This document shows positions 1 through 64,000 of a stretch of DNA of 64,000 nucleotides, piece after piece (the first letter of the stretch is position 1; every line of letters begins with the position of its first letter). Origin of the DNA: a virus. Below the pieces are notes generated by a model, which did no database searches, was not told the origin of the DNA, and worked only from the letters and a program-made list of their open reading frames with translations. The stretch lies in IMG/VR virus record IMGVR_UViG_3300045988_168112. The stretch is one strand, 5' to 3'. The translations under genes were made by a program, and so were the position numbers.

Positions 1-1229
1 ATTTTTTTTTCTTCAGCTTGAGTCTCTTTCTTTAGAGAGAGATATTCGTCAATTATTGAATCGAGTTCTTCAATTGATTTATCAATAAGACCTTTCTTTT
101 GAGTTTCTTCTTTCAATGCACTTTCAGAAAGTTTCTTCTCAGTTTTCAAATCGTCTACACTTTCATCCTCCTTCAGAAGAAACTCATGATGACAATTAGG
201 ACAAGTTATGACACCTGCAAGTTTCATTTCTATCGAATCAATAGTCCTTTTGATTGACTTGACTCTTTGAGTAGATTTATTAAGTTTATTCTCTTCATCT
301 TCTTTTTGCTTTTTATAGAGAGAAAGGTCTTCATCAATTTCTTTGTAAGTATCTTGAAATGAATTATCCTCAAGTTCCTCTAATTCTTTTTCAACAGATT
401 TCCTCAACTTAGCGATATCTTCTTTTTGTCGCTCCTTTGCAATCTTAGACTTTTCAAAATTCGATATAAAATTCTGTTTCTCTTTAATATTGTCATCGTA
501 AACATTGATAAGATAAGTCAATCCAGAGATTTCATCATTTCTTTTCTTTTCCAAATCCTCTTCAAGAATGAAATTAAGTTGCTCCTCGTAAGCTGAAAGT
601 TTTCCTTCAAACGAAGACTTTTCATTCTCATAACCTCGTTTAATCTCGTTTAATTCATCTAATCTTTCAGTAATGATATCCTTTGTTTTATCAATACTCG
701 CAAAGTTAATAAAACGACTTATAAGAGCTAATTTCTCTGTATTTGAAGAATTAAAAAAGGATTTATAATTTCCTTTACTTACAATATAATAAGACTTAGC
801 ATCTTCTGCAGATATTTCAATCCAGTTAGCAATAAACTTGTTACCATCATTGACAGTTGCACATATCACTGGAGTTGACTTACTCTCATCTTCATCAATC
901 AAAGCTAATCTGAGAGTTGACGAACCTTTTGTCCTGATTTCTCTTTCAATAGAAAGAATCTGCTTACGAATAGGACAATGAATTTGAACACAGATATATG
1001 CAGAATCTTCACCTTCTCTGATAAGTTTTTTATCGAGAACACCTCTTAGATTAACTCCATATATACCATAAAATAGACCTTGAGAAATGCTTGACTTACC
1101 ACTACCATTTGAGAGTTGGTCATCCTGGGTCCTATTCTCACCTATGATAGCTATTGATTCGTTGACGAAATCGTATTTTAATGAAGAAAAAGGACCAAAA
1201 TTTCTTAATATTAATCTTCTCGGTTGCAT
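1..1229 (-). CDS. Rad50/SbcC-like ATPase, N-terminal part (ORF runs off the left edge)
   Basis: Not in the ORF track because it has no stop inside the window. My translation from the ATG at 1229 reads MQPRRLILRNFGPF...IIGENRTQDDQLSNGSGKSS (Walker A). It continues as a long K/E-rich coiled coil containing a CPNC zinc-hook-like motif (about nt 190-215) and stays open to nt 1. It lies next to Mre11/SbcD and RecA. Confidence 0.7.
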   Translation of the reverse strand, partial: MQPRRLILRNFGPFSSLKYDFVNESIAIIGENRTQDDQLSNGSGKSSISQGLFYGIYGVNLRGVLDKKLIREGEDSAYICVQIHCPIRKQILSIEREIRTKGSSTLRLALIDEDESKSTPVICATVNDGNKFIANWIEISAEDAKSYYIVSKGNYKSFFNSSNTEKLALISRFINFASIDKTKDIITERLDELNEIKRGYENEKSSFEGKLSAYEEQLNFILEEDLEKKRNDEISGLTYLINVYDDNIKEKQNFISNFEKSKIAKERQKEDIAKLRKSVEKELEELEDNSFQDTYKEIDEDLSLYKKQKEDEENKLNKSTQRVKSIKRTIDSIEMKLAGVITCPNCHHEFLLKEDESVDDLKTEKKLSESALKEETQKKGLIDKSIEELDSIIDEYLSLKKETQAEEKK

Positions 1230-2197
1230 AACGATTGTTTTACTTGTTCTCTAATTTCATTGAATAATTCAGCATCTTGAAGTAATTCATCTCTAACAGA
1301 ATCCATACCTTGACCCAAACGATAATCATCTCCATAATAGAACCAAGAACCCTTTTTCTGACAGATTCCATTTTTAACGGCTATCTCTACTACTTCTTGA
1401 ACGATATCAAATCCAACACCGAATCGCAACATCACTTCACAACTTCTAAATGGAGGAGCAATTTTATTCTTCGTTATTTTAATCTTAGTTTTGTTTGCTA
1501 CCGCAACATCACCATTTTTATCTGTACCAATTCTTGCAAATTCTGCTCTTTGTGTAGCATAAAACTTAAGTGCTTTACCTCCTGGAGTCATTGTAGTTGC
1601 TCCTCCGAATCCAAAACCTCCACCAACTTTATCCCGCAATTGATTGATACAGAATAAAATGTTGTTATTCTTCTTACAAATATTCTTCAATATACTTAAT
1701 TGAGTTGATAGTAGACGAGCAACAAGAGCAACCTTTTGTTCACCTGATTCACCTTGTAGAGTTGCTTGAGGTACAAGACCTGCAACTGAATCAAGAACAA
1801 CTAATCCAATCTCAGGACACTCCAACATCTCTCTTATGATTTCCATTGCTTCTTCTGCTGAATTAGGTTGAGATAAAATCCAATTATCTTCATTCAAATC
1901 TACACCTATTTTCTTCACATAATCTAAATCCAATGATTGTTCAACATCTACATAACCAATTGCTTTTCCAAGATTTTTCTGCACAGAAGCACAGAGATGT
2001 AAAGCACAACTTGTCTTACCACTGCTCTCGTTTCCGAAACACTCATGAATTCGACCTAATGCCCATCCCCCTCCTAACACATAATCTAATGCGAAAGAAC
2101 CTGATGAAACAGTTTCTACTTCTACATTAGAACCTACTATTGCTTCTTTGCCAAACCGCTTTGTTATTCGTCCAGATAAATCGTCTAATCTTCCCAT
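1211..2197 (-). CDS. recA: RecA-family recombinase
   Basis: 328 aa. Contains LDYVLGGGWALGRIHECFGNESSGKTSCALH (RecA N-terminal region plus Walker A) and GLVVLDSVAGLVP (Walker B). The layout is that of bacterial RecA. Confidence 0.9.
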   Translation of the reverse strand: MGRLDDLSGRITKRFGKEAIVGSNVEVETVSSGSFALDYVLGGGWALGRIHECFGNESSGKTSCALHLCASVQKNLGKAIGYVDVEQSLDLDYVKKIGVDLNEDNWILSQPNSAEEAMEIIREMLECPEIGLVVLDSVAGLVPQATLQGESGEQKVALVARLLSTQLSILKNICKKNNNILFCINQLRDKVGGGFGFGGATTMTPGGKALKFYATQRAEFARIGTDKNGDVAVANKTKIKITKNKIAPPFRSCEVMLRFGVGFDIVQEVVEIAVKNGICQKKGSWFYYGDDYRLGQGMDSVRDELLQDAELFNEIREQVKQSLCNRED

Positions 2198-2199
2198 AA

Positions 2200-3228
2200 T
2201 TATAATGCTTTTTCTAAAATTTCTATTCCTTCGTTATAATTATAATCATTCTCATTACAAAAAGTCTTGAATCGTTTGACTATATCATTAGATGATAATG
2301 CTTTCACTTCTTCAGATGTTTCTATATCAAGTATTTCGACTTCATCAAGTTTCGTTTTTACATCTATACCTAATTCTTGATAAGTTTTCTTATCAAGAGA
2401 GGAAAGTTCATCTTTATTTCCTTTAAATTCGACTCTCAGAAGATTGTCAGGATTCTCATCTTTAAACATCTTGACAATCTTATCTACCTGTTTGAGAGTT
2501 GTTGAATTTAAATCAATAGTGATTTTTCTGAATTTCTTTCCTTCAGATGGAATCAAGTCGTAAGTCAAATCATCATAAAGGACCCAGAATCCCTTGTTTT
2601 CATCTTCACCAAAGTTATTCTGAGTCAATGAACCAAGATGAACAACATTATCTGATAATTCTTGATAATCATGATAATGACCACTTAATACTAAACCCCA
2701 ATCCTTAAACAACGATGGTCTTATAGAACTTTCTACAGAACTACCATCATTATTCATGCTTCCATCAAACGCAATATGAGTGAATAATACATGATTAGAA
2801 TGATTCTTTTCTCCACTCACTGAACTAAATTCATCAAGCCATATTTCGTTGACAAAAAATGGAATAAAATAACAAGGAATATCGTTAATCAAGAAAAAAT
2901 CTAAAGTTGTAATCAATTTAAAGTTAGGATGATACTTGTATGCATCGAGAAATGAGCTTTCACTTTCATAGTTGCCCTTATCATGATTGCCAGGCACACA
3001 ATAAATTTTATGACCCATTGTGCTATACAAATCAATTATACGAGTAAGTGTATTTAGAGTTTCTTCTCTTTGACTTATTCTTGAATCGAAAATATCTCCA
3101 AGCCAAACGTGACTCGTTATTCCGAGATTATTTGCTTCACGAATTTCTTGCTCTTGAAGTTTATAAATTTCTTCAAGATTCGACGGTTTCAAATGCCAAT
3201 CAGTGCTTATTATTATCTTTCCTGTCAT
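2200..3228 (-). CDS. sbcD: Mre11/SbcD-type nuclease (calcineurin-like phosphoesterase)
   Basis: Metallophosphoesterase motifs appear in the expected order: STDWHL, LGDIFDS, VPGNHD, THIAFDG, SGHYHD. 342 aa. Confidence 0.85.
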   Translation of the reverse strand: MTGKIIISTDWHLKPSNLEEIYKLQEQEIREANNLGITSHVWLGDIFDSRISQREETLNTLTRIIDLYSTMGHKIYCVPGNHDKGNYESESSFLDAYKYHPNFKLITTLDFFLINDIPCYFIPFFVNEIWLDEFSSVSGEKNHSNHVLFTHIAFDGSMNNDGSSVESSIRPSLFKDWGLVLSGHYHDYQELSDNVVHLGSLTQNNFGEDENKGFWVLYDDLTYDLIPSEGKKFRKITIDLNSTTLKQVDKIVKMFKDENPDNLLRVEFKGNKDELSSLDKKTYQELGIDVKTKLDEVEILDIETSEEVKALSSNDIVKRFKTFCNENDYNYNEGIEILEKAL

Positions 3229-3428
3229 AACGCAGTCACCTTTAATATATTGTCAAGATTTTTCAAAACATTATCTTTCTCTACTTCCTTGTCAAAATAG
3301 AAGCTTTCCCAGACATTAGATATCTTTATTGATACTCTAAACTTCTTGGTTGACTGCGAATATCCCTCGTCATTATATCTGCTGATAGAAGCAATCTTTA
3401 TTCTCTTATTATTTATCTGTACAAACAT
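3225..3428 (-). CDS. hypothetical protein (67 aa)
   Basis: ORF tightly packed between neighbouring minus-strand genes. No recognisable motif. Confidence 0.45.
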   Translation of the reverse strand: MFVQINNKRIKIASISRYNDEGYSQSTKKFRVSIKISNVWESFYFDKEVEKDNVLKNLDNILKVTAL

Positions 3429-3432
3429 AATC

Positions 3433-4059
3433 TTACCAAATTATATATGTTCCACTTAACCCCACAAACACATCAAAATCCTTATTGAATACTCCATATC
3501 CAGCACCAATCGAAATACCTGCACCAAAACGAGATTTCTTTTTAGGTTTTGTCCAAATCGTTACATCTTGTATCTTTCCTGGAAGATTAGATGTAATTTC
3601 AAACCTATTATCGTTTCCTACTTGTTGATGTGACAATAGGAACTTGTTTGAGATATTGAAATCAAGTTTATACTTTGCTAAATGATTAGCCCAGACTTTC
3701 AAATCGTAACCAACAGTATCAGACTGTATATTGAATCGATATAACGAATCGTTCTTTTGCAACTTATCAACTTGTTGCTCAAGACCTTCGTATTTATACT
3801 TCCACTCAAATTCAATTGCTTCAACAAGTGACTCTTTTTCTTTCAATTTGTTGTAGAGTTCCTTATTTTCTTTCTTGAGCTTTGAAAATTCTGTAGAAGG
3901 ATATAATTTAATGTAAGTGTTTAAAGAATCGGTATAAAATTCAATATCTTTTGTAAGAGATTCAACTTTCTTCTGATACTTGTAATTTTTGTAACAAACA
4001 ATCAATGAGCTTAATATTACAATTGTTACAACTATATTGATAAGTTTATAATTCTTCAT
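3433..4059 (-). CDS. hypothetical membrane-anchored coiled-coil protein
   Basis: N-terminal hydrophobic segment LINIVVTIVILSSLIVC, a K/E-rich coiled coil, and a glycine/aromatic-rich C-terminus ending YIIW. Confidence 0.5.
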   Translation of the reverse strand: MKNYKLINIVVTIVILSSLIVCYKNYKYQKKVESLTKDIEFYTDSLNTYIKLYPSTEFSKLKKENKELYNKLKEKESLVEAIEFEWKYKYEGLEQQVDKLQKNDSLYRFNIQSDTVGYDLKVWANHLAKYKLDFNISNKFLLSHQQVGNDNRFEITSNLPGKIQDVTIWTKPKKKSRFGAGISIGAGYGVFNKDFDVFVGLSGTYIIW

Positions 4060-4103
4060 ACGAAAGCGAATTATGGGAGAGATTTCTCCCTCCCTTTATT
4101 TTA

Positions 4104-5450
4104 TCATTTTCTTTTTGTTCTGTTACGTAAGGCTTGAAGTTTCGAAGAGACACTTGACTTTGAAGAAATTTTCGTAGTCTTAGATTCGTCGATAGGTGCA
4201 GACTCATCGTCTTCTTGAGGTTCGTCATTAGAAGGATAATCATCGTCAGATGGTTCTTCTCTATAATCATCAAAAGGCAACATTTTACCTTCTTTCATTA
4301 AATCATACCATTTACGGAGCTCTGTAACTGAAAGGTCAGATGGCAATTCTTCTGTATCTTCATACTCTCTTTCGATATATTCCTTCAATTCAAGTTTCAT
4401 CTTGATTAGAGGAGGATATGTTGAAGTTGATTCTTCTTTTTTCTTAGTTCTCGTAGGTTCTGGTTTAGATTTCACTGACTGTTCCTTCTTTGTAGGGATT
4501 TGAGCAGCTTCTTTCACTTCATCGTCTTCAGGTACAAGTTTTTCAATTTCTTCAAGTTCATCCAAGAATTGGTCGTTCTGGAAAATTCCGAATTTGTATT
4601 GCTCATCAATTCTTTCAAGACCTTCAATCTGAAGATTCCAATCCTTGCGTGAAAATACATCTACATACATATCTTCAAGTTTAGGAAGTTCTTCAAGACC
4701 TTCAAGTACTTCATCTGACACAATATTCTTTTCGAAGAATTCATCCCAATTTTCGCCAACTTTAGGTAAGTCACAAGAAAGTGCGAATTCAAGTTTATTC
4801 TTATCGTTAAGGCTTGTGTTTACAATCAAAGGATAACCTTTCTCGTAATCTGAGAAAATATCGATACTGAGGACATCATCATCGCATCTTTCAATTGAAA
4901 TCTTCTTCAATTCTTTCCACCACTGTGGACGTATATCGAATCTGTGAATTTCATTTTCAGCATACACATAACAAACATAATTCAATTGAGCAGAAATACC
5001 CCACACCCATTGTTTCTGTTTATTACGATAACCATTGATTGGTGCCAAGAACTTCTTTCTTTCATCTGCATCCTGGATTTCACTTGCTAATTCGTACACA
5101 TAATCAATATATGTAAGAACAGCATCTTTGCCACCCATTCTTTCACTATGGACATCAGAAGTGAAAATATCTTTCATCTTAACTTCTTTTTTACCAGTGT
5201 CTTCACCATTACTGTTGTAAACAGGACACTCAACAGGAAGTTTGACTGTCTTACGCGGAATATAAGGTCTACCTGTCTTAGAAGGTAAGACTCTCAGGAC
5301 ATAACGTCCTTCTTTTGCTACAGAAAAGAAACTTGCTCTTCCACCTTGACCACTAAACATAGGGTTTTTCATTGTGTCTTGAGCTTTCTTCAAATTACTA
5401 TCGATATCTTCGACACTTACCTGTTTTTTGTATTTACTTCTATCAATCAT
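4104..5450 (-). CDS. T4 gp32-like single-stranded DNA-binding protein (tentative)
   Basis: YVLRVLPSK resembles the IRFLPSK block of T4 gp32. The long acidic C-terminal tail (DDYREEPSDDDYPSNDEPQEDDE) is typical of phage SSBs, and the gene sits in the replication module. Confidence 0.55.
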   Translation of the reverse strand: MIDRSKYKKQVSVEDIDSNLKKAQDTMKNPMFSGQGGRASFFSVAKEGRYVLRVLPSKTGRPYIPRKTVKLPVECPVYNSNGEDTGKKEVKMKDIFTSDVHSERMGGKDAVLTYIDYVYELASEIQDADERKKFLAPINGYRNKQKQWVWGISAQLNYVCYVYAENEIHRFDIRPQWWKELKKISIERCDDDVLSIDIFSDYEKGYPLIVNTSLNDKNKLEFALSCDLPKVGENWDEFFEKNIVSDEVLEGLEELPKLEDMYVDVFSRKDWNLQIEGLERIDEQYKFGIFQNDQFLDELEEIEKLVPEDDEVKEAAQIPTKKEQSVKSKPEPTRTKKKEESTSTYPPLIKMKLELKEYIEREYEDTEELPSDLSVTELRKWYDLMKEGKMLPFDDYREEPSDDDYPSNDEPQEDDESAPIDESKTTKISSKSSVSSKLQALRNRTKRK

Positions 5451-5459
5451 GATACTTAA

Positions 5460-5744
5460 TTATTTAATATGTTTATTTAATTTGTTAACTATCTCATTAC
5501 CAATCTCTTTATATTGCTTAATATACTCTTCAAATTCCATCCATTCTTTTTCACTTTCAAATATCTCATAATCAACTATTTTCTTAGCTAATAATTCAAG
5601 AGTGAGTCCGTATGCAACTGGAGTATTCACCTCAACATTTTCTTTACCTGCACGCTTACCGTAAGTAATTTTTATCAAATCCCAACAAAATGGAGCATGT
5701 AGACATTGTTCAATATAGAACTTTTCAGTCAATTTAATTTTCAT
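5460..5744 (-). CDS. hypothetical protein (94 aa)
   Basis: ORF packed in the minus-strand operon. No motif recognised. Confidence 0.5.
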   Translation of the reverse strand: MKIKLTEKFYIEQCLHAPFCWDLIKITYGKRAGKENVEVNTPVAYGLTLELLAKKIVDYEIFESEKEWMEFEEYIKQYKEIGNEIVNKLNKHIK

Positions 5745-5747
5745 AAT

Positions 5748-6278
5748 TTACAAACTTGGTTTTCTTATCATATATGTATTTACTTTACCTTCTACCAATT
5801 CTTGAACAAATTCATTAGGGGTGACTTTCGGCAAGATATTATTCAGCTTTTTATCTTTAGAACTGATTGCCCAGAATAATGTATCAAGTTTATCTCTCTT
5901 ACATTCAAGCTCAATCAATTCAAGTTGTAAATCCTGATATTCAGTATCTAACTGAATAATCTCATCAAGACCTTTTTCTGTCAATTTAAATGATTCACCA
6001 TCAACTCTTACTCTACCTTCATTCGTTGCAGCTTCTCTTCTGTATTTTCTTTTTAATTCTGAAACATATACATCACAATTCAATTTAGCCTCTTTAGCCT
6101 CTTTCTCACAATTCGCTTTCCACATTCCTACTTTATTCAATAATGCTGAAATCGTTGTTGCTTCACCGTATAAATTAGAATAATCAATCTTAGTTATATC
6201 ATCCAAAAAAATCTCTTCATCACCTTCTGTCTCAATCAAAACTATCGTCTTATCTCCTTGTTCAAGTATTATTTTCAT
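5748..6278 (-). CDS. hypothetical coiled-coil protein (176 aa)
   Basis: ORF with an ATG at 6278, 22 nt downstream of a promoter-like motif. Confidence 0.5.
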   Translation of the reverse strand: MKIILEQGDKTIVLIETEGDEEIFLDDITKIDYSNLYGEATTISALLNKVGMWKANCEKEAKEAKLNCDVYVSELKRKYRREAATNEGRVRVDGESFKLTEKGLDEIIQLDTEYQDLQLELIELECKRDKLDTLFWAISSKDKKLNNILPKVTPNEFVQELVEGKVNTYMIRKPSL

Positions 6279-6300
6279 ATCTTCAATTCTTTAACATTGG

Positions 6301-6331
6301 TAAAATTACTGTTTATTCTCGTTTTATCCAA
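6301..6331 (-). promoter_or_regulatory. Bacteroidota-type promoter candidate (TTG-N20-TAATTTTA)
   Basis: On the minus strand the sequence reads GTTGGATAAAACGAGAATAAACAGTAATTTTA. The -7-like box ends 22 nt before the ATG at 6278, in a 98-bp intergenic gap. Confidence 0.4.
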
Positions 6332-6376
6332 CTTATCACATCCTTAATGTGTACTTCATTAGATGAAAGAATGAAC

Positions 6377-8446
6377 CTATGATAAAACAGTAAATGAAGT
6401 ATTTAAATTAGTCATAAGACAGTATTCTTCTTTCCATTTATCCCATTGAATGTAACCATCAACAAGAAGAAGGTTCCCTTTACTGGATTGTAGGAATTCT
6501 TCATATTCAGAATATAATTCTGAAAAGACAATCACATTGATGAATTCATAGTTACTTTCTAATGTAAGAATGCAGAACTTGCCTTTCTTCGATTTCCTCT
6601 CAACAATATCAAGAACATAACCGCCAATAATTGCACAGATATCGTGATTGTCACCTTCGAGATACTTGACTTGTCTCACATCATAATAGACAGCTTCATA
6701 GAATTGTTCATGATATCTATTAATAAGTTCTTCATAATCGAATGTAGCAAAACCTGACAACTTTTTCTGTTGTAATGTCCACCACCAATCTTCTTTCTCT
6801 TTACGTGCTTTGATTATACTTGTCAATAAGTCCTTATCTTCAAGTACTTTAACCCTCTTGTTTTCCCTATAGGATTCAATCAGTCTCAACCTCTCTGCAG
6901 GATGTTCTATCCTTTCGAGTTTATCAAATGCACCACTATAAATGAGATTTTCAATCACAGATTTATTGACTGGTGAATTCTTTATTATACATCTATCAAT
7001 AAATTCATCCAACGAGAAGAATTCGCCGTTTTTCTCTCTTTCTTCTGCAATGAATTGTTGAGCTTTCTCACCACATTGTTTCACTGAATTCAATGCCCAA
7101 TACATACTGTTTGTCTTGATATCTGAAACAATATTGATACCAGACTTATTTATATCTACTGGTCGGATTTCGATTTCTCCTGACTCTTGAATTTCATTGA
7201 TATAATATGGATAATCTTTCAATTCAGCATAACTAAATGTCACAGACCAAAACTCAATAGGATAATGGACTTTAAGCCATATACAATTGTAACCGTTTCT
7301 TGAATAAGCAATCGCATGAGATTTGTTGAACGAATATTTACCAAACTCTTCCATCTGTTTCCAGAGGTCTCTTGCATATTCTTCAGTTACACCTTTATCA
7401 CCAAACTTCTTTACGTATCCTTCAACGAACTTATCGCCGAATGTTTTGATTTTTTGTAATAATTTTTTACCAATACATTTTCGTACACTATCAGTGGTTT
7501 CTAAGTCAAAATCAGCAAGTTCCTGACAAAGTCTCATAATATCTTCTTGGTACACAAGAAAATTTTTTGACTTAGATAAAACCTTTTCACCACCTATAGG
7601 AGCTTCGTGTTCAATTTCACCTCTCTTAGCTAAAACAAACTCGTTATGAATATTATTCTCAATCGGTCCTGGACGATAAAGTGCTGCACAGATACCCATC
7701 TCATCAAGACTCTCAGGTTGCATCTGTACACAATAAGACGATAATCCTTTTGCACCGAAATGAAAAACGTCATTCAAAAATCCCTTCTTGATATATTCAA
7801 AAACCATAGGGTCGTCCAACGGAATATCTTTATAGAGGTCTAACTTGATTCCATGATTCTGCTCTATCAGCTTTAGCATATCAGCTAACTTATCAAGTTG
7901 AGCAATTCCAAGGATATCTTCTTTAAGAAAACCGGTTTCCTCTATTTCACTACCTTCCCATTCGGTTACACTGAGTCCTTTCTGTTCTTTGATTGGTACC
8001 CATTGAGCTGATATCTTTTCATCAGGAAATATCACAGTACCACATGCATGTATCGAAGCAGCTTTAGGTGTATTGAGACAAATCATCATGTCGTTTATAA
8101 GTTCGGTATGAGATTTCACGAATTCTCTCAATTCAGTATCTTTACATATTGATACGAAAAAATCCTCAACACTTTTCATACCTTCTTCGTCCCGAAGTTT
8201 AGCTGTGATTCTTCTCACTATCTGGATAGGTACACCTTCACATCTTGCTAAATCTGTAATTGCTGCTTTGAGCTGCATTGTAGTATATGTTCCAAGAGAT
8301 ACAACTTGAGATGCTCCGAATCTTTGTTCCATATACTCTTTAACACGAGGCCGTTCTCGACCACAAAAATCCGTATCTATATCTGGCAACGAACCGAGAC
8401 TGGTTTCTTCACAGATTTCTTTCTTGATTGTTTTAATCGTTATCAT
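6377..8446 (-). CDS. dnaE: DNA polymerase III alpha (DnaE) C-terminal fragment: palm, fingers and OB region
   Basis: SLPDIDTDFCGRERPRVKEYMEQRFG matches the DnaE MPDFDVDF block, and downstream there is FNKSHAIAYS (E. coli FNKSHSAAYA). The track start at 8452 is TTG; the first ATG is at 8446. Confidence 0.85.
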   Translation of the reverse strand: MITIKTIKKEICEETSLGSLPDIDTDFCGRERPRVKEYMEQRFGASQVVSLGTYTTMQLKAAITDLARCEGVPIQIVRRITAKLRDEEGMKSVEDFFVSICKDTELREFVKSHTELINDMMICLNTPKAASIHACGTVIFPDEKISAQWVPIKEQKGLSVTEWEGSEIEETGFLKEDILGIAQLDKLADMLKLIEQNHGIKLDLYKDIPLDDPMVFEYIKKGFLNDVFHFGAKGLSSYCVQMQPESLDEMGICAALYRPGPIENNIHNEFVLAKRGEIEHEAPIGGEKVLSKSKNFLVYQEDIMRLCQELADFDLETTDSVRKCIGKKLLQKIKTFGDKFVEGYVKKFGDKGVTEEYARDLWKQMEEFGKYSFNKSHAIAYSRNGYNCIWLKVHYPIEFWSVTFSYAELKDYPYYINEIQESGEIEIRPVDINKSGINIVSDIKTNSMYWALNSVKQCGEKAQQFIAEEREKNGEFFSLDEFIDRCIIKNSPVNKSVIENLIYSGAFDKLERIEHPAERLRLIESYRENKRVKVLEDKDLLTSIIKARKEKEDWWWTLQQKKLSGFATFDYEELINRYHEQFYEAVYYDVRQVKYLEGDNHDICAIIGGYVLDIVERKSKKGKFCILTLESNYEFINVIVFSELYSEYEEFLQSSKGNLLLVDGYIQWDKWKEEYCLMTNLNTSFTVLS

Positions 8447-10049
8447 AATCAACTAATTTATCTCCTTCTTGTAATTCACCAGCTTTAACTATCATTTTCT
8501 CATCACCTCTAAATATCCGCACAAAATCTGAACTCTTAATTGTTATAGGTTTACCACTGTTTTCATTTATGATGACCTCCTCAACTTTATCATGACGTAT
8601 CAGACGACCCGTTGTTAAAAATCTTTCGAATAGTAAATCATAATCAAGAGGATTAACGAAATTAAGTCCTAATAAATAAGAAACAAGACTCCCACACCCG
8701 CTCCCTCTTCCTGACCCAGTTAAGATATCATTTTTTCTACACCAAGAAGTAATATCACGTAAAGTCAAGAAATAATCAACAACATCTCCATCTTCAATTA
8801 CTTTCATCTCTCTTTCAAGTCTCTCACCTATAACATCATTACTATATTTCTCAAATATCTCAGGATGCTCCTCCAGACCTTTGAAGATAAGGTCTTCGAA
8901 CATTTCTACATTACTATCGTATTGTTGAGCTTCTTCATCTGTCATACGATAGACAGGCATGTGTCTTACTTGAGTCTCAATGACGAAGTTACATTCAAAT
9001 GAAATTTCCTCAAGATTACTTATTGCATTTTCAAATGTTTCATAGAATTTCTCGTCATCAGAAAACAGATAACTCAATTCTTCAAAATACTCTTGATAAT
9101 TCTTGAAGTATTGATTGTGACTTTCGTGCGTCGGTACTTTACCGAGTTTGTTCAACTTATCTTTGATAGGACTCCATTCCTTCTCAATATAATAAGCATC
9201 ACACATTGCAACTGGTTTTAAATCGCTTTTAAAGAATTTCTTCAAATTATCGAGATATTCTCTATCACGATTGTTTTTCTCATATATAACTGTATCTAAC
9301 TGGTAATAGGAAGTTAATTCTTGGAGATTCTTTGGAATATCTTTATAAGCAATTGTTTTTGGGTCCCAAATGAAAACCAATCCATCACAATATTCCTCTA
9401 ATTCTTCTTCAGAGACGAATGATGAATCTTCAGTATTCATAATTTCATTCAACTTCAACAAATTAGACCAACCAACACTATTCTTTACAAATGCCTTTAC
9501 AGTATATTTAAGGTCCTTCTGTTCATTTAGAATTTTAATTTCTAATCCTTGTATTGCACGAAGACCAGCTTTCTGACATGCATTCTGGAATTTCATGGCT
9601 GCAGCAAGTGTACCTTTTTCACACAAACCAAGACTTGTGATACCAAGGAATTTCGCTTTCTTACACCATTCGTCGTATAATCCTACACCATTCATCAATT
9701 CGAATGGTCCGTGTATACCTATATAAGTTGAGATTCTGAAAAGTTCATCGTCTAATCGAGCTTTCCCAATCCATTTCACTCTTTCAAGTTTGACATTCTT
9801 TTCTTTTCCTTTTTCCAATGAATACCAGATACTACCGAATCTGAAGATATAATAGTCATAATCTGTCAAATCACATGCCCAATGAAACTCTTCATCAAAA
9901 AGAATGCCTTTTTCGTCATTATCCCATTTGATAGGTTCAAACAACTCGTAGGTCCTATCATTGATTTTTAAGACGAAATCACCTAATTCTTCATACGAAA
10001 TAAAATTATCGTCGAGATATTGTAATAAATCTGCATATAGTTCATTCAT
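8433..10049 (-). CDS. dnaE: DNA polymerase III alpha (DnaE) N-terminal fragment: PHP domain up to the LFERFL block
   Basis: Contains a PHP-like segment (GIHGPFELMNGVG...) and GSGRGSGCGSLVSYLLGLNFVNPLDYDLLFERFL, which matches the DnaE GRGSGAGSLVAY...LLFERFL block. It ends 20 nt inside the next ORF. Confidence 0.85.
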   Translation of the reverse strand: MNELYADLLQYLDDNFISYEELGDFVLKINDRTYELFEPIKWDNDEKGILFDEEFHWACDLTDYDYYIFRFGSIWYSLEKGKEKNVKLERVKWIGKARLDDELFRISTYIGIHGPFELMNGVGLYDEWCKKAKFLGITSLGLCEKGTLAAAMKFQNACQKAGLRAIQGLEIKILNEQKDLKYTVKAFVKNSVGWSNLLKLNEIMNTEDSSFVSEEELEEYCDGLVFIWDPKTIAYKDIPKNLQELTSYYQLDTVIYEKNNRDREYLDNLKKFFKSDLKPVAMCDAYYIEKEWSPIKDKLNKLGKVPTHESHNQYFKNYQEYFEELSYLFSDDEKFYETFENAISNLEEISFECNFVIETQVRHMPVYRMTDEEAQQYDSNVEMFEDLIFKGLEEHPEIFEKYSNDVIGERLEREMKVIEDGDVVDYFLTLRDITSWCRKNDILTGSGRGSGCGSLVSYLLGLNFVNPLDYDLLFERFLTTGRLIRHDKVEEVIINENSGKPITIKSSDFVRIFRGDEKMIVKAGELQEGDKLVDYDND

Positions 10050-10061
10050 AACAATATTCTG

Positions 10062-10105
10062 TTAAAAAGAAAAGGCTGAGATAGATTTCTCGTACCTCAA
10101 CCTTT
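10062..10105 (-). terminator. rho-independent terminator
   Basis: Arms at 10071-10080 and 10096-10105 form a 10-bp stem (one G-U pair on the minus-strand RNA) with a 15-nt loop. On the minus strand the stem is followed by UCUUUUU. It lies 30 nt after the stop of the gene at 10136-10675. Confidence 0.6.
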
Positions 10106-10135
10106 TCATAAAAATATTCAGAAAGAAGGGTTTAC

Positions 10136-10675
10136 TTATTCAACAACATCAAAGAACTTCTCACATACATGTTTTACTACAGTGTAATATGTTGAAAGTT
10201 CCTTTGAAATCTGATAGAAAGAACGACCGTCATTCTTCAAAAGTTCATCGTAAATCTTTGAAGAAATATCACTCATCTTTTCAGGTTTTTCACCTTTCGG
10301 TTTTACATTCAGCTTAACCTTCGGTTCTCTTGGCGCCTTCGGAGCTTTTTCTTTAGGTTCTTTCTTGGCTTTCGGAGCTTTTTTAGCATTTTTCTTTTCT
10401 TCCTTTTTAGCTTCTTTGCGCTTCTTCTCATCTTCAGGACGAGGTTCTTCAGCATCTTCTTCAACTGTTGCTGCATGCTCAGCAACCATCTGCTCTTCAG
10501 CAGCAACATCTTCATCAGAAGCAATCATTTCAGGGTCTGTATAAGTTGAAATTCCAGCTTCTTTCTGTTCAATCAACTTTGCAAGTTCTTCTTTTGAATA
10601 CTTTGCGTAATTAGGAATACCAAGCTCATTTGCTTTTTTACGAAGTACCAGTAACGATTCTTTAACTGTTCCCAT
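10136..10675 (-). CDS. lysine-rich DNA-binding-like protein with an N-terminal Rho_N/SAP-like helix pair
   Basis: LRKKANELGIPNYAKYSKEELAKLIEQ resembles the Rho-N/HeH motif. The centre is a K/E/P-rich, histone-tail-like tract. The gene appears monocistronic, lying between a promoter motif and a terminator. Confidence 0.45.
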   Translation of the reverse strand: MGTVKESLLVLRKKANELGIPNYAKYSKEELAKLIEQKEAGISTYTDPEMIASDEDVAAEEQMVAEHAATVEEDAEEPRPEDEKKRKEAKKEEKKNAKKAPKAKKEPKEKAPKAPREPKVKLNVKPKGEKPEKMSDISSKIYDELLKNDGRSFYQISKELSTYYTVVKHVCEKFFDVVE

Positions 10676-10721
10676 AATAGATTAATTTTAAATGTTTTGT
10701 ATTAATGTTCTTTTGACACTG

Positions 10722-10752
10722 TGAAGATACGACCTTTTGAAAGATGTAGCAA
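10722..10752 (-). promoter_or_regulatory. Bacteroidota-type promoter candidate (TTG-N20-TATCTTCA)
   Basis: The minus strand reads GTTGCTACATCTTTCAAAAGGTCGTATCTTCA, 47 nt upstream of the ATG at 10675. It shares the AAAGGTNGTATCTT core with the motifs at 16064 and 60629. Confidence 0.4.
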
Positions 10753-10765
10753 CACTTGGTCGAAT

Positions 10766-11344
10766 TTATTTCTCAAAAAAGATTACCTTTTTCAATTGTT
10801 CGAGTCTCTCTTCAACACTTCCAGTAATTGTAATATAAGGAATGTCATAATTCTTCAAAAATTGTTGTATCTTCATGTCGACATCCTTCTGGAACTGTTC
10901 ATCTACTGACCTTACTCCATCTTCAACAAGAGGAAATTCAATAGGGAAATAAACAATCAATGAAAGTTCATACTTACGACGAACAACTTCTTTTCTTTCA
11001 CGAAAATCTTCGTTACTGAGTTTATTGTAATCTTCATCTTTAGGATTACATGTATCAAACAATCTTGAAGTGTAAGCTGCAACATCAACAATACATCTAT
11101 CACTTACTGAAGGATTATCAAACATCTTATCAAGAATTTCGTTATAAGCATCAAAAATCTTCTTCTGTGATTCAGAATTACCATTTTCATTGATTACAAC
11201 TTCTTCTCTTTCTAACATCTGACGTACAACTTCTGAATAGAAGTTCCACCCTTTGAACATCTCGTCATTCTTAACGGCTTCAAACAGTGTCGTCTTACCA
11301 GTGCCTTGGGCACCACAAAAACTGATTCTTCTGAAATTAATCAT
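10766..11344 (-). CDS. P-loop kinase of the AAA_28 / NadR ribosylnicotinamide-kinase-like type
   Basis: Walker A is FCGAQGTGKTTL. The C-terminal pattern EDGVRSVDEQFQKDVD...ITGSVEERL is typical of NadR-like kinases. Confidence 0.6.
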   Translation of the reverse strand: MINFRRISFCGAQGTGKTTLFEAVKNDEMFKGWNFYSEVVRQMLEREEVVINENGNSESQKKIFDAYNEILDKMFDNPSVSDRCIVDVAAYTSRLFDTCNPKDEDYNKLSNEDFRERKEVVRRKYELSLIVYFPIEFPLVEDGVRSVDEQFQKDVDMKIQQFLKNYDIPYITITGSVEERLEQLKKVIFFEK

Positions 11345-11895
11345 CGATTGTCTCCTTCGCCGTTAATAACATTCCTTTGTTTTCTTGATGCAAGTTTCTC
11401 ATTATTCTGGATAGCAATCTCTTCAATATCCAATCCAAGACTGTCAGCCAATCCATTGAGATACTTCCAAATGTTCTTCCAAGCACTCAGAACAGCAGTT
11501 TTTCTCTTTTCAGGGAAAGTGTTTGTTTCACCATCTTTCCAATCGTCACGCAACCACTTCTTTACTTGTTCAGCAATCTTTCCTACTTCTGAAGGAAGTT
11601 TAACTCCAATAGAAGCAGCAGAAAGTTCTGGTTCTTTTTCTGTCCAATTCCAATCTTCTTCAAGAGGAAGGTCTAATTCAACCCGAATACTTGCCAAGTA
11701 CCACAATTGGTCTCCGATTTCCTTAGAGATTTCTCCGAGTAACTTCTTTTCGTCTTCTACACTGTCAACTTGGTCGAGTTTTTCATAAGTTTCACCCAAC
11801 TCACCACATAATCCTAATACTACATAAGGAATTGCTACTTTCTCATGATAGGCTTTAGTTGTAATAGCCTTGTTTTCATACTCTTTGTAATTCAT
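11341..11895 (-). CDS. mazG: MazG-like nucleoside triphosphate pyrophosphohydrolase
   Basis: Shows the all-alpha NTP-PPase signature: GLCGELGETYEKL ... EIGDQLWYLASI. Confidence 0.7.
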   Translation of the reverse strand: MNYKEYENKAITTKAYHEKVAIPYVVLGLCGELGETYEKLDQVDSVEDEKKLLGEISKEIGDQLWYLASIRVELDLPLEEDWNWTEKEPELSAASIGVKLPSEVGKIAEQVKKWLRDDWKDGETNTFPEKRKTAVLSAWKNIWKYLNGLADSLGLDIEEIAIQNNEKLASRKQRNVINGEGDNR

Positions 11896-11901
11896 AATCT
11901 T

Positions 11902-12546
11902 TTATCTTAAATTAATTTTAGCATTTTCTACCATCTTATAGAACTCGTCTCTTGTTCTCAAAGAATTATCTTTGAAATAACCTGACAAAAATGCTGTACA
12001 AGTTGTTGAATCATCTTCAGCACCTCTTAATTTCACACACATATGTTCAGCTTCAATATAAACAGCAACTCCTTGATTAGGACCAAGAATCTCATTCAAA
12101 TAATCATGAATCTGTTTTGTAAGATTTTCTTGCAATTGAGGTCTTTTAGCAAACCAATGAACAATACGATTCAATTTAGAAAGTCCTAAAATATTCCCAT
12201 CTTCATTAGGAATGTAAGCTACATACGCTCTTCCGACAAATGGTTCAAAATGATGTGAGCATAAACTATGTACTTTGATATTCCCTTCAAAGACAATACC
12301 ATCATATTTATTATCGTTAGGAAATACTGCAATTACAGGAGGTTCGTTATAAGCTCCTGAAGTTACTTCTTTTACATACATCTTCGCAACTCGATAAGGA
12401 GTCTTGACCATATTAGGGTCATTCTCCCAATCATATCCTAATGCTGTGAGAAATTTGCCAAATGCTTCTTCAGCGTTAATCAACATCTTTGTTTTTTCTA
12501 CTTCAGACAGAACTATATTCTGTCCAGCTTTAATCTTCTTTTCCAT
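11902..12546 (-). CDS. folE: GTP cyclohydrolase I
   Basis: SLCSHHFEPFVGRAYVAYIP...GLSKLNRIVHWFAKRPQLQENLTKQI matches the FolE active-site blocks CEHH...GLSK...RPQ.QE. Confidence 0.9.
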   Translation of the reverse strand: MEKKIKAGQNIVLSEVEKTKMLINAEEAFGKFLTALGYDWENDPNMVKTPYRVAKMYVKEVTSGAYNEPPVIAVFPNDNKYDGIVFEGNIKVHSLCSHHFEPFVGRAYVAYIPNEDGNILGLSKLNRIVHWFAKRPQLQENLTKQIHDYLNEILGPNQGVAVYIEAEHMCVKLRGAEDDSTTCTAFLSGYFKDNSLRTRDEFYKMVENAKINLR

Positions 12547-12549
12547 ATA

Positions 12550-13398
12550 TTAAACTCCTCGTTTTGTTCCCCAAATTATAATCTGTAATCTATCTGAATA
12601 ACGATATCCATGCTCTGCACAATATTCAGCAACCATCTGTCTATTCTGGTCTAATTCATCATTTCGTGAACCGGCGGGCATGAGCGTTATATTCCAAGGA
12701 TTAATGAATCTTGTATCAAACCATATCTCAGTTCCATTGAATTCTTGAGAATATCTCTTACGAGATTTCTTTTGGATATCGTACAACATCAAATCATGGA
12801 TTTGTTTTTCGATTTCTTTAAAATCTTCTTTTCTACTGACCACATACTTCAGACTAAAATCCTTCGCATGTTCAATCATATTCCACAATGCTTCAATATT
12901 AAATCTTTCTACAGCATGTTTCTTCAAAGCTGGACTCCATTTCATTCCAAGTTTCTTAAGCTTCTCATCAGTAGGCTCTGAAGATGACAATTTCGGCGAG
13001 ATATTAATCAAATCTATTTCTTTCAATATAGACTCATCTACAAGAAGTGTTCCATTCGTCTCTATAAGAACATCCATACAATAATCGTTAGCTATCTCAA
13101 TCAAGTCAGCGACAACATCTGGATACAAGAAAGCTTCACCCCCACTTATAGAAAGTGCAGTTGTCATCGGATATTTCTCAATGATATCGACAACTGATTG
13201 ATAGTTGTATTTACCTTTCTCAGGAGCAAAGCTGGAATAAGCGGTATCACATATACTGTTATCAAAACAACAACGAAGATTGCAGCCAGACAAACGGACA
13301 AAAATTGTCGCTTCGCCTGCTGTATTTCCTTCTCCTTCAATAGAATTAAAGACCTCGATAATTGGTCTCTTCTTTTCGTAATCAATATTTCTCATCAT
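12550..13398 (-). CDS. queE: 7-carboxy-7-deazaguanine synthase (radical SAM, QueE)
   Basis: N-terminus IIEVFNSIEGEGNTAGEATIFVRLSGCNLRCCFDNSICDTAY matches the QueE pattern EIF.S.QGEG...F.R..GCNL.C..CDT. The cysteine cluster carries a short insertion. Confidence 0.85.
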   Translation of the reverse strand: MMRNIDYEKKRPIIEVFNSIEGEGNTAGEATIFVRLSGCNLRCCFDNSICDTAYSSFAPEKGKYNYQSVVDIIEKYPMTTALSISGGEAFLYPDVVADLIEIANDYCMDVLIETNGTLLVDESILKEIDLINISPKLSSSEPTDEKLKKLGMKWSPALKKHAVERFNIEALWNMIEHAKDFSLKYVVSRKEDFKEIEKQIHDLMLYDIQKKSRKRYSQEFNGTEIWFDTRFINPWNITLMPAGSRNDELDQNRQMVAEYCAEHGYRYSDRLQIIIWGTKRGV

Positions 13399-14009
13399 TA
13401 TTTAACTTGCTGTTCTACTTTAGGATTTTCAAACCATTTTGTTTCTGGATTTTTCTTCTGATGTCTTCCGTCAAGATACCAATTGAATAATTCTACACTC
13501 CACTCACTTGTTACTGATTGTGAACATTCAAATGGTATTTCAAATACACTCGACATCGATACAATATCTTCTCTTTCTGCAGTAGCACTTCCTGTTCTTG
13601 TTTCGTAATATTGTACCTTATCAAGACATATCTTCGATTCGTTATTATTCATTTTCGTACAATCGAGAATGCTTTGAATTCCTGACAAAAAGAATAACGA
13701 CAACATTTCTGCTGACGGATTAAATGGTAAAGAGACCCATCTTTCACTATGCTTTTTGATGAAGTTAATGTATTCTTGATTATCTTTGTCCCAAAAAACT
13801 GTACAATGGTCAAACGAATTAATGAATTGTTTTATCGAACCCTTCATTAATCCAAAATCATAAATCATTCCAGCATTATCTAAAGCACTTGCCTTCAGAC
13901 TTACCAATACTTTAAAGGAATGTCCGTGCAGACTTTTTTTGCAATAATTTGTTGAACAATTACGCACAATATGCGCCATCTCTCCTTCGAATTCTTTTGT
14001 AATAATCAT
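13398..14009 (-). CDS. queD: 6-carboxy-5,6,7,8-tetrahydropterin synthase (QueD/PTPS family)
   Basis: FEGEMAHIVRN...LHGHSFKVLVSL...MIYDFGLMK matches the QueD F.AAH.L...GH.CG.LHGH and DF..L blocks. Confidence 0.85.
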   Translation of the reverse strand: MIITKEFEGEMAHIVRNCSTNYCKKSLHGHSFKVLVSLKASALDNAGMIYDFGLMKGSIKQFINSFDHCTVFWDKDNQEYINFIKKHSERWVSLPFNPSAEMLSLFFLSGIQSILDCTKMNNNESKICLDKVQYYETRTGSATAEREDIVSMSSVFEIPFECSQSVTSEWSVELFNWYLDGRHQKKNPETKWFENPKVEQQVK

Positions 14010-14049
14010 AAAATCTTCCTTTTAGAATTAATGTTTAAAGATACTATAT

Positions 14050-14532
14050 TCACTTCAGTTTTTCGAGTGGAAGGGTATATAGCAATTTGATTTTGAAGTA
14101 AATATATGGCACAAAAGAAGAGATTCCATTTTTCAAGATTCTCACTGAATTTTCATTAGGATGATTAGCTTTGATGGTATATTCAATTCCTTCCCAGATT
14201 ACCGTTTCTCCTGGTTTTAATAGATAAAATTTATCCCAATAAGATATTGATTCTTTTGATTTAGGATTATACTGAAAATTTGGAAGTCCATATTCTTGAA
14301 TAAATTCTTTTTTCCAGAAAAATTCAAATGCTTCATCTAATTCAAAAATGTTCGGTAGTAAGAATTTCTTTGAAAGGTCTAAAATTTTGAATTTCTTTTT
14401 CTCTGCTATATCTTCATTCATCTTTTTGAATTCAGGTCTATCGTAAATAATTGACCTTAACTTACAACTTAAATACTCTAACTGTAGTATTTTTATAAAC
14501 TCTTCATTAGTTAAACTGCGTGATTTTTCCAT
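14050..14532 (-). CDS. hypothetical protein (160 aa)
   Basis: ORF immediately upstream (minus sense) of queD. No motif recognised. Confidence 0.5.
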   Translation of the reverse strand: MEKSRSLTNEEFIKILQLEYLSCKLRSIIYDRPEFKKMNEDIAEKKKFKILDLSKKFLLPNIFELDEAFEFFWKKEFIQEYGLPNFQYNPKSKESISYWDKFYLLKPGETVIWEGIEYTIKANHPNENSVRILKNGISSFVPYIYFKIKLLYTLPLEKLK

Positions 14533-14573
14533 ATCGAATTTTTGCTTGCAAAACTACAAACTATCTTTCAATA

Positions 14574-14603
14574 TGGAAAGAAAGGGTTACTTAATTGTAA
14601 CCC
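14574..14603 (-). terminator. rho-independent terminator
   Basis: Perfect 7-bp stem GGGTTAC/GTAACCC (14584-14590 and 14597-14603) with a 6-nt loop. It starts 3 nt after the stop at 14606 and is followed on the minus strand by UUUCUUUCC. Confidence 0.6.
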
Positions 14604-14612
14604 TATTATTTC
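14575..14612. repeat. left copy of an imperfect inverted repeat flanking the GC-richer island
   Basis: GGAAAGAAAGGGTTACTTAATTGTAACCCTATTATTTC. The reverse complement of the right copy is GGAAAGAAGGGGTGAAAATCAAAGTAACCCCTATTTCC. Shared blocks are GGAAAGAA, GGGT, GTAACCC and TATT. Confidence 0.5.
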
Positions 14613-15529
14613 TCCTTGTATATCCCGGTCACTGTCCCTTCCTCGTCCGTTATGAATAGGGTCTTGTGCTCCTTTGATTCGTACACTCTTTCCGACAATC
14701 TGCTTACTGGGTATGTGTTGCTGTTGCTGTCCTTGATAGCATACATTATTTTGTTTCCTTTGTTGAAAGTGGGTTCCTTTGACTGCTTCTTGTTGTCTTC
14801 CATTACCCATTTGTTGCACATGTATAGGAGACACACCGCTTTCCGGAACACATGGAAATCGTCCTCGTCTATCATTACCCTTTCCTTGTCCCCAAATCCG
14901 ATTGAATAGACCATTCTTTCCATGTCGTATACCTTATGCAGGGGCTTTGTTAGAGTATGGGTGAGATGGAAGATTGTTTCACTAATCATGTTTTCCGTGT
15001 CTTCTTCTTCCTTTATCTCAATCATTGTCTCCTTGTTTATGAATGGGTTCAGTACGTCAATCATGCCGGACATCACGTCAGTAATAAACTGTCTTGCCGA
15101 ATGTCTTACACATGGTATGCTGCCCTTTTCTTCTATGAGTATCACATCTTCCCCCTCTTTATAGATTGCATTCATGCCAAGTTCCGTTATATACATCAAT
15201 GTGACCATATCGGTTCCCTTGATTATATACGTGTCTCCGTACTTCTGCTTTAGCTTGTATATGGCAATGTTCATCCTCTGTTCAAACATCTTTGTCTCCT
15301 TCTCTTCTCTTCCTTCTATCTCCTTGTAGAAATCACTGATGAATTGTTCCACGTGAAACAATGGACTTTTTGCTGTTTGTTCTCCTATCAATATAGCGGT
15401 AGCTTGTTTTGAGTTAGAGACTGTTAAGTCCATTAAATCGCAAATATTGAATACTTTTTTGATTTTGTCTTCTGTACAGCATACCAAAATACTGTTGTCG
15501 TACTTTTTCTGAAATTCTTCCTTGTCCAT
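14606..15529 (-). CDS. hypothetical protein (307 aa) in a compositionally distinct island
   Basis: Longest ORF in the island. The DNA here is visibly GC-richer than its flanks, and the ORF track shows a pile of overlapping stop-free frames only in this region. No motif recognised. Confidence 0.6.
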   Translation of the reverse strand: MDKEEFQKKYDNSILVCCTEDKIKKVFNICDLMDLTVSNSKQATAILIGEQTAKSPLFHVEQFISDFYKEIEGREEKETKMFEQRMNIAIYKLKQKYGDTYIIKGTDMVTLMYITELGMNAIYKEGEDVILIEEKGSIPCVRHSARQFITDVMSGMIDVLNPFINKETMIEIKEEEDTENMISETIFHLTHTLTKPLHKVYDMERMVYSIGFGDKERVMIDEDDFHVFRKAVCLLYMCNKWVMEDNKKQSKEPTFNKGNKIMYAIKDSNSNTYPVSRLSERVYESKEHKTLFITDEEGTVTGIYKEK

Positions 15530-15576
15530 AATCTTTTTATTTTTAAGTTTTGTAAAATATCTATACTAATTGTCAA

Positions 15577-15614
15577 GGAAATAGGGGTTACTTTGATTTT
15601 CACCCCTTCTTTCC
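15577..15614. repeat. right copy of the imperfect inverted repeat flanking the GC-richer island
   Basis: GGAAATAGGGGTTACTTTGATTTTCACCCCTTCTTTCC. It is itself a hairpin (GGGGT/ACCCC) oriented like a plus-strand terminator. Confidence 0.5.
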
Positions 15615-15661
15615 GTATACTTAATAATTCGTAACCTTTTGTCTTGTATTGGCTCTGAACA

Positions 15662-16018
15662 TCACCAATTTATTTTAATTAATCTGGCTCCCCAACCTTT
15701 ACCTGTTGCTCCGTCATATCCAATTACATTCCAGCTAAGTTGTCTCTTTTCATTCACACACAAGCAATGTGGTCGAATTACTTTTCCATAACTACCAAAA
15801 AGAAAATCACCTGTCAAAATTTCTCCATTTTCTTTATAAGCTGTTGTATTATCTCTTGTAGGGTCATAATATATCTTGTGTCCTTGATATTCTATGCAAT
15901 CCATTTCAACTTCTTTATTTACCCACTCGTAAATTCTTTTTGTTCTTTTGGTCGGTTTACCATTTCTCATTACAGGAACATCAATCCATTTAATTTCTTT
16001 AATTGTAATAGTTTTCAT
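15662..16018 (-). CDS. hypothetical protein (118 aa)
   Basis: ORF with an ATG 46 nt downstream of a promoter motif. No motif recognised. Confidence 0.5.
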   Translation of the reverse strand: MKTITIKEIKWIDVPVMRNGKPTKRTKRIYEWVNKEVEMDCIEYQGHKIYYDPTRDNTTAYKENGEILTGDFLFGSYGKVIRPHCLCVNEKRQLSWNVIGYDGATGKGWGARLIKINW

Positions 16019-16063
16019 ATCTTTCTGTTTTAATCGTTTAATATCTCCTTTTGTTTTACACTG

Positions 16064-16094
16064 TAAAGATACACCTTTGGACCACGCGGTCCAA
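16064..16094 (-). promoter_or_regulatory. Bacteroidota-type promoter candidate (TTG-N20-TATCTTTA)
   Basis: The minus strand reads GTTGGACCGCGTGGTCCAAAGGTGTATCTTTA. The GTTGGACC and AAAGGTGTATCTTTA blocks and their spacing are the same as at 60629-60659. Confidence 0.45.
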
Positions 16095-16097
16095 CAG

Positions 16098-17108
16098 TTA
16101 GACCAAATTATTTGTGTAAAAATTTATAGGCTCCATAATCTCATCCAACGCTTCAAGTAATTCTTCTTGAGATGCATCACCTGGGTCTTTCTTTTTATCT
16201 TTCAAACAAGCAATCCTGATATTAAAATACTTCTGTAGAGTCAAAGCTGTAGATTTTATCATTTCAGGTTTATCAGGGTCATAGAGCAATATAATATTCC
16301 TGACACTTCTTTTCAGTCTTAACAGTTTTATCTGCTCTGTACCCATATTATTACCAAATGTGAAGATACATTTTATCTCATCTGATTCGTAGAGATGAAG
16401 TTTATCATCTACAGATATATAATCGAATAGACCTTCAACTATTATAATGGTATCAGTTGTGTCTGTAATATTATCGTATCCTCCTAACACTCTTGAAAAT
16501 CCATCTGTAGAGTTTTCATATCGGAGAACGAGTTTTTCTTTACCTTCTTTGAATGCTTTAAGGTTCTTTTCGTGCCATTCTTTACTTTTCTTTGAACGTG
16601 CCAACCAAGCTGTCGTCTTTCCGTTCATTGTAAATTGAAATATGATTTTGTCGCGTAATTTCTTATCAAGAAAGAAGTTTGTGATTGCTGGCTTGAATTC
16701 TTTATAGTATCTTTTGTTGAATCCTCGATTGTTCAAGTATTCATCTTCTTTAAGATATTCTAACTTTCGAGGAAGTTTACATTCAGTTAATTCTATAGGA
16801 TTTTCATTCCCCTCATCTTTTTCTTTTATAAGAGGAGTCAACTTCGAGATTTTTACACTATTTTCATAGTTTATCTTCGCTAAATCTAATCTATTTATTT
16901 TTTCAAGGAAATTCTTCAGATTAGTCTTCTGTCCACATTTAAAACAATGAAAAAACCCATTATTACCAACATCATTAAAATGTACACCCCATTTCCCACC
17001 TTTTCCACAAAAAGGACACACTTCATCTCTGTTTTGATACCAACCAGCAGCACCAAACGGAGTTAGACTTAATTCTTGTATTATTTCATCTTTATCAATT
17101 CTAAACAT
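16098..17108 (-). CDS. DNA primase (zinc finger plus TOPRIM)
   Basis: Zinc-binding motif CPFCGKGGKWGVHF...FHCFKCG. TOPRIM-like acidic blocks IIIVEGLFDYISV and ILLYDPDKPE. Confidence 0.8.
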   Translation of the reverse strand: MFRIDKDEIIQELSLTPFGAAGWYQNRDEVCPFCGKGGKWGVHFNDVGNNGFFHCFKCGQKTNLKNFLEKINRLDLAKINYENSVKISKLTPLIKEKDEGNENPIELTECKLPRKLEYLKEDEYLNNRGFNKRYYKEFKPAITNFFLDKKLRDKIIFQFTMNGKTTAWLARSKKSKEWHEKNLKAFKEGKEKLVLRYENSTDGFSRVLGGYDNITDTTDTIIIVEGLFDYISVDDKLHLYESDEIKCIFTFGNNMGTEQIKLLRLKRSVRNIILLYDPDKPEMIKSTALTLQKYFNIRIACLKDKKKDPGDASQEELLEALDEIMEPINFYTNNLV

Positions 17109-17110
17109 CG

Positions 17111-18550
17111 TTATACTGTTTTTGCTCTACTTGCTTTATGTAATTTTTCTTTTTCAGGCTTTGATTCTGATTTTTTAGTTTTCTTAGGTGTATTGTTGAA
17201 TAAATCGATTGTCCTACTTCTGCTATAGAATCGTCCTTTATCGTAATTCGTTGCAATAGGTAATATTTCATGAGACTCTTTATAATCACGTAATTTATCA
17301 ATATATATACGCATTAATTCTTGTCTTTTTTCTTCTCTTGTCTGATTACCAGTAAATACAAATGAAAACGGCTTTACAAGAGTCTTATCACCTTCTGTAT
17401 AACTTCTATCAATAACTTTATCAGCATTATCCCATATCTCTATAGGGACGTTACTTGCTTGAGTCGCAGTAAATCCTACCATCTTGAATTCTACACATAT
17501 ATTCTTGAATAATTGGGCACAAGTTTGCAACTTGTCTTTCTTGAATGAAGGATTATTGTCAATAGTCTTGTTTATTCCTGTAGCAACAAGGTCTAATGAA
17601 TCAAGAATAAGTACTCTTGGGAAATATTGATGTTCTTTATGATAATCAAGAATCAAGTTCCTTATATCTACCATCGTCGCTTCACCAAACTTTTCAAATC
17701 CATAGACGTCAATATCTTGACCAAACTCTTTCATAGCTTTCCATGTCTGTTGAATCTTATTCTGGTCTTCAGTCTTAAGATATCCTTGTCTTATATCATT
17801 GTAGGGTTGATTTGTCCAATATTGGTCGTATCTATCGAGGCATGCTTGAATTCCACCTTCAAGCTGTATATGTAAAACAGAATTTCCATCCAAAGCTGCT
17901 TGCATTCCGTGATGTCTAAGAACAGTTGATTTTCCGATACCTGACCTCATAATCCATAATACAGTATCTTCAATAGAAGCTCCTCCATAAGACAATTCAT
18001 CAAGTCTATCAATCCCAAGTGTTATTTTCTCAGAGATATTACTCGAATCAATTGATTCACGTCTTTTTCTCATTCGTAAATCAAATCCATTGAAGACTTG
18101 CTGAAAACTACCTCCGTCGTGTCTTAATGATAGAGAAAGTATCCTTTGACTCTCTTCTGCGTTTACCCGTATAGCTTCTTCCTTCTTTCCTTCTTCATAA
18201 AGGTCATGTACTTTCTTAGAGAGTAATTGAAATTCTACATCCTTAATATAAGATTCAAGTTGGTCTATGATTATTTCTTTATCAACTTTTGAAGCACTTT
18301 GAATTTCATGAATTGTTTCTTGAACAAAATCATTATCAATGTATTTTTGAGAAACAGCTCCTAAAGATGGAACTGTTTCTTTATCAGTAAACGTTTCAAT
18401 AGCTTCTCTCAGAAGATATTTATATCCTGGCCACTCTTTAGGTATCAATTGATATGTCAAGTTTGTACATGCTATCTGAGTCAGTGTAGGGTCAAGATAG
18501 ATTAACTTGAACAATTCTGCCATAAAGTTGGCACTTAATTTCATCGCCAT
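17111..18550 (-). CDS. dnaB: DnaB-family replicative helicase
   Basis: Walker A is IMRSGIGKSTVL and Walker B is VLILDSLDLV. The RecA-like C-terminal domain follows a helical N-domain, and the gene is adjacent to the primase. Confidence 0.85.
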   Translation of the reverse strand: MAMKLSANFMAELFKLIYLDPTLTQIACTNLTYQLIPKEWPGYKYLLREAIETFTDKETVPSLGAVSQKYIDNDFVQETIHEIQSASKVDKEIIIDQLESYIKDVEFQLLSKKVHDLYEEGKKEEAIRVNAEESQRILSLSLRHDGGSFQQVFNGFDLRMRKRRESIDSSNISEKITLGIDRLDELSYGGASIEDTVLWIMRSGIGKSTVLRHHGMQAALDGNSVLHIQLEGGIQACLDRYDQYWTNQPYNDIRQGYLKTEDQNKIQQTWKAMKEFGQDIDVYGFEKFGEATMVDIRNLILDYHKEHQYFPRVLILDSLDLVATGINKTIDNNPSFKKDKLQTCAQLFKNICVEFKMVGFTATQASNVPIEIWDNADKVIDRSYTEGDKTLVKPFSFVFTGNQTREEKRQELMRIYIDKLRDYKESHEILPIATNYDKGRFYSRSRTIDLFNNTPKKTKKSESKPEKEKLHKASRAKTV

Positions 18551-18552
18551 AT

Positions 18553-20235
18553 TTATACTAAATCTATACTAACTTTAATTTCTTTCTCGTCTTCACGTAA
18601 ACTATTGATACTCAGGAAGCTACTGAGTACCACATCGTCGTGTCCCGACGCAGCTTCAAGTTTTCCATTATCACTTTTAAATGTAATAGAGGAAAACTCT
18701 CCGAACATTATATCAACAGCTTGCTTTGTTTCACCAGGTGCATAAGGACACTTTATTTGTCCTCTTTCGAACATTGCTGAAAGGCTTGGTAAACCAGTGT
18801 AAAGGTCTTTCTTATTTCCTTCTGTTGTCGTAAAAGGCTCTATGTTTTTCAACCCTCTTTCTTGTGCTAATCCAGAAAGTATGGACTGGAATCCATTTGC
18901 TTCACACCTAATTTTATTCGGTCTGAATAATCTATCGAGTTGAACAATCTTATCTATCTGTTCATTATGAGACATTCCTCTTTGTCTATAATAATAAAGT
19001 AGATAATAATTCTTCATTGTATCGATACCCCATACACTATAAACAGTATAGTCAGCACCAATATTACCAGATACAGCAAAGTCAACTCCAATATGTACTC
19101 TTACTAATTTAAAAGGATAATCGTCTATTGAAGTTGCGAATCTTACATTCTCCATTCCAACGATACTTCTCATTAAATATTCATATGGAAATATTGTCGA
19201 AGAATCACTAATAGGTACTACTAAATACTCACGATTGAATACAATTGTTCCAAGTTCTTCTTTCTTCATCAAAATTTGCTCAAATGTATATCGGTCTGGA
19301 GCAAGTGGTCTTCCGTCAGGAAATATAATCGGATATTCAAAACAATAGAAACGCTTATCAGCTTTTAACACTTGATATAACTCATTAGGTGCAGAAGAAT
19401 AAGGAGTTCCACAAACTAAAAAGTAACCATAAGGTTCAACAATAGGTTCTATAGTACCTTTAATCAATTCCTTCATTTTTTCTCTCTGTTCATCAGAATA
19501 AAGAGAACTTTCATCAGGCATATCGTCACAAATTGTCGCACCTACATGTAGACCACGAATAAAACCGTCTTTACCACGAACATGAAGAATACTACCAGTT
19601 TCTGTCGTTATACCAGTTTCGCCAATAGATGCTTTATTGTTAGGATTGATTTTTTCTCTCAAAAGGTCATTTGTTTCAATTTCTTCTCTCACTTTAGCTA
19701 CTTGAACTTTAGCTAAAGTCATTGTTGAAGTTATGTAACAAGTCTCTTTTCTATTCGCATTATCTATCGTATCAGGTCTCCATAAAGTTGGTTTGCAATA
19801 ACTCCATAACCTCCAGAGTATGAATGCATAAGAGAAGAAAAAACTTTTCCCTGAGCTTCTGCTACACAAATAACAACTCCATGGATACAACTGAATCAAA
19901 TTGCCCCATTCGATATTTCTCCATCCCATTCTAACTTTAGGCAACATAGTCAGTACGAAATAGTTCAACGAAAGAATCTTCAGTGTCGTATCCATTGAGG
20001 CTTTGACATTCTCAACATAATTCAAATTTTCAGAATCAAGTGTTCTTCCAAGATACATTGTCCTTTCTGCTTGAATAAGCATTTCATGTAGCATTTTATC
20101 TACATCGTTTTCATATCCTTCAAGAAGTTGGTTCAACGCTTTACCTGGAAGATTTTCTATTATCTTATCAACATTCTGACATAAATGATTAAATTGATTG
20201 CCAGATAATAAGTCTTTACCATCTAATGTTAGCAT
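18553..20235 (-). CDS. terL: terminase large subunit
   Basis: Walker A-like CSRSSGKSF and Walker B ATICDDMPDES. The C-terminal RNase-H-like nuclease has acidic blocks HIGVDFAVSG and GHDDVVLS. 560 aa. Confidence 0.85.
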   Translation of the reverse strand: MLTLDGKDLLSGNQFNHLCQNVDKIIENLPGKALNQLLEGYENDVDKMLHEMLIQAERTMYLGRTLDSENLNYVENVKASMDTTLKILSLNYFVLTMLPKVRMGWRNIEWGNLIQLYPWSCYLCSRSSGKSFFFSYAFILWRLWSYCKPTLWRPDTIDNANRKETCYITSTMTLAKVQVAKVREEIETNDLLREKINPNNKASIGETGITTETGSILHVRGKDGFIRGLHVGATICDDMPDESSLYSDEQREKMKELIKGTIEPIVEPYGYFLVCGTPYSSAPNELYQVLKADKRFYCFEYPIIFPDGRPLAPDRYTFEQILMKKEELGTIVFNREYLVVPISDSSTIFPYEYLMRSIVGMENVRFATSIDDYPFKLVRVHIGVDFAVSGNIGADYTVYSVWGIDTMKNYYLLYYYRQRGMSHNEQIDKIVQLDRLFRPNKIRCEANGFQSILSGLAQERGLKNIEPFTTTEGNKKDLYTGLPSLSAMFERGQIKCPYAPGETKQAVDIMFGEFSSITFKSDNGKLEAASGHDDVVLSSFLSINSLREDEKEIKVSIDLV

Positions 20236-20882
20236 AATTGAAAACTTTCTCTATATCTTTCTTCTTTCTGTTCAACATTTGATTGTTGACCTTCACCTCT
20301 CAATTTCTTGACATACGAAATAAACAATTGAGCATTTGCTTTTGTATCATTCAATGCTCTATGTGCATCTACGAGGTCAATGCCAGCTAATTGACAACAT
20401 GTCCCAAGTTGATAATTCATTTGTTCCAAAGCTGCCATATGAGCAATTTGCATTGTATCAATATAATACTTTACATAATTGTCTATATCATCCTTCATAT
20501 AGGCAAAAAAATTCTTCATAAAAGGGTTATCGAACCCTACGATATTATGTCCTGCAAGTGTACATAATTGTCTTGGATTCTTATATTTAGTAAACCATTG
20601 TTTACATGTCTTATAGATGTCTTTCAATGGAACAGAATTCTCATCCTGAATTTCTTTTGTTATACCGTGAGTTTCGAGTGCTTGTTGTGAATATACAAGG
20701 TCTTCTTTATATCCGTATGGAAAAATCAAATCTACCTCATCAATTATTTCAAGTTTGTTCATATCGACGCAAACCATTGCAAGTTCAACTAATGGTGCAT
20801 TATCAAATGCGATACACTTACTATTCCATAGATTACCAGTCTCGAAATCATATACAATCACGTAATTCGACGAAGTTTTCAT
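20229..20882 (-). CDS. dnaQ: DnaQ-like 3'-5' exonuclease (DEDDh)
   Basis: Exo I is VYDFETGNL, Exo II is GHNIVGFDNPF, and Exo III is AHRALNDTKANAQL. Confidence 0.85.
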   Translation of the reverse strand: MKTSSNYVIVYDFETGNLWNSKCIAFDNAPLVELAMVCVDMNKLEIIDEVDLIFPYGYKEDLVYSQQALETHGITKEIQDENSVPLKDIYKTCKQWFTKYKNPRQLCTLAGHNIVGFDNPFMKNFFAYMKDDIDNYVKYYIDTMQIAHMAALEQMNYQLGTCCQLAGIDLVDAHRALNDTKANAQLFISYVKKLRGEGQQSNVEQKEERYRESFQLC

Positions 20883-20884
20883 AA

Positions 20885-21127
20885 TTATTCAATATTAATA
20901 ACATTAGGGTCTGAAGTTACAACATTGTACATTTTAATCGTACAATGTTTTCTTGGTACTAATTCTATTGATATATCACCAAGATAAGCAGGCAATTTTC
21001 TTCTTATAATATAGAAGGTTACATCATTACGATTGAATTTCTTTCCATTCTCTTTTTCGAAATTTTCATTCAACCATACAAGTATTCCTCCTGCATTTAC
21101 ATTTTCTAATAAAATCCTCTTTTCCAT
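20885..21127 (-). CDS. hypothetical protein (80 aa)
   Basis: ORF packed in the operon. No motif recognised. Confidence 0.45.
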   Translation of the reverse strand: MEKRILLENVNAGGILVWLNENFEKENGKKFNRNDVTFYIIRRKLPAYLGDISIELVPRKHCTIKMYNVVTSDPNVINIE

Positions 21128-21128
21128 A

Positions 21129-21524
21129 TCATCTCATTAATAACAATCTTTCGTAATCAATATCTCTATCTTCTTCATTCTTATATATGATATAGAGATT
21201 CTTTATAGGGTTATCCTTGAATGAAGCTGTTTCGTCTTCAAGTTTGTTTATAATTATTACAGGTTCACCATTTTCATTGAAATCTTTTTGAAATGTAATT
21301 ATAAAAAATTTCAAGATACTCAGATTATTTCCGAGTACAATATTTCTCTTTTTGAAATTTTCATTGAAACCATCCCAATTCAACGCTTCATCGTAGAGTT
21401 CTTGTATTATTGTTTTTGAAGAAGGATTCTCGAGATATTCTCCAATCCTATTAGCCATCCTCTTTACACCTACATTCTCAAGGACTATCTTACACAATTC
21501 AATCACTTCTTTATCTGTACTCAT
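21129..21524 (-). CDS. hypothetical protein (131 aa)
   Basis: ORF packed in the operon. No motif recognised. Confidence 0.45.
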   Translation of the reverse strand: MSTDKEVIELCKIVLENVGVKRMANRIGEYLENPSSKTIIQELYDEALNWDGFNENFKKRNIVLGNNLSILKFFIITFQKDFNENGEPVIIINKLEDETASFKDNPIKNLYIIYKNEEDRDIDYERLLLMR

Positions 21525-21948
21525 CTTTCTCTTTCTTTAAAAGTTTTTCAATCAACTCTTCAGGAATCTGTCTCTGTAACTTACTTTTATCACCAAAATC
21601 ATAGATGTAATGACAATCTCTACATGCTAATACAACATTCTCTTCATCACATCTCAATGCCGGATGTGCACCTCTCGAAAGAATATGACTGAAATAAATC
21701 GCTTTAGGTTCTGAGCCAAGATATTTACCACAATGAAAACAGTAATGAGGACGACTTGACCATATCTTCTCAAAAACATCATTCAAATCATTCTTTCTCG
21801 TCTCGAGTGTTTTCCTGTTTAATTTTTCCTGTTTTTTCTTGTTATAACAATCTTTACACAACCATTTGTTTCTATCGTATATCAGATGGTTTTCATTACA
21901 AGAAACACACGGTCTAACTTCTTCTCTTATCTTTTTATAATATGTCAT
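21511..21948 (-). CDS. zinc-ribbon / HNH-like nuclease resembling lambda NinG
   Basis: Cysteine pairs CVSC...CKDC...CFHCG are followed by SHILSRGAHPALRCDEENVVLACRDCH, an H-N-H-type arrangement as in NinG-family proteins. Confidence 0.5.
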   Translation of the reverse strand: MTYYKKIREEVRPCVSCNENHLIYDRNKWLCKDCYNKKKQEKLNRKTLETRKNDLNDVFEKIWSSRPHYCFHCGKYLGSEPKAIYFSHILSRGAHPALRCDEENVVLACRDCHYIYDFGDKSKLQRQIPEELIEKLLKKEKDEYR

Positions 21949-22439
21949 AATTCTAATACCTTTTCACATGATTCTTTATATCTACATCCAGAACACCTTA
22001 TCTTGTGATACAATATTCCGTTGAATTCTCCACAATGAATAAAACCTCTCGGTGTATTCCAGTATTTTTTTCGTTGTTCGTTCAAATACCTCTCTGAATA
22101 GAGATGAACTTTATTTTGTAGAGGGTTTTCAAGTCTTCTTACACGTTGGAATTTTGACACGAGGAACATCTTTTCTTCAGTTCTTTCATTCCATCGTTTT
22201 ATAGCGTTTATACTTATACATTTCAATAACGTTACGGAATACCTATTTGAATATCTATTCATAGATAAAACAAGTTGAAACAATAAATACTTCCATATTT
22301 CATCTACAGAATCAATCTTTGAGTTTTCAAAAAACCGTTTTATCGCATTCGCATTCCTTGAAGTCATCTTCACATGATAATACGGCGAATAAACCTTTTG
22401 CATCAAATACTCGAATATTTCTACAAATTCTTCTGTCAT
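21945..22439 (-). CDS. hypothetical protein; start moved to the first ATG
   Basis: The track ORF (to 22541) begins with TTG and has no ATG until codon 35 (22439). A perfect terminator hairpin lies inside the extra N-terminal 34 codons, so the shorter version (MTEEFVEIF...) is more plausible. Confidence 0.5.
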   Translation of the reverse strand: MTEEFVEIFEYLMQKVYSPYYHVKMTSRNANAIKRFFENSKIDSVDEIWKYLLFQLVLSMNRYSNRYSVTLLKCISINAIKRWNERTEEKMFLVSKFQRVRRLENPLQNKVHLYSERYLNEQRKKYWNTPRGFIHCGEFNGILYHKIRCSGCRYKESCEKVLEL

Positions 22440-22463
22440 AAAAAGTTGGTATCTTATTGATGT

Positions 22464-22492
22464 AAAAGAAAGGACGAATTTTTCGTCCTTTC
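22464..22492 (-). terminator. rho-independent terminator
   Basis: Perfect 11-bp stem GAAAGGACGAA/TTCGTCCTTTC (22468-22478 and 22482-22492) with a 3-nt loop, followed by UUUU on the minus strand. It lies 30 nt after the stop at 22522. Confidence 0.6.
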
Positions 22493-22521
22493 TCGTGCCT
22501 AAAGATACAAAACATTTATTA

Positions 22522-23082
22522 TCAATCCCACGAAATTTCAAGACTTAGTGTCTCTTCTTTATTATGTGTTACCGGCTTATAACGAGATTGAGTCGTCAAA
22601 TCTCGTTCAGCAACGTTATTGTAATCTTCAATAGCTTTCTCTTTGTCAACACTTCTCGATATCCATAGACCAATCATTTGACCAGGTTCCATATTACCGA
22701 TTGTGACCTTATCTTCTTCTGTAGCATCATACAATTGAGTATTGAATGGTGCACTATATATACTTGGTATTGATTCCATGTATTGAGAACCATCTTCATT
22801 CTGATTTAAAAGTGTTGCACCTATCTTACAAGAACAATATGCATCCTCAGGAACAACAAACCATAATTGAACATTCTGAGCAACTTCATTACTCTCATTT
22901 TTCAATACAATTGCGCGATACTCTGTCTTAGCATCTTTAACTGTTCTCAAACTCAATTCATCAAACAAATTATCGAATACATCATTAGGTATCTTTGTAG
23001 ATGATACATAACCTCCCAATGAATTCATTGGTTTAGATTGAGCTGCGAGATATTCTGAGCTTACTGTATAAAATAATTGCAT
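22522..23082 (-). CDS. hypothetical protein (186 aa), probably fibre-associated or structural
   Basis: Last gene of the fibre operon before a strong terminator. The call rests on position only. Confidence 0.4.
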   Translation of the reverse strand: MQLFYTVSSEYLAAQSKPMNSLGGYVSSTKIPNDVFDNLFDELSLRTVKDAKTEYRAIVLKNESNEVAQNVQLWFVVPEDAYCSCKIGATLLNQNEDGSQYMESIPSIYSAPFNTQLYDATEEDKVTIGNMEPGQMIGLWISRSVDKEKAIEDYNNVAERDLTTQSRYKPVTHNKEETLSLEISWD

Positions 23083-23087
23083 AATTC

Positions 23088-23924
23088 TTAGGATTTAGAT
23101 TTCGGGAAATTCGCAAGTGACCAAAACTCTGATTTGACTGTATTATCAACTGATACTGTTCCTCCATTGTTTCTTACTCGAGCAAGATAAAACTCATTCG
23201 AAGATTTTATAGGTGATTGCTCTAATGTCACTTCTTGAACAAGACTGAATGTATAATAATCATATGTATAGAGACCTTCAAGTTGTTTATCTGTAAACAC
23301 TTTTCCTAACGGAATTGTACCAAGAATAATCACCTGAAGATTTGATTCTGCCACAAAATCTGATTCAGATGTCAAAACCAAGTTTTTATTATCAATCACG
23401 TTTACAATTTCATATACTCCATTATTCAATGGTTGAGAACCATCATCTTTCATAAATCTGATTGCTACCGGAGTCTTACCCGATTGACCTCTTACTTTAC
23501 CAGAAAAATCAACTGTACCAGTTACAACTCCTTTTTGATTTATGCTCACAAGTCCATTTTCATAGTTTTTAGTAGAATAACCTACTTTTAACCAATAATA
23601 AACACTATCAGATGGTACAGTAAGATTATCGTAAATACTTGTTAGATTAATAACTTGACCTAACGCATTTACAGCCATGCCTGGAAGAATCTTGATTGTA
23701 CCACCTTGAGTTCCTACTTCAACTTCAAAAACTTTATTATCAATAAAATCATCATTTGTGACAAAATCAGGGTCAAATTTCTTAGGGTTGTTTGTCACTA
23801 TGCCGAATGTATAACTTCCGGCAATTAGAATCTTTCCAAGCAGGGAATTCTGTAGGAAAGACTGCATGTTCATCACTTCTTCCTTTTCTAAAAAAGTGTT
23901 TCTGTTAACATTTATCTGCGCCAT
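23088..23924 (-). CDS. hypothetical protein (278 aa), probably fibre-associated or structural
   Basis: Lies immediately downstream of the 1,823-aa fibre gene. The call rests on position only. Confidence 0.4.
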   Translation of the reverse strand: MAQINVNRNTFLEKEEVMNMQSFLQNSLLGKILIAGSYTFGIVTNNPKKFDPDFVTNDDFIDNKVFEVEVGTQGGTIKILPGMAVNALGQVINLTSIYDNLTVPSDSVYYWLKVGYSTKNYENGLVSINQKGVVTGTVDFSGKVRGQSGKTPVAIRFMKDDGSQPLNNGVYEIVNVIDNKNLVLTSESDFVAESNLQVIILGTIPLGKVFTDKQLEGLYTYDYYTFSLVQEVTLEQSPIKSSNEFYLARVRNNGGTVSVDNTVKSEFWSLANFPKSKS

Positions 23925-23950
23925 ATATTTATAAATTTTTATTTACAAAA

Positions 23951-26900
23951 TTAGAACCAATCTGGATAAGCACTAATATATTGGTCGTAACCATTCATCT
24001 TTGTACATCCTCTGAAACATCCGCTTTTGGATATACTGTCAACATCCGGGAAACCGAATTGATATGGTTGGAATATTCTCTTAAAATAATAAAACAGAGG
24101 CATATAAGCTGACGGCAATTTTACTCCGGCTACTATACAATCCCATCTCGGTTGAGACGTCATATTTGAGCAACCGCTAAATGTACTTGTGCAACTGTCT
24201 ATATGTTTCAGTACCCCCGATTCTATATAACTATTATCAGTTCCCGTAGGTCCAGGTTTATTCTCGGTTACATCTCCAAAAGCATATTCAGCCGTCAGCA
24301 AATTAGAACAATTCTCGAACATGCTGTTAATGTTCACAGTCACCGAATGTTCGGGCGGTGTGATAGGACTACCCTGCGAGCCTACTGTTCTCAAATTCCT
24401 GCACCCGGCAAAACAATGCGCATAAGTGCTACATTGTGGAGAATCAGAAAACAAAGACGATGTTATGGTAGTCAGACCACTATTTTCAAACATGCTCGAC
24501 GCGCTTCTAATATCCGGAATTATCACACCGCTTACATTCAATAGACTTGTACAACCGTAGAACATCCCATCGCATCTCGTTCCTCCGTTTGTTGAATAAT
24601 TAAATGCCCCCGAACTTATACTCGTCAAATTTGTACATTGATAGAATGCTTGTGCCAGCGACAACTCACCCACGGTTCCAGAAAACAGATTGCTCGGCAA
24701 TGATGATACACCCGAAAGATTACAAAAACCGTATGCGTTTATCATTTCACCCGAAAGATACTTGAATGATATCCTGCACGGTGACTGTAGATTGGAACAA
24801 CGAGAAAACATGTAGATACATGTGTTTATATTCGTCGCTCCGATATCATTACTTATGCTTGACATTCCCGTACATCCAGTAAACATATAATTCAGAGACG
24901 TTTTGTTACTTGATGTCCTTAACTGTCCACTTACAGAAGAAATGTTACTACATCCATAGAAACAATAGGAGTAATCACTTATCAAATTTCCTCCAAGCAC
25001 GCTTGACAAGTTCACTGAACCGCTCAATCCACTATTTCTATATGTACTCACAAACGTACCACTTGTTATAAAATCAAACAATCCTGCCGGAACGCTTCTC
25101 AAGCTACTGCATCCGTAAAAGAACGAATCTGCCGAACCACTCATAAGACTTGTAGTCCAACTTACAACCGATTCAAGACTGCTGCAATCTTGGAAAGCTC
25201 CTTTATTCCATGATGTTCTCACATCCTCAGTAAACCACTTAATTACTTTTGTCAAACAATTTTGGAAACTTGAAAATCCATCTGCACTCCACGATAAATT
25301 GGCAGACATCCCATTAAAATCGAACAATATTATCTTCGTTCCTCCTGAACTATAGGTATGTGAACTTGTTCCTAATGTCTGGTCACCATCTCCCCATTTA
25401 ACACGCAGATTGTTTAATCCCATGGAAGATGTATTTAACACTGGCAACGTCAGACTTGTACCATTTGATACACTTACTTCCAGTACTGCACCATCTTCCA
25501 TGATAATGTTTATGGTTTTACTGAATTCTTCTGGTCTTACAAAATAACTTCCACTCTCTGTAAAATAGTTAGGACTTGTTGCAATCCATGCATATGTGTC
25601 GTTACAAGGTACCAACCAAGATAATGTACCACTTGAACTTGTAACACCAGAACTTATATTATCTTCTACTGTTACACCTGAAATAGGTGTACCAGCTTTT
25701 GTCCTTACATTATAAGTAACTTGACACTTATTCCTTACCATCACGACATTCACATAGACATCGTCGTTACTTATACTTACCGAACCATTCTGACTTTGAT
25801 ATCCAGCTTTTGATGCTTGCCAGCTAAAACTCTGTGGAGGTACATATGGACCAAATACTGCTCGTCCTGCACCATCTGTATTTTTCATATTACTACCAAG
25901 AGTAATACGTACATCTCTTATAGAAATTCCTTTCTCATCTACTACATCGAAAATGACCTTATAAGTGTTAACTCCAAGAACTATCGTTGCACTCGTATTA
26001 TATTCCCCTACCGATATAAATGTACTATTTTCATTGTATTGAGGTAATTTACTTGCTGTTGCTGTACCTGAATCACCTGCCTCTACATTGAAAGTTGTAT
26101 ATCCTTGACTGTCTGAATATTGTGTCATTCCTCGAAACGATACTTGTGCTCCACTTACTGCTCTTTGCGAACTGTTAACAACCTTTATCGTAACATCAAC
26201 TCTCTTTATCGTGAAATTGATAGGAACACGTACATCTGAATTGTATATAGAGAATGAATTTACTACATCATAACAATAACGATATTTTGCCACATAATCG
26301 TATGTACCTGAAAACAATTGTGTAGATACTAAACCTAATTCGTTCGTCGTCAACTTTTCACTTTGTCCTACAATCTCAATTGTCGCTCCAGAAGCCTGTG
26401 TACTTCCTATAGTAGCTGCAAACGTCACATTAAACGGTACTGCTGCTTTTTCTGCCATCTTTATAGTATATTCATTATTTCCAGCTACAATATTAACATT
26501 TCCTTTTGCATTATTGTAATCTGGTTGAGAAGCAGTCCATTCCCATACACCTAACTCAAGCGTCCAATTCCCTGCAATACCATTAGCATTAGAATACTTT
26601 GTCTCACCATTGATTGTCACTATTGCATTCTGTATAGGAGCTTCTGTTGTAACGTCAACTACTGTCACTATCAAAGTTCCAGTCTGTTTTACAAGGTCAA
26701 CAGTAATTGCAATAGGTTTATCTATCACAACGGCAGTTCCATTTCTCGGTTCATATCCTGATTTTGTTACACTCCACGGATAATTACCTGGGACCTTATT
26801 GAAGATAGCGTTACCATTTGCATCTGTATTGACTGTCTGTAGAGAATCTCCTGCACCTAATACAACAGGCTGATTCTTTACCGGAACATTATCTATTCTG

Positions 26901-29422
26901 ACAGTAAATACAATATTGTACGAAATAAGTCTTAATTCGACTTTTACTTTTGCGTCAGCACCGTTAACTGTTACAACACCTTGTTGTAAATAATAACCAT
27001 CTTTTCTTGCTGTCCAGTTATAACCACCTGAAATTCTAACAAATTGCGCTTGACCTGAAGAAGTTGTAGTGATAACTTCAGTACCAACTGTAATATCAAC
27101 ACCTTCAAGTGGAAGTTTAGTTTCCGAATCAACAACTTCAAAATCAACTAAATAACCTCTTTGAATAAAATCAATCTCTTTTGTTATATCTTTATCTACA
27201 ATGGTTATCTGACCTTGTTGTGTATAGAATTCAGTTTTCTCTACTTGCCAATTATATGTACCAGCAATATCAATAAACGAAACAAGACCATTCGCATTTG
27301 TTTGAAGCGTTACTCCATTAAAAGTGACATTAGCTTTAGCAACTGGCAATGCATTACTTCTTACAACGAATGTTATTGTATATTTAGGTATAGGATTAAA
27401 CTGAACATCGATTATCGCATTGCCATATATTGTAAATTCTTCCTCTTTTGTAATATAACCTTCTTTAACTACCTTATATCTATATGTTCCTGCAGCTAAT
27501 ACAAACCCAGTAGCAATACCTTGTGTATTTGTAGAACCAGTTTGATTTTCAATTTCATCTCCAGTTACTAATATAGAAGCTCCTGGAACAGGGTCAACTC
27601 CAGTACGAACTCTGAATGTCACATTATAATACGGAATTTCTTCCATTTCAAGTTCAATATTAGTAGAATCAATAATTTCTGCACTTCTTCTAATAGGATA
27701 ATAATCTTCAAGCTCTGCCGAATATTGATAAATACCTGGAAAAACTTCAAATGTGACTATCCCACTCGCTCCTGTATACTTTGTAATACCAGCAAAAACA
27801 ACCTTTACACCTGAAAGAAAATCTTTAGTCTCTTTATCTCTTACAAAGATTGTAACAACTCTCTCGTAAGCTGCACCAATCAATTGAATATATTCTATAG
27901 CATCCTTTTCTACTAATAGAGTGTTTTCTACATTTTCAAAGTTTTCTGCCTCTACACTATAATACCAATGACCTCTTGGAAGAATAATCGAAGTTTCACC
28001 GTTTACATTTGTTTTAAGCTCTTCGCCGTTTATTGTTATAATAGCATTAGGAATATATTTATTTCTATTAGAAAACACTTTAAAAAGTATTCTATAAGTT
28101 TCTTCTCCTTCATAAGGTCTGATTAATTCACTTCCAAAGATATTCTTATATCCTATCAAATAATTCTTAAGAAAGGTTTCTATTGAAAATTTCTCTTGAT
28201 AAGCATTGTTCTTATAATATGCTGCAATAATATCTCTTTCTCCTAAATATCCTTGGGAAAACGGAAGATATAATGGTTTTACTTTAAAATCATATACATA
28301 CACATAAGGAGAACTTACACCTACTTCTCTCTCTTGAATAAAAATAGGTGCTATATATTTCATATTAGGTAAGATTGACAATGCTCTACCTGTTGAGAAG
28401 TTCAATTTCGGTGCTTCTATAAATTTTTCATTATTTGAAAGAAGAAGTCCTTTTATATGATAATATATATTGTCATTTTGAAACTCTATATAATCAGTAG
28501 TATGAAACCACATTGAACTTCCAACAATAGCTCCATTCTCAATTACTCCCATCGGTAGAGCTTCTCCATCTGTAGTTTCGTATCCTGCAACACCAAACTT
28601 TAAATTTTGATTTTCCAATGAAGAAACTTTTACTTGCAATGAGATTTCATAACTTAAATTAGGGTCTATAATGATAAGTTTTTCTAAATCTACTCTACCA
28701 TCAATGCCTACAGCTTGATTACCAAAAAAAGTCATAGCATTGAAAATCTCATCACTTCCATTTTCATCTTGTGTTAAATTGATACTTTCAGGTATCAATA
28801 AAGGATAATTATTCAAATCTTCTACACTTGAAGTAAATTCATATCCTTTGGAAACATTCATTACAGTATCAGTTCTATTCCACGTAGGTGAACTATATCC
28901 CATCGACCACCCAGTAGCTTCTGGTTTAAGTAAAGCAAAAATAAACTCATCTAACGAATTGTATCGAATTAATCGTAGAAGCTCACCAAGAATTTCACCT
29001 TCTTTGTTTATAATGTCCAAACGACCTCTTTTTGAATATTCTTCCAAATAGTTATAAAATAGATATTCCATTTGTTCTTGGTCATCTACCATATTTGTTA
29101 CGAGACCTCTATTTTGAATAAACATCTCAAACAATATCTGGTTTGTATCTATTTCTTTATATTTACGTGCATATAAAACTATCAATGCGAATAGATGAGT
29201 TATAGTTCCCCAAAAAGCTTGAAAATCAGGATTACTCTTCTTATTGATAAATGTAGGGAGGATTCGACTTCCTTCTAATTTCGCCAATACATTCTCAGCC
29301 CAACCTACGACAGCTTTATCGTTTTCTTCAAAAAAACGACTGAACATTAAACTATTATATATAGATGAAGCTTGTGGTAAAAACAATCCACCACATGGAT
29401 TCTTTTCTTCTTTACTTTTCAT
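23951..29422 (-). CDS. tail fibre / receptor-binding protein with tandem CarboxypepD_reg-like beta-sandwich domains and a C-terminal BspA-type leucine-rich-repeat region
   Basis: 1,823 aa. The middle third has more than 10 repeats of about 85 aa with the pattern V.D....P..GA.V...G...TT...G......G.Y...V.K.GY. The last ~450 aa or so carry at least 10 repeats of the F..C..L.S(I/V) type: FQDCSSLESV, FYGCSSLRSV, FYGCSNISSV, FTGCTGMSSI, FYQCTNLTSI, FYGCTSLLNV, FAGCRNLRTV, FENCSNLLTA, FSGCSNMTS. Confidence 0.8.
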   Translation of the reverse strand: MKSKEEKNPCGGLFLPQASSIYNSLMFSRFFEENDKAVVGWAENVLAKLEGSRILPTFINKKSNPDFQAFWGTITHLFALIVLYARKYKEIDTNQILFEMFIQNRGLVTNMVDDQEQMEYLFYNYLEEYSKRGRLDIINKEGEILGELLRLIRYNSLDEFIFALLKPEATGWSMGYSSPTWNRTDTVMNVSKGYEFTSSVEDLNNYPLLIPESINLTQDENGSDEIFNAMTFFGNQAVGIDGRVDLEKLIIIDPNLSYEISLQVKVSSLENQNLKFGVAGYETTDGEALPMGVIENGAIVGSSMWFHTTDYIEFQNDNIYYHIKGLLLSNNEKFIEAPKLNFSTGRALSILPNMKYIAPIFIQEREVGVSSPYVYVYDFKVKPLYLPFSQGYLGERDIIAAYYKNNAYQEKFSIETFLKNYLIGYKNIFGSELIRPYEGEETYRILFKVFSNRNKYIPNAIITINGEELKTNVNGETSIILPRGHWYYSVEAENFENVENTLLVEKDAIEYIQLIGAAYERVVTIFVRDKETKDFLSGVKVVFAGITKYTGASGIVTFEVFPGIYQYSAELEDYYPIRRSAEIIDSTNIELEMEEIPYYNVTFRVRTGVDPVPGASILVTGDEIENQTGSTNTQGIATGFVLAAGTYRYKVVKEGYITKEEEFTIYGNAIIDVQFNPIPKYTITFVVRSNALPVAKANVTFNGVTLQTNANGLVSFIDIAGTYNWQVEKTEFYTQQGQITIVDKDITKEIDFIQRGYLVDFEVVDSETKLPLEGVDITVGTEVITTTSSGQAQFVRISGGYNWTARKDGYYLQQGVVTVNGADAKVKVELRLISYNIVFTVRIDNVPVKNQPVVLGAGDSLQTVNTDANGNAIFNKVPGNYPWSVTKSGYEPRNGTAVVIDKPIAITVDLVKQTGTLIVTVVDVTTEAPIQNAIVTINGETKYSNANGIAGNWTLELGVWEWTASQPDYNNAKGNVNIVAGNNEYTIKMAEKAAVPFNVTFAATIGSTQASGATIEIVGQSEKLTTNELGLVSTQLFSGTYDYVAKYRYCYDVVNSFSIYNSDVRVPINFTIKRVDVTIKVVNSSQRAVSGAQVSFRGMTQYSDSQGYTTFNVEAGDSGTATASKLPQYNENSTFISVGEYNTSATIVLGVNTYKVIFDVVDEKGISIRDVRITLGSNMKNTDGAGRAVFGPYVPPQSFSWQASKAGYQSQNGSVSISNDDVYVNVVMVRNKCQVTYNVRTKAGTPISGVTVEDNISSGVTSSSGTLSWLVPCNDTYAWIATSPNYFTESGSYFVRPEEFSKTINIIMEDGAVLEVSVSNGTSLTLPVLNTSSMGLNNLRVKWGDGDQTLGTSSHTYSSGGTKIILFDFNGMSANLSWSADGFSSFQNCLTKVIKWFTEDVRTSWNKGAFQDCSSLESVVSWTTSLMSGSADSFFYGCSSLRSVPAGLFDFITSGTFVSTYRNSGLSGSVNLSSVLGGNLISDYSYCFYGCSNISSVSGQLRTSSNKTSLNYMFTGCTGMSSISNDIGATNINTCIYMFSRCSNLQSPCRISFKYLSGEMINAYGFCNLSGVSSLPSNLFSGTVGELSLAQAFYQCTNLTSISSGAFNYSTNGGTRCDGMFYGCTSLLNVSGVIIPDIRSASSMFENSGLTTITSSLFSDSPQCSTYAHCFAGCRNLRTVGSQGSPITPPEHSVTVNINSMFENCSNLLTAEYAFGDVTENKPGPTGTDNSYIESGVLKHIDSCTSTFSGCSNMTSQPRWDCIVAGVKLPSAYMPLFYYFKRIFQPYQFGFPDVDSISKSGCFRGCTKMNGYDQYISAYPDWF

Positions 29423-29449
29423 ATTGATTAATATCGATATTTCTTTTCG

Positions 29450-29480
29450 TAAAGATACAACTTTTCCTTTTTAAAACAAA
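29450..29480 (-). promoter_or_regulatory. Bacteroidota-type promoter candidate (TTTG-N19-TATCTTTA)
   Basis: The minus strand reads TTTGTTTTAAAAAGGAAAAGTTGTATCTTTA, 28 nt upstream of the ATG at 29422. It lies just outside the left inverted repeat. Confidence 0.45.
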
Positions 29481-29496
29481 TACTATGAATTTTATT

Positions 29497-29559
29497 CAAT
29501 CTCCCTCATCAAAGACCAGTCCATAACAATAGAGGCTCTAAAGGTAGGGGTGTGGGTGA
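29497..29559. repeat. left arm (IR-L) of a perfect 63-bp inverted repeat
   Basis: CAATCTCCCTCATCAAAGACCAGTCCATAACAATAGAGGCTCTAAAGGTAGGGGTGTGGGTGA. I checked base by base that it equals the reverse complement of 32526-32588. Confidence 0.95.
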
Positions 29560-31004
29560 AGAATGAATGGAGTAGTAGTAATTTCGGAGGAACATCAACA
29601 TCTCGTAAAAATTCATATACTGGATTATATATAGAACCGATTATAGAGGCGAATAAAACCTATCCAAGTAGTTCATGTGCTGCCGTGTTGATATACGACC
29701 CGGCTCAAATGGTTATATCTTCTCAAAAAACGGTTGTTTCCCTTTATACTGATTCCCCGTATGTTTATGGAGCGTCAGCATTTTTTGATTCTGCGGCAAC
29801 GACAGATTCAGAAAGACTATATGGATATAGTTATATACAAGGAAGCTTCTATTTGAGTTCTACTTCTGATGGTGATTTTCAGAACTTAAATTATGTACTT
29901 TGTGGATTTGCTGGTGCAAATAGGTTTACATGGGGACAGATACATATAAGGAGAGGTTCGTTGAATTATGTAAAAGGAAAGAATGATTCTACTTTGGGTT
30001 CAGTATTCCAAAATAGTAATAATTATTCTGTAAGAAATTCTTTATGTACTTTGATAACACAAAAAGAAGTGGATTCAATTAATGAAAATCTTAATGCACA
30101 AGAAATAGTGGCAATACCAAGCACACCCTCTTCTACTAACCAAATTAGTATGTTAATTCAGGGGTATGATATTAGTTCCACTATGTCTTCTTATAATTTA
30201 AATCTTGCCGGGCCTTCTGTCGGAAGAAAAATCAATATATTCTTTTATAAGAGAGTACAAGTCAGTTACTCTAAACGTCAATTAATATTACTTGTAAGCG
30301 GACCTCAAAAAACTTTTTCACAAGAAAATCTGACTTTTGATTTTTATGTATTGGTATGGAAGGAATCACCTACATGGAATTATATAAATAGTGGTAGTGG
30401 TGTGCAATATTGGCATTGTTATAACAACGTACCTTCTGCCATTACAAGCAATATGGGAAACAACTTTTGGATGAGTCCAGACAGAAGAATAATGTTTTAC
30501 ATTGGGAAAGGCTCGTGGGGAGCATCAAAAGGAATAAATACAGCAAGAAGCGGTTCCTTTCTGTTCAACGAAAACGGTTGGGCTGTTGCATCACCAGCTA
30601 TCAATGATAGTTATACGGAAGAAGTTAGAAATACTCTTGCAAATTATTATGTCCTTGATATTCAATTTAACAAAAATGGTTCTAAAATGATTGTATTGTG
30701 TAACGGGCAAAAAGGAACACAAGGAGCTACAATTATTACTGATTCTTATGTTGAAGGTATACACCCGACTAATATATTTTGTTTTATAGTGTTAAGTGGC
30801 GGGAAATGGAAAAATATACCATTCCCTGCGGTAGGACTTACTAATTTCTGGAATAAATATACCGCTTCCGGAAGTGGTAAACTTAGACCATTCTTTAGTA
30901 TTAACCAGAACTATTTGGGTAATTCGTGGGATATGAGCTATGTTTATCCGTCATACAGCGAAAATGCAACGGCATATTATGCTTCTCTTACTTTTAATGA
31001 TTAA
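29497..31004 (+). CDS. silent alternative C-terminal cassette of the giant tail fibre (no promoter, no own ATG)
   Basis: This is the only plus-strand ORF of note. The frame is open from 29475, with no ATG before or within IR-L. The track start at 29550 is a GTG inside IR-L. Read through IR-L it encodes ISLIKDQSITIEALKVGVWV, identical to the giant protein. The last ~200 aa are clearly homologous to the giant protein C-terminus: shared blocks include PSAITS, ENGW, NYY(I/V)LD(V/I)QFN and EGI(Q/H)P. Confidence 0.75.
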
Positions 31005-31013
31005 ATAAAACGG

Positions 31014-31042
31014 GCGTCCGTACTTTTAATTGGTACGGACGC
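31014..31042. terminator. bidirectional rho-independent terminator between the two convergent cassettes
   Basis: Perfect 10-bp stem GCGTCCGTAC/GTACGGACGC (31014-31023 and 31033-31042) with a 9-nt loop. It is flanked by AAAAC on the left and TTTTG on the right, so a U-run follows the stem on either strand. Confidence 0.7.
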
Positions 31043-31056
31043 TTTTGTATAAATTA

Positions 31057-34000
31057 TCAATCACCAAAACTCAAATTATATCTATATGCGTTAAGCGGTT
31101 CATTTCCTCCAGGATACATAAAATTGATTTCTCCATTTACAAAATTGATTAAAGGTTTGTAAATATTACCTTTACCTCCAGATGTAGAGTTGCTATAATC
31201 ATTCCAAAGTGCATCTCCTCCTATATAAGAACTATTTAATCTGACAAATTTTTTCTGATTTTCCACCCAAATAAAATAAAGTATTATATCTGGTTGAATA
31301 CCTTCTGCATAACTATATGTAGAGCTTGGGTTTGTAAATGCACCTTTTGAAGAATTTCCAAAAACTATTATTTTATTAGATTTATTGTTGAATTGAACAT
31401 CTAATATATAATAGTTCTGACAAGCATTTAAGATATCCGTACCTCCTCCTTCCATTTCATAAGAAACTCCAGTCCAGCCATTTTCTCCAAAAAGGGCTGA
31501 TGAACCTTTTATGATATGCAATCCTTTAGAAAATCCTTGGTAATTAGCTCTATTTAATGATATATAGAACAACCATTTTAAATCCGGTGATACCCAATAA
31601 TCTCCTCCAATTACAGAAGTAATCGCAGATGGAATGTTGTAATAACACGACCAATTTCTCACAGATTCCAAGTCATCCCCATATTCTCCTAAAGATGATT
31701 TCCATATTCCATAATAAAATTGGGCATACGTGGTTCCATATGACCTATCTTGCGATTTTACTAAAATAACTACCTTTTCATTGTCACTTATTAATGTCAA
31801 CCATCCCATATGTTCTACTCTGCCTTCATCTTTATAAGGATATCCAGGTAGGTCAGAAAAATTTAGGATGTTATTAGAAACATACTGTTCTGATATACTT
31901 ACTACTATAAATTCATAATTACTATGAGTTCCAATCATATAAGATTTTATTCTTCCATTTGAACGAGGCATTGTTTTAATAACAGAAGCATATTTTCTTA
32001 CAGAATAATTGTTAAAATATTTATACTGGTCGCTTATTGCATTATTACTATAATATAAATCTGATGAAGTGAATGTCCAAGCATCATTAACTGAATAATA
32101 TCTTCTTACTTGAGTTGCAGTCCAACATATTACAGCATCAATTACATAATGTATATATGTAATTACGGGAAGTTTAGTGCTATCAAAATTATATACGGGA
32201 TGACTTATTGACACACCAAGATATTTTGTCATTGCATTTGTACTTACATAAATTGAACTATTATTATACCATAAATTAGTTTCATCTTTTTTATATAATT
32301 TAGCTATATAATATGTTTCAAATGAACTACCCGACAAATAAACAGAACGTCCTAATGTATAGCTTTTTGTACCAGTAGTTACGAAAAATACAATACCAAA
32401 AGAATTACTAACAGCATATAACTTACTTTCTTCACTCGCTAAATTCACAATACCCGTATAAGCACCTTTAAATGGTTTATAATAATTATCTATATATGAA
32501 TAATATTGTTCCACTCTTCTATTGCTCACCCACACCCCTACCTTTAGAGCCTCTATTGTTATGGACTGGTCTTTGATGAGGGAGATTGCAGTGGTGGAAC
32601 GGTTCGGATAATTCCAGTCTCCTGTTCCGTTTCCTCCCCATGTCGTGCTTCCTCCTGCTTCCCACCAGTAGTTGCCCGGCTTTATTGTCAGTACCACCTG
32701 TCCGCTCGTATTTGTAGTGCCGCTATATGCAGTGCTGGTATTGTTACTTGACAGCTTCACTATTACACCACTTCCTACACTTGTTCCTGTACTCGCGTCC
32801 TTTACGGTTATCGTTATCGTCACCTCACTTGGTACCAGCTTGATTGTAAAATTAGAGGTGTTCGTGTTCGTCGTGTTCAGTGTCACGTATCTTGTCGCAC
32901 TTACCACGTATCTCATTGTTGTTCCAGATACATATATAGTTGCTTGTCCAGAACTGTTCGTCGTTACAGTCTGCGTAGCATAATTATTAGAATCTGAACT
33001 ATCTCCATTAATACCATATACCTTTATTGTCGCACCACTTACAGCCGCATTTGTATAGCTATTCTGTACAGTCACTACAATACTCTTTATTGCAGTAGAA
33101 TAAAATGCTGTAGCGTCACTGTTATGTCCTATATTGCTAAAATTATAATTAGGGGTGATGTTGTATGTCGTTTCGGTCGTTGTTGTGCCAGTCACATAAT
33201 AACTTGCCTTGTATGCAGCTATATTTGTCGTTATACCTGCAATGAATGTATATGTTCCATAATAATATACCGTTTTAGCAGAATTTTGAGTGAGTGTGAC
33301 TGTTGTTGCCACTCCTGCTGTTGTAAATATAGGCTTCACTAATGTGTTTACTCTCCACCATCCTAATAAAGGAGTAGAAAGCGGCACCCTTATTCTGAAT
33401 ACAACTGCTACACTCTTCGTTAATCTTACAGCATTCTGTGTAGTTGTTGCTGTAGGCATTGTTATTGTCGTGCTTCCGTTTACCCAATAGCTTGTACCTC
33501 CACCCCATGATAATGTATATGAACCTGCTATCATAGGGCCGAATGACACTTGACCGCTACTATTCGTCGTTCCAGCAAACGTGACAGATGACAAACTCTT
33601 GTTCGTCAATGTAACCGGACATCCGTTCGCATTCCCTTTTACTGCATTCTGATAATAGTCCTTCATCGTTATTGTGATAGAAGAACTTGTCTCGCTCATT
33701 TTCAGATTAAGAGGACTTGCCTGCGTTGCCGATAATGTACCGGATAACGCATTGTAGTTCGTTTTTGAAAATGAATATCCTCTATTGATACCGCTTCTAT
33801 ATACAGTCCAATTACCACTACTATCCGTTGTCCCTGTCTGTCCTAAATAAGAACATGATACTCCGCTTATATTCGTTCCATAATTAGAACTCTTTATGTT
33901 GAATGTCAGACGTGCTGTTACATTCAGTGTCATAGTCCAGGATTGATTTTCAGATACCCATGTCCATTCCTGGCTTGCATTACTGTAATAACTTGCATTG

Positions 34001-37000
34001 TTTTTCGGTGTATAGGTGTAGTTTATTCCAGCATATACCGTATTTGTTTTCTTTCCGCTCGCATCCAACGTTATTTCTCCTGCCGGGGCATTCGAGCCTG
34101 TAGGTACACTTCTGACTATCACTGCACTACCTAACGGATGGGTTGCTGTGATGTTTGGAACTTTCTCAACGACTGTCAGTGTAACCGTTCTTGTCGTTCT
34201 GTTCATCGTCACTGTATAAGGTGATGTCTGTGTGGCAGTCACTGTTCCTACGTAGTTGTTGAAATACTGTGCCGTGGCGGTCATTTGTCTATCTAATCCA
34301 CTTCTGTAGAAGCTTCCTCCGGATGGAAGTGTTTGACCGAAATAGGTAATTGTTCCAGAAAGCGCATTACTTGTATTGTAAATATTTGCTACTGTATTAA
34401 TCACTATCTTTTGGTTGCAAATCAATTGTATTGTCCGCACTTGTCCTGCTGCCGTATAAGTCAGTGCAGTATTTGGATTACTGTAATAATTAGGTCTTGT
34501 TACTGGTGTGAATGTTACTGGTGTACCTAAATAACATACAAACGATACATTGCCGTTCGTATCTAACGTTAATGGGCTTGTAGAAGCTGCCGGACTGAAA
34601 TTCATCTTCATGGATGAATAAAGAGCTACAGTCCATCCAAACGTATTAGACGGAAATGCTTTTCTTGTTATTGTAACAGCATCAGTCGATTCATTATTAT
34701 ATACGTTAATATTATTACTTCCATTACTAAATAAGAAATCTTTATTTGCAGAAACCATTTTGTCTACAGTACATATTTGGGTTATTTCTGCATACGATTT
34801 ATTCTGCGAATTACTTCCACTGATATCAAATACTGATGCTGTATCTATCTGCCATGTAACTGGCTTACTTCCTCCATCTAAATTAAAGAAATTGGTTGTA
34901 CTGAAAGAACCAGAAGCACCACATCTTATATAATGAGCATACCAAGTCCATACACCTGTTCCTTTATTATCTGTAAGCCATCTTCTCGTTGCACTCCCAC
35001 CTGTTCCGGTTGCATTACTCTGAAAAAACAAACTATATCCAGTAGGAATTTTTGCATGGAAAAACACTACAAATTCCTTATTAGCTGCTGTTGGCGTACC
35101 AAAATAAAAACCTCCTAATCCCGGACTTGTTGCTCCGGTAGAAGTCTTTATTTCCAAAACATACTGTGATTTGAATAACACTTCTTCACTCACTCCAAGA
35201 CTTACTGTAGCAGTTGAACGCGTCATTACCGCGTTGAACGGAGACGCGGTATCTGATGTTATACTGCCTCTATAATTACCGTGATATGTTGCTGTAATAT
35301 CTACATTTCTGGTTACAGAACTTCTATATAACGATACGTTGCCACTACTATCCGTCGTTCCTGTCTGATGAAAATATGACACAGTAGCACCGCTCAAATT
35401 TGTTCCGCTTGGCACGTTCGACTTGACATTAATTGTTATTTTTGCCGTTACAGTCAAATCCATAGTCCATGACTGATTGGCGGCCGTATAGGTGTGTTTC
35501 TGTGTCGGATTGCTGTAGAATTCCGGATGTCCTACTACCGTAAACGTCATTTCCGTACCTATATATCCATTGAATGTCACTGCACCGCTTGCATTCGTTG
35601 TAAGTGTTCCGGTCGCACTTCCTGCTGTGTATTTTATCTGTAAGTTCTGATAATAAGTTGTCTGTGCTGGCGTTATTTCTCTTACTACAAGTGTAACCGG
35701 ATTAGCGGCACGTGTCATTACGATATTGAACGGTGAAGTAGAATCGAACCTTATCTGACCTGTATAAGATTCAAGATTTGCAGCACTCACCGATATATTA
35801 CGAGGGTCTGAACCGCTCCAGTAGAACACTGCGTTTCCGCTTGCATCCGTCGTTTTTGTCTGAGTAAAATAATTTACTGTTGCACCTTGAATGTTTTGCC
35901 CTGGTACATTATCTTTCACATTTACAGTTATCTGTTTCGCACAAGTGAGATTCATGTTCCATACTTCACCTGCCGTTGTAAATGTATGTGTTTGAGTTGG
36001 ATTACTATAAAATACCCTTCTATTTTCTGCAATTACTGCAAATGTAATCGGAATACCTAAATACGCCTCAAATGTATTTGTTCCGCTCGTAATCGTTCCA
36101 TTACCTGCTGCCGACGTGTAACTTAATGTAAAATTATACCCACCATCCAAAATTACACTTGCACCACCCGGTATCACTTCATATTGCTGTACTGTCACTA
36201 CATGCTTATTTCTTAGCATCGTAACATTAAGCGGTGAAGCTGTAGTAGGAGCAATGGTTCCGTTTACCGTGCTGTAATCCTCCTTGTCTAAAGAATAATC
36301 CTTTTCCAGTGCTGACCGGAACAATGAAGCGTTTCCGCTTGCATCCGTCGTCACCATCTGTTCGTTGTAAGTTACCGTTACTCCTTGGATATTGTTTTTC
36401 GCATATACATCCTTTACATTAACCGTTATCTTTGAGGTCACGTTCAAATCGAATGGCCATATCACACCATCTTCCGTCCATGTATAGGATTGTGTCGGAT
36501 TGCTGTAAAAGCTTGGGTATGAATCAGTCGTGAACGTGTATTCCAGATTTTTTATCAATAACTGGTTGGTATAACCGTTTTCATCCAAAGTCAGCTTTAT
36601 CGTTCCTGCCTTGGATGTCATTGTAATGGTCTGGTTTGACAGATAAGCTCTTCCTGCCGTACCGTACACCTCCGAAACCTGAATACCTGCATTAATCAAT
36701 TCATATTGCACTTCTACATCCAACACTGTACCACTTTCACTTTGGGGATGTGAGAACGTATCGGATGAAACCTCGCCTGCAAGAACCTCGTAGGTGTATT
36801 CTCCTACCGGAACATTCGGCATGACTATCGTTCCTTCCGTATTCGTCTCTCCCTCGAACACCATGTCCGGCAATACATTGTTTGTTACACGTACCAAAAT
36901 TCCATCCGGTGGTAAAACTCCCTGTGTTGATACATGGAAAGTAACTGGATATTCCTTTGCTTCCAATTCAATATCCATTCTTGTTTCTGTTCCGGTAGGT

Positions 37001-40000
37001 TTGAAATTCCCAGTCTTTGTGTTGTAATGCTGCTTGCTTACACTGTAAGACATATTTACTGGAGAAATGTACATTTGCACTATTCCATCCGTATTCGTCG
37101 TTCCTGTCTGATTGACGGACATCCCACTGAATGTTACTGATGCACCGCTTAACTCACCGTATAAATTAGAGGTGATATATACCGGAATTCTCTTCGAGCA
37201 TGTATATACAAGGTCTTTTGTTTTTGTGTCAGAATAATTTAACGTCGCTACGGCTCCGTTACCTTCGTAAAAAGTGACTGGCTGTATCTGGAAACGCTCT
37301 GCAATACCTGCATACACGGTTTTTACAAATCTTCCGTTTGCGTCCGTCGTTACATTATCACCGGATGATTCGCCATTATCATTGTAATAACATGCAAGAA
37401 TCATCCCGGCTTTTACCGGATTTGCTGTTGTCGTGGAAATAGAAGGTATTATTTCCTTTACCGTATAAGTGACTGAAATCGTTCTTCTTACTACCGTGGG
37501 GGAAATCGTATTGTTTACCGGAAGAACAATATCCCATGTTTTGTTATTAAAATTACTGTTTCCTCCTCCGAATGTGATATTATATCTTCCTGGGGGTATG
37601 TTGAACTGTCCGTTTCCTTTGGATGTAAATACACCATTTTCATTAGTTGTTCCGGTAAAACTATATGCTTGTGATGGTGTGCCGCCCCAATTACTCACGG
37701 CTGTTACTGGACAGTTTACTGCTACCGATTCATAAGGCTCCATGCTTTTTAGGTTTACGGTCATTGTTATTTCCGCATACCCCATGATTATGTCTATATA
37801 ATCGGCTGACAATGGAGGTGTAAACGTACCTGTCTTGTCCGTATGGTCTGCTACTGTACATTCATAGCTCATTGCAATAGGTGAGATGTACACGCTTGCC
37901 GAACCGTCACTTCCGGATGTCACTGTTTGAGGCAAAGACATTCCGGACACGGTTATTTCCGCACCTTCAAGCGGTCTTAACGTGTTCTGCTGTTTTACCC
38001 TTAATTCTACTTTCTTTGAACATGTGATTTCCATAAGCGTAGGTACACTCGCTCCGAAACCCCAATTCTTAATCAGTAAACCGTTGTTCTCATAGAAACC
38101 TTTCTCTTTTATTGTCAACTGATAATCAATACCCGGCATTACTTCCGGAAATATCTTTCCTGCCGCATTCGTCGTATATTCTCGTACATTATCGTTGAAC
38201 ATGTTCTTTACTGAAACAACAATTCCAGCCTTGACCGGATTGAAGTTCAGAGCGGCTTTCTGTTCGGCAGCTATCTTTACAGTTACCTGGCTTACCGGAG
38301 TCGTTATCGTCACATCCACATAGAAAGTTCTCGGCTGTGCATCACGTGTCACATTCGGCTGCACTGTCAACATCGTACCTTCCAAAGAAGCTATTTCGTC
38401 ATTTGACACGTTGAATACCAATTCTGCACCTCCGCTTGCAAAATCATATGGCTCGTCCTCACCGCCAATTTCTGCACGTCGAAAAGTTTTTACATGTTCC
38501 ATCAAATCAAACGTCACTCCTTTGTTAGGAACAACGAAGTTTTCCGGTGTATGAACTATGTAATAATAACTGTCATTAGATAACGTCTCAGTCGTATTTT
38601 CACCACTGAATCTTACTGTAGTAGCATCACCGGACACACCGGGAATATTCTCTATTACATCAACTTCCGGTTCGATTTCCCTTCTTGTCATAGTAAAAGG
38701 AAGGTCTATATCCTTCAATTTTTCAAGCGTTATCGACTGGTTTTCTACCGCATCATAATATCTGTGTGTCGCATTCCAAGTGTATTCCCCTGCTTCCGCT
38801 CCAAGCTGCAATACGCCTATATCATTCGTATAACCGGAATCCACTTTAATTCCGGTCCCCTTGTTTATCAATTCGATATATACACCGGAAATAGGAGTCT
38901 TCGTTATCGCGTCCGTTGCAGTGTATGTTATTACAGTATCTCTCAATTCAAGATAAATAGTTTCTACAACATCTTGGTCTTTAATTACAACTTGTCCAGT
39001 GTATCTTTTATAATTTCTTTGAGTAACTACATAATCATGAGTTCCATTACCAAGAGTTACAGTTGCTACACCATTTATATTTGTAATTTTTGTTTCTTCA
39101 TTGATATTCAATTCAGCACCTTGAATATAATTACCATTCTCGATATCACGAACAATTAGTTTTAATGTATAGAATGCCTTGTTTAATTTGATAATCTTAG
39201 ATATAGGTGCATCATCCACAACAATAAAGTCTGAATACGACATATAACCGCTTCTAAACACTGTATAAGTAAATGTACCGTTCGGTAAGCTTACAATAAC
39301 TACACCATGTTCGTCTGTTAGATATGTAGATTCGTTAATTGAAACTGTTGCATTAGGAATCACCATATCATTTTCTGAATCAAGAACAGTAAATTTAACC
39401 TCATAGGGAATAGCATCAAGCTCAACAAGAATACAATTCGGTTTTTCTCCTACTATATCAATTGTTTCGTTGTACTCTTGATATCCTTCTTTCATTACAC
39501 GCATCTCATATTGACCTACCTGAAGTCCCATTTGAGCTTGTCCTTCATTGTCAGTTCTTTGAGTTGTATTTGTAACTGTAATATCTGCTTGAGGTACATA
39601 AATACTTCTTCTTCTATCAATAACAGCGAAATTGACTGTCAATGATTCAAGAAACATTCTTTCAAAGATTTCTACTGGTTTATTTTCAACAGTCAAAACA
39701 CTTTCAATGGTTTTAAATCCAGCTTTTGATACTGTATAACTATATGTTCCAGGTTCTAAATCTACAGAAGCTATACCTGTATCATCAGTTTCAAGAGTAT
39801 TAATTCCAATCTTGATTTCTGCACCTTCCATAGGAGCTTCACCTTCGTATATCGTGAAAGTCACTTTATAAGGGGTTGCTTCAAAATTATTAATCGTTAT
39901 AAAAATTGGACCATTTAATACTACAAATTCACCAGTCTGTTGAATCCAGTTTGCTTTATTCAATGTATATGTATATTCACCATTTTCAAGTAATACGTTA

Positions 40001-41319
40001 GCAGTACCAGATTCATCTGTTGTAATAACTTTGTTCCCAATAGTAATAAACGCACCAGGAACTGCAACATTCTTCAATGTAGTTACAGTAAATGAAACAA
40101 GATATTTCTGAGAAAGAATTGCAGATTGTGAACCTTTATAAATATCACTCTCTCCTGCTGGATAAAAAATATTAGAAAGACTACTACCAGAATCATATAA
40201 AATGTTTCCTTCCAAGTCTCGCATTCTGAATCCTTTGATACGAGGTAACATATTCAAAGGAACTTCTTCGTCAAAGTAAGGAAAGAAATATTCATCCGGC
40301 ACATATTTCACACCTTCCGCAGTTTTAACGACTTGAAGTAAATCATCCCATTGTACAACTTTTCCTGCTTCCCAAAAACGGAAATCAAGATACTTCGTCA
40401 TAGCAATTTGGATATTCTTTCTTGCATCAGCAATATTTATATTAGGAGATAATTCAACACGGAAATCAATACCTTGTTCTCCTCCAACATACATCCATTT
40501 TGCATTTTCAAGAATAATACCTACTGATTCACCTGATAAATTTAATTCAGTTAAACCAAAATAAGGAGTAGCTTTTTCAAGTAATTCTTCAAGCTCATCA
40601 TCTGTAAAGAAAGAACCATTCTGAGTTACAAGATAAATATGAGTCTTTCCATCTTCACCTAATCCTACATTCATAACCTTCAGAATTCTATCATCAAGGT
40701 CTTGGAAAATCTGTGTCCAAGATTCCACTGTTTCTTCTGAAAGTCTGTTATTGTAATTTATAATTCTGTTTCTAAAAGTCTCGTCATCTTCATAATCACG
40801 TCCACCAATAGCTGCATATTCGTTAGTACATTCTATATGCGTCAATGGTCTTGGAGAAACTTGTGTAATACTATTAGCTTCTACATTCGTAGCAGAACCA
40901 GTGATTACACTTCTTACACTTACATATCCATAACCAGAATTATCAACTGTAAACGGTTTATCTACAACGAATCTGATACCATTCTTAGAAATAAAAGTTG
41001 TACCTACTTCATATAATGTTCCAGGTTCAGCATATACTCTTATATAAGTAGATGAGCCAAGAGCTTGTTTTCGAGGACTTACACCAAACAATGCTGCTGA
41101 TTTATCCAGATATGTACCAGTTGCAGATGTAGGAAATATCTGTGCTTCTACAATAGCAATATCTTTAATTGCTTTTTGAGCAACTTTTGCAGTACCAAAT
41201 GCAACTGCATTCAACACTGAACCATCTGCTATGTTAGAAACCTTATCTGTTTTGTTTAAAAACATTTCAATCCACAAATTCTTCAGATTTGCGATTGTGT
41301 TACTTACCTTTGTTATCAT
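31057..41319 (-). CDS. giant baseplate-J-like / tail-fibre fusion protein (3,420 aa)
   Basis: The N-terminal ~390 aa resemble the Baseplate_J (P2 gpJ / T4 gp6) family (GSVLNAVAFGTAKVAQKAI...TSATGTYLDKSAALFGVSPRKQA). Dozens of CarboxypepD_reg-like beta-sandwich repeats follow, then five larger ~165-aa modules, then a C-terminal ~510-aa cassette inside the invertible segment. Confidence 0.85.
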   Translation of the reverse strand: MITKVSNTIANLKNLWIEMFLNKTDKVSNIADGSVLNAVAFGTAKVAQKAIKDIAIVEAQIFPTSATGTYLDKSAALFGVSPRKQALGSSTYIRVYAEPGTLYEVGTTFISKNGIRFVVDKPFTVDNSGYGYVSVRSVITGSATNVEANSITQVSPRPLTHIECTNEYAAIGGRDYEDDETFRNRIINYNNRLSEETVESWTQIFQDLDDRILKVMNVGLGEDGKTHIYLVTQNGSFFTDDELEELLEKATPYFGLTELNLSGESVGIILENAKWMYVGGEQGIDFRVELSPNINIADARKNIQIAMTKYLDFRFWEAGKVVQWDDLLQVVKTAEGVKYVPDEYFFPYFDEEVPLNMLPRIKGFRMRDLEGNILYDSGSSLSNIFYPAGESDIYKGSQSAILSQKYLVSFTVTTLKNVAVPGAFITIGNKVITTDESGTANVLLENGEYTYTLNKANWIQQTGEFVVLNGPIFITINNFEATPYKVTFTIYEGEAPMEGAEIKIGINTLETDDTGIASVDLEPGTYSYTVSKAGFKTIESVLTVENKPVEIFERMFLESLTVNFAVIDRRRSIYVPQADITVTNTTQRTDNEGQAQMGLQVGQYEMRVMKEGYQEYNETIDIVGEKPNCILVELDAIPYEVKFTVLDSENDMVIPNATVSINESTYLTDEHGVVIVSLPNGTFTYTVFRSGYMSYSDFIVVDDAPISKIIKLNKAFYTLKLIVRDIENGNYIQGAELNINEETKITNINGVATVTLGNGTHDYVVTQRNYKRYTGQVVIKDQDVVETIYLELRDTVITYTATDAITKTPISGVYIELINKGTGIKVDSGYTNDIGVLQLGAEAGEYTWNATHRYYDAVENQSITLEKLKDIDLPFTMTRREIEPEVDVIENIPGVSGDATTVRFSGENTTETLSNDSYYYIVHTPENFVVPNKGVTFDLMEHVKTFRRAEIGGEDEPYDFASGGAELVFNVSNDEIASLEGTMLTVQPNVTRDAQPRTFYVDVTITTPVSQVTVKIAAEQKAALNFNPVKAGIVVSVKNMFNDNVREYTTNAAGKIFPEVMPGIDYQLTIKEKGFYENNGLLIKNWGFGASVPTLMEITCSKKVELRVKQQNTLRPLEGAEITVSGMSLPQTVTSGSDGSASVYISPIAMSYECTVADHTDKTGTFTPPLSADYIDIIMGYAEITMTVNLKSMEPYESVAVNCPVTAVSNWGGTPSQAYSFTGTTNENGVFTSKGNGQFNIPPGRYNITFGGGNSNFNNKTWDIVLPVNNTISPTVVRRTISVTYTVKEIIPSISTTTANPVKAGMILACYYNDNGESSGDNVTTDANGRFVKTVYAGIAERFQIQPVTFYEGNGAVATLNYSDTKTKDLVYTCSKRIPVYITSNLYGELSGASVTFSGMSVNQTGTTNTDGIVQMYISPVNMSYSVSKQHYNTKTGNFKPTGTETRMDIELEAKEYPVTFHVSTQGVLPPDGILVRVTNNVLPDMVFEGETNTEGTIVMPNVPVGEYTYEVLAGEVSSDTFSHPQSESGTVLDVEVQYELINAGIQVSEVYGTAGRAYLSNQTITMTSKAGTIKLTLDENGYTNQLLIKNLEYTFTTDSYPSFYSNPTQSYTWTEDGVIWPFDLNVTSKITVNVKDVYAKNNIQGVTVTYNEQMVTTDASGNASLFRSALEKDYSLDKEDYSTVNGTIAPTTASPLNVTMLRNKHVVTVQQYEVIPGGASVILDGGYNFTLSYTSAAGNGTITSGTNTFEAYLGIPITFAVIAENRRVFYSNPTQTHTFTTAGEVWNMNLTCAKQITVNVKDNVPGQNIQGATVNYFTQTKTTDASGNAVFYWSGSDPRNISVSAANLESYTGQIRFDSTSPFNIVMTRAANPVTLVVREITPAQTTYYQNLQIKYTAGSATGTLTTNASGAVTFNGYIGTEMTFTVVGHPEFYSNPTQKHTYTAANQSWTMDLTVTAKITINVKSNVPSGTNLSGATVSYFHQTGTTDSSGNVSLYRSSVTRNVDITATYHGNYRGSITSDTASPFNAVMTRSTATVSLGVSEEVLFKSQYVLEIKTSTGATSPGLGGFYFGTPTAANKEFVVFFHAKIPTGYSLFFQSNATGTGGSATRRWLTDNKGTGVWTWYAHYIRCGASGSFSTTNFFNLDGGSKPVTWQIDTASVFDISGSNSQNKSYAEITQICTVDKMVSANKDFLFSNGSNNINVYNNESTDAVTITRKAFPSNTFGWTVALYSSMKMNFSPAASTSPLTLDTNGNVSFVCYLGTPVTFTPVTRPNYYSNPNTALTYTAAGQVRTIQLICNQKIVINTVANIYNTSNALSGTITYFGQTLPSGGSFYRSGLDRQMTATAQYFNNYVGTVTATQTSPYTVTMNRTTRTVTLTVVEKVPNITATHPLGSAVIVRSVPTGSNAPAGEITLDASGKKTNTVYAGINYTYTPKNNASYYSNASQEWTWVSENQSWTMTLNVTARLTFNIKSSNYGTNISGVSCSYLGQTGTTDSSGNWTVYRSGINRGYSFSKTNYNALSGTLSATQASPLNLKMSETSSSITITMKDYYQNAVKGNANGCPVTLTNKSLSSVTFAGTTNSSGQVSFGPMIAGSYTLSWGGGTSYWVNGSTTITMPTATTTQNAVRLTKSVAVVFRIRVPLSTPLLGWWRVNTLVKPIFTTAGVATTVTLTQNSAKTVYYYGTYTFIAGITTNIAAYKASYYVTGTTTTETTYNITPNYNFSNIGHNSDATAFYSTAIKSIVVTVQNSYTNAAVSGATIKVYGINGDSSDSNNYATQTVTTNSSGQATIYVSGTTMRYVVSATRYVTLNTTNTNTSNFTIKLVPSEVTITITVKDASTGTSVGSGVIVKLSSNNTSTAYSGTTNTSGQVVLTIKPGNYWWEAGGSTTWGGNGTGDWNYPNRSTTAISLIKDQSITIEALKVGVWVSNRRVEQYYSYIDNYYKPFKGAYTGIVNLASEESKLYAVSNSFGIVFFVTTGTKSYTLGRSVYLSGSSFETYYIAKLYKKDETNLWYNNSSIYVSTNAMTKYLGVSISHPVYNFDSTKLPVITYIHYVIDAVICWTATQVRRYYSVNDAWTFTSSDLYYSNNAISDQYKYFNNYSVRKYASVIKTMPRSNGRIKSYMIGTHSNYEFIVVSISEQYVSNNILNFSDLPGYPYKDEGRVEHMGWLTLISDNEKVVILVKSQDRSYGTTYAQFYYGIWKSSLGEYGDDLESVRNWSCYYNIPSAITSVIGGDYWVSPDLKWLFYISLNRANYQGFSKGLHIIKGSSALFGENGWTGVSYEMEGGGTDILNACQNYYILDVQFNNKSNKIIVFGNSSKGAFTNPSSTYSYAEGIQPDIILYFIWVENQKKFVRLNSSYIGGDALWNDYSNSTSGGKGNIYKPLINFVNGEINFMYPGGNEPLNAYRYNLSFGD
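32526..32588. repeat. right arm (IR-R) of the perfect 63-bp inverted repeat, inside the giant fibre ORF
   Basis: Reverse complement of 29497-29559. It encodes (A)ISLIKDQSITIEALKVGVWV(S) at codons 2911-2931 of the 3,420-aa ORF. Confidence 0.95.
33700..36800 (-). repeat. five tandem ~500-bp coding modules within the giant fibre gene
   Basis: The block (F/Y)YSNP(T/N)Q..T(W/F/Y)T recurs at about 36,500, 36,010, 35,510, 34,480 and 33,985. Each is followed by (I/L)T(V/I/F)N(V/I)K...G(A/V)(T/S)(V/C).Y..QT.TTD(A/S)SGN. Some DNA stretches are identical between modules, for example GCGTTTCCGCTTGCATCCGTCGT at about 35,832 and about 36,330. Coordinates are approximate. Confidence 0.6.
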
Positions 41320-41325
41320 AACATG

Positions 41326-42228
41326 TTATATTGGAACATTAATTAAAAAATCTTCTTTTGTCACTGTAGTAGCTCTTACTTTCATAAAGATACTATCCTC
41401 AACCTTCTTCAAGTCAATCAATTCAGCACTCGCCCAACGATTATCTCTTTGGAACATATTCATCAATGATTTAAATATAATCGGATATTGAATCGCATTT
41501 GTAGTCTGACCAATAAAATCAGAAGGAAGGCCGTAATCAGTAAATTCAGGAATACAACCTTTAACTGCTTCAAGAATAATCTGAAGAGCTTGTTCCATAG
41601 ATTTTTGGAATTTAATAATCTTCAAATCTTCATTCTCAAATACAAATTCAATCGATAAATCCTTACCAAGAATATTCTCATTCACTAAGGTATCAACCAC
41701 ATTATCAACATAATTAATACCTACATTCTTTAAATTCACAGAAAAAGTATTACTACCATGACCAGTAACATAATCTTCTTCAATTATATATTGAGGTACA
41801 ACTATATCTACCCAATCATCTTCAGGATTTTCCAATTCAAGTTGTTCAGATACAGTTTCAAATGTCTCACCAGTTCTTAATTGTTTTTCTAATTGCAAGG
41901 TATTTGTTCTTCCTACAGAAGCACTTCTTAACCATCTATCAGAATTCTTTATAGTTGTCAACTTTGTAACAATTTCAGAAAAATTTTCAAGAAGTTCCCA
42001 CATAGAAATATCGTCCAACTTATTCTCATGTAATTGAAATAATGGTTCAACAATATTAATCTGTGCAATTAATTTGTCTAACTCATAAAAAGAATCTGCA
42101 TTAATCTCCCCACCCTGATAATAATCCACAATATAAGGATAATATTCAGAGCAAAAATCAACGTAGGATTGAAAGAAATCTTTTATATTGTATCCTGTAA
42201 CTGAAAGAAACTTTTCGTACATATCCAT
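41326..42228 (-). CDS. baseplate protein (unassigned)
   Basis: 300 aa. It sits directly upstream of the Baseplate_J-like gene. The call rests on position only. Confidence 0.35.
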   Translation of the reverse strand: MDMYEKFLSVTGYNIKDFFQSYVDFCSEYYPYIVDYYQGGEINADSFYELDKLIAQINIVEPLFQLHENKLDDISMWELLENFSEIVTKLTTIKNSDRWLRSASVGRTNTLQLEKQLRTGETFETVSEQLELENPEDDWVDIVVPQYIIEEDYVTGHGSNTFSVNLKNVGINYVDNVVDTLVNENILGKDLSIEFVFENEDLKIIKFQKSMEQALQIILEAVKGCIPEFTDYGLPSDFIGQTTNAIQYPIIFKSLMNMFQRDNRWASAELIDLKKVEDSIFMKVRATTVTKEDFLINVPI

Positions 42229-42230
42229 AG

Positions 42231-43007
42231 CTACAAAATATTAGCGATTGTCGCAGCGAGGTCATTAACTCCTTTTTGAATTGCACCTGCTGCACAAATT
42301 TTTGTCAAAGCTGTTTTTGCTTTTTTAGCTCCTGCTACAGATTCTAAAGGGGCAATCGCAGTCATTGATAAATTATAATCCCATATCATATTCCTTTGAA
42401 TATTTTGAGAAAAAGATAGTCCTGCTGGTGGTATTACAACTAAATAACTCTCACCTAAAGCCATATTATAGAAGTATAATCTCAATGGTAAACCCAATTG
42501 GTCTACTCCATTACTTTTTGAAATTATAGCTTGCAATATTTTTATACATCCATATCCAGTTTTAATACCAGCATCAAAAGATGCAGATTTTAAGCTATTA
42601 GTACTTTTTCCAGAAATATCTGTCAACGACCATTTACCTGCCGACATACTATAAGCTGCACCCGTCAAACTACTCGCAGCTCCTCCTAACGATAATAAAA
42701 TTTTAAAAGTCCTACCGAAATCTCCTCTAATGTTTATTTGTTGAGGAGTAAAAGTCGGTGAACTCAATACAGTTATTCCACCTGCAGTATTCCTTATCGT
42801 TTCTCTCTTAGGTTCAGTTTTAGTTATACTATTTGGATTAATAGGAAAAGTGAAAAAGTCAATTGTGTTATTCTGAGAATCAGCTAATTCAAGTGTACAA
42901 AGATATACCTCAAAATCATTTGGAAATTGAGATGCTAACACTGCTCGTCCTGCAGTTTCAATAATCCCTGATGCTTTTTGAATTGCTGATTGTGCTAAAC
43001 TTGCCAT
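42231..43007 (-). CDS. baseplate protein (unassigned)
   Basis: 258 aa. The call rests on position in the baseplate block. A TATCTTTA box (43029-43036) lies 22 nt upstream but has no TTG at -33. Confidence 0.35.
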   Translation of the reverse strand: MASLAQSAIQKASGIIETAGRAVLASQFPNDFEVYLCTLELADSQNNTIDFFTFPINPNSITKTEPKRETIRNTAGGITVLSSPTFTPQQINIRGDFGRTFKILLSLGGAASSLTGAAYSMSAGKWSLTDISGKSTNSLKSASFDAGIKTGYGCIKILQAIISKSNGVDQLGLPLRLYFYNMALGESYLVVIPPAGLSFSQNIQRNMIWDYNLSMTAIAPLESVAGAKKAKTALTKICAAGAIQKGVNDLAATIANIL

Positions 43008-43048
43008 ATAATACTTTTCTTTATCGCCTAAAGATACGAATTATTTCA

Positions 43049-44095
43049 TTAATCTGAAAAAGTTACCGTGCTTTTTATACCATCAAATTGTAATGGATTT
43101 ACTGCTGCTACTGCACCTACACCTGCACCAAATCCGGCTTTACCTCCATCCATCGCTGCCGAACCTGCAAGTGCTGTTTGCCATGCGTTCTTTAGCGTCA
43201 TTATCTGATTTTCCACATTATTCAACATTTGAATAAGTGTATTTGCTAATGTCAATGGTTCTTTAGCACCATTTATTTCTACTTTTTGTCCGGTTATGAG
43301 TTTAATTAAATTTCGAGTTAACTGAACTTGTTCTTCATCATTGTTGAAACCAATTATCAAATTACCATCATCTATCGTTATATGTTCCTGTTTATCATGT
43401 AAATTGATATCTATTTGATTGTCATCTATCAATAAATGTGTTTCTTTTTGATTTGTTCTTCTATACAAATCAAATTTTTCCATATCAAAAACTATCTTTC
43501 GAACTTCTTCACCTGGACTTTCAACTTCTTTTTTGACATTGACTATCTCAGCTTCTATTGATTTGTATCCTGTGACTTTAACTTTTTCAGATGCTTTAAG
43601 TTCAATTTCTCCTGAAGATTGTAATCGAATTTTATGCTCTACATTTCCACCCATAGTGATATTCAAATTAATCGGTTTAGCTTTACCGACTAAATTCAAA
43701 TTCCACTCTCTATTAATTGGGTCCATACAAAACAACATGTCTGTATCTTCAGATGTCTTTCTAAATCTTTGAATTTCTTCTGACCAAGCAAATATTTCAT
43801 CATTACCTTGTAGAGTTCCAATTATTATTGGTTGGTTTCTGAATGCACCTGATGCTATTACAACTTGAGTTCCTTTTTCACCTGGCTCTTCAGGAAATTG
43901 AATATTTTGTATAGCTTCATTTGTAATATAGACATCAGTCTTAAAAAGACCTCCTTCTACAAGAACACAAACTTTGTTCGTTCTGTAACATGTTTCTATA
44001 TAAGAATCTCTATCTATTTGAGTGGGAATCATTATATAACCAGTTGTCACTGGTCCCAAATCATTATATTGAAATTTAGGTTTATTTCCAGCCAT
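43049..44095 (-). CDS. baseplate central spike / hub-like protein (tentative)
   Basis: 348 aa. The N-terminal beta-rich region is followed by short repetitive beta-strand-like segments and a glycine/alanine-rich C-terminus. It lies between the post-tape-measure gene and the baseplate genes. Confidence 0.35.
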   Translation of the reverse strand: MAGNKPKFQYNDLGPVTTGYIMIPTQIDRDSYIETCYRTNKVCVLVEGGLFKTDVYITNEAIQNIQFPEEPGEKGTQVVIASGAFRNQPIIIGTLQGNDEIFAWSEEIQRFRKTSEDTDMLFCMDPINREWNLNLVGKAKPINLNITMGGNVEHKIRLQSSGEIELKASEKVKVTGYKSIEAEIVNVKKEVESPGEEVRKIVFDMEKFDLYRRTNQKETHLLIDDNQIDINLHDKQEHITIDDGNLIIGFNNDEEQVQLTRNLIKLITGQKVEINGAKEPLTLANTLIQMLNNVENQIMTLKNAWQTALAGSAAMDGGKAGFGAGVGAVAAVNPLQFDGIKSTVTFSD

Positions 44096-46293
44096 TATTT
44101 TAATCCTCCATACATTTTTCTATTCAAAAAATATTCAAATTGAGATTTGTTTACAATTGGACTCGTTGCTGTCGTCAGATTCCCTTGTTGAGCACTTTTT
44201 GCAGCTTGTTTAAGTTCTTTCAAATCCACAAGTTTGAAATACGATGGTTTAAAAGAACCTCCAGTAGGTGAAATAGCTTCGTTAATAGATGCATCACTTG
44301 CTCCAACTTGAGAATTATCTTGTCTCTTACTTGTACCTAACGTTGAACTTCCTTTAAGAATTGGAACATACATTCCTCTTTCAACTTGAATCGTTGTCCT
44401 TCTATCTATCCCTCCTTCAGTAAACGATACTTCATTTGAAACACTTAATACATAGAAGAATTCATTTGTACTTTCATTCAATACAAATGAACCAACTTTT
44501 ATTCTTCTATCTCCATTTATCACAATTGTTCCAGTCCTTGTGAACGGAAGATAAGCATTACTTTCAACTACATAAATAAGGTCGTTTAACAACGCTGCTT
44601 GCATTGTAACAAATTGTTCTGGTCCTTCATATCCATTTATCACTCGCATCTGAGCGTACATATCATTTATTTCCAATTTTCGATTGCCCCACAATTCTGC
44701 ATATTCATTCAAATAGACAATAGGTACAAAAGCAAGATTCACTTGTTGTTTATCTCCAAGAATGTTATTATTTTGAACATGAATTTGAAACCATGAATAT
44801 ATTCTCGAATCATAGCTTAAATTGTATGACAAAACATTATCTGGAGTTATCGTAATATAACCACCTTTCTCAAATACATCCATTATAGCATGTTCTGTAA
44901 ATGGTGGTTGTCTAACAATCAAGTCAATTGTATTTATATACGTATCAAAAAAGAATTCTACAAATGGATATTGACAACATCTACTCATATAATCCATCAA
45001 TGTTCCATTAGGATTTCCAATACTTGAATCGACAACAATCCTTTGTTGAACTTCAGGGCTCATATAAGTCTTGACAATCTGCCATATACCATTCACCTTT
45101 GCAGCTTCAAGTCCTTCAACTTGATAACTTTGAATTCTCTTATCTTTCCATGATTTGAACAATTCGTTCTTACAAACACCGATATTAGACATTATATTAA
45201 TTACAAACCAGATTATCTCATTGATTCTCTTGTATTTATAACTCCATATATAATTATAACTACCGGTAAGAACATTTCTTTTATACCAAGAATCTTGTGG
45301 ACGACCTAAATAGACCCAATGCTGTTTTGTATTTTCAACATCTATCAATGGAATGAAATAACTACCATCTTCTTCAAATAACTTAGAGATATCTCTACCG
45401 CTCACAGTTGTTGTTTTTACGTTGTCTTCTGATGAGTATTGAGTACTTGACTCATCAATAAAGCCAATCATATCCCATACGTTATATGAACCATCAGTTT
45501 CTGCAAGTTTGTTAGGTGAAACGAAAATTGTGTTTGCGTCTTCACTATCACTTTCACCTTCTAATTTTAGCCTCTCAAATCTTACAAAAACAATATCGTT
45601 AGCTTGCACAACTTTTTCAAGATAAGACTTAACATCATTTCCTTCCTTTGTCACTACATTAAAGACATCTTGATAACTTGCACCAAAAACATTTTCTTTC
45701 TTAGCATCCCTGAATGGAACTAATGTAAAACTAAAATCACCTGTTTTAAACGATTTATTTACATTACAATTCATAATGAATTGACTTACATCAATTACTG
45801 AATCAATCGATTTACAATAAATCCAAACACGTATATTTACAGGTTGAACTTTCGTATTTACATTGAATTCTTCATCGTAAGCAACTATATTGTCAGGAAC
45901 ATAATCTTCGTCAGCAAGTAACTTAGTCATATTATCACTCCAATAAGAAGGGAAATCTTCTTGAACAAGATATTGTTTGTCTTGGAAAATCTGTTCCAAT
46001 AATACATTGGTACCGTCTGAAGGAAATGATAACGACCAACCTGGTTTTATATATGGGAGATTCTTACTCTCATATTCACTTTTATATGTTTCTTTTTCGA
46101 AATCATCATAACTGGACCAAATTATTTCAAGATTAGTTAATCCATTCACTTCATTAGCGATATCCATGAATTCTTCTATGGTTATCTTCTTCTTGTCACT
46201 CTCATTCAATTTCGGTTGCCAAAAATCAATGAATGATTGAGGAGAGATTTTCTCTTTAGAATAGACTATATAATTTAACTGTTTCTTTGCCAT
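44095..46293 (-). CDS. tail-tip / baseplate hub structural protein (unassigned)
   Basis: 732 aa, immediately downstream of the tape measure gene. The call rests on position only. Confidence 0.35.
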   Translation of the reverse strand: MAKKQLNYIVYSKEKISPQSFIDFWQPKLNESDKKKITIEEFMDIANEVNGLTNLEIIWSSYDDFEKETYKSEYESKNLPYIKPGWSLSFPSDGTNVLLEQIFQDKQYLVQEDFPSYWSDNMTKLLADEDYVPDNIVAYDEEFNVNTKVQPVNIRVWIYCKSIDSVIDVSQFIMNCNVNKSFKTGDFSFTLVPFRDAKKENVFGASYQDVFNVVTKEGNDVKSYLEKVVQANDIVFVRFERLKLEGESDSEDANTIFVSPNKLAETDGSYNVWDMIGFIDESSTQYSSEDNVKTTTVSGRDISKLFEEDGSYFIPLIDVENTKQHWVYLGRPQDSWYKRNVLTGSYNYIWSYKYKRINEIIWFVINIMSNIGVCKNELFKSWKDKRIQSYQVEGLEAAKVNGIWQIVKTYMSPEVQQRIVVDSSIGNPNGTLMDYMSRCCQYPFVEFFFDTYINTIDLIVRQPPFTEHAIMDVFEKGGYITITPDNVLSYNLSYDSRIYSWFQIHVQNNNILGDKQQVNLAFVPIVYLNEYAELWGNRKLEINDMYAQMRVINGYEGPEQFVTMQAALLNDLIYVVESNAYLPFTRTGTIVINGDRRIKVGSFVLNESTNEFFYVLSVSNEVSFTEGGIDRRTTIQVERGMYVPILKGSSTLGTSKRQDNSQVGASDASINEAISPTGGSFKPSYFKLVDLKELKQAAKSAQQGNLTTATSPIVNKSQFEYFLNRKMYGGLK

Positions 46294-46295
46294 AA

Positions 46296-49010
46296 TTAAT
46301 CTCTTTCTTTAGGTAAAGTTTTCTTTCCTGCTGTAATAACATTAAGAAAACCTTTAGTAATAGCAAGTTGAAGACTTTTCATAAATGCATCCCAATCAGA
46401 TTCTCCAGCTTGTTTAAACGCTTCATTTAAAGTCTTAGTATCTTGAATCACTTGTCCAGGTGTTGTTAAATAAGTAGTTGCTTTATTGATTAAAGCATTA
46501 TTTATAGAATTAGTATCTTGTTTTATTGAGTCTAAAATTTCACATACATCTCCCAAAGATTTTTCACCTTGAGTAATCTGCTTATTAGCATCTGTAGCAG
46601 TGATTCTCTCTGCACGTCCTACTGTCTGACGAGCTTCTGTAGGTTCATATGCACCTCTTGGAGTTTCTTTTAATGCACCAAAAGATTTTTGAATCTCATT
46701 ATATATTCTATCAATTACTTCAGTCGGTTCTCCAGTAGCAAATTGTTTTCTGATATCTTGCCAACTTAAATTAGGAAATACACCTTTCAGTAAATTAATA
46801 AATTGTTCATTATTCTGTGACAATCCTTGCAACTCACTTAAGAAACTTCTCATAAATTCAGGGTCTGCATTTCCACTCTGAACTTTTTCAAGTTGTTCCA
46901 TTGCTTCAGAGTACGTCCTTATATTAGGATTTGTCCTCGTCAATGTTCTTAATAAAAGAGCTTGAGTCGTCTCATCTTGGGAAATACCACTTCCTGAAAA
47001 TGCAGATTGATATCTTTCAAGTTGTCTTCCTTGTGCACCAGTTGCAGTCCTTATACCTGACATTACAGCAGCAACTTTACCTGCATCAAATTCGCCAGCT
47101 TTAGAAAGAATTTCATCAGACCTCTTTGAGAATGTCTCAAGTGATTCTTCCATAGTAGACGCTATTTCACTGAAAGGTAATTTCAACTCTCGCATTGACC
47201 TTTCAAATGCTCTAATTATAGCAGAACCACCATAACTTGTATTTTCGTCACCGAATCTTAATGCTCCTTGTAGACGATTAACTGCACTTGGTGCGATTCC
47301 ATACAATCTTTCTGCAGCCATCAAAGATTGAGATTCTCTTTCTGCAGTTACATCAAATTCAGTACCACCAGGAGCACGACCACCTGCAGCTCTTGTCAAT
47401 TCAGTCCTTCTCTGAAGATAGGAACCAATATCCATACCAAGAGCATCTGCAGCATATCTTCCTTCTCTTTTCGCAGTGCCAAATGCATCTTTTGTTGAAA
47501 CGCCGAATGTTTGAGCATAAGGGATTGTCTTATTTTCGGCTTCTGCAAATTTAGAAAATGTTTGTAATATTCTATCTGCAGCAATATTAGCAGGCATCTC
47601 GATACTTCGAGCTATAATATTACCAAAGATAGGTATCCAACGATACATATCAGCTTCATTAGCTGCTTGAACTCTTTTATAATTGGCTGCAGTTTCTACA
47701 GAACCCTGATATTCAGACCTTAAACCGAATTCTTCGTTTCTGAAATATCTCTCTGTAGCAATATTCTTTATTTGATTGAGGAAAGCAATAGTTCCAATAC
47801 CACCAAGAAGACCAGATAATCCTTTTCCTAATCCACTAATAATATTTAATCCACCTGCACCACCCTCTGATGATGAAGGTAATATAGGAGGAATATTCGT
47901 ACCAGAACCACCTCCACCTACATTATCATTATTTTGATTATTGCGATTAACAACAGATTCTCTTAATTCATCTACATTATCTTCAATTCGAGACAATGAA
48001 GCTGTTAATGCTTCAAGATAACGATTTGTTCCAGAATTATCTTTCTTCTCTTTATTATCACCTTTTATAAGATTTCTAATAGCATCACCTAATTCTCTCG
48101 AAGTTTGATAAATAACACCAGAAACACCATCTATAGCTTTAATAATATTTTCATCGTCAAAATTGAATTGTTGTTGACCTTCGATAATTCTCGTTTCTCT
48201 TCGTTCAACAACTTCATCATCTCTTTCTCTTAATCGAGGACTTTCTGTAGGAGGTATCTGATATTCAGATTTTGTTTCTACTGGGTCTTTTTCTCTTAAT
48301 ACTGAAGTATTCTCTTGAATAGTTTCTGTATTACGTTCAATGTTTTTGACGTTTTCTGTTACATTTTCACTATTATTTTCAGTTCTTCGAGAATTATCAA
48401 CATTTGTGACAGAATTATCAATATTCTCAACATGACGATTTATCTCAGTTAAAATCTCTTTCTGAGTTTCTTTGATTGTTTCTGTAGGTTTCCTTTCAAT
48501 AGGGAGTTCTCGTGTTGGTTGTCTTAAATTCCAAGAAACGGAACCAGTTTCTTCATCTATAACTGGTTCCACGTCTTCTTGATATTCAACCTTCCTTTTC
48601 GGACGTCTTTTTTTTGGTTTTTCTGAAGGTTTAGTTATTTCTTCATCATCAGGTTGAATTTCTGTTTCTTTATTTACTTCCCATGTAATAGAATTCGCAT
48701 TCTCATCATAAACTGGTTTTAACTCTCTTTGAGTTTGTTGTTGTGGAAGTGGAGTTGAAATAGGCTGTTGCACTTCAGGAGCTTGCATTGAAGCAGATTG
48801 TCTTCTCAAATCAATAAGAAGTTTCTCCAACTGATTCCTATCTTCCATTAGAGATAATTGTTCACGAAGTTGCTGCAGATGTTTCTCAGTATTCTGAGAA
48901 TTCGTTGAAGCAGCTTGGTCAATTTCACGATATAATGAAACTGCTTCTTCTCTCAATTGTCTTAATGGAGTAACATCAGCGGTCACTCGTATTCTTTTAT
49001 CTTCAGCCAT
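46296..49010 (-). CDS. tail tape measure protein
   Basis: 904 aa. Coiled-coil N-terminus, low-complexity central region, and a glycine-rich hydrophobic patch GGGGSGTN...GGAGGLNIISGLGKGLSGLLGGIGTIAF. It lies after the tube and chaperone genes. Confidence 0.7.
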   Translation of the reverse strand: MAEDKRIRVTADVTPLRQLREEAVSLYREIDQAASTNSQNTEKHLQQLREQLSLMEDRNQLEKLLIDLRRQSASMQAPEVQQPISTPLPQQQTQRELKPVYDENANSITWEVNKETEIQPDDEEITKPSEKPKKRRPKRKVEYQEDVEPVIDEETGSVSWNLRQPTRELPIERKPTETIKETQKEILTEINRHVENIDNSVTNVDNSRRTENNSENVTENVKNIERNTETIQENTSVLREKDPVETKSEYQIPPTESPRLRERDDEVVERRETRIIEGQQQFNFDDENIIKAIDGVSGVIYQTSRELGDAIRNLIKGDNKEKKDNSGTNRYLEALTASLSRIEDNVDELRESVVNRNNQNNDNVGGGGSGTNIPPILPSSSEGGAGGLNIISGLGKGLSGLLGGIGTIAFLNQIKNIATERYFRNEEFGLRSEYQGSVETAANYKRVQAANEADMYRWIPIFGNIIARSIEMPANIAADRILQTFSKFAEAENKTIPYAQTFGVSTKDAFGTAKREGRYAADALGMDIGSYLQRRTELTRAAGGRAPGGTEFDVTAERESQSLMAAERLYGIAPSAVNRLQGALRFGDENTSYGGSAIIRAFERSMRELKLPFSEIASTMEESLETFSKRSDEILSKAGEFDAGKVAAVMSGIRTATGAQGRQLERYQSAFSGSGISQDETTQALLLRTLTRTNPNIRTYSEAMEQLEKVQSGNADPEFMRSFLSELQGLSQNNEQFINLLKGVFPNLSWQDIRKQFATGEPTEVIDRIYNEIQKSFGALKETPRGAYEPTEARQTVGRAERITATDANKQITQGEKSLGDVCEILDSIKQDTNSINNALINKATTYLTTPGQVIQDTKTLNEAFKQAGESDWDAFMKSLQLAITKGFLNVITAGKKTLPKERD

Positions 49011-49011
49011 A

Positions 49012-49344
49012 TTATTCTTTATCTTCCATTTCTGCCATTAGAGCAGCTTCTCTACGAAATGCTTCAATATCATATTCTTCAATCATTCCAGAATCTTCTC
49101 TCTTCAACCATTCTCCTATATTAGGAGTATAAACGTCGTCGTTTTTATCCAATTCTCTCTTACGTATTTCTGAATATATCGAATCTTCTTCGAATTCCAT
49201 CCTTTGAGCTACAAAGGAACATTTTCTATGTTCTTCAGACATAAAAGCTATTCCATGTTTCTTTCTCCACCATCTATCATAAGGAAATCGATTATTCCAT
49301 TGAATCATGAATGTTTTAAGCTCATCAATGGTCATATCATTCAA
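49012..49344 (-). CDS. tail assembly chaperone-region ORF 2 (110 aa)
   Basis: Lies between chaperone ORF 1 and the tape measure gene. It is in the same reading frame as ORF 1, separated by TAA plus one codon. The track start is TTG; the first ATG is at 49335. Confidence 0.4.
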   Translation of the reverse strand: MNDMTIDELKTFMIQWNNRFPYDRWWRKKHGIAFMSEEHRKCSFVAQRMEFEEDSIYSEIRKRELDKNDDVYTPNIGEWLKREDSGMIEEYDIEAFRREAALMAEMEDKE

Positions 49345-49347
49345 CTT

Positions 49348-49686
49348 TTACTGATTCAAAATCTGATAAACTTCCTTCAAGAAAGGATAAACTTCAGTAT
49401 CGTAAAACTTACGAATTTCAGCGAAATCTTTCAAACCCAATTGATTAAAAGAATCAACTTTCAAATCTTTAACAAGCTCAGGCATCAATACCGTCAGTGT
49501 TGCTTCGATATCGATAATATCTAAAGCATTCTGAGCTGCCTTAGTAGAGTTGCCAAGTAATGTATTATAAAATCCTCTACCAAGACTTTGTTTCATGGTT
49601 TCAATACGATAGTATTCACCTACATTAGGGAATTTGATTGTATATTCCTTCCCTCTTAAATTAACTGTTTTATCTTCCATAATCAA
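49348..49686 (-). CDS. tail assembly chaperone-region ORF 1 (112 aa)
   Basis: Small ORF between the tube and tape measure genes, the conserved position of gpG-like chaperones. Confidence 0.45.
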   Translation of the reverse strand: MIMEDKTVNLRGKEYTIKFPNVGEYYRIETMKQSLGRGFYNTLLGNSTKAAQNALDIIDIEATLTVLMPELVKDLKVDSFNQLGLKDFAEIRKFYDTEVYPFLKEVYQILNQ

Positions 49687-49761
49687 TTGTTTTAATTCGT
49701 TATAAAGTTCTGACTTTATTTCAAAGAATCAATCAAATCATTGCTCAAAATACCTATTAAT

Positions 49762-49799
49762 AAAAAGAAGAGAGAATAGTTTTTAATTATCCTCTCTTC
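49762..49799 (-). terminator. rho-independent terminator after the tube gene
   Basis: 8-bp stem GAAGAGAG/CTCTCTTC (49767-49774 and 49792-49799), followed by UUUUUAUUA on the minus strand. It lies 47 nt after the stop at 49846. Confidence 0.55.
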
Positions 49800-49845
49800 A
49801 ATATAAAGATTTATGTCAATTCAAATCATTATAACTAACTGATTA

Positions 49846-50328
49846 TCAGAGTTCCAATGTTGATATCGGGTTGATATAAACTCCTGAAATATTGTATCCG
49901 GACACGCCTCCTTCGGCCAAACTGAACGCTTGATTATTGACAAAACAAGGATTCAACAAGCAAATTGTCTGACCAGTAGGGTCAACTTGTGTTACCATTT
50001 TCGTATTAGAATCCTGAGTTTGAATTGTCTTGCTGTAAATAGCAATAGCAAATCCAAGTTCACCTAATACCAATGTATCTACAATAGCCTTTACTGAACC
50101 AAGACGGTGCATCATACCTTCCATTACCGGTTGCTTGAAATCAATAAAGAACTGGTCTACTGTCCATGTACAATCATAACCTACTGGAGGTATCTCTTGT
50201 TTCAAAAGATTACCAAGACCTTGAACATTCGCACGACTGATATTCTCAGCGAATTGCAGGTTTCTTACAAAACCTGCAACCTTATTATCTATCTTTATAT
50301 ACGCTTTAGGCGCTGTAAAAACTGCCAT
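49846..50328 (-). CDS. tail tube protein
   Basis: 160 aa, directly downstream of the sheath gene and followed by a terminator. Size and position are typical of a tube protein. Confidence 0.6.
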   Translation of the reverse strand: MAVFTAPKAYIKIDNKVAGFVRNLQFAENISRANVQGLGNLLKQEIPPVGYDCTWTVDQFFIDFKQPVMEGMMHRLGSVKAIVDTLVLGELGFAIAIYSKTIQTQDSNTKMVTQVDPTGQTICLLNPCFVNNQAFSLAEGGVSGYNISGVYINPISTLEL

Positions 50329-50344
50329 ATTCTTTCGTTTTTAA

Positions 50345-51988
50345 TTATCCACGAATTAGATATCCAGTAAAGAACAACTTCGTGATTTCGTTATTTACCA
50401 CAATCTTATAAGTAGTGAAATAAGCATCATCTTTACGAGTTGTTACTACATCCTGGAATGACAACAATAAATTGTCTTGCTCACTTGTAGCTGTTCTCGA
50501 TTGTAAATAAGCTACTGTCCAATCTTTAACAGCACCTGCTGACAGAGTATTGGCATTCACACCGTTTTCTTGACCAAGAAGGTCGAGTGTTGCATTTACA
50601 ATCAATTCTTTATTAATCTGCGCTACAACACGCATGAACTGAATAGAGTAAGATTGACCTTTTGCATTGAACAGATTGGCGTTATCTTGCAATGTATTTA
50701 CACCCTGCAAAATATTGAACTTTCCAGTATAGTCGTTCAATACAACACAAAGAATACCATACTTCAAAGCTTTTTTCTTTTCAGTCTCAGTCAATATATG
50801 TTTTACTCTATCAACACCAATTGTCTTGAATGTAGGAGGTACATAAGGCGGTTTTCCGCTTACACGGCCCACTACTGCACAAGTCATGTAAATAGCCGGC
50901 CACCAACGAATCTTCTGTGCATCAAATGCAGATACCATACCTACACCACCATGTACCAATTGAATATAACAACTATCGAAAGCTTGAGCTAATGTGATTT
51001 CTTGTGCAAAATTAGCTGAATCATCATAACCTGCTACATACAAGAAGTGTTGGAATTTAGCATCTTGTGTCATATGAGTGATATATGCTTTTGTAGTTGC
51101 TGAATTTGCATTCGCTCCTACTTGGTCAAGTATCACTGCACTATAATCCAAACCTACAATCTGGTCAAGAACAGCATTTAAATCGTTCATATCAAACGAT
51201 TCAGTACCACCAGTAGCAAGGATATAAGGTTTACCGTTCAATGCAGTAGTAATATCATTCTGCTCAATCTTACCAGTACCTTCAACCTGAGAAGTGGAAT
51301 CAAGAACAAATACCAAACCAAAATTAGAATCATTATTGGCCCAATCAATCAATTCTTGAATGTTATCAATTTCAGGAGATTCGAGTACTAATTCAGGGTC
51401 ACAATTTTCTTGCGTAATGTCACCATAAGGCAAACCATCTGTATAAGTACCAGTATAAGTACCTCTCCAGAATTGCAGAATCCATTTAGTAGCATCTTCA
51501 CGTCCTGCGATAAAACTCAGACCGTAGCCTTTTGTCAATAATTCATCGTTCAACAACGAACCATTGGCTACTAAACCTTCATCTAATGTTTTAACTGCGA
51601 ATGTACCTCCTGCTGCTGTTGCAAATGTAATTTTTGCTCCTGTAGTTGTTGCTGCACGAACAAATTCAAGTTCAGAAATACCTACTGCGTCAGGATTCGA
51701 AGAGTCTGGTGCGAATAACGCTTCTGCAGCTCTCCACCACATTCCACCTTTCATAAATCCACGAAAATCTGAAAGATTGTCAAATGTATAAATAGCATTC
51801 TGACCTTGTGTATTTTCACCATTAATACCAGCACCACCACCAAATCCAGCAGAATATGTACCAGTATCAATAACAAGAACCTTACCGTAATCTAAATTAC
51901 GAGCAGGTCCAGTTTCTCCACTTATAATGGTGCTGTAAACACCAGGAAGAGATATTTGACGATTGTTAAAATAAAATGTGCTTGACAT
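50345..51988 (-). CDS. contractile tail sheath protein
   Basis: 547 aa. The N-terminal LPGVYSTIISGE resembles the conserved PGVY..E start of sheath proteins. It is followed by the tube gene. Confidence 0.8.
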   Translation of the reverse strand: MSSTFYFNNRQISLPGVYSTIISGETGPARNLDYGKVLVIDTGTYSAGFGGGAGINGENTQGQNAIYTFDNLSDFRGFMKGGMWWRAAEALFAPDSSNPDAVGISELEFVRAATTTGAKITFATAAGGTFAVKTLDEGLVANGSLLNDELLTKGYGLSFIAGREDATKWILQFWRGTYTGTYTDGLPYGDITQENCDPELVLESPEIDNIQELIDWANNDSNFGLVFVLDSTSQVEGTGKIEQNDITTALNGKPYILATGGTESFDMNDLNAVLDQIVGLDYSAVILDQVGANANSATTKAYITHMTQDAKFQHFLYVAGYDDSANFAQEITLAQAFDSCYIQLVHGGVGMVSAFDAQKIRWWPAIYMTCAVVGRVSGKPPYVPPTFKTIGVDRVKHILTETEKKKALKYGILCVVLNDYTGKFNILQGVNTLQDNANLFNAKGQSYSIQFMRVVAQINKELIVNATLDLLGQENGVNANTLSAGAVKDWTVAYLQSRTATSEQDNLLLSFQDVVTTRKDDAYFTTYKIVVNNEITKLFFTGYLIRG

Positions 51989-52081
51989 AAAATTTATTAA
52001 TTTTCATTAATTTTACGAACTGATATATGATTTAATTCCTTCGATTCTTTCTAAATAATTCTCAGGAATATAATTAACACC

Positions 52082-52112
52082 TAAATATAGATATTCTTTT
52101 TCTTTCTACAAA
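52082..52112 (-). promoter_or_regulatory. Bacteroidota-type promoter candidate (TTTG-N19-TATATTTA)
   Basis: The minus strand reads TTTGTAGAAAGAAAAAGAATATCTATATTTA, in the 131-bp gap upstream of the sheath gene and about 94 nt before its ATG. Confidence 0.4.
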
Positions 52113-52119
52113 CCAAATA

Positions 52120-52815
52120 TTAAATTATCTCTGATTCTACACCTGGCAATCCATGATTTTGATAATTATCTCCATCAATCGCTGCTATTCCTGCATCTTC
52201 AAATAACAATTTATTTAAAAATTCAGTATTAACCAAAGATGAAATAATTTGTTCAACAGAAACTTCCAATCTTACAGACCTTACAAATATAGGTAGAGGA
52301 ATCAAGTTTGTATCTGCCATAAGCTCTGTCATTGTTATATCGATAGTCGAATAATTAGCAGCTAACCAGTTATACGCTCCAGTCATTAATGCATAAAGTA
52401 CTTCTGATAATAAAATACTTTCTAACATATTATCTGACAGACACATAATTTCAAAACCACATTCTCTACTATCTCGAACTTGCCATGCTCCATCAGGAGT
52501 ATAAATTTCACCATTCAATTTACCTATTGAATTAGCAGGTCCTTTTGTTTTACCTGGTTCTCTTATGACGTAACAAGGTAATCCCGTCTTATCTTTAGGA
52601 AATTCAAGTCTTACTTCTATTTTCCTCGGATTAGCAGATGAACGAGTGAATAACGATTTTGCTTGTCGATAGAAATCAAAATTTCCATCCTTCATTCCAT
52701 ATAACAATCTATATAGAAAGGTATTTTCTTCGTCATTTTTATGATTTTCTAAATCTTTGGGTATATATTCCAATAGATTTAGAATAAGCTGTTTTACACG
52801 GATTATTTCTATCAT
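52120..52815 (-). CDS. neck / tail-completion module protein (unassigned)
   Basis: 231 aa, between the head genes and the sheath gene. The call rests on position only. Confidence 0.35.
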   Translation of the reverse strand: MIEIIRVKQLILNLLEYIPKDLENHKNDEENTFLYRLLYGMKDGNFDFYRQAKSLFTRSSANPRKIEVRLEFPKDKTGLPCYVIREPGKTKGPANSIGKLNGEIYTPDGAWQVRDSRECGFEIMCLSDNMLESILLSEVLYALMTGAYNWLAANYSTIDITMTELMADTNLIPLPIFVRSVRLEVSVEQIISSLVNTEFLNKLLFEDAGIAAIDGDNYQNHGLPGVESEII

Positions 52816-52816
52816 A

Positions 52817-53596
52817 TCATTTGTTATTTAATATCCTTTCTAATGTTTCATCAATAGCCATATCAGCAACTCTGTCTATCTGAGCAATTTCAAGTGCCCT
52901 ATCCATCAATCTCTTAGCAATAATACCACCATTGAACCAGCTATTAGGGTCTGACTTGTCACTAACTCTTCTAAATGTCATGTATTGACCTCTATTCTCA
53001 TTTTCTGAACTTGAAGCTTCAACTCGTACAAGCCCTTCATATTTAGCTGCTTTATGAATGTATTCTGGAACTTTTAATCCAGGAATGTTAATTTCTTTTC
53101 TTACACCAGGTATTTGTTGACTTTCAGGTAGTTGAGACCTTTTTAATGGCATTGGTGAATTTTTAGCAAGTTGATATACATCCTGAGGCATAATTGAACT
53201 GAATATTCCTGCTTCAGCAATCGCTTGCGGTGTCGCATGGCGGAACGGTACGGTCAAAAATGGTTTACCATCTTTTGTTCGCTTTGCTTTTAAAGAACCT
53301 AATAAAAATGGTTTTTCATTCCAAGGTCCATGTCCTTCCTCTATAGATAAAGGTAACGAAGATTCTCTATTAGATAATCCAAAAATAATTTCAGTAGGAT
53401 TGACTCGTTCAATAAAAATACCTCTTAAATATTCATTTCGAGAACTTTTTAATTCTTTATCTATTAGATTTTTCCATCTATAGGAATATTCTTGTGCTAC
53501 TCTATCTATAATAGTAGTACCTATCATCAATGTTTGATTTTCATCAAGTGAAAACTCTTCAATAAGAGAAGAAATATCTATATTAATTGGAACCAT
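52817..53596 (-). CDS. neck / head-completion module protein (unassigned)
   Basis: 259 aa. The call rests on position only. Confidence 0.35.
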   Translation of the reverse strand: MVPINIDISSLIEEFSLDENQTLMIGTTIIDRVAQEYSYRWKNLIDKELKSSRNEYLRGIFIERVNPTEIIFGLSNRESSLPLSIEEGHGPWNEKPFLLGSLKAKRTKDGKPFLTVPFRHATPQAIAEAGIFSSIMPQDVYQLAKNSPMPLKRSQLPESQQIPGVRKEINIPGLKVPEYIHKAAKYEGLVRVEASSSENENRGQYMTFRRVSDKSDPNSWFNGGIIAKRLMDRALEIAQIDRVADMAIDETLERILNNK

Positions 53597-54374
53597 ATAT
53601 TTCTTTCTTTAAAAATTCAACCAATTCTTCGACATCATCTGGAACTTTTGCTCCTTTAGAATCGTTTTCACTTGCCCATAGAGGCTGTAAGTTTCTGTAA
53701 TTGAAACAAATACGCTGATTCTCCTCTTTTGTTAAATCGAAATAGGAGCAAGGAATAATATGGTCGATATGCCATTCTCCATAATTATCCCATGACATTC
53801 CTGGCTCGAATTGTAGTTCAAGATGTTGCTTCAATTCTTCAATCGTACAACCGAGAAGTTCGAGAGTATGACCTGATTTCCAACCTTTCGTTATCGCTTG
53901 ATGAATTCTTGACCTTAAATTATGTTTTAAAGCAAAAATTTTATCTATTTTCCTTTTTTCTTGAATATATTTATTACACTTTACTCGTCTTTTTTGTTGT
54001 ATCTTTTTTAATACAATTTTACCATTGATAGATTGATAATATTTTTTATTATACTCTAAAATCTTTACATGTCTCCTTTTTCTAATCAAATATCTTACTT
54101 CTTTCCCTCTTTCAGACTGTTCGTAATTTTTATTTCTCTCTCTTATCTCATTTTTATTTTTTAAATACTTATTCTTATTATATTCCTTTATTTCTTCTTT
54201 ATGAGATTCTCTATATCTTTTAGATGCTTCTTTACTATTATATAAAGGTTTACAATCTTTACATTGATATTCATAACCATCAAAAGTTTTTTTATTTTTG
54301 TAAAAAGAATCTAAAGGAAGTTCCTTTCGACATTTCGAACAAATCTTGGTTCCTTTTTCGAAGTTAGCTCTCAT
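53583..54374 (-). CDS. HNH homing-type endonuclease
   Basis: The N-terminus has cysteine pairs CSKCRKELP...YQCKDCKP, the middle is a K/R-rich linker, and the C-terminus has the HNH core WHIDHIIPCS...NLQPLWASENDSKG. Confidence 0.8.
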   Translation of the reverse strand: MRANFEKGTKICSKCRKELPLDSFYKNKKTFDGYEYQCKDCKPLYNSKEASKRYRESHKEEIKEYNKNKYLKNKNEIRERNKNYEQSERGKEVRYLIRKRRHVKILEYNKKYYQSINGKIVLKKIQQKRRVKCNKYIQEKRKIDKIFALKHNLRSRIHQAITKGWKSGHTLELLGCTIEELKQHLELQFEPGMSWDNYGEWHIDHIIPCSYFDLTKEENQRICFNYRNLQPLWASENDSKGAKVPDDVEELVEFLKKEIYGSN

Positions 54375-54377
54375 AAT

Positions 54378-55148
54378 CTATATATTATCGTTAATTATTA
54401 CACCTGAACCATCGAAATTCGGTTTTTCTATTGCTATCAAATGACTTCTTCTTACTATTGCTTGAACCGGAAGTTGAATCTTCTGCAAAGAACCTTTTAT
54501 CTTATTTGTTTCCCAAGATGCCCTTACTTCATGCGGTAGGTCAAGTACGTGTCCCTCGATTCTATGCTTATAATAAATACTCACTACTCCATTTGTAGGA
54601 GGTTCAAAATCCAATATTAAACAATAAGGATTTTCAGGATTTACATGAGCTTGATTCGTTTTACTTAATTTTTCAGTAGAGGAAATGAAAGTATGAAGAG
54701 ATATCAAGTCAATCACTCGATACGTCGTAAAAACAAAAAACTCCCCGTTCATTTCTCTTATTTCCAAATTCTCACTAAAGTAAGAATATTCTGTCTCAAA
54801 AGTTATACGATTGAAATAACCTAAATTAGGTTTATCTTTATCAATCACTGTCACTGCGAATGTTCCTAATAAAGCCTCAGTCCAATTCTTATATTGATTG
54901 TTCTGATTAATTCCAGTTATAAGAGCTTTTGTTTTTGTAGGATTAACATAGAAATAACCAGTACCGAAACAATTCTGACAATCAGGTAAAGCTGCATCTC
55001 TTCCATGACAAGGACATCTCAATGCTGTTTCAAGTGTTACATCGTAACCTTTAGCAAAGATAGCTTTCTCAAACTCATCCTTATAAAATTCTGGTCTAAA
55101 ATTACTTAAACCTGGATTAGGTGTCTGTAAGATATTCTTCTGTTCCAT
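54378..55148 (-). CDS. neck / head-completion module protein with a CxxCxGxG zinc motif (unassigned)
   Basis: 256 aa. Contains CPCHGRDAALPDCQNCFGTGY, a DnaJ-type CxxCxGxG-like motif. The functional call rests on position only. Confidence 0.35.
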   Translation of the reverse strand: MEQKNILQTPNPGLSNFRPEFYKDEFEKAIFAKGYDVTLETALRCPCHGRDAALPDCQNCFGTGYFYVNPTKTKALITGINQNNQYKNWTEALLGTFAVTVIDKDKPNLGYFNRITFETEYSYFSENLEIREMNGEFFVFTTYRVIDLISLHTFISSTEKLSKTNQAHVNPENPYCLILDFEPPTNGVVSIYYKHRIEGHVLDLPHEVRASWETNKIKGSLQKIQLPVQAIVRRSHLIAIEKPNFDGSGVIINDNI

Positions 55149-55150
55149 AG

Positions 55151-55954
55151 TTAAAATACTCTGAATTTAACTTCATCGTAAACAAGTTTCAATCTGCCTA
55201 CTGCACTATCAATATCCTTTTTGTATTGAATAAGTCTTGCTGAATATGCTGCTGATGTTGCACTTGCTGTTGTACCTATACTTTGACTCAAACCATCTAT
55301 ACTTAACGATTGACTTGATACACCAGCAACACCGAGGACCAAATCTCCTGCGATGTTTAACGGACCAAAAGTAGCCAACATTCCAACTATATTCAATAAA
55401 TCCATTGGCATATCATCTATATCCCATCCTGTGATGTACTGGATTCTCCAATAATCAGGAATATTCTCATATCTTTGAGTTCCAATCTGAGATGTGATTC
55501 CAGTCAAAATAATTTCGGCATTTCCTTGAGTTGTTGATGAACCAGTAGGTACTACACTAATTCTCCTTTTCCCTTGATTCATTGCCGTATCGTATTCACA
55601 GAACAACCATCCTTGTGGATATATAATTTGTTCCATTTTATTCAGCATACCAATCATAGATAAAGGAATTCGTACAGGATAATTTGTCTGAAGTATAGGG
55701 AATTGTTGCCAATAATCTGAACGATAATATGAAAGAGTTTGGTCAACTAACTGTTTCATAAAACGCAGATTAAACCAATTTTCTACATCTCTCTGTGCAG
55801 ATTCTATGTAGAATCTCATGTTTTCATCTGAAAAAGACGTCCCTTCTCCTCCTTCGATTTTTATACCGAAAAGATATAAAGACCAAATTTCAGCAACAGA
55901 AAAAGCTAAACCAGTATTCTTTCTGTATTTTATTTTCAAAGTTAGTTGACCCAT
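55151..55954 (-). CDS. head-tail connector module protein (unassigned)
   Basis: 267 aa. The call rests on position only. Confidence 0.35.
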   Translation of the reverse strand: MGQLTLKIKYRKNTGLAFSVAEIWSLYLFGIKIEGGEGTSFSDENMRFYIESAQRDVENWFNLRFMKQLVDQTLSYYRSDYWQQFPILQTNYPVRIPLSMIGMLNKMEQIIYPQGWLFCEYDTAMNQGKRRISVVPTGSSTTQGNAEIILTGITSQIGTQRYENIPDYWRIQYITGWDIDDMPMDLLNIVGMLATFGPLNIAGDLVLGVAGVSSQSLSIDGLSQSIGTTASATSAAYSARLIQYKKDIDSAVGRLKLVYDEVKFRVF

Positions 55955-55966
55955 TGTAATACGTTA

Positions 55967-56506
55967 TTATGCTTTACTCAAAATCATTTCAATAATTTCA
56001 TCTTTTTTCTTGCCTTTCAAGTCGTCTTCAGAATAATTACCACCTTCTTCTGACATTGCAAGAGTTTTCAAGTCGTCGACTTTTGTTGCTTTCAAATCTG
56101 CTAACAAATTATCGTCTTCAATTTCTTCTTTGGTTGTTTCTTGAATTTCAGTCTTTACTGATTCAGTTTTTCCAGCTTTCAACTCTTCAACCAATTTCTT
56201 CCAAGATTCGATTTCACCATCTTTTTTAGAAAGTTCAATTTCCTGAGATTCAACGATACTCTTCAATCTACGAATCTCGTTTTCGTATTCCTCATTATCT
56301 TTCTTGATTTCTGTACGCAACTTATCTTCCATTTTTGTTCTATATTCCGGTTCTTCACCTTCTTTATAAATGTTAGGAAACTGACCATCGACAATTTCCT
56401 GATACAATTCGTCAGATACAGTTGCTACACCATTACAAAATTTTACTATCCCATTCTTGAAACTTAGAGTGTGTTGGGAATAAACTCTACTTTTAATTGT
56501 TACCAT
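55967..56506 (-). CDS. acidic coiled-coil protein (possible head decoration or accessory protein)
   Basis: 179 aa, E/K-rich. First gene after the terminator that follows the capsid gene. Confidence 0.4.
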   Translation of the reverse strand: MVTIKSRVYSQHTLSFKNGIVKFCNGVATVSDELYQEIVDGQFPNIYKEGEEPEYRTKMEDKLRTEIKKDNEEYENEIRRLKSIVESQEIELSKKDGEIESWKKLVEELKAGKTESVKTEIQETTKEEIEDDNLLADLKATKVDDLKTLAMSEEGGNYSEDDLKGKKKDEIIEMILSKA

Positions 56507-56520
56507 AATTCATTAATTTA

Positions 56521-56560
56521 AAAATAAAAAGGAGAAGGAGTTCTTTTAATCTCCCTCCCC
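56521..56560 (-). terminator. rho-independent terminator after the major capsid gene
   Basis: On the minus-strand RNA, GGGGAGGGAG pairs with CUCCUUCUCC (10 bp, two G-U pairs; arms at 56551-56560 and 56531-56540). UUUUUAUUUU follows the stem. Confidence 0.65.
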
Positions 56561-56588
56561 TTTTTTGAAACAATTTATTGCAATTAGA

Positions 56589-58112
56589 TTACAAACCTTC
56601 GTCACCAATGTTAACGATACGTACAATCTTAGCAGGCTGATATAATACCGGAGTACCATAGTTCAAGATACAGAATCGACGACTCGGAGCAGTAACTGCA
56701 AAGTCCATCTTAACAGTATCAGAGAACTGTAAGTATTCGTTAATCTGACTATCATTGTAATATACCAAGGCAGACTTGGTACCTGCAATGATACGGTTGC
56801 GGTCACGTACACAATTTGCAGCAGCACCATCATAACCAGTTGCCATCTGAGAAACAGGTACTTCAAAAATCGGGAAGTATTCTGTCGTATCATTCAAAAC
56901 AGCATCTTTCTTTGTACGATAAATAACAAATGAAGAAGCTGCATAAGCACCACCTACACCAGCAGTAACACCGAACTCAACTGACTGAGTTGCAGTAACA
57001 GCTTGAGCACCAGCAGATGTAATATTCAAAGGTGCAGATTCACCATAACGATTCTTTGCAGTTACCAAGTAACCATAAGCACCTGCATGACGACCAAAGT
57101 TAGTCTTAGTATCAGCATTATTAACCTTAATTGCTGTTCCAGCAGTCGGAGCAACCGGAGCAACCGGAGCTTTCGGACTTGTAGCGCCTTTACCTACTCT
57201 AATAGGCTTACGAACATCAAAGAAACGGTCATTCTTAATGTTAATTTTACCAAACTGGGTTGTAACATCATTTACAGACTGACCCATAGTAGCACCAGTT
57301 ACAGAAGCTGCAAGACCTACGATAACTCGCTTGCTTTCGTGGAACTGTTGTACGTAATTGTTGAATACAATCGGGTTAGAGATGATTCGGTCAATATAAC
57401 CATTATAAACATTCACCACAACATTAGATGCATCCTGAATCATCTTATCATTCAAAACCTGATTCTGAGCATCAATAACAGCCGGAGAATTGAAATAACC
57501 ATCAAGCAGTTGTTCAGAAGTCTTACCTTCTGCTGTACCACCGTCCATTTCATTTACACCCAACATGTGCTGACGGAATACACCATCAAACTCGATATCA
57601 ACACAAGAAGAGTCTGCACTTGTCAATGCTGTGTCAATCAATGTCTGTAGCAAAATGGTCTTATTCTCAACTTCCTGACGATACATGTTATCAATACCGT
57701 TGTATTCAGCAATCATTGCAGGATGAGTTACTTGACCAGTAACACCCATGTATTTAGTCAAGATTGACTTACGTCTGTATTGAGAATCGGTTTCTTCAGG
57801 GGTTTCACCTTCAGTATTGAAGATACTGATATCTTCACCATACTTATACAACTGATTGTACTGATGAACATTCTGTTTAATCTTCTGTTTCGGCATTTCC
57901 ATATAGTACACCAACTGATTCAATCTATTGGTCAAAATCTTCAAGACTGAATCCAAGGATTCAACTTTCAGACCACCACCATTATTAATCATGTTGTTGT
58001 ATTGCATACCGGTCATAGAACCGGCTTCCATAGCTTTCAAGATATCGTTTGATGACAGTCCATCGAACAAATCGATATCTGTTCCGTTATTAGTGTATTG
58101 ATACAAATCCAT
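56589..58112 (-). CDS. major capsid protein
   Basis: 507 aa. It follows the protease and scaffold genes and is followed by a strong terminator. Its codon composition is visibly GC-richer than its neighbours, consistent with high expression. Confidence 0.7.
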   Translation of the reverse strand: MDLYQYTNNGTDIDLFDGLSSNDILKAMEAGSMTGMQYNNMINNGGGLKVESLDSVLKILTNRLNQLVYYMEMPKQKIKQNVHQYNQLYKYGEDISIFNTEGETPEETDSQYRRKSILTKYMGVTGQVTHPAMIAEYNGIDNMYRQEVENKTILLQTLIDTALTSADSSCVDIEFDGVFRQHMLGVNEMDGGTAEGKTSEQLLDGYFNSPAVIDAQNQVLNDKMIQDASNVVVNVYNGYIDRIISNPIVFNNYVQQFHESKRVIVGLAASVTGATMGQSVNDVTTQFGKINIKNDRFFDVRKPIRVGKGATSPKAPVAPVAPTAGTAIKVNNADTKTNFGRHAGAYGYLVTAKNRYGESAPLNITSAGAQAVTATQSVEFGVTAGVGGAYAASSFVIYRTKKDAVLNDTTEYFPIFEVPVSQMATGYDGAAANCVRDRNRIIAGTKSALVYYNDSQINEYLQFSDTVKMDFAVTAPSRRFCILNYGTPVLYQPAKIVRIVNIGDEGL

Positions 58113-58144
58113 AACTTATTTTTATTTATAATTTAAATCCGAAT

Positions 58145-58813
58145 TTACTTTACAAATTTAATACCATTTTTAGTGTACATGTAACGAGCCAATTCTTCAC
58201 CTACTGTTTCAGCATAAGGATTGGTCATATAATTCAATGCATCAGCTTCCAGAGATTTTCTAATTGAATCGTCACTTTCGTTAGTGAGAGCTTTTTCAAT
58301 CATCTTAGCTACCATCGGACGTTGATTGATGATATTAAGTTCAATCTTTCCATTGTCATCCTTTTCAAAGTTCATAGACTTCTGAATAGCTGACATGTTG
58401 TCCAAACCTTCTGAACGAAACTTCGGTGCTTCTTGACCAAACTTATCCATCTTAGCACTCAGGTTATCCAGACTTTCAGCCATACGCTCAATGATAGGAT
58501 TGAAGATTGAACCTACAGACTTCATAATCATTGATTCCATAGATTTCATCATTTCACCTTCTGCATTCTTATCTTCGGCAGTATTCTTTTCATCCTCTTT
58601 CACCTTCTCTTCTTTCTTGACAGCTTCTTTTTCAAGCTTATCAATATCTTCCTCTTCTTTTGTTTCAGACTCATGGTCACCACGAGCTGCTTTATCTTCA
58701 GATTTTTCAATCTTAATATCGCCATTAGCTATTGCTTTTTCGATATATTCCTCGCTAAAGTTTGCATCCAGCAATGACTTCACGATTTTGTTGTCTAAAT
58801 ATTCCTTTTTCAT
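58145..58813 (-). CDS. scaffolding protein
   Basis: 222 aa, strongly acidic and K/E-rich helical. It lies between the protease and capsid genes. Confidence 0.55.
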   Translation of the reverse strand: MKKEYLDNKIVKSLLDANFSEEYIEKAIANGDIKIEKSEDKAARGDHESETKEEEDIDKLEKEAVKKEEKVKEDEKNTAEDKNAEGEMMKSMESMIMKSVGSIFNPIIERMAESLDNLSAKMDKFGQEAPKFRSEGLDNMSAIQKSMNFEKDDNGKIELNIINQRPMVAKMIEKALTNESDDSIRKSLEADALNYMTNPYAETVGEELARYMYTKNGIKFVK

Positions 58814-58836
58814 TTTAATTAAAATTTATGTTTACG

Positions 58837-58867
58837 TAAAAATAGAACCAAATTTTTATTTTACAAA
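58837..58867 (-). promoter_or_regulatory. Bacteroidota-type promoter candidate (TTTG-N19-TATTTTTA)
   Basis: The minus strand reads TTTGTAAAATAAAAATTTGGTTCTATTTTTA, 24 nt upstream of the scaffold ATG at 58813. Confidence 0.45.
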
Positions 58868-59647
58868 TTAAATTCGCTGACTTTTTAAGAAATCTTGAAG
58901 AACATTTATAGAAATATGACCCTCTTCATAACTTTTGAATAGATTTTTAAGAATCTCATCATTCTTCGCTTTAAGAGGCTCGATTCTAATTCGAAAATCT
59001 TTATCAATAGAAAGAATATGTCCATCCTTTTCCATTTCAAGTAAAATGTTAGTTGTTCGAAAATCTTTATCAGATTCAAATTCGTAATCTACATAATCCT
59101 TAGTTTGAACTCCCTTTACAATATCTGCAAAAGTATTTGCATTCACTGGAGTCATAGTCATTGCAAGATTCGTAATAAGAGCTTTTTTGATTTTCTTAGG
59201 ATTTGACTTATCTCTTTCAAGAGCTTTACCTTCTATACTAAAACCAGGTTTACGATTGGTACCTGATTCTTTCATCTCAAGTGCCTTATCATAAAATGCT
59301 CTTGCTTCAGGAGATTTTTTCCAAAGTTGACATTTTACATAAAACTTATTATTTTCAACTTTTGCACTAATAGGTGCTCCAATCCAAAAACGAGATTTAT
59401 TAATAGGTGAGCGAGAGGTTAAATGGTCTAAATTTATTAAACCATGTTTCAAAAATCGGTCAATTATAAAACCATTAGGTTCCATAGATTCACCTTCTGC
59501 ATCTTCAGATGTATCGGAAGCCAACCCTTCAAATATCATTCTTTCGTATCTCCTATCATCACCAATTGGATAATCGAGAGGATTAAAAGAAGATTTCTCA
59601 AAGTCAGCTTCTGTAAAAAAGTTAAATCTTGAACCTATTTCAAACAT
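58868..59647 (-). CDS. prohead serine protease (HK97 / S78-like)
   Basis: HGLINLDHL..., GFSIEGKAL and ITNLAMTMTPVNANT resemble the H...S.G...(E)VSLV..PAN blocks of HK97-family prohead proteases. The gene lies upstream of the scaffold and capsid genes. Confidence 0.7.
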   Translation of the reverse strand: MFEIGSRFNFFTEADFEKSSFNPLDYPIGDDRRYERMIFEGLASDTSEDAEGESMEPNGFIIDRFLKHGLINLDHLTSRSPINKSRFWIGAPISAKVENNKFYVKCQLWKKSPEARAFYDKALEMKESGTNRKPGFSIEGKALERDKSNPKKIKKALITNLAMTMTPVNANTFADIVKGVQTKDYVDYEFESDKDFRTTNILLEMEKDGHILSIDKDFRIRIEPLKAKNDEILKNLFKSYEEGHISINVLQDFLKSQRI

Positions 59648-60468
59648 TTTCGTTTCTGTTCCATAATCACCGAATTTAGAAATTTATCAATCAAATCATC
59701 GATTTCTTTGTATCTTCTCACTCTTTTCCAATCATTTTCAGAAACTTTCTTCTTCGTTCCCATAATTGCACCGAAAATCGCTGCATTTGTATCAGTATCT
59801 TCGCCATAATTGATAACTGAACAAAGGTCTTCAAAAAGTGTAGAATTCTTATTTTCTTGCGCTAAATAATTATCAATCACGAGATTATATGTGTTTATCA
59901 CATCACCTCTATTATCATAATCATTCACCTCAAGATTTTCCATCGGCAAATCTCCTAACAAATTTTTGAGTATGCAACAAAATTTACTACCGAATTCAAA
60001 ACAATTCTTATTATTGTGTGTATAGCAACAAAACGCTTCAAATAGATTTTTCGTATATTCATCAGATTCATTCAAACAAGCTATTGCAATAGGAAGTGAA
60101 TAAAACAATGCACCGTTGCCCATTCTATCTGTTCTTGAACATCCTTTGCACTGTATTGATTCTACTGTTTGATTTCCAATATCAAACAATCTACTTCCTG
60201 CATTGAATTTCTTGTTTTTATACCATAAATCCAAGTTCTTTTCGAATTTATCAATCTTCTTGATATTTTCTCCAGGTGTACAAAAAGCATCTAATAAACA
60301 CAATAAAACAGATGTATCGTCAGACCACGTTCCCTCTATCTGTCCATGAATTCCTCCTGAAGCGAATCCACAACAGAGAAATGTTCCTTCACTTCTAAAT
60401 TCAAAAGGAACACCAAGTACATCTCCAAGGATATAGGCTCTGATACTATTTCTTATCTTCTCTTTCAT
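59635..60468 (-). CDS. ADP-ribosylglycohydrolase (ARH / DraG family)
   Basis: IRAYILGDVLGVPFEF, GTWSDDTS and YGEDTDTNAAIFGAIMG match the ARH metal-binding blocks. The track start (60516) adds 16 poorly fitting residues. The ATG at 60468 (MKEKIRNSIRAYILGD) gives the usual family N-terminus. Confidence 0.8.
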   Translation of the reverse strand: MKEKIRNSIRAYILGDVLGVPFEFRSEGTFLCCGFASGGIHGQIEGTWSDDTSVLLCLLDAFCTPGENIKKIDKFEKNLDLWYKNKKFNAGSRLFDIGNQTVESIQCKGCSRTDRMGNGALFYSLPIAIACLNESDEYTKNLFEAFCCYTHNNKNCFEFGSKFCCILKNLLGDLPMENLEVNDYDNRGDVINTYNLVIDNYLAQENKNSTLFEDLCSVINYGEDTDTNAAIFGAIMGTKKKVSENDWKRVRRYKEIDDLIDKFLNSVIMEQKRKCLK

Positions 60469-60607
60469 TGTTCTCGAATTTCTTTGCATTCTTAATTGCA
60501 TTGTCAACCATTTCATCAGTTGCTTTTTTCCTCTCTTCTTCAGTAGGAGTATGAATAATACTCATTGTACTGCAGTCATTCCATCTTGATACTTTCTTTG
60601 TTTCCAT
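60446..60607 (-). CDS. small ORF (53 aa), below the track size cut-off
   Basis: My translation is METKKVSRWNDCSTMSIIHTPTEEERKKATDEMVDNAIKNAKKFENNEREDKK, ending at TAG. Its ATG is 22 nt downstream of a strong promoter motif. It overlaps the ARH start (60468) by 23 nt in another frame. Confidence 0.35.
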   Translation of the reverse strand: METKKVSRWNDCSTMSIIHTPTEEERKKATDEMVDNAIKNAKKFENNEREDKK

Positions 60608-60628
60608 TAGCTTTTTCTTTTTAGTATC

Positions 60629-60659
60629 TAAAGATACACCTTTTATTAATGTGGTCCAA
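60629..60659 (-). promoter_or_regulatory. Bacteroidota-type promoter candidate (TTG-N20-TATCTTTA)
   Basis: The minus strand reads GTTGGACCACATTAATAAAAGGTGTATCTTTA. The flanking blocks and spacing are the same as at 16064-16094. Confidence 0.45.
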
Positions 60660-60675
60660 CAATTCTAATAAAAAG

Positions 60676-63282
60676 TTACACCATTTCGACAACAATTGAA
60701 TTAAGTCCTTTAGCAAGAACTTTGAATTTACTGAATCTCTGTGTCAAGTATTCATATTCATCAACTGTATTATTGATATTCGCAACTTTATCTCCTTTCT
60801 TAGCCAATAGTGTTATTTGGAAGTCACTTCCAAACAAAGATAGTTGTTTTAATGAAAACGAACTAAAACTCTTATCTTCTATAACAGAACCAACTTCAGC
60901 GTTCAATAATTCATTTAGGCTATTCATATCTCTTGCTTCTAATCTTCTATACAGAACTAAATTTTCTTTGCAAGGATTTTTATCTATTGCTTCAGCAATT
61001 AATTGAGCCATTAAAGCAATTCCTGTTCCACCACCTTTACCGTAATTATAATCTCGAATAGCTTCATAATCAGTACCCATATATCTTTTTAAAGCTTTAT
61101 ATTGAGTCTTAGTAACTTTTAACTTTTTACCTTGTTTTTCATAATAATCTATCATTTCACCTTCATCTTCGAGAGTATGACCTGTAAAATGTTTATACTT
61201 CACACCATTCCATTCTGAATATAAAACACCATTAGCTACTGGAAGATAACCTGAATCAATAAGTACTTTGTTTACTTCAGCTCTTTGTGTTGATTCTAAA
61301 TAAGGATATTTACTAAGGATTTCTTCAAAATCTTCATCTTCAATATAATTTTTAAACCTTTTCTCAATATTTTCATCGATAGTAACTGAATCAAGTACTT
61401 TCCCAAATCTTTCTTTTTGTTCTTTATCTAAAGTATCGTTTTGAGAATTCCTTTTCTTCAAGAATTCTTTGAATTCTTTCTCAGCTTCAAACTTCACATC
61501 GTTCTTTTCTTCTTTAGTATCTAATTTTTTTAGATTATCTTTCAAAGCAAAAACACCTTGATGTTTCGGCCAAGACATAGATTTATTGTTACTCAAATCT
61601 TCCAATAAATACTCTCCTTTATCTTCGTCTCGAGAAAATCTATAATCTACACCATTTTCAGTAAATTCAACTGCCTTACCTTCATCTAACTTCTGTAAAA
61701 TCTTACCATACAGTATCATACCAGCTTGTGACTTTATAGAATCCATTTTAACTACTGGTTTATCAATTTTATCTTTCTTCTCTTCAACTTTCGTTGATTC
61801 TGGTTTCTTAGCTTCTACTGCAAGTTCTGATTTAGATTCTTCTTTTTTAAGAGTCTTTTCAAATTCCTCCTTCACCCGTTTCTTGAATTCATTGAGAGGT
61901 TCATTTGGCTTAGATTCCATATAGAAGGAACCTTTCTTAGCTTTATATTTATCCTCTCCCTTCATATTAAGAACAATTGTCTGACCATCAACCTTAACAT
62001 AGGTTTGAGTGATTTTCTTGAAACCATTCATTTCATTGAGTTTCTTATCGATACTATCAGAAATATCTTGCTTCAATTTATCCAACTTAGAATCAAGTGT
62101 CTTCTCATCTATAGGTTTAGTTTCTTTCGCCTCTTTATTCTTAGCTATCTTTTCTTTGATTTTATTAATTACAGACAAATCTAAATCAAGTTCACCTTTT
62201 TCTTGAGCATCAAGAATACGTTGAAGAGCTGATGTAATACCAAGCTCATTCGCAGATTTATCATCTGACACTTTACCTTTACGATTCTCAATTTCCTTTT
62301 GAGCTGCCTGCTTGACTTCAAGAGAAGCATCTTTATCATTGATTGCAGCTTGTAACTGTTCATCACTTGCTTTAGATGCGTGTTGAGAGTAATCAACTTT
62401 TGCAGTTTTAGCTTCAGATTGTTGTTCATCTTTTTTTGAAGATTTTCCTTTTCCTTTAGGTCTCCAACCGTTAGCAGTTTTCACATATACCTTACCTCCC
62501 CACGTCTTTTCTGTACCAATAGGGGATGATTTCTTAGCTTTCTCTATAATTTCGTCCATAAGTTGTTGTTCAATATTTAGATTTGTTGTATCTTTAGGAA
62601 CAGAAAGAGCGTTGGAGCTTATTAAGGGATTGAGCCTTGCCGAGTCCATATCATTAGAACTATCAGGTCCATCGAGTATAGTCAAGCTCTTTTTAATTTT
62701 ATCTTCAATCTTAATATCTTTATTGTAAGATGTTAATACCCAAAGTTTTTCTCTAAAATTATCATCTTCATCATAAACTACAGACTTTGTAAGTGTCACT
62801 TTCCATTCTCCTTTATAGATATTTACTTTCATCCCGTTTTCATAGAATTTCCCTATTTGCCCATTTTTCAATATATCTGAAATCCTATCTGCTATATCTT
62901 CATAAGATTTAAAATCATTTTGTTCTATAAAATGACGTTTTCTTATATGACGAAGACCTTTTCTTTCATCTCCCCAAATTATATCTATCTTACCAAGTCC
63001 TTCTCTTTCTATAGCTCCAATCACTTGACCGTTTCTTTCTTTCAAAAGAAAATCAATAGCTTCTTTAGGTTTACCTGCATATTTAAAATAATTCCGACCA
63101 AAAACTTTTAATTCGTCTTTAGCATATCGCTCTTTACTTACCTTTTGTCCTTTTACTACTCGCCAACTTCCATCGGCTTGTTTCTGATATTTTACATTCT
63201 TCCATATCCTAATTTCACCAACTACGGCTTTTGCTTTCATTAATTCATTAAAATCTTCTTGATTCTTTATTGTTTGCATCAT
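60676..63282 (-). CDS. polyvalent virion-type protein: N-terminal GLRHIRKRH nuclease-like domain, K/E-rich linker, C-terminal ADP-ribosyltransferase (R-S-ExE)
   Basis: The C-terminus has LVLYRRLEA (Arg), DKSFSSFS (S-x-S) and VDEYEYL (ExE), the catalytic triad pattern of R-S-E ADP-ribosyltransferases. The N-terminus has IIWGDERKGLRHIRKRH, which resembles Barnase/EndoU/RelE-like domains of phage polyvalent proteins (weaker call). The first ATG is at 63282; the track start at 63285 is TTG. Confidence 0.75.
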   Translation of the reverse strand: MMQTIKNQEDFNELMKAKAVVGEIRIWKNVKYQKQADGSWRVVKGQKVSKERYAKDELKVFGRNYFKYAGKPKEAIDFLLKERNGQVIGAIEREGLGKIDIIWGDERKGLRHIRKRHFIEQNDFKSYEDIADRISDILKNGQIGKFYENGMKVNIYKGEWKVTLTKSVVYDEDDNFREKLWVLTSYNKDIKIEDKIKKSLTILDGPDSSNDMDSARLNPLISSNALSVPKDTTNLNIEQQLMDEIIEKAKKSSPIGTEKTWGGKVYVKTANGWRPKGKGKSSKKDEQQSEAKTAKVDYSQHASKASDEQLQAAINDKDASLEVKQAAQKEIENRKGKVSDDKSANELGITSALQRILDAQEKGELDLDLSVINKIKEKIAKNKEAKETKPIDEKTLDSKLDKLKQDISDSIDKKLNEMNGFKKITQTYVKVDGQTIVLNMKGEDKYKAKKGSFYMESKPNEPLNEFKKRVKEEFEKTLKKEESKSELAVEAKKPESTKVEEKKDKIDKPVVKMDSIKSQAGMILYGKILQKLDEGKAVEFTENGVDYRFSRDEDKGEYLLEDLSNNKSMSWPKHQGVFALKDNLKKLDTKEEKNDVKFEAEKEFKEFLKKRNSQNDTLDKEQKERFGKVLDSVTIDENIEKRFKNYIEDEDFEEILSKYPYLESTQRAEVNKVLIDSGYLPVANGVLYSEWNGVKYKHFTGHTLEDEGEMIDYYEKQGKKLKVTKTQYKALKRYMGTDYEAIRDYNYGKGGGTGIALMAQLIAEAIDKNPCKENLVLYRRLEARDMNSLNELLNAEVGSVIEDKSFSSFSLKQLSLFGSDFQITLLAKKGDKVANINNTVDEYEYLTQRFSKFKVLAKGLNSIVVEMV

Positions 63283-63296
63283 CAATTGTTTTTATT

Positions 63297-63362
63297 AAAT
63301 AGTCTTGAATTATTGTCCTCAGCAAAGTCTACCCCGCAGTCCAATAATATTCAAGACTATTT
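63297..63362. repeat. long imperfect inverted repeat / stem-loop just upstream of the polyvalent protein start
   Basis: Arm AAATAGTCTTGAATTATTG (63297-63315) pairs with arm CAATAATATTCAAGACTATTT (63342-63362). They are complementary apart from a 2-nt bulge, and the 26-nt loop is GC-richer. Confidence 0.5.
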
Positions 63363-63372
63363 CAACGAATTC

Positions 63373-64000
63373 TTAATGTAACTGCAAACGATACTTCGTC
63401 TGTTTGAGTGTTGCCATAAAATCTTCAACCCAAGACTTTTCACCTGCATAATTTTGCTTGTCTTCGAGTTTAGAATAGAATTCTTTTGTCCTATCAATAA
63501 TCAGATTGATAAGTCCTATCGGGTCATCAACTTCAATTTCTTCACCGTTGATTTCACCTTCTTTGAATCGTCCGAATTCTGACTGTCCTGCTTCCATTAT
63601 CTTATCTTCATAATCTGAAAGTTCCTCTATCAAATCATCGAGATATTGATGTTTAGCATTATCTTCTTCACTCCAATGGATATTCTTTGATTTCGTCTTC
63701 ACGCCTTCAATGAAATTAGCAAAATCAGCAAACACTCTGTACATCTCATCTTTTGCTTTTAGAATCTCAGAACCATCATCTAAAGAAACGTTACTGTTTA
63801 TCTCTTTACGAATATCATCTATACCCCAAGATTTCTCTATTTCTTCATCAGAAACAAGAATCTTGTTTATATCGAGTTTTCCTTCGTTTTTCATCTCATT
63901 CAGTAAAGATTTGAACATATCAGCTTGGTCGAGGTCATTGAAGTCAATTAACATTCTAAAACCTGTTGGTTCTTCAGTTTCAATCTCAATAGATTTTTCT
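63373..64000 (-). CDS. hypothetical acidic protein; ORF is open to the right edge
   Basis: The track ORF starts at 63954, but the frame stays open upstream to nt 64000 (EKSIEIETEEPTGFRMLIDF...), so the true start may lie outside the window. There is a weak resemblance to Dps/ferritin-like helices (IHWSEEDNAKHQYLDDLIEEL), which I do not rely on. Confidence 0.45.
   Translation of the reverse strand, partial: EKSIEIETEEPTGFRMLIDFNDLDQADMFKSLLNEMKNEGKLDINKILVSDEEIEKSWGIDDIRKEINSNVSLDDGSEILKAKDEMYRVFADFANFIEGVKTKSKNIHWSEEDNAKHQYLDDLIEELSDYEDKIMEAGQSEFGRFKEGEINGEEIEVDDPIGLINLIIDRTKEFYSKLEDKQNYAGEKSWVEDFMATLKQTKYRLQLH

Follow-up and report, generated by a model that had tools for sequence, protein, structure and literature searches.

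An operon for 7-carboxy-7-deazaguanine synthesis in a human-gut phage as the probable precursor supply of a phiST-type DNA-modification system

The DNA analysed here, a 64,000-nucleotide stretch of IMG/VR virus record IMGVR_UViG_3300045988_168112 (the window), carries genes resembling folE, queD and queE, whose products together make 7-carboxy-7-deazaguanine (CDG), and these run directly into genes for a MazG-like hydrolase and a kinase-like protein. The question raised by this arrangement is what becomes of the CDG. A first-pass annotation of the window, which recognised neither QueC nor a DpdA/Tgt transglycosylase, had suggested either that the missing genes lay outside it or that the phage stopped at CDG or processed the deazapurine as a nucleotide, by an undescribed route. 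Our comparisons of gene sequences make it quite probable that the operon supplies the precursor for, and so forms one half of, a 7-deazaguanine (dDG) DNA-modification system of the type known from Cellulophaga phage phiST, in a phage of about 105 kb that infects human-gut Bacteroidota.

A probable five-gene operon with a predicted CDG pathway

Between positions 10766 and 14009 five minus-strand ORFs are tightly packed, in transcriptional order:

13398..14009, minus strand: QueD-like 6-carboxytetrahydropterin synthase, 203 aa, gene 1 of the cassette (Pfam, PHROG, identity to locus L134)
12550..13398, minus strand: QueE-like radical-SAM 7-carboxy-7-deazaguanine synthase, 282 aa (NCBIfam, PHROG, PDB, motif)
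11902..12546, minus strand: GTP cyclohydrolase I FolE, 214 aa (Pfam, NCBIfam)
11341..11895, minus strand: MazG-like all-alpha NTP pyrophosphohydrolase, 184 aa (Pfam, PHROG, motif, phiST homolog)
10766..11344, minus strand: AAA_28 (NadR-type) nucleoside/nucleotide-kinase-like P-loop protein, 192 aa, last gene of the cassette (Pfam, PHROG, AlphaFold/Foldseek)

Along the cassette the first two genes overlap by 1 nt, gaps of 3 and then 6 nt follow, and the last two genes overlap by 4 nt; with such close packing the five genes very likely form a single operon. The Pfam and PHROG matches of these ORFs bore out the first-pass gene calls.

The QueD-like protein matched Pfam PTPS (PF01242) with 72 bits (cutoff 22.4) and the PHROG family "QueD-like" at 2.2e-21, and was 48% identical to QueD of the deazaguanine locus L134. 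Its match to the QueD model TIGR03367 (61.9 bits, 5.9e-17) was under the cutoff of 89, and its motif reads Cys-x4-HGH, with HGH kept and the Cys four residues ahead rather than the three of the canonical CxxxHGH. The best NCBIfam matches of the QueE-like protein were all QueE models (73 bits against an equivalog cutoff of 260), the PHROG match was "QueE-like" (4.7e-50), and the best hits in a PDB sequence search were three solved CDG synthases, 5tgs (E 1.9e-9), 4njg and 6nhl. This protein showed 28–34% identity to the QueE enzymes of phiSM, phiST and immuto, had the Cys motif C-x3-C-x6-C-D-T in common with the phiST and immuto enzymes, and had a conserved C-terminal RLQIIIWGTKRGV. FolE was identified by PF01227 (176 bits, cutoff 27) and by NCBIfam (PRK09347.1-3, NF006826) with 170 bits, exceeding the cutoff of 162. 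In two strain variants, L003 and L010, the FolE slot holds a non-homologous FolE2/GCHY-1 enzyme instead, and selection therefore acts on the activity itself. Taken together, these matches assign to the operon the FolE, QueD and QueE set by which phiST-type systems synthesise CDG.

The reactions of these three families are established biochemistry and were assigned here by homology: FolE would convert GTP to dihydroneopterin triphosphate, QueD would convert this to 6-carboxytetrahydropterin, and QueE would form CDG.

DpdL and DpdA3 outside the window

No Pfam match to QueC (PF06508) or TGT (PF01702) was found among the window ORFs of at least about 67 aa, and six-frame tblastn searches of the window with QueC, QueF and DpdA of phiSM, DpdA of immuto, and DpdA3 and DpdL of phiST also gave no match. 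The earlier observation that the 64 kb contain neither QueC nor DpdA/Tgt was therefore correct. The window is, however, part of a genome of about 105 kb, as relatives' contigs of 99.9–108 kb recur across human-gut metagenome samples; one relative, L005, is 100% identical to the window over positions 2550–23398. Relatives at 95–100% identity served to reconstruct the remainder of the genome.

About 14–16 kb beyond the left edge of the window, the relatives' contigs carry a dpdL fusion gene, at about 14–15 kb, and dpdA3 beside a class II RNR. Both genes were read in relatives whose nucleotide sequences are 95–98% identical and are predicted for the source contig, and the operon and dpdL/dpdA3 occur together on each of four IMG/VR contigs (153617, 158629, 144506 and 159716). 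The DpdL homolog is a 312-aa protein in which the DpdL part is fused to a kinase-like P-loop domain of AAA_18/AdkA-like type. Its N-terminus was 43% identical to phiST CGPG_00067 (DpdL; E 1e-30) and has the LxxxHRHxF motif as LEQSHRHIF, by which we assign it to the DpdL of phiST-type systems. The DpdA3 homolog (265 aa) was 38% identical over its full length to phiST CGPG_00065 (E 2e-62), which places it in the DpdA3 subfamily; its identity to the Campylobacter and immuto types was about 24–26%. The top 50 PDB matches of its AlphaFold model (pLDDT 94.2) were all tRNA-guanine transglycosylases, and residues D52 and D207 were invariant in an alignment of 58 sequences. Neither the DpdL fusion nor DpdA3 had a Pfam match, and a PF01702 search alone would therefore miss both.

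In the whole genome, comprising the window and the remainder from close relatives (whose Pfam scan covered ORFs under about 100 aa in part), there was no QueC, QueF or further DpdA, and no phosphoribosyltransferase or nucleoside 2-deoxyribosyltransferase. QueC was absent by the scans of both parts and by tblastn with phiSM QueC, as is the case in phiST-type systems. A canonical preQ0 system with DpdA1/DpdA2 and QueC was accordingly rejected as an identity for this locus: PF06508 and PF01702 had no match anywhere, and phiSM DpdA had no relative here.

Together, these data gave a divided answer to the suggestion that the missing genes lay outside the window. This held for the transglycosylase, found with DpdL beyond the left edge, but not for QueC, which is absent genome-wide. 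QueC is not truly missing: at CDG the pathway takes the DpdL branch predicted for phiST (PMC10516641). Nor did the genome contain the queC and dpdA pair that was expected to make the pathway ordinary; it has no queC, yet it has DpdA3 and DpdL, and the pathway these indicate is already described. With a DpdL homolog present, it is unlikely that the phage stops at CDG.

In phiST, dG is fully replaced by dDG, and DpdL was predicted to be a CDG decarboxylase (Cui et al. 2023, PMC10516641). By analogy, the predicted role of DpdL in the gut phage is the decarboxylation of CDG to 7-deazaguanine, and that of DpdA3 the exchange of guanine in phage DNA for this base, probably at every or almost every G position; the DNA would thereby be protected from restriction. 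As the operon occurs with DpdL and DpdA3 and without QueC, in a phiST-like order, an undescribed route is not needed; the gut phage adds a split-locus member to the kind of 7-deazaguanine system known since 2023, and this is no new pathway.

What is new here is that kinase-like P-loop genes accompany DpdA3 almost everywhere. Of 80 related, phiST-like DpdA3 loci, 75 had a DpdL domain and 72 the triad of DpdL, P-loop domain and DpdA3, with a fusion in 31; none had QueC (0/80), and in none was an AAA_28 gene present within 10 kb of DpdA3 (0/80).

The MazG-like and AAA_28 genes

The MazG-like protein matched PF03819 with 23.6 bits (cutoff 22) and the PHROG MazG-like family at 4.6e-21. The ExxE...ExxD metal-binding motif is kept as ELGE(32)...EIGD(59), consistent with membership of the MazG type. 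It was 36% identical over its full length to phiST CGPG_00068 (E 1e-30), and both genes directly follow folE; for the phiST protein Cui et al. (2023, PMC10516641) report a further HHpred match, to dimeric dUTPase.

The last protein of the operon matched Pfam AAA_28 with 65 bits, the PHROG family "thymidylate kinase" at 8e-28 and, weakly, NadR kinase domains. The best Foldseek matches of its AlphaFold model (pLDDT 93.8) were the NadR kinase domain (TMq 0.68), thymidylate kinases and deoxyadenosine kinases. Identity as NadR was rejected: TIGR01526 scored 21.9 bits (cutoff 341), with an alignment confined to the C-terminal kinase-like part, and the 192-aa protein has no adenylyltransferase domain. 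By its predicted structure the protein has the AAA_28 fold and is related to the NadR kinase domain, without being a NadR. Homologs adjoin DpdA3 in Campylobacter phage CPt10, Flavobacterium phage immuto and the metagenomic locus L134.

The MazG-like and AAA_28 genes belong to the same inserted cassette, and by inference the most likely role of their products is to tune the purine (deoxy)nucleotide pool in aid of the replacement. Phages without deazaguanine also frequently have MazG-type and kinase genes, and the link of both to the modification is therefore tentative.

Comparison with known systems

The gut phage and phiST (PMC10516641) both have FolE, QueD, QueE, a MazG-like protein (CGPG_00068 in phiST), DpdL (CGPG_00067), a P-loop protein (CGPG_00066) and DpdA3 (CGPG_00065), both lack QueC, both have Bacteroidota hosts, and the order QueD-QueE-FolE-MazG is identical. 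In addition to the identities given above for MazG (36%), DpdL (43%) and DpdA3 (38%), those to phiST were 29% for the CGPG_00066-like P-loop domain, 28% for QueE and 46% for FolE. Unlike in phiST, the gut phage locus is split, with dpdL and dpdA3 about 25 kb from the precursor operon beside the class II RNR; DpdL and the CGPG_00066-like domain are fused in the one 312-aa protein; and an extra AAA_28 kinase-like gene, with no counterpart in phiST, ends the operon. The gut phage further differs in its PolIII-alpha type replicase, its genome of about 105 kb and its human-gut habitat, and dDG in its DNA is a prediction.

The dADG system of the Campylobacter Firehammervirus phages (CP220/CPt10) also has QueE and a DpdA3-family transglycosylase (hhalign probability 99.0%). 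In CPt10 an AAA_28 kinase 27% identical to that of the window directly adjoins DpdA3, and an HD-domain NTP phosphohydrolase (gp054) and a P-loop protein lie on its other side. Replacement of G is complete in these phages, but the base is dADG rather than the dDG predicted for the gut phage, no DpdL was seen, and the genes are dispersed through a T4-like genome of 175 kb. Phage immuto, with a Bacteroidota host, has a DpdA3-type DpdA (hhalign probability 99.4%) and, inside its deazaguanine cluster, an AAA_28 kinase 33.5% identical to that of the window (FolE 49%, QueE 28%). It differs in carrying fdPreQ1 in its DNA (Cui et al., PMC10516641) and in a cluster with QueF, the DpdN formyltransferase and a gene annotated as a phosphoribosyltransferase, without DpdL.

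Canonical preQ0/G+ systems (DpdA1/DpdA2 with FolE-QueD-QueE-QueC, as in phages 9g and phiSM) are alike in the first three steps and in using a TGT-superfamily enzyme. They differ in having QueC, in replacing 0.1–30% of G and in a DpdA detectable by PF01702-type searches; phiSM DpdA had no significant similarity to DpdA3 of the gut phage. Z-genome phages, with PurZ and the MazZ/DatZ pool editors, offer an analogy only, an NTP pyrophosphohydrolase beside base-replacement genes and one base fully replaced. Homology is limited to the MazG superfamily, and PurZ makes Z at the nucleotide level, a kind of synthase for which no equivalent was found in the gut phage.

Alternative explanations

Cui et al. 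could not reconstitute DpdL/DpdA3 activity, heterologous tests in E. coli having failed; they left the 100% replacement unexplained and argued that insertion by DpdA3 is post-replicative (PMC10516641). We regard it as unlikely, but worth weighing, that the deazapurine is instead made into a deoxynucleotide before replication and that the PolIII-type polymerase incorporates 7-deaza-dGTP. MazG would then remove dGTP and possibly also supply dGMP, the AAA_28 protein and the P-loop domain fused to DpdL would phosphorylate 7-deaza-dGMP, and DpdA3 would act on a mononucleotide or be merely a proof-reading or repair enzyme. Replacement of G is complete in all tested DpdA3 phages, and complete replacement is typical of pool-level pathways in other phages (hmC in T4, Z in S-2L). 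Yet DpdA3 has the TGT fold, and all characterised DpdA/TGT enzymes exchange bases in polynucleotides. The near-universal P-loop neighbour of DpdA3 has an AAA_18/AdkA-like domain that would suit a kinase role, although its role may instead be that of an ATPase working with DpdA3, as DpdB does with bacterial DpdA. The AAA_28 fold is that of nucleoside/NMP kinases and its genes adjoin DpdA3 in the three systems named above, but in none of the 80 phiST-like loci. Similarly, an NTP hydrolase is encoded nearby in each case (MazG here and in phiST, gp054 in CPt10, a dUTPase in L134), whereas large phages commonly carry MazG and dNMP-kinase genes for housekeeping. ADG nucleoside was detected in infected cells, and the combination of DpdA3 and DpdL did not work in E. 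coli, where the MazG and kinase-like partners were missing; against this stand the absence of phosphoribosyltransferase and nucleoside 2-deoxyribosyltransferase genes from the genome and the post-replicative insertion concluded by Cui et al. A modified-dGTP route is itself not a new idea, having been proposed for Campylobacter phages (Hutinet 2019, PMC6884629).

A tentative and rather unlikely proposal is that complete G replacement by DpdA3 systems requires a kinase-like P-loop partner and an NTP hydrolase and runs at least in part on nucleotides. The partners may be a CGPG_00066-like domain or an AAA_28 kinase, and a MazG, HD or dUTPase protein; dGTP may be cleared and 7-deaza-dGMP phosphorylated for incorporation by the polymerase, which differs from purely post-replicative base exchange. 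Such a requirement, if true, would explain the failure of DpdL and DpdA3 alone in E. coli. The near-universal, often fused triad bears on the point left open by Cui et al. (2023) and leaves the choice between nucleotide-level and post-replicative modification testable; with the second kinase type and the NTP hydrolases beside DpdA3 elsewhere, it names concrete extra assay components.

Two other explanations were considered. It is very improbable that a base other than 7-deazaguanine is installed, whether CDG itself (as dCDG) or an amide or other derivative made from CDG or dCDG by an unrecognised enzyme. The decarboxylase activity of DpdL is a prediction and the P-loop domain fused to it has no assigned chemistry, but the LxxxHRHxF signature is kept here. 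Campylobacter DpdA3 phages stop synthesis at CDG yet carry dADG, and dCDG is natural in STSV-2; DpdA3 of the gut phage is, however, nearest the phiST type, and phiST, phi19:2 and phi13:1, with the same type of DpdL and DpdA3, all carry dDG, with dCDG not detected (PMC10516641). We give almost no weight to an auxiliary metabolic cassette for host tRNA queuosine or folate/pterin metabolism, unrelated to phage DNA. FolE, QueD and QueE do catalyse the first queuosine steps, and FolE also feeds folate synthesis. The genome nevertheless has DpdA3 and DpdL and, without QueC, the phage cannot complete preQ0 or queuosine, and the gene order is common to phiST, whose DNA is modified. In addition, sister phages have a thymidine-hypermodification cassette in the slot that the operon occupies here, which is therefore a DNA-modification slot.

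Should the dDG prediction prove right, 7-deazaguanine replaces guanine in the DNA of a very common phage lineage of human-gut metagenomes, one whose proteins were present in 73 to 390 blocks of a public assembly index. No report of dDG in gut phages was found in the literature searched. DNA containing 7-deazaguanine resists many restriction enzymes, and could introduce bias into libraries prepared enzymatically and into signal-based base calling, and hence into counts of these phages.

Elements flanking the operon

Two features adjoin the operon on its upstream side:

14050..14532, minus strand: orf160, conserved flanking backbone gene (kept in all relatives; no Pfam match)
14583..14604, minus strand: terminator-like hairpin just upstream of orf160 (8-bp stem with 4 GC pairs, then a T-rich tail)

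The orf160 family, with 198 representatives, had no Pfam match. In related phages the gene follows the primase and precedes either the thymidine-hypermodification cassette (L137, L138) or, directly, PolIII alpha (L136). It is a backbone gene and not specific to the deazaguanine pathway, although probably co-transcribed with the cassette. The hairpin likely marks the end of the preceding transcription unit. After it lies TAGTTTTG (about 14545-14552), which agrees with the Bacteroidetes -7 element, TAnnTTTG.

The Deazaguanine Operon

The five genes that the first-pass annotation had grouped into an operon at 10766-14009 were confirmed as minus-strand ORFs with matching profiles:

13398-14009, minus strand, QueD-like protein (PTPS, 72 bits)
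12550-13398, minus strand, QueE-like radical SAM protein (best NCBIfam matches all QueE models; PHROG QueE-like, 4.7e-50)
11902-12546, minus strand, FolE (176 bits)
11341-11895, minus strand, MazG-like protein (23.6 bits; PHROG 4.6e-21; ELGE...EIGD motif)
10766-11344, minus strand, AAA_28 P-loop protein (65 bits; NadR kinase domain matched weakly)

The closest PDB relatives of the QueE-like protein were three solved 7-carboxy-7-deazaguanine (CDG) synthases, and the MazG-like protein had no sequence relative in the PDB. Megablast of the region against GenBank phages gave no match. The gene junctions are tight (a 1-nt overlap, a 3-nt gap, a 6-nt gap and a 4-nt overlap), and upstream of the neighboring 160-aa ORF (orf160, 14050-14532, minus strand) there is a terminator-like hairpin (14583-14604) and a -7 box resembling that of Bacteroidetes. 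Based on these junctions and signals, the five genes very likely form one transcription unit, which probably starts at orf160. A scan for sigma-70 promoters returned fewer matches than in shuffled sequence; the sigma-70 model is not applicable to Bacteroidota.

In some strains the place of FolE (type IA, 214 aa) is taken by a non-homologous enzyme, GTP cyclohydrolase IB (FolE2/GCHY-1, 310 aa), as in the related contigs L003 (10853-11785) and L010 (2887-3819), at the position equivalent to window 11902-12546. This exchange of non-homologous enzymes within a species shows that the GTP cyclohydrolase activity itself is under selection. In another relative, L004, folE is broken into two ORFs.

The absence of QueC and DpdA/Tgt from the window, reported in the first-pass annotation, held up. 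Pfam detected neither QueC nor TGT/DpdA among all window ORFs of at least about 67 aa, and six-frame tblastn of the window gave no match for QueC, QueF or any of three DpdA types.

Genome of the Phage

The minus strand carries all but one of the genes in the window, whose G+C content is 31-42% over 2-kb windows, mostly about 33%. It codes for RecA, an SbcD-like nuclease, a split PolIII alpha, primase, a DnaB-like helicase, large terminase and capsid protein, as well as giant tail or baseplate proteins bearing CarboxypepD_reg repeats. Exact-protein matches were to contigs of 99.9-108 kb found repeatedly in human-gut assemblies; L005 (106,207 nt), one of these contigs, matches window 2550-23398 with 100% identity. 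The terminase shares 36% identity with that of Bacteroides phages DAC16 to DAC23. The window is ~60% of the ~105-kb genome of a gut Bacteroidota phage, and absence of a gene from the window consequently does not imply its absence from the genome.

The remaining ~42 kb was assembled by merging overlapping loci from relatives 95-100% identical, outward from both edges. To the left, these relatives encode SbcC, an NAD-dependent ligase, an SNF2 helicase, RNase H, UvrD and an intein-containing class II RNR, and to the right a holin, a portal protein and a NUDIX-DUF5856 protein.

DpdL and DpdA3 Outside the Window

Directly after the class II RNR in the relatives' contigs is a 312-aa ORF followed by a 265-aa ORF, neither of which had a Pfam match. 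Over its full length, the 265-aa protein shares 38% identity (E 2e-62) with CGPG_00065 of Cellulophaga phage phiST, which Cui et al. 2023 (PMC10516641) defined as the transglycosylase subfamily DpdA3. In the 312-aa protein, residues 8-121 align at 43% identity (E 1e-30) with phiST CGPG_00067, or DpdL, the proposed CDG decarboxylase, whose signature LxxxHRHxF (PMC10516641) is kept as LEQSHRHIF. Residues 149-302 of the 312-aa protein match phiST CGPG_00066 with 29% identity.

The DpdA3 homolog was recognized only by BLAST to phiST and by structure search; it went unrecognized by Pfam and by a sequence-profile search against the PDB, and phiSM-type DpdA is unrelated to it at the BLAST level. Its AlphaFold model (pLDDT 94.2, pTM 0.91) had tRNA-guanine transglycosylases for all of its best 50 structural matches in the PDB. 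D52 (in LDSG) and D207 (in STDSC) are invariant among 58 family members, and by analogy with the TGT motifs DSGG and FDC would form the catalytic pair.

Four IMG/VR contigs bear both the QueE operon and the DpdL/DpdA3 pair, with QueE proteins 99-100% identical in amino-acid sequence to that of the window. Placed in window coordinates from these relatives, the pair is about 14-15.7 kb to the left of position 1. Of the two explanations offered initially, that the missing genes were elsewhere or that the route was undescribed, the former proved correct for the transglycosylase, in that dpdA3 and dpdL were found left of the window in close relatives, and the latter is not needed; the initial interpretation is thus partly supported. 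The window and reconstructed remainder yielded no QueC, QueF, phosphoribosyltransferase or other DpdA; instead of a canonical queC and dpdA, the phage has the non-canonical dpdL and dpdA3 pair that has already been described.

Comparison with phiST and the Proposed Pathway

The phiST gene order is QueD-QueE-FolE-MazG-like-DpdL-CGPG_00066-DpdA3, the first four genes matching the order of the window operon, and the two MazG-like proteins are 36% identical (E 1e-30). Phages phiST, phi19:2 and phi13:1 lack QueC, and their dG is fully replaced by 2'-deoxy-7-deazaguanine (dDG) (Cui et al. 2023, PMC10516641). Unlike in phiST, the system of the gut phage is in two loci, its DpdL is fused to the P-loop domain, and a kinase gene has been added. 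The shared gene order and MazG identity, together with the DNA chemistry of phiST, indicated that the operon is the predicted precursor half of a phiST-type system whose other half has relocated within the genome. Among cultured phages, Chryseobacterium phage MA9V-3 (103 kb) is a relative that has this module.

From homology to well-studied families, FolE would convert GTP to H2NTP, QueD would convert H2NTP to CPH4 and QueE would convert CPH4 to CDG. Based on the literature and homology, DpdL would then convert CDG to 7-deazaguanine, for which DpdA3 would exchange G in DNA, consistent with the route proposed by Cui et al. (PMC10516641), in which DpdL acts on CDG to yield 7-deazaguanine and DpdA3 then inserts this base into DNA. 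By its gene content, the system appears to belong to the already described DpdL/DpdA3 7-deazaguanine kind, here carried by a very common human-gut phage lineage.

P-Loop, MazG-Like and Kinase-Like Proteins

We surveyed 80 IMG/VR loci (L139-L218), each containing a relative of DpdA3 (34-98% identity). DpdL and a CGPG_00066-like P-loop domain both adjoin DpdA3 in 72 of these, fused to one another in 31 and as separate adjacent genes in 41, and five of the other eight loci end at a contig edge. QueC was in none of the 80. In the gut phage the fused DpdL-P-loop and DpdA3 genes are at L096:11071-12813, outside the window. The CGPG_00066-like domain thus proved to be a core component of DpdL/DpdA3 loci; Cui et al. 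2023 (PMC10516641) reported that other deazaguanine phages had no homologs of CGPG_00066. DpdL also occurs without the P-loop domain, in phages more distantly related such as ACP17 and PA5oct. The domain fused to DpdL had weak AAA_18 and AAA_33 matches and a full-length match to an AdkA-like adenylate-kinase relative (E 0.04).

A phiST-type MazG was within 10 kb of DpdA3 in 6/80 loci, and MazG-like genes are widespread among unrelated phages, so the tie of MazG to the system rests on conserved position (in the gut phage, phiST, L172-L175 and MT835760) rather than on specificity.

The AlphaFold model of the AAA_28 protein (pLDDT 93.8) has a nucleoside/NMP-kinase fold, with the NadR kinase domain, thymidylate kinases and deoxyadenosine kinases as best structural matches. 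It is not a NadR, as TIGR01526 scored 21.9 bits, far below the cutoff of 341, and the adenylyltransferase domain is missing. It had no detectable relation to the P-loop domain fused to DpdL. In each of three further lineages, phage homologs adjoin a DpdA3-type gene: Flavobacterium phage immuto (DpdA, small ORF, DpdN, AAA_28 kinase, QueF), Campylobacter phage CPt10 (HD+P-loop gp054, gp055, AAA_28 kinase gp056; L131:4236-6730), where gp055 is DpdA3 by hhalign (probability 99.0%), and metagenomic locus L134 (DpdA3, AAA_28 kinase, dUTPase, orf, FolE2, QueD, QueE, QueC). In the CPt10 RefSeq record gp055 is a "hypothetical protein" and gp056 a "thymidylate kinase", DpdA3 being unannotated. The kinase is not exclusive to deazaguanine phages, as it is also in Streptomyces and Bacteroides phages without deazaguanine genes nearby, and loci L133 and L135 have the kinase and no deazaguanine genes within 7 kb.

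The P-loop domain may be an ATPase partner of DpdA3, for which DpdB of bacterial Dpd systems is an analogue. It is also possible that this domain, MazG and the AAA_28 protein all serve ordinary nucleotide housekeeping. The same three proteins are the candidates for a substantially nucleotide-level route, with clearance of dGTP and phosphorylation of a 7-deaza-dG nucleotide, of a kind already proposed for Campylobacter phages by Hutinet 2019 (PMC6884629). We consider such a route unlikely, and the phiST-type dDG reading of the system to be the probable one. A final base other than dDG seems very improbable, and a tRNA or pterin role is scarcely credible. The kinase-like partner that accompanies DpdA3 almost universally is relevant to the means by which G replacement becomes complete, and to the failure of reconstitution to date.

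The Cassette Slot

Related phages, with 60% identity in the terminase and 42-45% in the primase, have the backbone order RNase T, terminase, DnaB, primase, orf160 and then PolIII alpha; in them orf160 follows primase directly, and in the gut phage orf118 and orf307 are in between. The slot between orf160 and PolIII alpha is empty in L136, and in L137 (6001-11700) and L138 (6001-12400) it holds a thymidine-hypermodification cassette of dUTPase/DCD, HMUD2, HMUDK (HMUDK_hel), a thymidylate-synthase-like enzyme and a YfbR-like HD protein. The retention of orf160 beside a variable slot marks it as a backbone gene, and the five-gene operon, including MazG and the kinase, behaves like an exchangeable DNA-modification cassette.

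The orf160 family (198 representatives) has no recognizable domain. For this ORF, singled out for follow-up in the first-pass annotation, a profile search gave the single lead, a marginal match to the C-terminal part of 4z1o, a purine phosphoribosyltransferase (E 0.067). A role as pathway enzyme was rejected: the PRPP-binding motif is missing, and elsewhere orf160 is a backbone gene beside a thymidine-modification cassette or no cassette.

The strain-variable 307-aa ORF (orf307) is at:

14606-15529, no Pfam or PHROG match

It was considered as a hidden DpdA and dismissed, as it has no such match and no DpdA3 similarity, and L002, L007 and L010 either lack it or have small ORFs in its place.

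Other Genes

The two PolIII alpha ORFs overlap:

8433-10049, PHP part
6377-8452, NTPase, finger and HHH part

The second of these has an intein in L002, L007, L009 and L010, with an HNH endonuclease in three of them, and the class II RNR outside the window likewise has an intein and HNH. TnpB/OrfB_IS605 (Cas12f-like) genes, of which the window has none, are at differing sites among strains (L003, L004, L006, L007 at about 250-2200, and L013:7739-8926).

The sole long plus-strand ORF of the window sits between two giant tail or baseplate genes:

23951-29422, minus strand, giant tail or baseplate gene, 1823 aa
29550-31004, plus strand, 484 aa, GTG start, no Pfam match
31057-41319, minus strand, giant tail or baseplate gene, 3420 aa, Baseplate_J and CarboxypepD_reg repeats

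Upstream of the capsid gene are two genes: 59635-60516 encodes an ADP-ribosylglycohydrolase-family protein (PF03747, 86 bits), and the 869-aa product of 60676-63285 has a nuclease domain of the PBECR1 (Barnase/EndoU/RelE-like) type. At the right edge, the truncated ORF (63373-64000) is the C-terminus of a 619-aa NUDIX-DUF5856 fusion of the head module (L015:8723-10582), the genome's second nucleotide-hydrolase-type domain.

Follow-up and report, generated by a model that had tools for sequence, protein, structure and literature searches.

Within a 64-kb stretch of phage DNA (hereafter the window, numbered from its first nucleotide), a giant fibre gene lies on the minus strand (31057-41319) and encodes a protein of 3,420 aa. 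Its Pfam and PHROG matches give the order as an N-terminal Baseplate_J/baseplate wedge domain, many CarboxypepD_reg Ig-like repeats, and an exchangeable tip. A second fibre-like protein of 1,823 aa, rich in Ig-like repeats (23951-29422, minus strand), bounds the locus on its left, and the same layout is found in one relative, L007. This gene is likely transcribed from a separate promoter, inferred from sequence, immediately beyond the left arm of the repeat described below: a promoter-like motif, GTAAAGATACA (29449-29459 on the plus strand; feature 29445-29475, minus strand), lies upstream of it and recurs intergenically (8 matches versus 2.15 expected). A sigma-70 promoter scan was uninformative (16 sites versus 18.5 expected).

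Between the two fibre genes, a 2,966-bp segment (29560-32525) is bracketed by an inverted repeat whose arms, IR-L (29497-29559) and IR-R (32526-32588), are exact reverse complements over 63 bp and 97% complementary over 68 bp. Besides one 31-bp pair at 81%, it is the only inverted repeat of at least 30 bp in the window. IR-R sits inside the fibre ORF, at the end of the last Ig-like repeat, and codes on the minus strand for ISLIKDQSITIEALKVGVWV, fibre residues 2912-2931; IR-L codes for the same peptide at the 5' end of a 501-codon plus-strand open frame. The segment thus bracketed holds two convergent cassettes. Cassette A (type T1; 31060-32586, minus strand) is the one presently expressed, as the C-terminal 509 aa of the fibre, and cassette B (type T4; 29499-31004, plus strand) is silent, with an open frame at 29499-31001, in frame with the repeat peptide, and a stop codon at 31002-31004. 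An in-frame TAA lies eight codons 5' of the repeat peptide of cassette B, and no in-frame ATG follows this TAA before the repeat ends. Over their C-terminal ~245 aa, cassettes A and B share 34% identity (E = 2e-33); past the repeat, their N-terminal halves have no detectable similarity. A flipped segment is predicted to yield a fibre of 2911 + 20 + 481 = 3,412 aa.

A hairpin (31012-31044) with flanking U-tracts on both strands lies between the two stop codons, with folding energies of -21.5 and -17.4 kcal/mol on the respective strands (z = -5.9 and -5.1). It is probably a two-way transcription terminator, although this role is inferred; a generic terminator scanner omitted it because its loop-size and tail rules were unmet. 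In related loci the spacer between the cassette stops measures 46-108 bp, each cassette is a single ORF, and a strong spacer hairpin is present in all 40 loci with a measurable spacer, in several unrelated sequences; the hairpin is kept in structure, not in sequence. Much of this anatomy had been proposed in an initial annotation made without database searches. The perfect 63-bp repeat held base by base, as did the shared peptide and frame (with residues 2912-2931 in place of codons 2911-2931), the absence of an in-frame ATG before or within the repeat, the convergent cassettes with homologous C-termini and diverged N-terminal halves, and the predicted replacement of the last 509 aa by a 481-aa tip in a fibre of ~3,412 aa. 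Of its central bidirectional terminator at 31014-31042, the hairpin held, at slightly wider coordinates.

The same annotation had read the locus as an invertible switch and proposed a search for opposite orientations in related genomes. L200, a related genome from another sample that matches the window at 99.25% identity across the 10-kb left flank, carries 29497-32588 inverted at 99.19% identity without gaps. The junctions are within the 63-bp repeat, and cassette B forms the end of the 3,409-aa L200 fibre. The same flipped state was found in L006, L024, L201, and L202; the segment is inverted relative to its flanks at 98.0% identity in L006 and 98.4% in L024, and the inversion junctions fall inside the IR-R arm in L200, L006, L024, and L201. 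In L200, L024, L016, L036, L046, L201, and L202, a giant fibre is expressed with cassette B as its C-terminal end. Conversely, other assemblies carry cassette A on its own, as a silent ORF of 490-492 aa (86-95% identity). Within the L201 fibre, a 398-aa 'gene', at first suspected to be an insertion or a recombinase, proved to be a spurious antisense ORF. No sample yielded both orientations, and all retrieved flipped contigs came from samples other than that of the window. These results show that both orientations exist in nature, between samples, with no read data on flipping within a population. The contig names carry the prefixes k109_ (window) and k119_ (L200), which we take to be MEGAHIT final k-mers; if so, both exceed the 63-bp repeat, and each orientation is therefore supported by reads. 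By our own count, about one quarter of the contigs with at least one arm break inside the switch.

We then considered the 41 related loci that carry both arms. Clustering of their cassettes gives at least 9 types at 60% identity, or about 13 clusters at 50%, with two per genome; every common type was seen active in some loci and silent in others, and six pairs of types occur in both orders. In all 29 reciprocal locus pairs, the segment aligns on the minus strand while the flanks align on the plus strand. The silent cassettes are full-length with intact open frames in 39 of 40 loci, and the dN/dS of silent-copy pairs matches that of active-copy pairs, as exemplified by type T1 (0.25 for both); dN/dS is high for types T2 and T3 (0.77-0.84). 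The cassette repertoire is distributed across the phage population and traded horizontally. The anatomy of the switch and the intactness of the silent cassettes are shown by these data. Two outcomes named beforehand as refuting the switch, relatives without IR-L and the plus-strand cassette or a disrupted frame in the silent cassette, failed to appear: all 41 loci carry both arms, and the frames are intact in all but one of the 40 loci. Exact look-ups of P0022 and of the window's cassette A as a hypothetical separate protein returned no record, and the window's fibre forms a protein cluster with no other member.

In most relatives the repeat is longer than in the window (76-87 bp, with perfect runs of 61-87 bp). 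Relatives carry an IR-L 93-100% identical to that of the window, and the repeat ends abruptly on its inner side, at positions 61-70. In the lineage of the window, one arm no longer has its outer 17 bp, and inversion persists. Within genomes, the arms are identical over a 61-bp core in 31 of 41 cases; at three common polymorphisms (sites 8, 12, and 32, the first and last synonymous) they agree in 39-40 of 41 genomes versus ~21 expected, an agreement reached by none of 10,000 permutations. Concerted evolution of the arms thus extends over the full length of the repeat. Between genomes, the nucleotide sequence of the repeat is conserved well above its surroundings, with a mean pairwise identity of 95.5% (91% at third codon positions) versus 64-91% (52-82% at third positions) for the 900 bp upstream of it. 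Genomes with unlike arms were too few for crossover mapping to be informative. The repeat also contains short palindromes, GAACNGTTC and TAGAGNCTCTA, no more than chance predicts by our own estimate.

To look for a dedicated enzyme, Resolvase, Recombinase, Phage_integrase, and IS110-type families were searched with Pfam and PHROGs, and none was found in the 48 ORFs of the window. For the remaining ~42 kb of the genome, a relative whose proteins are 97-100% identical served as the source; none of these families was found in the 45 ORFs of that part or in one further ORF spanning the gap between loci. Within the reach of Pfam and PHROGs, the genome of ~106 kb is therefore without a detectable serine or tyrosine recombinase; a novel enzyme would be invisible to this search, many phage ORFs have no family assignment, and host genes are outside its scope. 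No gene separates the switch from its neighbouring genes, and no recombinase lies beside it. A tblastn search with Hin gave no match, and a degenerate hix/gix-like consensus (up to 3 mismatches) had 0 matches. Neither a U/U'-type fibre-assembly (chaperone) gene inside the cassettes nor a reverse transcriptase for a diversity-generating retroelement was found; a lone RVT_3 match accompanies an RNase H match, and, unlike in such a retroelement, the repeat of the window is inverted and identical, not adenine-mutated. General recombination genes are present: a RecA/UvsX-like recombinase (1211-2197, minus strand; Pfam RecA, 4.8e-70; phrog_97, UvsX-like, 1.5e-67) and an SbcD-like nuclease with a Metallophos domain (2200-3228, minus strand), whose SbcC-like partner lies just beyond window position 1. 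If inversion proceeds by homologous recombination, the RecA/UvsX-like protein would be the candidate catalyst.

What the tips do is less certain. No Pfam or PHROG sequence family was assigned to them, and structure prediction, which the initial annotation had suggested for its claim that the cassettes bind receptors, gave a tentative answer for cassette A only. Its AlphaFold2 model was of moderate quality (pTM 0.71, mean pLDDT 61), and the top Foldseek matches that we inspected were beta-propeller proteins, with TM-scores of 0.2-0.4. The model of cassette B was poor (mean pLDDT 50.6, confident for residues ~180-400 only) and was dropped as stand-alone evidence. The tips may be beta-propellers, a low-confidence prediction, and are likely receptor-binding heads by inference; both assignments remain tentative because the models are weak and the Foldseek scores low.

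By large terminase, the closest cultured relatives are Bacteroides thetaiotaomicron phages at 36% identity, and the Bacteroidota host proposed earlier is only weakly supported. A nucleotide search of GenBank phages with the locus returned only a 545-bp, 67%-identical match in an unannotated fragment, and a protein search of GenBank phages with cassette B returned none. Scans of GTDB species genomes with a cassette profile and the large terminase gave no match, and GTDB therefore offered no prophage or host clue. The gene content (DnaG, DnaE, SbcCD, RecA, tail sheath) is like that of the 'Gratiaviridae' (Benler et al., 2021; PMC8008677), although membership was untested. The lineage is common, with one phage protein indexed in 726 blocks of a public assembly collection, and the phage is an uncultured one of the human gut.

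We propose that the locus is a reversible DNA-inversion switch, in which recombination between the 63-bp arms would turn the 3-kb segment and join the constant 2,931 residues to one of two alternative tips of ~490 aa. The cassette on the opposite strand would be a promoterless, start-less store of the alternative tip, the central hairpin would end transcription of whichever cassette is read, and the two tips would give the phage two adsorption specificities. The exchange itself may occur by general homologous recombination during phage replication, through the phage's own RecA/UvsX-like and SbcCD-like proteins. We give this mechanism, as opposed to a dedicated invertase, a probability of roughly 0.5. 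It is favoured because the arms evolve in concert over their full length and because both sets of proteins are present; homogenisation along the whole repeat calls for heteroduplex repair and cannot arise from the 2-8 bp overlap region of a site-specific exchange. At 61-87 bp, the repeat slightly exceeds the shortest homology that RecA and T4 recombination are reported to need. Against this mechanism, homologous recombination needs the arms to match only within a genome, and conservation of the repeat from one genome to another is no requirement; a site recognised by a protein would explain such conservation equally well or better, unless frequent cassette exchange between genomes through the repeat homogenises it.

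The strongest rival keeps the same switch and assigns it to a site-specific recombinase, either a phage enzyme of an unrecognised family or an invertase supplied in trans by the host (Bacteroidales), for which the repeat would be the site of binding and crossover. In its favour are the conservation of the repeat far above its surroundings, synonymous sites included, its sharp inner boundary, and the many unassigned ORFs among which Pfam would be blind to a novel recombinase. All known classical tail-fibre inversion systems, moreover, rely on a dedicated invertase. Against it, no recombinase family was detected in about 106 kb or beside the switch, no hix/gix-like site or Hin match was found, the arms are homogenised on both sides of any single crossover point, and the lineage of the window inverts despite the truncation of one arm. 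We hold this rival to be the less probable of the two mechanisms.

A further alternative is that no programmed switch exists, the cassette being a leftover of duplication or horizontal transfer and the inversions rare accidents without adaptive use. Consistent with this, orientations were seen to differ between samples only and never within one population, the closest pair of opposite orientation differs by 0.8%, and dN/dS is high for T2 and T3. However, the layout is kept in 41 loci with silent cassettes of ~500 codons nearly always intact, common types occupy both positions and six pairs both orders, the hairpin is kept structurally, the arms evolve in concert, and contigs frequently break inside the switch, which together make a leftover unlikely. 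Still less credible is the reading of the plus-strand ORF as an independent gene of 484 aa starting from a GTG at 29550, with the repeat reflecting mere shared ancestry: gene callers do annotate a protein of 482-484 aa, but the frame has no in-frame ATG and a stop upstream, the putative start lies within the repeat in what is internal fibre sequence, the ORF opposes all other genes of the window, and in other genomes the giant fibre ends in near-identical copies of this sequence. Finally, an assembler's arbitrary choice of orientation at the repeat, suggested by contigs that often end in or at the switch, is all but excluded, since each of the two orientations was recovered many times over, in independent assemblies from different assemblers, and the names of the key contigs, by common naming practice, suggest k values of 109 and 119 that exceed the repeat.

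Returning to the proposed switch, its closest counterparts are the Mu G (Gin) and P1/P7 C (Cin) segments, which likewise comprise ~3 kb between inverted repeats, one of them inside a tail-fibre gene, with a constant N-terminal part, two convergent alternative C-terminal parts, and a silent part without its own promoter or start; in Mu and P1, orientation decides the fibre tip and hence the host range. The window phage differs in lacking a detectable serine invertase, a hix/gix/cix-like site, and a second, U/U'-type chaperone gene; Mu and P1 are temperate, whereas this is a myovirus-like phage of ~106 kb with no integrase detected; and its fibre is a 3,420-aa Baseplate_J fusion whose tips have no sequence family. 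The earlier description 'Mu G-like' thus held in part: the phage follows the logic of Mu G and P1 C from outside that family. Measured against a Gin/Cin/Pin/Hin-type system, the locus has the repeats bracketing the segment, one of them in the fibre gene, and both orientations (between samples), and lacks the adjacent Resolvase gene, the 26-bp hix/gix site, and the U/U' gene; with no invertase gene detected, the Fis-bound recombinational enhancer of those systems has no gene here in which it could lie. The Phage_integrase expected of the Rci, FimB/E, or Bacteroides Tsr type has no match genome-wide (host genes acting in trans being outside the search), and two features of a homologous flip-flop are present: arms long enough for general recombination and kept identical within a genome in most cases, and general recombination genes with no dedicated recombinase found by Pfam or PHROGs.

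In the p15B Min multiple-inversion region and the R64 shufflon (Rci), one adhesin or fibre gene likewise draws on a set of alternative C-terminal ends, although these systems keep many cassettes per genome, with a dedicated recombinase and short repeats, versus two per genome here. Inversion without an obvious dedicated recombinase, in highly recombining replication and with both isomers in nature, is shared with plastid inverted repeats, herpesvirus L/S segments, and Anabaena cyanophages with their ~30-kb invertible region (bioRxiv 10.64898/2026.02.14.705889). In those systems, however, the repeats are at least 400 bp, and gene order changes while proteins do not, whereas the repeat of 61-87 bp here lies in frame inside a gene, so that inversion rewrites coding sequence. 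Gene-altering programmed inversions, in which an intragenic inverted repeat exchanges the 3' part of a specificity gene, were described in bacteria, prophage tail fibres included (Milman et al., 2023; PMC9881135); that survey covered bacterial genomes and prophages and found invertase and integrase families among those enriched at predicted loci, whereas the present locus is in a metagenomic phage in which neither was detected. According to the TPMM study (PMC13501310, 2026), no putative invertons had been reported from viral metagenome assemblies of the human gut before its own candidates, one of which, in a Microviridae capsid gene, it described in detail.

A bolder reading, to which we give a little less than even credence, is that a widespread gut phage lineage without a detected integrase flips coding sequence in a programmed way without a dedicated invertase, the repeat of 61-87 bp being kept identical by gene conversion and flipped by the phage's general recombination. 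The repeat would also serve as a universal joint through which co-infecting genomes trade tips, drawing on a shared library of 9-13 or more, two per genome. If the switch does work without an invertase, a short in-frame repeat and ordinary recombination would suffice for a phase-variation device, and inverton searches keyed to a nearby recombinase would miss such cases. If the switch is real, a single assembly of such a phage would be insufficient to read its host range, a 'hypothetical 484-aa protein' on the opposite strand would be a stored fibre tip, and contig breaks at the locus would signal heterogeneity in the population. Bacteroides hosts evade phages by flipping the promoters of capsules and surface proteins, as in work on B. 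thetaiotaomicron phages. The phage would be the counterpart of such bacteria, hedging its bets with a flipped receptor-binding tip.

The two repeat arms, IR-L (29497-29559) and IR-R (32526-32588), are perfectly reverse-complementary for 63 bp, with 97% complementarity when extended to 68 bp, and no second inverted repeat of comparable length was found in the 64-kb window. IR-R lies within the giant fibre gene (31057..41319, minus strand), a 3,420-aa ORF, and encodes residues 2912-2931 (ISLIKDQSITIEALKVGVWV). The peptide is repeated in IR-L, where it is in frame with a plus-strand open frame of 501 codons, which has an in-frame stop upstream and no in-frame ATG ahead of or inside the repeat; all other credible genes of the window are on the minus strand. 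The active fibre tip (cassette A, 31060..32586, minus strand) and the silent plus-strand frame (cassette B, 29499..31004) are 34% identical over their C-terminal ~245 residues (E = 2e-33), and their N-terminal halves have no detectable similarity outside the repeat. The 52-bp spacer between both stop codons forms a hairpin flanked on either strand by U-tracts, with strand-specific folding energies of -21.5 and -17.4 kcal/mol (z = -5.9 and -5.1). Because arms, peptide frame, cassette homology and hairpin were all re-confirmed, the initial annotation, which had described a 63-bp repeat, a shared in-frame peptide, convergent cassettes and what it read as a central terminator, was accurate.

With cassette B as query against 5.8 billion proteins, every match was a stand-alone ORF of ~484 aa. 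A query of cassette A extended by 300 residues upstream also retrieved stand-alone ORFs, of 490-497 aa and 86-95% identical to cassette A; therefore, cassette A is the stored copy in other assemblies. The window corresponds to the reverse complement of the final 64 kb of a 106,178-bp metagenome contig (ENA ERZ27293815 k109_85645). A related contig of 106,173 bp (L200; ENA ERZ27272314 k119_123447) is 99.25% identical to window 19568-29559, carries 29497-32588 inverted and ungapped at 99.19% identity, and then resumes with the sequence from 32526 onwards. The overlap at its junctions is exactly the 63-bp repeat, and its 3,409-aa fibre has cassette B as its C-terminal end. The flipped state was also present in related loci L006 (97-98% identical), L024, L201, and L202. 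We take the contig prefixes k109_ and k119_ to be MEGAHIT assembly k-mers of 109 and 119, which exceed the repeat length; if so, each orientation is supported by reads and not an arbitrary choice of the assembler.

A scan of IMG/VR identified 51 related loci, and across all fetched loci 41 had both arms, 3.0-3.2 kb apart. These loci contain at least nine cassette types at 60% identity, and every genome carries two different types (T1 active and T4 silent in the window). Both orders were seen for six type pairs (T1/T4, T1/T2, T2/T3, T4/T5, T5/T6, and T3/T6), and all 29 reciprocally arranged locus pairs align the segment on the opposite strand and the flanks on the same strand. Collectively, these results show that the segment is invertible, at least between populations, the flip having been seen between genomes of different samples. 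When 1.84 billion representative proteins were searched exhaustively with a profile, just 27 cassette relatives emerged, including ~13 stand-alone clusters of ~480-498 aa and one that forms the end of a 3,417-aa protein; given so few relatives, the cassette family is probably confined to this phage group.

In 39 of 40 loci, the silent cassette is still open over its full length. For T1, dN/dS was 0.25 in silent-copy pairs versus 0.25 in active-copy pairs (range by type, 0.13-0.84). All 40 loci with a measurable spacer have a strong hairpin separating the stop codons, in several unrelated sequence versions, so its structure is conserved and its sequence is not. In most relatives, an in-frame TAG sits directly ahead of the silent arm. 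It is likely that the switch is maintained rather than accidental. The initial annotation had proposed comparing related genomes for opposite orientations, and these were found in the flipped contigs and reciprocal type pairs. Among the observations it had named that would refute a switch were relatives without both IR-L and the plus-strand cassette, and frame disruption of the silent cassette; neither was borne out. The single decayed cassette belongs to locus L025 (IMGVR_UViG_3300045988_116192; silent arm at ~13308-13368), where a stop follows after 89 codons and 1,344 bp separate it from the active cassette's stop; this lineage may have lost the switch.

By our own count, about one quarter of the arm-holding contigs end in or at the switch. 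Contigs broken at or inside it represent loci L011/L056, L037/L054, L042/L057, L012, L040, L051-L055, L006, and L201-L203, and three near-full-length contigs start and finish at the repeat. Such breaks may fit mixed orientations within samples but do not prove them, as the repeat alone can cause breaks; flipping within a single population is at most a tentative inference.

The segments are often 98.9-99.8% identical between genomes, with adjacent fibre sequence at only 84-91%. Between the window and the near-isogenic L200, identity is 99.2% up to the right arm, falls to 91% precisely there, and recovers to 97% further upstream (window 32526-34621 against L200 12971-15066). From sequence alone, we infer that either the segment or the fibre shaft has probably been exchanged horizontally, with the repeat as the boundary. 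Mosaicism was also observed at a DUF5856 gene (63373-63954, compared with loci L058-L137), which is 96-100% identical to one IMG/VR contig set and just 61-63% identical in most contigs with the most similar fibres.

Using Pfam and PHROGs, no serine, tyrosine, or IS110/Piv-type recombinase was detected among the 48 window ORFs, nor in the other ~42 kb (45 ORFs and an intein-laden gap-spanning ORF), which was represented by contig IMGVR 3300045988_153617, with 97-100% protein identity in the part it shares with the window. No recombinase adjoins the switch in relatives, and neither a Hin query nor the hix/gix consensus gave a match. General homologous recombination between the arms would invert the segment, with RecA/UvsX-like and SbcCD-like proteins of the phage available, and we assign this inferred mechanism a probability of roughly 0.5. 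Of 41 genomes, 31 have no difference between their two arms over a 61-bp core. The arms match each other at the common polymorphic sites 8, 12, and 32 (8 and 32 synonymous) in 39-40 of these 41 genomes, where ~21 would be expected, less frequent variants at positions 53-56 are also paired, and none of 10,000 permutations reached the observed agreement. This co-variation favors homologous recombination because reciprocal exchange at a fixed point cannot copy variants between arms, whereas heteroduplex repair can. In 24 of 38 loci the perfect repeat measures 76-87 bp; the window lineage still inverts with 63 bp. These lengths slightly exceed the minimum homology reported for RecA and T4 recombination.

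The best-surviving alternative is that an unrecognised phage recombinase, or one from the host, performs the inversion. In its favor, the repeat is 95.5% identical between genomes overall and 91% at third codon positions, far above the 900 bp upstream (64-91% and 52-82%, respectively). Homologous recombination alone does not require such an island of nucleotide conservation, which points away from that mechanism; it could reflect a site recognised by a protein or, alternatively, a role as the joint for movement of the segment between genomes. Against it stands the failure to detect any recombinase with Pfam or PHROGs in the window, in the other ~42 kb, or beside the switch, and we lean slightly away from this reading; an enzyme is at most inferred. 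Rare, non-programmed inversion is unlikely, being opposed by the intact silent cassettes, the equal dN/dS of silent and active T1 pairs, and the preserved hairpin structure. That the plus-strand ORF is an independent gene, or the arrangement an assembly artefact, is very unlikely even when both are taken together, set beside the reciprocal arrangements.

The swap junction falls at the end of the last Ig-like repeat, a natural domain boundary. The initial annotation had suggested structure prediction of both cassettes as receptor-binding domains, and this gave low-confidence propellers, with receptor binding no more than inferred. An AlphaFold2 model of cassette A from a 26-sequence alignment was all-beta (mean pLDDT 61, pTM 0.71; pLDDT 70-87 for residues ~290-460), and the top Foldseek PDB matches inspected were beta-propeller proteins (E 1e-5 to 4e-3, TM-scores 0.2-0.4), namely the acylaminoacyl-peptidase propeller, paraoxonase, bacterial and human sialidases, measles virus haemagglutinin, and WD40 proteins. 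The Foldseek viral library gave the same picture, and the cassette B model was confident only at residues ~180-400. We predict, with low confidence, that the tips are heads of the propeller type, with a surface receptor as their target for binding or possibly cleavage.

The giant fibre begins with an N-terminal Baseplate_J/baseplate wedge domain, followed by many CarboxypepD_reg Ig-like repeats and the exchangeable tip, which matched no Pfam or PHROG family. Tail sheath, baseplate, major head, portal, and large terminase genes suggest that this is probably a contractile-tailed phage. It also encodes a split DnaE (two ORFs at 6377-10049), a DnaG-like primase, a DnaB-like helicase, an NAD-dependent ligase, a RecA/UvsX-like protein, SbcCD-like proteins, 7-deazaguanine synthesis genes (QueD, QueE, and FolE), and inteins. 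In relatives, inteins and homing endonucleases (Hint, LAGLIDADG, and HNH) occur in the large terminase, DnaE, and a very large ORF with a weak ribonucleotide-reductase match (L005, 1-2646 and 12230-15130; L152, 19329-20984; L176, 6-3194). The queuosine-type 7-deazaguanine cluster (11902-14009; GTP cyclohydrolase I, QueE-like radical SAM enzyme, and QueD-like PTPS) raises the possibility of modified phage DNA. Window ORFs, none specifically determined, match ADP-ribosylglycohydrolase (4e-24) and the PBECR1 nuclease domain (1.6e-10), for which counter-defence or takeover roles can be tentatively inferred. We treat the phage as probably virulent because no integrase was found and neither the cassette family nor the large terminase had a relative among 185,579 species-representative bacterial genomes. 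Related genomes of 102-108 kb occur commonly; the index of the public assembly collection lists one of the window's proteins in 726 blocks, and several records and samples with that protein are labelled human gut or faecal. The nearest cultured phages by large terminase are the Bacteroides thetaiotaomicron phages DAC16-23 and SJC03 (36% identity), and 'Gratiaviridae' have similar gene content (PMC8008677); both resemblances are possible leads only.

An intergenic motif, GTAAAGATACA, recurs on the plus strand at 16049-16099, 10707-10757, and 60614-60664, and its core is found additionally at 29449-29459 and 22499-22509; the motif has 8 matches where 2.15 would be expected. The Bacteroidetes -7 promoter box is TAnnTTTG, which the reverse complement of the motif, TGTATCTTTAC, resembles. 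Judged from sequence alone, the recurring copies are likely phage promoters for minus-strand genes. One copy sits between the left arm and the start of a downstream 1,823-aa gene and would account for expression of that gene behind the terminator.

No published description of this switch was found in the open-access papers and preprints searched. In a 2026 paper, the candidates identified there are described as the first putative invertons reported from assemblies of human-gut viral metagenomes, and the example shown in detail lies in a Microviridae capsid gene (PMC13501310). Prophage tail fibres are among the cases in a survey of gene-altering inversions across bacterial genomes, which has invertase and integrase families among those enriched at its predicted loci (PMC9881135). 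Systems in which inverted repeats isomerise without an obvious dedicated recombinase have repeats of at least 400 bp and rewrite no protein, unlike this switch. Like Mu G and P1 C, it joins an invariant N-terminal region to one of two convergent, alternative C-terminal regions and has one repeat inside the gene, but the invertase gene, crossover site, and per-cassette chaperone gene of that family were tested for and not detected. The label "Mu G-like" in the initial annotation thus held for logic and failed for family membership. Taken together, the observation is confirmed, and its interpretation as a switch is supported in corrected form: the segment probably works like Mu G while standing outside the Mu G family.

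What the first reader, a model, noticed from the sequence alone, without database searches (positions are those of the whole stretch)
59635..63285. ADP-ribosyltransferase-bearing polyvalent protein paired with an ADP-ribosylglycohydrolase and a promoter-driven 53-aa ORF
The 869-aa protein ends in an R-S-ExE ADP-ribosyltransferase domain (YRR / SFSSFS / EYEYL). It starts with a GLRHIRKRH-containing domain reminiscent of the nuclease-like modules of phage polyvalent proteins, which are packaged in heads and injected. Its location just upstream of the protease, scaffold and capsid genes fits a virion-delivered effector. After a 159-bp promoter-containing gap that also holds the start of the 53-aa ORF, the next large gene is a full-length ARH (DraG/Tri1-like) with intact metal-binding blocks. 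A writer and an eraser of ADP-ribosylation are thus encoded side by side. Known writer-eraser pairs of this kind, such as DraT/DraG and Tre1/Tri1, act as regulatory or toxin-immunity systems. In a phage this could mean self-protection during assembly, timed reversal of host takeover, or countering a host ADP-ribosylating defence. A strong promoter motif (60629-60659) drives an unannotated 53-aa ORF that overlaps the ARH start, so it may be a third component.
Basis: partly seen in the sequence, partly recalled or inferred. Interest (0 to 1): 0.7.

Follow-up and report, generated by a model that had tools for sequence, protein, structure and literature searches.

The report
Phage ADP-ribosylating toxin with antidote genes
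A large uncultured human-gut phage carries, inside its head-assembly genes, a fast-evolving protein-modifying toxin followed by a tiny conserved protein and an enzyme that removes the modification, which is a new version of a toxin-plus-two-antidotes arrangement recently shown experimentally in a Bacteroides prophage.

Summary
The 869-aa ORF (60676-63285, minus) has a PBECR1 domain and a C-terminal R-S-ExE ADP-ribosyltransferase (ART). The next large gene is an intact ADP-ribosylhydrolase (ARH) whose closest solved relatives are the immunity hydrolases Lmo0067 and Tri1.

- **53-aa ORF:** it is a real gene. It is kept in every related clade, dN/dS is 0.1-0.4, and it always ends about 20 nt inside the ARH.
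- **Promoter:** it is real but of the Bacteroidetes type (GTTG-N20-TATCTTTA), not sigma-70. It is conserved across clades and recurs upstream of other genes in the window.
- **Cassette:** ART, small ORF and ARH sit between the Nudix-DUF5856 gene and the prohead protease in many ~105-kb gut myovirus contigs. It is absent from one relative. It evolves far faster than the capsid gene.
- **Variation:** PBECR1 is optional. Some lineages keep the ART and small ORF but lack the ARH.
- **Orphan pair:** a Parabacteroides integrative element carries a small-ORF-like protein plus an ARH, with no ART.

The closest known system is Bxa-Bsi-BAH (JBC 2024). The differences are no MuF fusion, a polyvalent architecture and a probably virulent phage. 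Virion packaging is untested. I rate it a new variant of a known kind, of moderate interest.

The parts
60676..63285 (-). Gene for the 869-aa modular effector. Domain order: PBECR1, long charged linker, ART.
   Evidence: ORF. Pfam PBECR1 and ADPrib_exo_Tox. Homologues at 68-99% identity on ~100-108 kb contigs.
62716..63015 (-). PBECR1 (Barnase/EndoU/ColicinE5-D/RelE-like nuclease) domain, residues 91-190. This module is optional.
   Evidence: Pfam E=1.6e-10 to 9.8e-12. It is absent in the 517-640 aa variants, and its identity is only 35-100% where the rest of the protein is ~90%.
60718..61125 (-). R-S-ExE ADP-ribosyltransferase domain. Catalytic Arg (YRR) is near 60946-60948, S-x-x-S is at 60859-60870, and E-Y-E is at 60751-60759.
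   Evidence: ADPrib_exo_Tox at 37.3 bits. Vip2 alignment. Invariant E203/E205. Foldseek top hits are Vip2, C2-I, CDTa, iota-Ia, C3 and 8za7_B. The model has pLDDT 67.5.
60625..60660 (-). Promoter-like element GTTG-N20-(G)TATCTTTAGATA. The -7-like box lies 29 nt upstream of the small ORF's ATG.
   Evidence: Conserved across all clades while the flanks diverge. GTATCTTTA occurs 7 times on the coding strand. Five sites are intergenic and 29-53 nt upstream of ORF starts. A sixth lies 34 nt inside a TTG-extended ORF. The pattern GTTG-N17-22-TATCTTTA has 3 matches against 0.23 expected. The sigma-70 scan does not find it.
60446..60607 (-). 53-aa conserved small protein. It is the candidate non-enzymatic immunity or adaptor protein, and its stop lies 23 nt inside the ARH gene.
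   Evidence: A gene is called at this position in related contigs. Homologues of 51-59 aa are present in clades whose ARH is at least 53% identical to the window's. dN/dS is 0.10-0.43. There is no Pfam, PHROG, NCBIfam or PADLOC match.
59635..60468 (-). ADP-ribosylglycohydrolase (ARH) of 277 aa. The longest ORF extends to 60516.
   Evidence: PF03747 at 86 bits. phrog_6572 at E=7e-34. Metal-ligand blocks are invariant. The best PDB relatives are Lmo0067 (E=9e-38), Tri1 and DraG.
58868..59647 (-). Prohead maturation protease, which overlaps the ARH stop by 13 nt. It is followed by scaffold (58145-58813) and major capsid protein (56589-58112). This is context, and probably the same transcription unit.
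   Evidence: phrog_1028 at E=1e-35 and phrog_752 at E=4e-51. ORFs.
63373..64000 (-). 3' part of the upstream Nudix-DUF5856 gene, which runs off the window. This is another NAD/ADP-ribose-theme gene. In a distant clade the Nudix domain is fused to the ART.
   Evidence: DUF5856 at E=8e-9. The reading frame is open to the window edge. The homologues of 600-619 aa carry NUDIX + DUF5856. The 955-aa protein of L041 carries NUDIX + DUF6496 + ART.

Best explanation
This is a three-gene toxin/effector-immunity cassette embedded in the head-morphogenesis block of a ~105-kb gut myovirus. The host is probably a member of the Bacteroidales.

**Effector.** The large gene makes a modular effector. Its constant business end is a C-terminal, arginine-type (R-S-ExE) mono-ADP-ribosyltransferase. 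The N-terminal PBECR1 nuclease-like module is an exchangeable extra.

**Immunity module.** Immediately downstream lies a conserved Bacteroidetes-type promoter. This promoter also feeds the highly expressed protease, scaffold and capsid genes. Behind it sit two overlapping (translation coupling inferred) genes: a ~53-aa protein and a Tri1/Lmo0067-like ADP-ribosylhydrolase. These protect the producing cell. The hydrolase strips ADP-ribose from modified targets. The small protein most likely binds and blocks the transferase.

**Delivery.** The effector then acts unopposed wherever it arrives without its antidotes. That could be inside the next host after ejection from the capsid, or outside after lysis.

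**Shown here:**
- domain identities and intact catalytic motifs;
- conserved order and co-loss of the genes;
- fast co-divergence of the three genes;
- coding selection on the small ORF;
- a conserved, recurrent promoter motif.

**Inferred:** enzymatic activities, arginine specificity, toxicity, which partner the small protein binds, and virion packaging.
For: **Domains and motifs:**

**Fold:** the ART model's best PDB matches are all R-S-E ARTs. They include chain B of 8ZA7, titled 'ART-ARH type toxin effector-immunity protein pair'. The ARH profile's best PDB match is the partner chain 8za7_A (E=9e-38), followed by Tri1.

**Conserved order.** The order Nudix-DUF5856, ART, small ORF, ARH, protease, scaffold, MCP is found in L003-L040. 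In L041-L045 and L049 (MCP 42% identical) the Nudix domain is fused to the ART.

**Co-loss:** the relative MT835500 (MCP 67%) lacks the cassette.

**Arms-race tempo.** At a constant ~83% MCP identity, the ART is 47% identical, the ARH 67% and the protease 80%. The pairwise ART-ARH Spearman correlation is 0.94.

**Small ORF:** dN/dS is 0.10-0.43. A small ORF follows the ART even where the ARH is absent (L169, L172). The L172 small ORF is 55% identical to that of L039, which does carry an ARH.

**Promoter:**

**Experimental precedent.** Bxa is an ART in the head module of a Bacteroides prophage. It is toxic to bacteria and is neutralised by the adjacent hydrolase BAH and by the small binder Bsi (PMC11699363).
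Against: - No activity, toxicity or packaging data exist for this protein.
- The effector lacks the MuF domain, which is thought to tether such toxins to the capsid. MuF appears to be a separate gene upstream in relatives. This is my reading of an HPFCRC motif and was not profile-tested.
- The ART gene is interrupted by frameshifts in several contigs. These could be assembly errors at A-runs or real inactivation.
- A small-ORF-like domain travels with an ARH and without any ART in a Parabacteroides element. In L021 the small ORF is fused to the N-terminus of a second ART protein. Neither fits a simple ART-inhibitor role well.
- Within the window's own clade the small ORF is in the same linkage block as the ARH, not the ART. 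ART identity is 82-98% while the small ORF and the ARH are ~96-100% identical.
- The AF2 model is only moderate (pLDDT 67.5, TM ~0.45).
Confidence: 0.65

Rival explanations
1. Timed host-takeover switch. The ART is a T4-Alt-like regulator. It is injected with the DNA and reprograms host transcription or translation early. The late-expressed ARH erases the marks once they become counter-productive, rather than protecting against a lethal toxin.
For: The ART is of the Alt/VIP2 R-S-E type. T4 Alt is head-packaged and injected (PMC5512222). The ARH lies behind a promoter shared with late structural genes.
Against: A regulator with a fixed host target would not be expected to evolve faster than every neighbouring gene. 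Nor would it be expected to show toxin-like domain shuffling, duplication (L021) and loss of the eraser in some lineages. The closest characterised relatives are toxin-immunity pairs.
Confidence: 0.15
2. Counter-defence. The ARH, with the small protein, exists to reverse ADP-ribosylation imposed by host ART-based immunity or by competing elements' toxins. It is only incidentally next to the phage's own ART.
For: An ARH plus a small-ORF-like gene occurs without any ART in a Parabacteroides integrative element. ARH immunity proteins are known to act on non-cognate ARTs (my recollection of the Tre1-Tri1 work, not checked here). Iyer et al. 2022 argue that phage ARGs act on macromolecular ADP-ribose adducts (PMC9503650).
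Against: In the phage loci examined that carry a close relative of this ARH (37-99% identical; L003-L045, L049), the ARH sits directly after an ART, and the two co-diverge tightly. Both are missing together in MT835500. Nothing here points to a host ART defence in the probable hosts.
Confidence: 0.12
3. The ART is chiefly a fitness factor aimed at the mammalian host, like Bxa. It is released at lysis and acts on gut epithelial proteins. The ARH and small protein serve only to keep the bacterial producer alive until release.
For: Bxa, the closest functional analogue, ADP-ribosylates epithelial cytoskeletal proteins and promotes colonisation (PMC11699363). The cassette is widespread in human-gut metagenomes.
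Against: This phage has its own DNA polymerase and helicase, and no lysogeny gene was noticed in the 64-kb window (no systematic search was made). A strictly lytic phage gains little from conditioning the mammalian host for a lysogen. No signal sequence or delivery domain is evident.
Confidence: 0.08

Closest known systems
Bxa-Bsi-BAH of the Bacteroides stercoris prophage PhiBxa (Alexei et al., J Biol Chem 2024, PMC11699363; MuF polymorphic toxin family)
   Same: A large protein (also 869 aa) with a C-terminal ART is encoded in the phage head-morphogenesis region. It sits beside a small non-enzymatic ORF and an ADP-ribosylhydrolase. The host lineage is the Bacteroidales. Experiments showed toxin neutralisation by hydrolase reversal plus binding by the small protein.
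   Different: - Bxa's N-terminus is a MuF domain. Here it is PBECR1, nothing, or Nudix.
- Bxa is in a prophage. This phage is a ~105-kb myovirus with its own replication genes.
- Bsi has at least 92 residues, against 53 aa here.
- Sequence homology to Bxa, Bsi or BAH could not be tested. The genome scan did not return B. stercoris.
ART-ARH effector-immunity pairs of secretion systems: Listeria Lmo0066-Lmo0067 (PDB 8ZA7) and Serratia Tre1-Tri1 (PDB 6DRE)
   Same: Both partners are homologous. The ARH profile matches Lmo0067 at E=9e-38 and Tri1 at 1.9e-21. The ART matches Lmo0066 at E=0.012 by sequence and 1.8e-7 by fold. The genes are adjacent.
   Different: Those pairs are two-gene systems. 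Tre1-Tri1 is known (from my own knowledge) to be exported by a type VI secretion system, and the export route of the Listeria pair was not checked here. This cassette is in a phage head module and has an extra small ORF. The NCBIfam Tri1 equivalog score is 49 bits against a cut-off of 490.
Polyvalent proteins of phages and conjugative elements (Iyer et al., J Bacteriol 2017, PMC5512222)
   Same: Unrelated effector domains (PBECR1 + ART, or Nudix + ART) are combined in one large polypeptide. The gene lies among virion genes. Delivery with the DNA is predicted.
   Different: That survey found polyvalent-protein ARTs to belong to the H-Y-D clade. [quoted passage not shown] Here an R-S-E ART is fused to PBECR1. 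No cognate ARH or small-ORF immunity module was described there.
Phage T4 Alt
   Same: An R-S-E ART that is packaged in the head and injected (PMC5512222).
   Different: My recollection is that T4 encodes no ARH or immunity gene beside alt. This was not checked here. Alt is a regulator of RNA polymerase rather than a rapidly diversifying toxin. No sequence match was found in GenBank phages.
DraT-DraG, and the predicted ART-ARG toxin-antitoxin pairs of Aeromonas phages (Iyer et al., Viruses 2022, PMC9503650)
   Same: An adjacent writer and eraser of arginine ADP-ribosylation. The 2022 survey already lists a phage ART-ARG pair.
   Different: The ARH here is at most 27% identical to the Aeromonas, Cronobacter and Streptomyces phage ARHs. 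The DraG equivalog score is 31.7 bits against a cut-off of 337. The genomic setting (head module, polyvalent fusion, small ORF) also differs.

Membership tests
R-S-E ADP-ribosyltransferases (Pfam PF03496 ADPrib_exo_Tox; Vip2/C2/iota/C3/Alt type) | Profile match above the curated threshold | tested here: met
   37.3 bits against a cut-off of 23.4, E=2.4e-9, on the C-terminal 229 aa. The full-length scan missed it at E<=0.01.
R-S-E ADP-ribosyltransferases (Pfam PF03496 ADPrib_exo_Tox; Vip2/C2/iota/C3/Alt type) | Catalytic Arg, S-T-S and E-x-E motifs in register | tested here: met
   YRR, FSSFS and EYEYL align to Vip2's YRW, YMSTS and EKEIL. E203 and E205 are invariant, and R140, S166 and S169 are nearly invariant, in 15 sequences at 19-99% identity.
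R-S-E ADP-ribosyltransferases (Pfam PF03496 ADPrib_exo_Tox; Vip2/C2/iota/C3/Alt type) | ART fold | tested here: inconclusive
   The top 50 Foldseek PDB hits are all R-S-E ARTs (E down to 3e-9, probability 1.0). However, the model has pLDDT 67.5 and TM is only ~0.45.
R-S-E ADP-ribosyltransferases (Pfam PF03496 ADPrib_exo_Tox; Vip2/C2/iota/C3/Alt type) | NAD-dependent ADP-ribosyl transfer to a target | not testable with these tools
   Needs an enzyme assay.
ADP-ribosylglycohydrolases (PF03747; DraG/Tri1/ARH1 type) | Profile match above threshold, and conserved binuclear-metal ligand blocks | tested here: met
   86.2 bits against a cut-off of 26.2. D16, E23, S49-D50-D51-T52 and D224-T225-D226-T227 are invariant or nearly so in 19 homologues. 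The alignments to Lmo0067 and Tri1 cover these blocks.
ADP-ribosylglycohydrolases (PF03747; DraG/Tri1/ARH1 type) | Equivalog-level membership in Tri1 or DraG | tested here: not met
   NCBIfam Tri1 scores 49.1 bits against a cut-off of 490. DraG scores 31.7 bits against 337. The protein is a distinct subfamily.
Polyvalent proteins (Iyer et al. 2017) | Two or more unrelated effector domains in one phage- or plasmid-encoded polypeptide, including family-specific domains such as PBECR1 | tested here: met
   PBECR1 + ART. NUDIX + DUF6496 + ART in L041.
Polyvalent proteins (Iyer et al. 2017) | ART of the H-Y-D (Tox-ART-HYD2) clade, as described for the class | tested here: not met
   The ART is R-S-ExE. 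[quoted passage not shown]
Polyvalent proteins (Iyer et al. 2017) | Packaged in the virion and delivered with the DNA | not testable with these tools
   The only evidence is the gene's position between the portal/Nudix genes and the protease/scaffold/MCP genes.
MuF polymorphic toxin systems with dual immunity (Bxa-Bsi-BAH) | N-terminal MuF domain fused to the toxin | tested here: not met
   Pfam finds PBECR1 and no Phage_Mu_F in the 869-aa protein. Variants have no N-terminal domain or have Nudix.
MuF polymorphic toxin systems with dual immunity (Bxa-Bsi-BAH) | C-terminal ART toxin in the head-morphogenesis region, followed by a small ORF and an ADP-ribosylhydrolase | tested here: met
MuF polymorphic toxin systems with dual immunity (Bxa-Bsi-BAH) | Sequence homology to Bxa, Bsi and BAH | not tested
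   The sequences were not obtainable. The genome scan with the ARH profile returned Parabacteroides faecalis and many ~30% Collinsella hits, but not B. stercoris.
MuF polymorphic toxin systems with dual immunity (Bxa-Bsi-BAH) | Toxicity neutralised by the hydrolase and by binding of the small protein | not testable with these tools
   Needs co-expression and pull-down experiments.

The most novel reading that the evidence does not exclude
The small-protein-plus-ARH pair may be a mobile anti-ART immunity module traded between phages and their hosts. In phages it protects the producer from its own packaged ART. The copy in the ~6-kb Parabacteroides integrative element is 50% identical in the ARH and has no ART. 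It sits two genes from a PADLOC candidate defence gene (PDC-S57, E=2e-71). That copy would be an orphan immunity used by the bacterium as an anti-phage defence. It would work by neutralising the effector that incoming phages inject, a defence mode that has been predicted (Iyer et al. 2022) but not demonstrated.
Probability: 0.2. Interest if true: 0.7.

Novelty: new variant of a known kind. Interest (0 to 1): 0.45.

Why it matters
If the reading is right, a widespread group of ~105-kb human-gut phages carries a fast-evolving ADP-ribosylating weapon with a two-layer antidote.

- **Wider distribution.** The Bxa-type logic would extend beyond MuF-fused prophage toxins. It would reach large, probably virulent myoviruses and proteins with a polyvalent architecture.
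- **Exception to a published generalisation.** The cassette contradicts the statement that R-S-E ARTs are absent from polyvalent proteins.
- **A natural experimental series.** Variants exist with and without PBECR1, with and without the ARH, and with a duplicated ART. They can be used to dissect why some toxins need an enzymatic eraser as well as a binder.
- **A concrete candidate for effector-neutralising immunity.** The orphan small-protein-plus-ARH pair in a Parabacteroides element sits next to a candidate defence gene.
- **Practical use.** The conserved GTATCTTTA motif gives a usable promoter signature for annotating this phage group.

Tried and rejected
- **Sigma-70 promoter and terminator scan.** It reported nothing at 60629-60660, and the total number of sites was no higher than in shuffled sequence. 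I replaced it with a test of conservation and recurrence.
- **DNA search of GenBank phages with the cassette.** No match. A protein search with the ART domain also found nothing. There is no cultured relative to lean on.
- **Third homologue search, with the ART domain alone.** Only 8 hits, of little use.
- **Genome scan aimed at the Bxa locus of B. stercoris.** It did not return that species, so direct homology to Bxa, Bsi and BAH is untested.
- **Literature search for Lmo0066/Lmo0067.** No paper on the pair turned up. Only the PDB title is used.
- **Idea that ARH homologues with N-terminal extensions (P0176, P0152) are natural small-ORF-ARH fusions.** The small-ORF HMM does not hit them, so I dropped it.
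- **Deciding by co-variation whether the small ORF partners with the ART or the ARH.** All three genes co-diverge. The partial correlations are weak (0.13 against 0.25), so this is inconclusive.
- **Extending the small-ORF family by HMM to the positional analogues in L039, L041, L167-L169 and L172.** They are not detected. I therefore call them positional equivalents only, apart from the L172-L039 pair at 55% identity.
- **PADLOC on the ART, the ARH and the small ORF.** No hits.

Full report
**What is there.** All genes in this part of the window are on the minus strand, in this order:

| Gene | Coordinates |
|---|---|
| 3' part of a Nudix-DUF5856 gene, which runs off the window | 63373-64000 |
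| 869-aa ORF | 60676-63285 |
| 53-aa ORF | 60446-60607 |
| ADP-ribosylhydrolase (ARH) | 59635-60468 |
| Prohead protease | 58868-59647 |
| Scaffold | 58145-58813 |
| Major capsid protein (MCP) | 56589-58112 |

The window also encodes a tail sheath, a large terminase, a DnaB-like helicase and a DNA polymerase. The capsid protein is 33% identical to those of the 167-179 kb Bacteroides thetaiotaomicron DAC/SJC phages. It is 67% identical to that of an unannotated human-faecal phage scaffold, MT835500. Close relatives of the 869-aa protein sit on human-gut contigs of 100-108 kb. The element is therefore an uncultured gut myovirus of ~105 kb, probably infecting Bacteroidales.

**Domain checks.**
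- Pfam finds PBECR1 at residues 91-190 of the 869-aa protein (E=1.6e-10).
- Scanned alone, the last 229 aa match ADPrib_exo_Tox above the curated threshold (37.3 against 23.4 bits).
- The best PDB sequence matches are Vip2, C2-I and Listeria Lmo0066. In the Vip2 alignment YRR, FSSFS and EYEYL fall on the catalytic R, S-T-S and E-x-E.
- Across 15 ART domains from different clades (19-99% identity) the two glutamates are invariant. The Arg and Ser positions are nearly invariant.
- An AlphaFold model is only moderate (pLDDT 67.5). Even so, its top 50 structural neighbours are all R-S-E transferases. They include chain B of 8ZA7, deposited as an 'ART-ARH type toxin effector-immunity protein pair'.
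- The 445-aa middle region has no family match.
- The ARH matches PF03747 (86 bits). It keeps every metal-ligand block in a 19-sequence alignment.
- A profile of that alignment finds Lmo0067, the partner chain in 8ZA7, as the best solved relative (E=9e-38). Tri1 (1.9e-21) and DraG follow.
- The ARH is far below the equivalog thresholds for Tri1 or DraG, so it is a separate ARH subfamily.
- An E-x-E transferase paired with a Tri1/DraG-like hydrolase implies arginine ADP-ribosylation. This is an inference from what is established for those families.

**The small ORF is a gene.**
- Gene callers predicted it in every related contig I inspected.
- Homologues of 51-59 aa occur in every clade whose ARH is at least 53% identical to the window's. 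They share an RW[NSE][DE]...S[IV][IV]...[ST]xEE[ERV]K pattern. Their indels come in multiples of three. Their stop always lies about 20 nt inside the ARH gene.
- Nei-Gojobori dN/dS on the non-overlapping part is 0.10-0.43 wherever dS is not saturated.
- In L021 the same sequence is fused in frame to the N-terminus of a second, divergent ART protein. This again shows that the frame is translated.
- The ORF has no match in Pfam, PHROGs, NCBIfam or PADLOC.

**The promoter.** The 68-nt spacer nevertheless contains GTTG-N20-(G)TATCTTTAGATA. This element is conserved in all clades while its flanks diverge. It lies 29 nt upstream of the small ORF's ATG.
- In the window, GTATCTTTA occurs seven times on the coding strand.
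- Five sites are intergenic and 29-53 nt upstream of ORF starts (60636, 43036, 29457, 16071, 14043).
- A sixth lies 34 nt inside an ORF whose listed start is an extended TTG. Only one site is clearly intragenic.
- About 5% of positions lie within 60 nt upstream of an ORF start. By my hand calculation from the counts, the chance of this enrichment is of the order of 1e-6.
- The compound pattern has 3 matches against 0.23 expected.
- The motif resembles the Bacteroidetes -33 TTTG / -7 TAnnTTTG promoter (established knowledge). That fits the probable host.

The small ORF, the ARH and probably the protease, scaffold and capsid genes thus lie behind their own promoter, separate from the ART gene.

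**Comparative anatomy.** I scanned IMG/VR with the ARH profile and tabulated the neighbours by tblastn.
- Every phage locus with MCP at least 69% identical has the order ART, small ORF, ARH, protease, MCP.
- A much more distant group (MCP 42%, ARH 37%) has the same order. There the ART is the C-terminus of a 955-aa NUDIX + DUF6496 + ART fusion.
- MT835500 (MCP 67%) goes straight from the Nudix-DUF5856 gene to the protease. The cassette is therefore accessory.
- At a nearly constant ~83% MCP identity, the ART is on average 47% identical to the window's, the ARH 67% and the protease 80%.
- Across 11 clade representatives the mean identities are 42% for the small ORF, 46% for the ART and 57% for the ARH. 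ART and ARH divergences correlate at Spearman 0.94. This is a fast-evolving, co-diverging island in a conserved head module.
- The N-terminal architecture is fluid. PBECR1 is absent in the common 626-640 aa variants and in the 517-aa protein of L010. Where present, it is only 35-100% identical next to ~90% identical linkers.
- L021 carries two ART genes in tandem.
- Several contigs have the gene broken by frameshifts at different places.

**Which gene is indispensable.** A second IMG/VR scan, this time with the ART profile, found lineages that keep the ART and a small ORF but have no ARH.
- In L169 and L172 the order is ART, small ORF, protease.
- L167 and L168 carry a repeat protein in place of the ARH.
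- The small ORF of L172 is 55% identical to that of L039, which does carry an ARH. So the small ORF stays with the ART when the hydrolase is lost.
- Conversely, a ~6-kb Parabacteroides integrative element carries an ARH 50% identical to the phage one, with no ART. The element also encodes an integrase, an HTH_17 protein, a Phage_CRI replication protein and a T5orf172 protein.
- That ARH is preceded and overlapped by a 107-119 aa ORF. The C-terminal 45 residues of this ORF are the top hit outside the phage small-ORF family to the small-ORF HMM. The E-value is 0.017 in 26,397 ORFs, which is marginal.
- The element's T5orf172 protein matches the PADLOC defence candidate PDC-S57 at E=2e-71.

**Comparison with the literature.**
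- Iyer et al. 2017 defined polyvalent proteins and PBECR1. [quoted passage not shown] This protein is an exception.
- Iyer et al. 2022 found ARG/ARH domains to be rare in phages. [quoted passage not shown] The ARH here is at most 27% identical to those.
- The closest system is experimental (Alexei et al. 2024, PMC11699363). [quoted passage not shown] It promiscuously ADP-ribosylates bacterial proteins and kills E. coli. It is neutralised by the adjacent hydrolase BAH, which acts enzymatically. It is also neutralised by the adjacent small protein Bsi, which co-purifies with Bxa and is modelled in its active site.

The window's cassette reproduces this three-part logic with a different N-terminal module and in a different kind of phage. 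I could not obtain the Bxa, Bsi or BAH sequences, so homology, as opposed to analogy, is untested.

**Mechanism.** My best reading, at ~0.65, is a toxin/effector with two-layer immunity. The ART is made late with the head proteins. The ARH, expressed from the internal promoter together with very abundant structural proteins, reverses any self-modification. The small protein probably blocks the transferase. The effector then acts without its antidotes after delivery. I put the small protein's role as an ART binder at roughly 50-55%.
- For that role: it persists with the ART when the ARH is lost, and Bsi is a precedent.
- Against it: it shares a linkage block and overlapping reading frames with the ARH. 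It also accompanies an ARH in an element that has no ART, and it is fused to an ART in L021.

Packaging in the capsid is plausible from position and precedent, but it is untested and there is no MuF fusion.

**Rival readings.**
- A T4-Alt-like timed regulatory switch.
- ARH-based counter-defence.
- A Bxa-like factor aimed at the mammalian host.

**Verdict.** The finding is a new variant of a kind demonstrated in 2024. It is therefore moderately interesting rather than surprising. The most novel angle is the orphan small-protein-plus-ARH pair in a Parabacteroides defence-context element.

Noticed in passing
window 43036, 29457, 22507, 16071, 14043 (minus strand): The same GTATCTTTA box found upstream of the small ORF recurs 29-53 nt upstream of other gene starts. 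The site at 16064-16095 also shares the GTTGGACC...AAAGGTGTATCTTTA context. This looks like the phage's general Bacteroidetes-type promoter signature.
   Followed up: partly
L021 2176-5996 (IMGVR_UViG_3300045988_153617): There are two ART genes in tandem. The first is a 414-aa ART. The second is a 773-aa protein whose first ~48 residues are the small-ORF sequence, fused in frame to the linker and a divergent second ART (NRW / SYSSFT / EEHEYM). A different 60-aa ORF then overlaps the ARH start.
   Followed up: partly
L012-L014 and L064 (Parabacteroides contigs), locus coordinates ~2300-7810: A small integrative element carries an integrase, an HTH_17 protein, a Phage_CRI protein, a T5orf172 protein matching the PADLOC candidate PDC-S57 (E=2e-71), an 87-aa ORF, and a 107-119 aa ORF with a small-ORF-like C-terminus. 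It also carries an ARH 50% identical to the phage ARH. It has no ART.
   Followed up: partly
L167 5840-7666 and L168 5978-7072: In ART-bearing relatives that lack the ARH, the slot before the protease holds a 364-608 aa protein with repeated 'F.GWYD'-type units. I did not scan it against family libraries.
   Followed up: no
window 63150-63225 and ~62470-62530 (residues ~22-45 and ~254-277 of the 869-aa protein); also L010, L041, L021: A short motif of the form [VI]GE.R.W....K.Y.K....GW.P occurs at the N-terminus and again after PBECR1. It is present in every architectural variant, including the Nudix-ART fusion. It may be a common anchoring or packaging module. It has no Pfam match.
   Followed up: no
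L005 1-1881 and L010 1-1200: In some relatives the portal gene is ~1011-1014 aa and carries Intein_splicing and LAGLIDADG hits. This indicates an intein-containing portal. Other relatives have a 571-aa portal.
   Followed up: no
L007-L009 4161-6783; L015 3100-5800; L017 1562-4262: The polyvalent ART gene is split by frameshifts at different positions in different contigs. Two independent samples (L015, L017) share the same two shifts. These could be assembly errors at A-runs, real inactivation or phase variation. ART-only proteins of 261-289 aa also exist as database clusters (P0241-P0245).
   Followed up: partly
window 6377-8452 and 8433-10049 (minus strand): Two adjacent, slightly overlapping ORFs match the C-terminal and N-terminal halves of the same DNA-polymerase PHROG (phrog_405). 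The polymerase is therefore split, or there is a frameshift.
   Followed up: no
window 31057-41319, 23951-29422 and 29550-31004: There is a 3420-aa ORF and an 1823-aa ORF on the minus strand. The latter's only match is phrog_9915, of unknown function. Between them lies the only sizeable plus-strand ORF that does not lie inside a minus-strand gene (484 aa, no PHROG match).
   Followed up: no
L001 5734-6945 (MT835500): The relative that lacks the ART cassette has a 403-aa ORF between the portal and the MuF-like gene. By eye it looks like an IS605/TnpB-type transposase. I did not test this.
   Followed up: no
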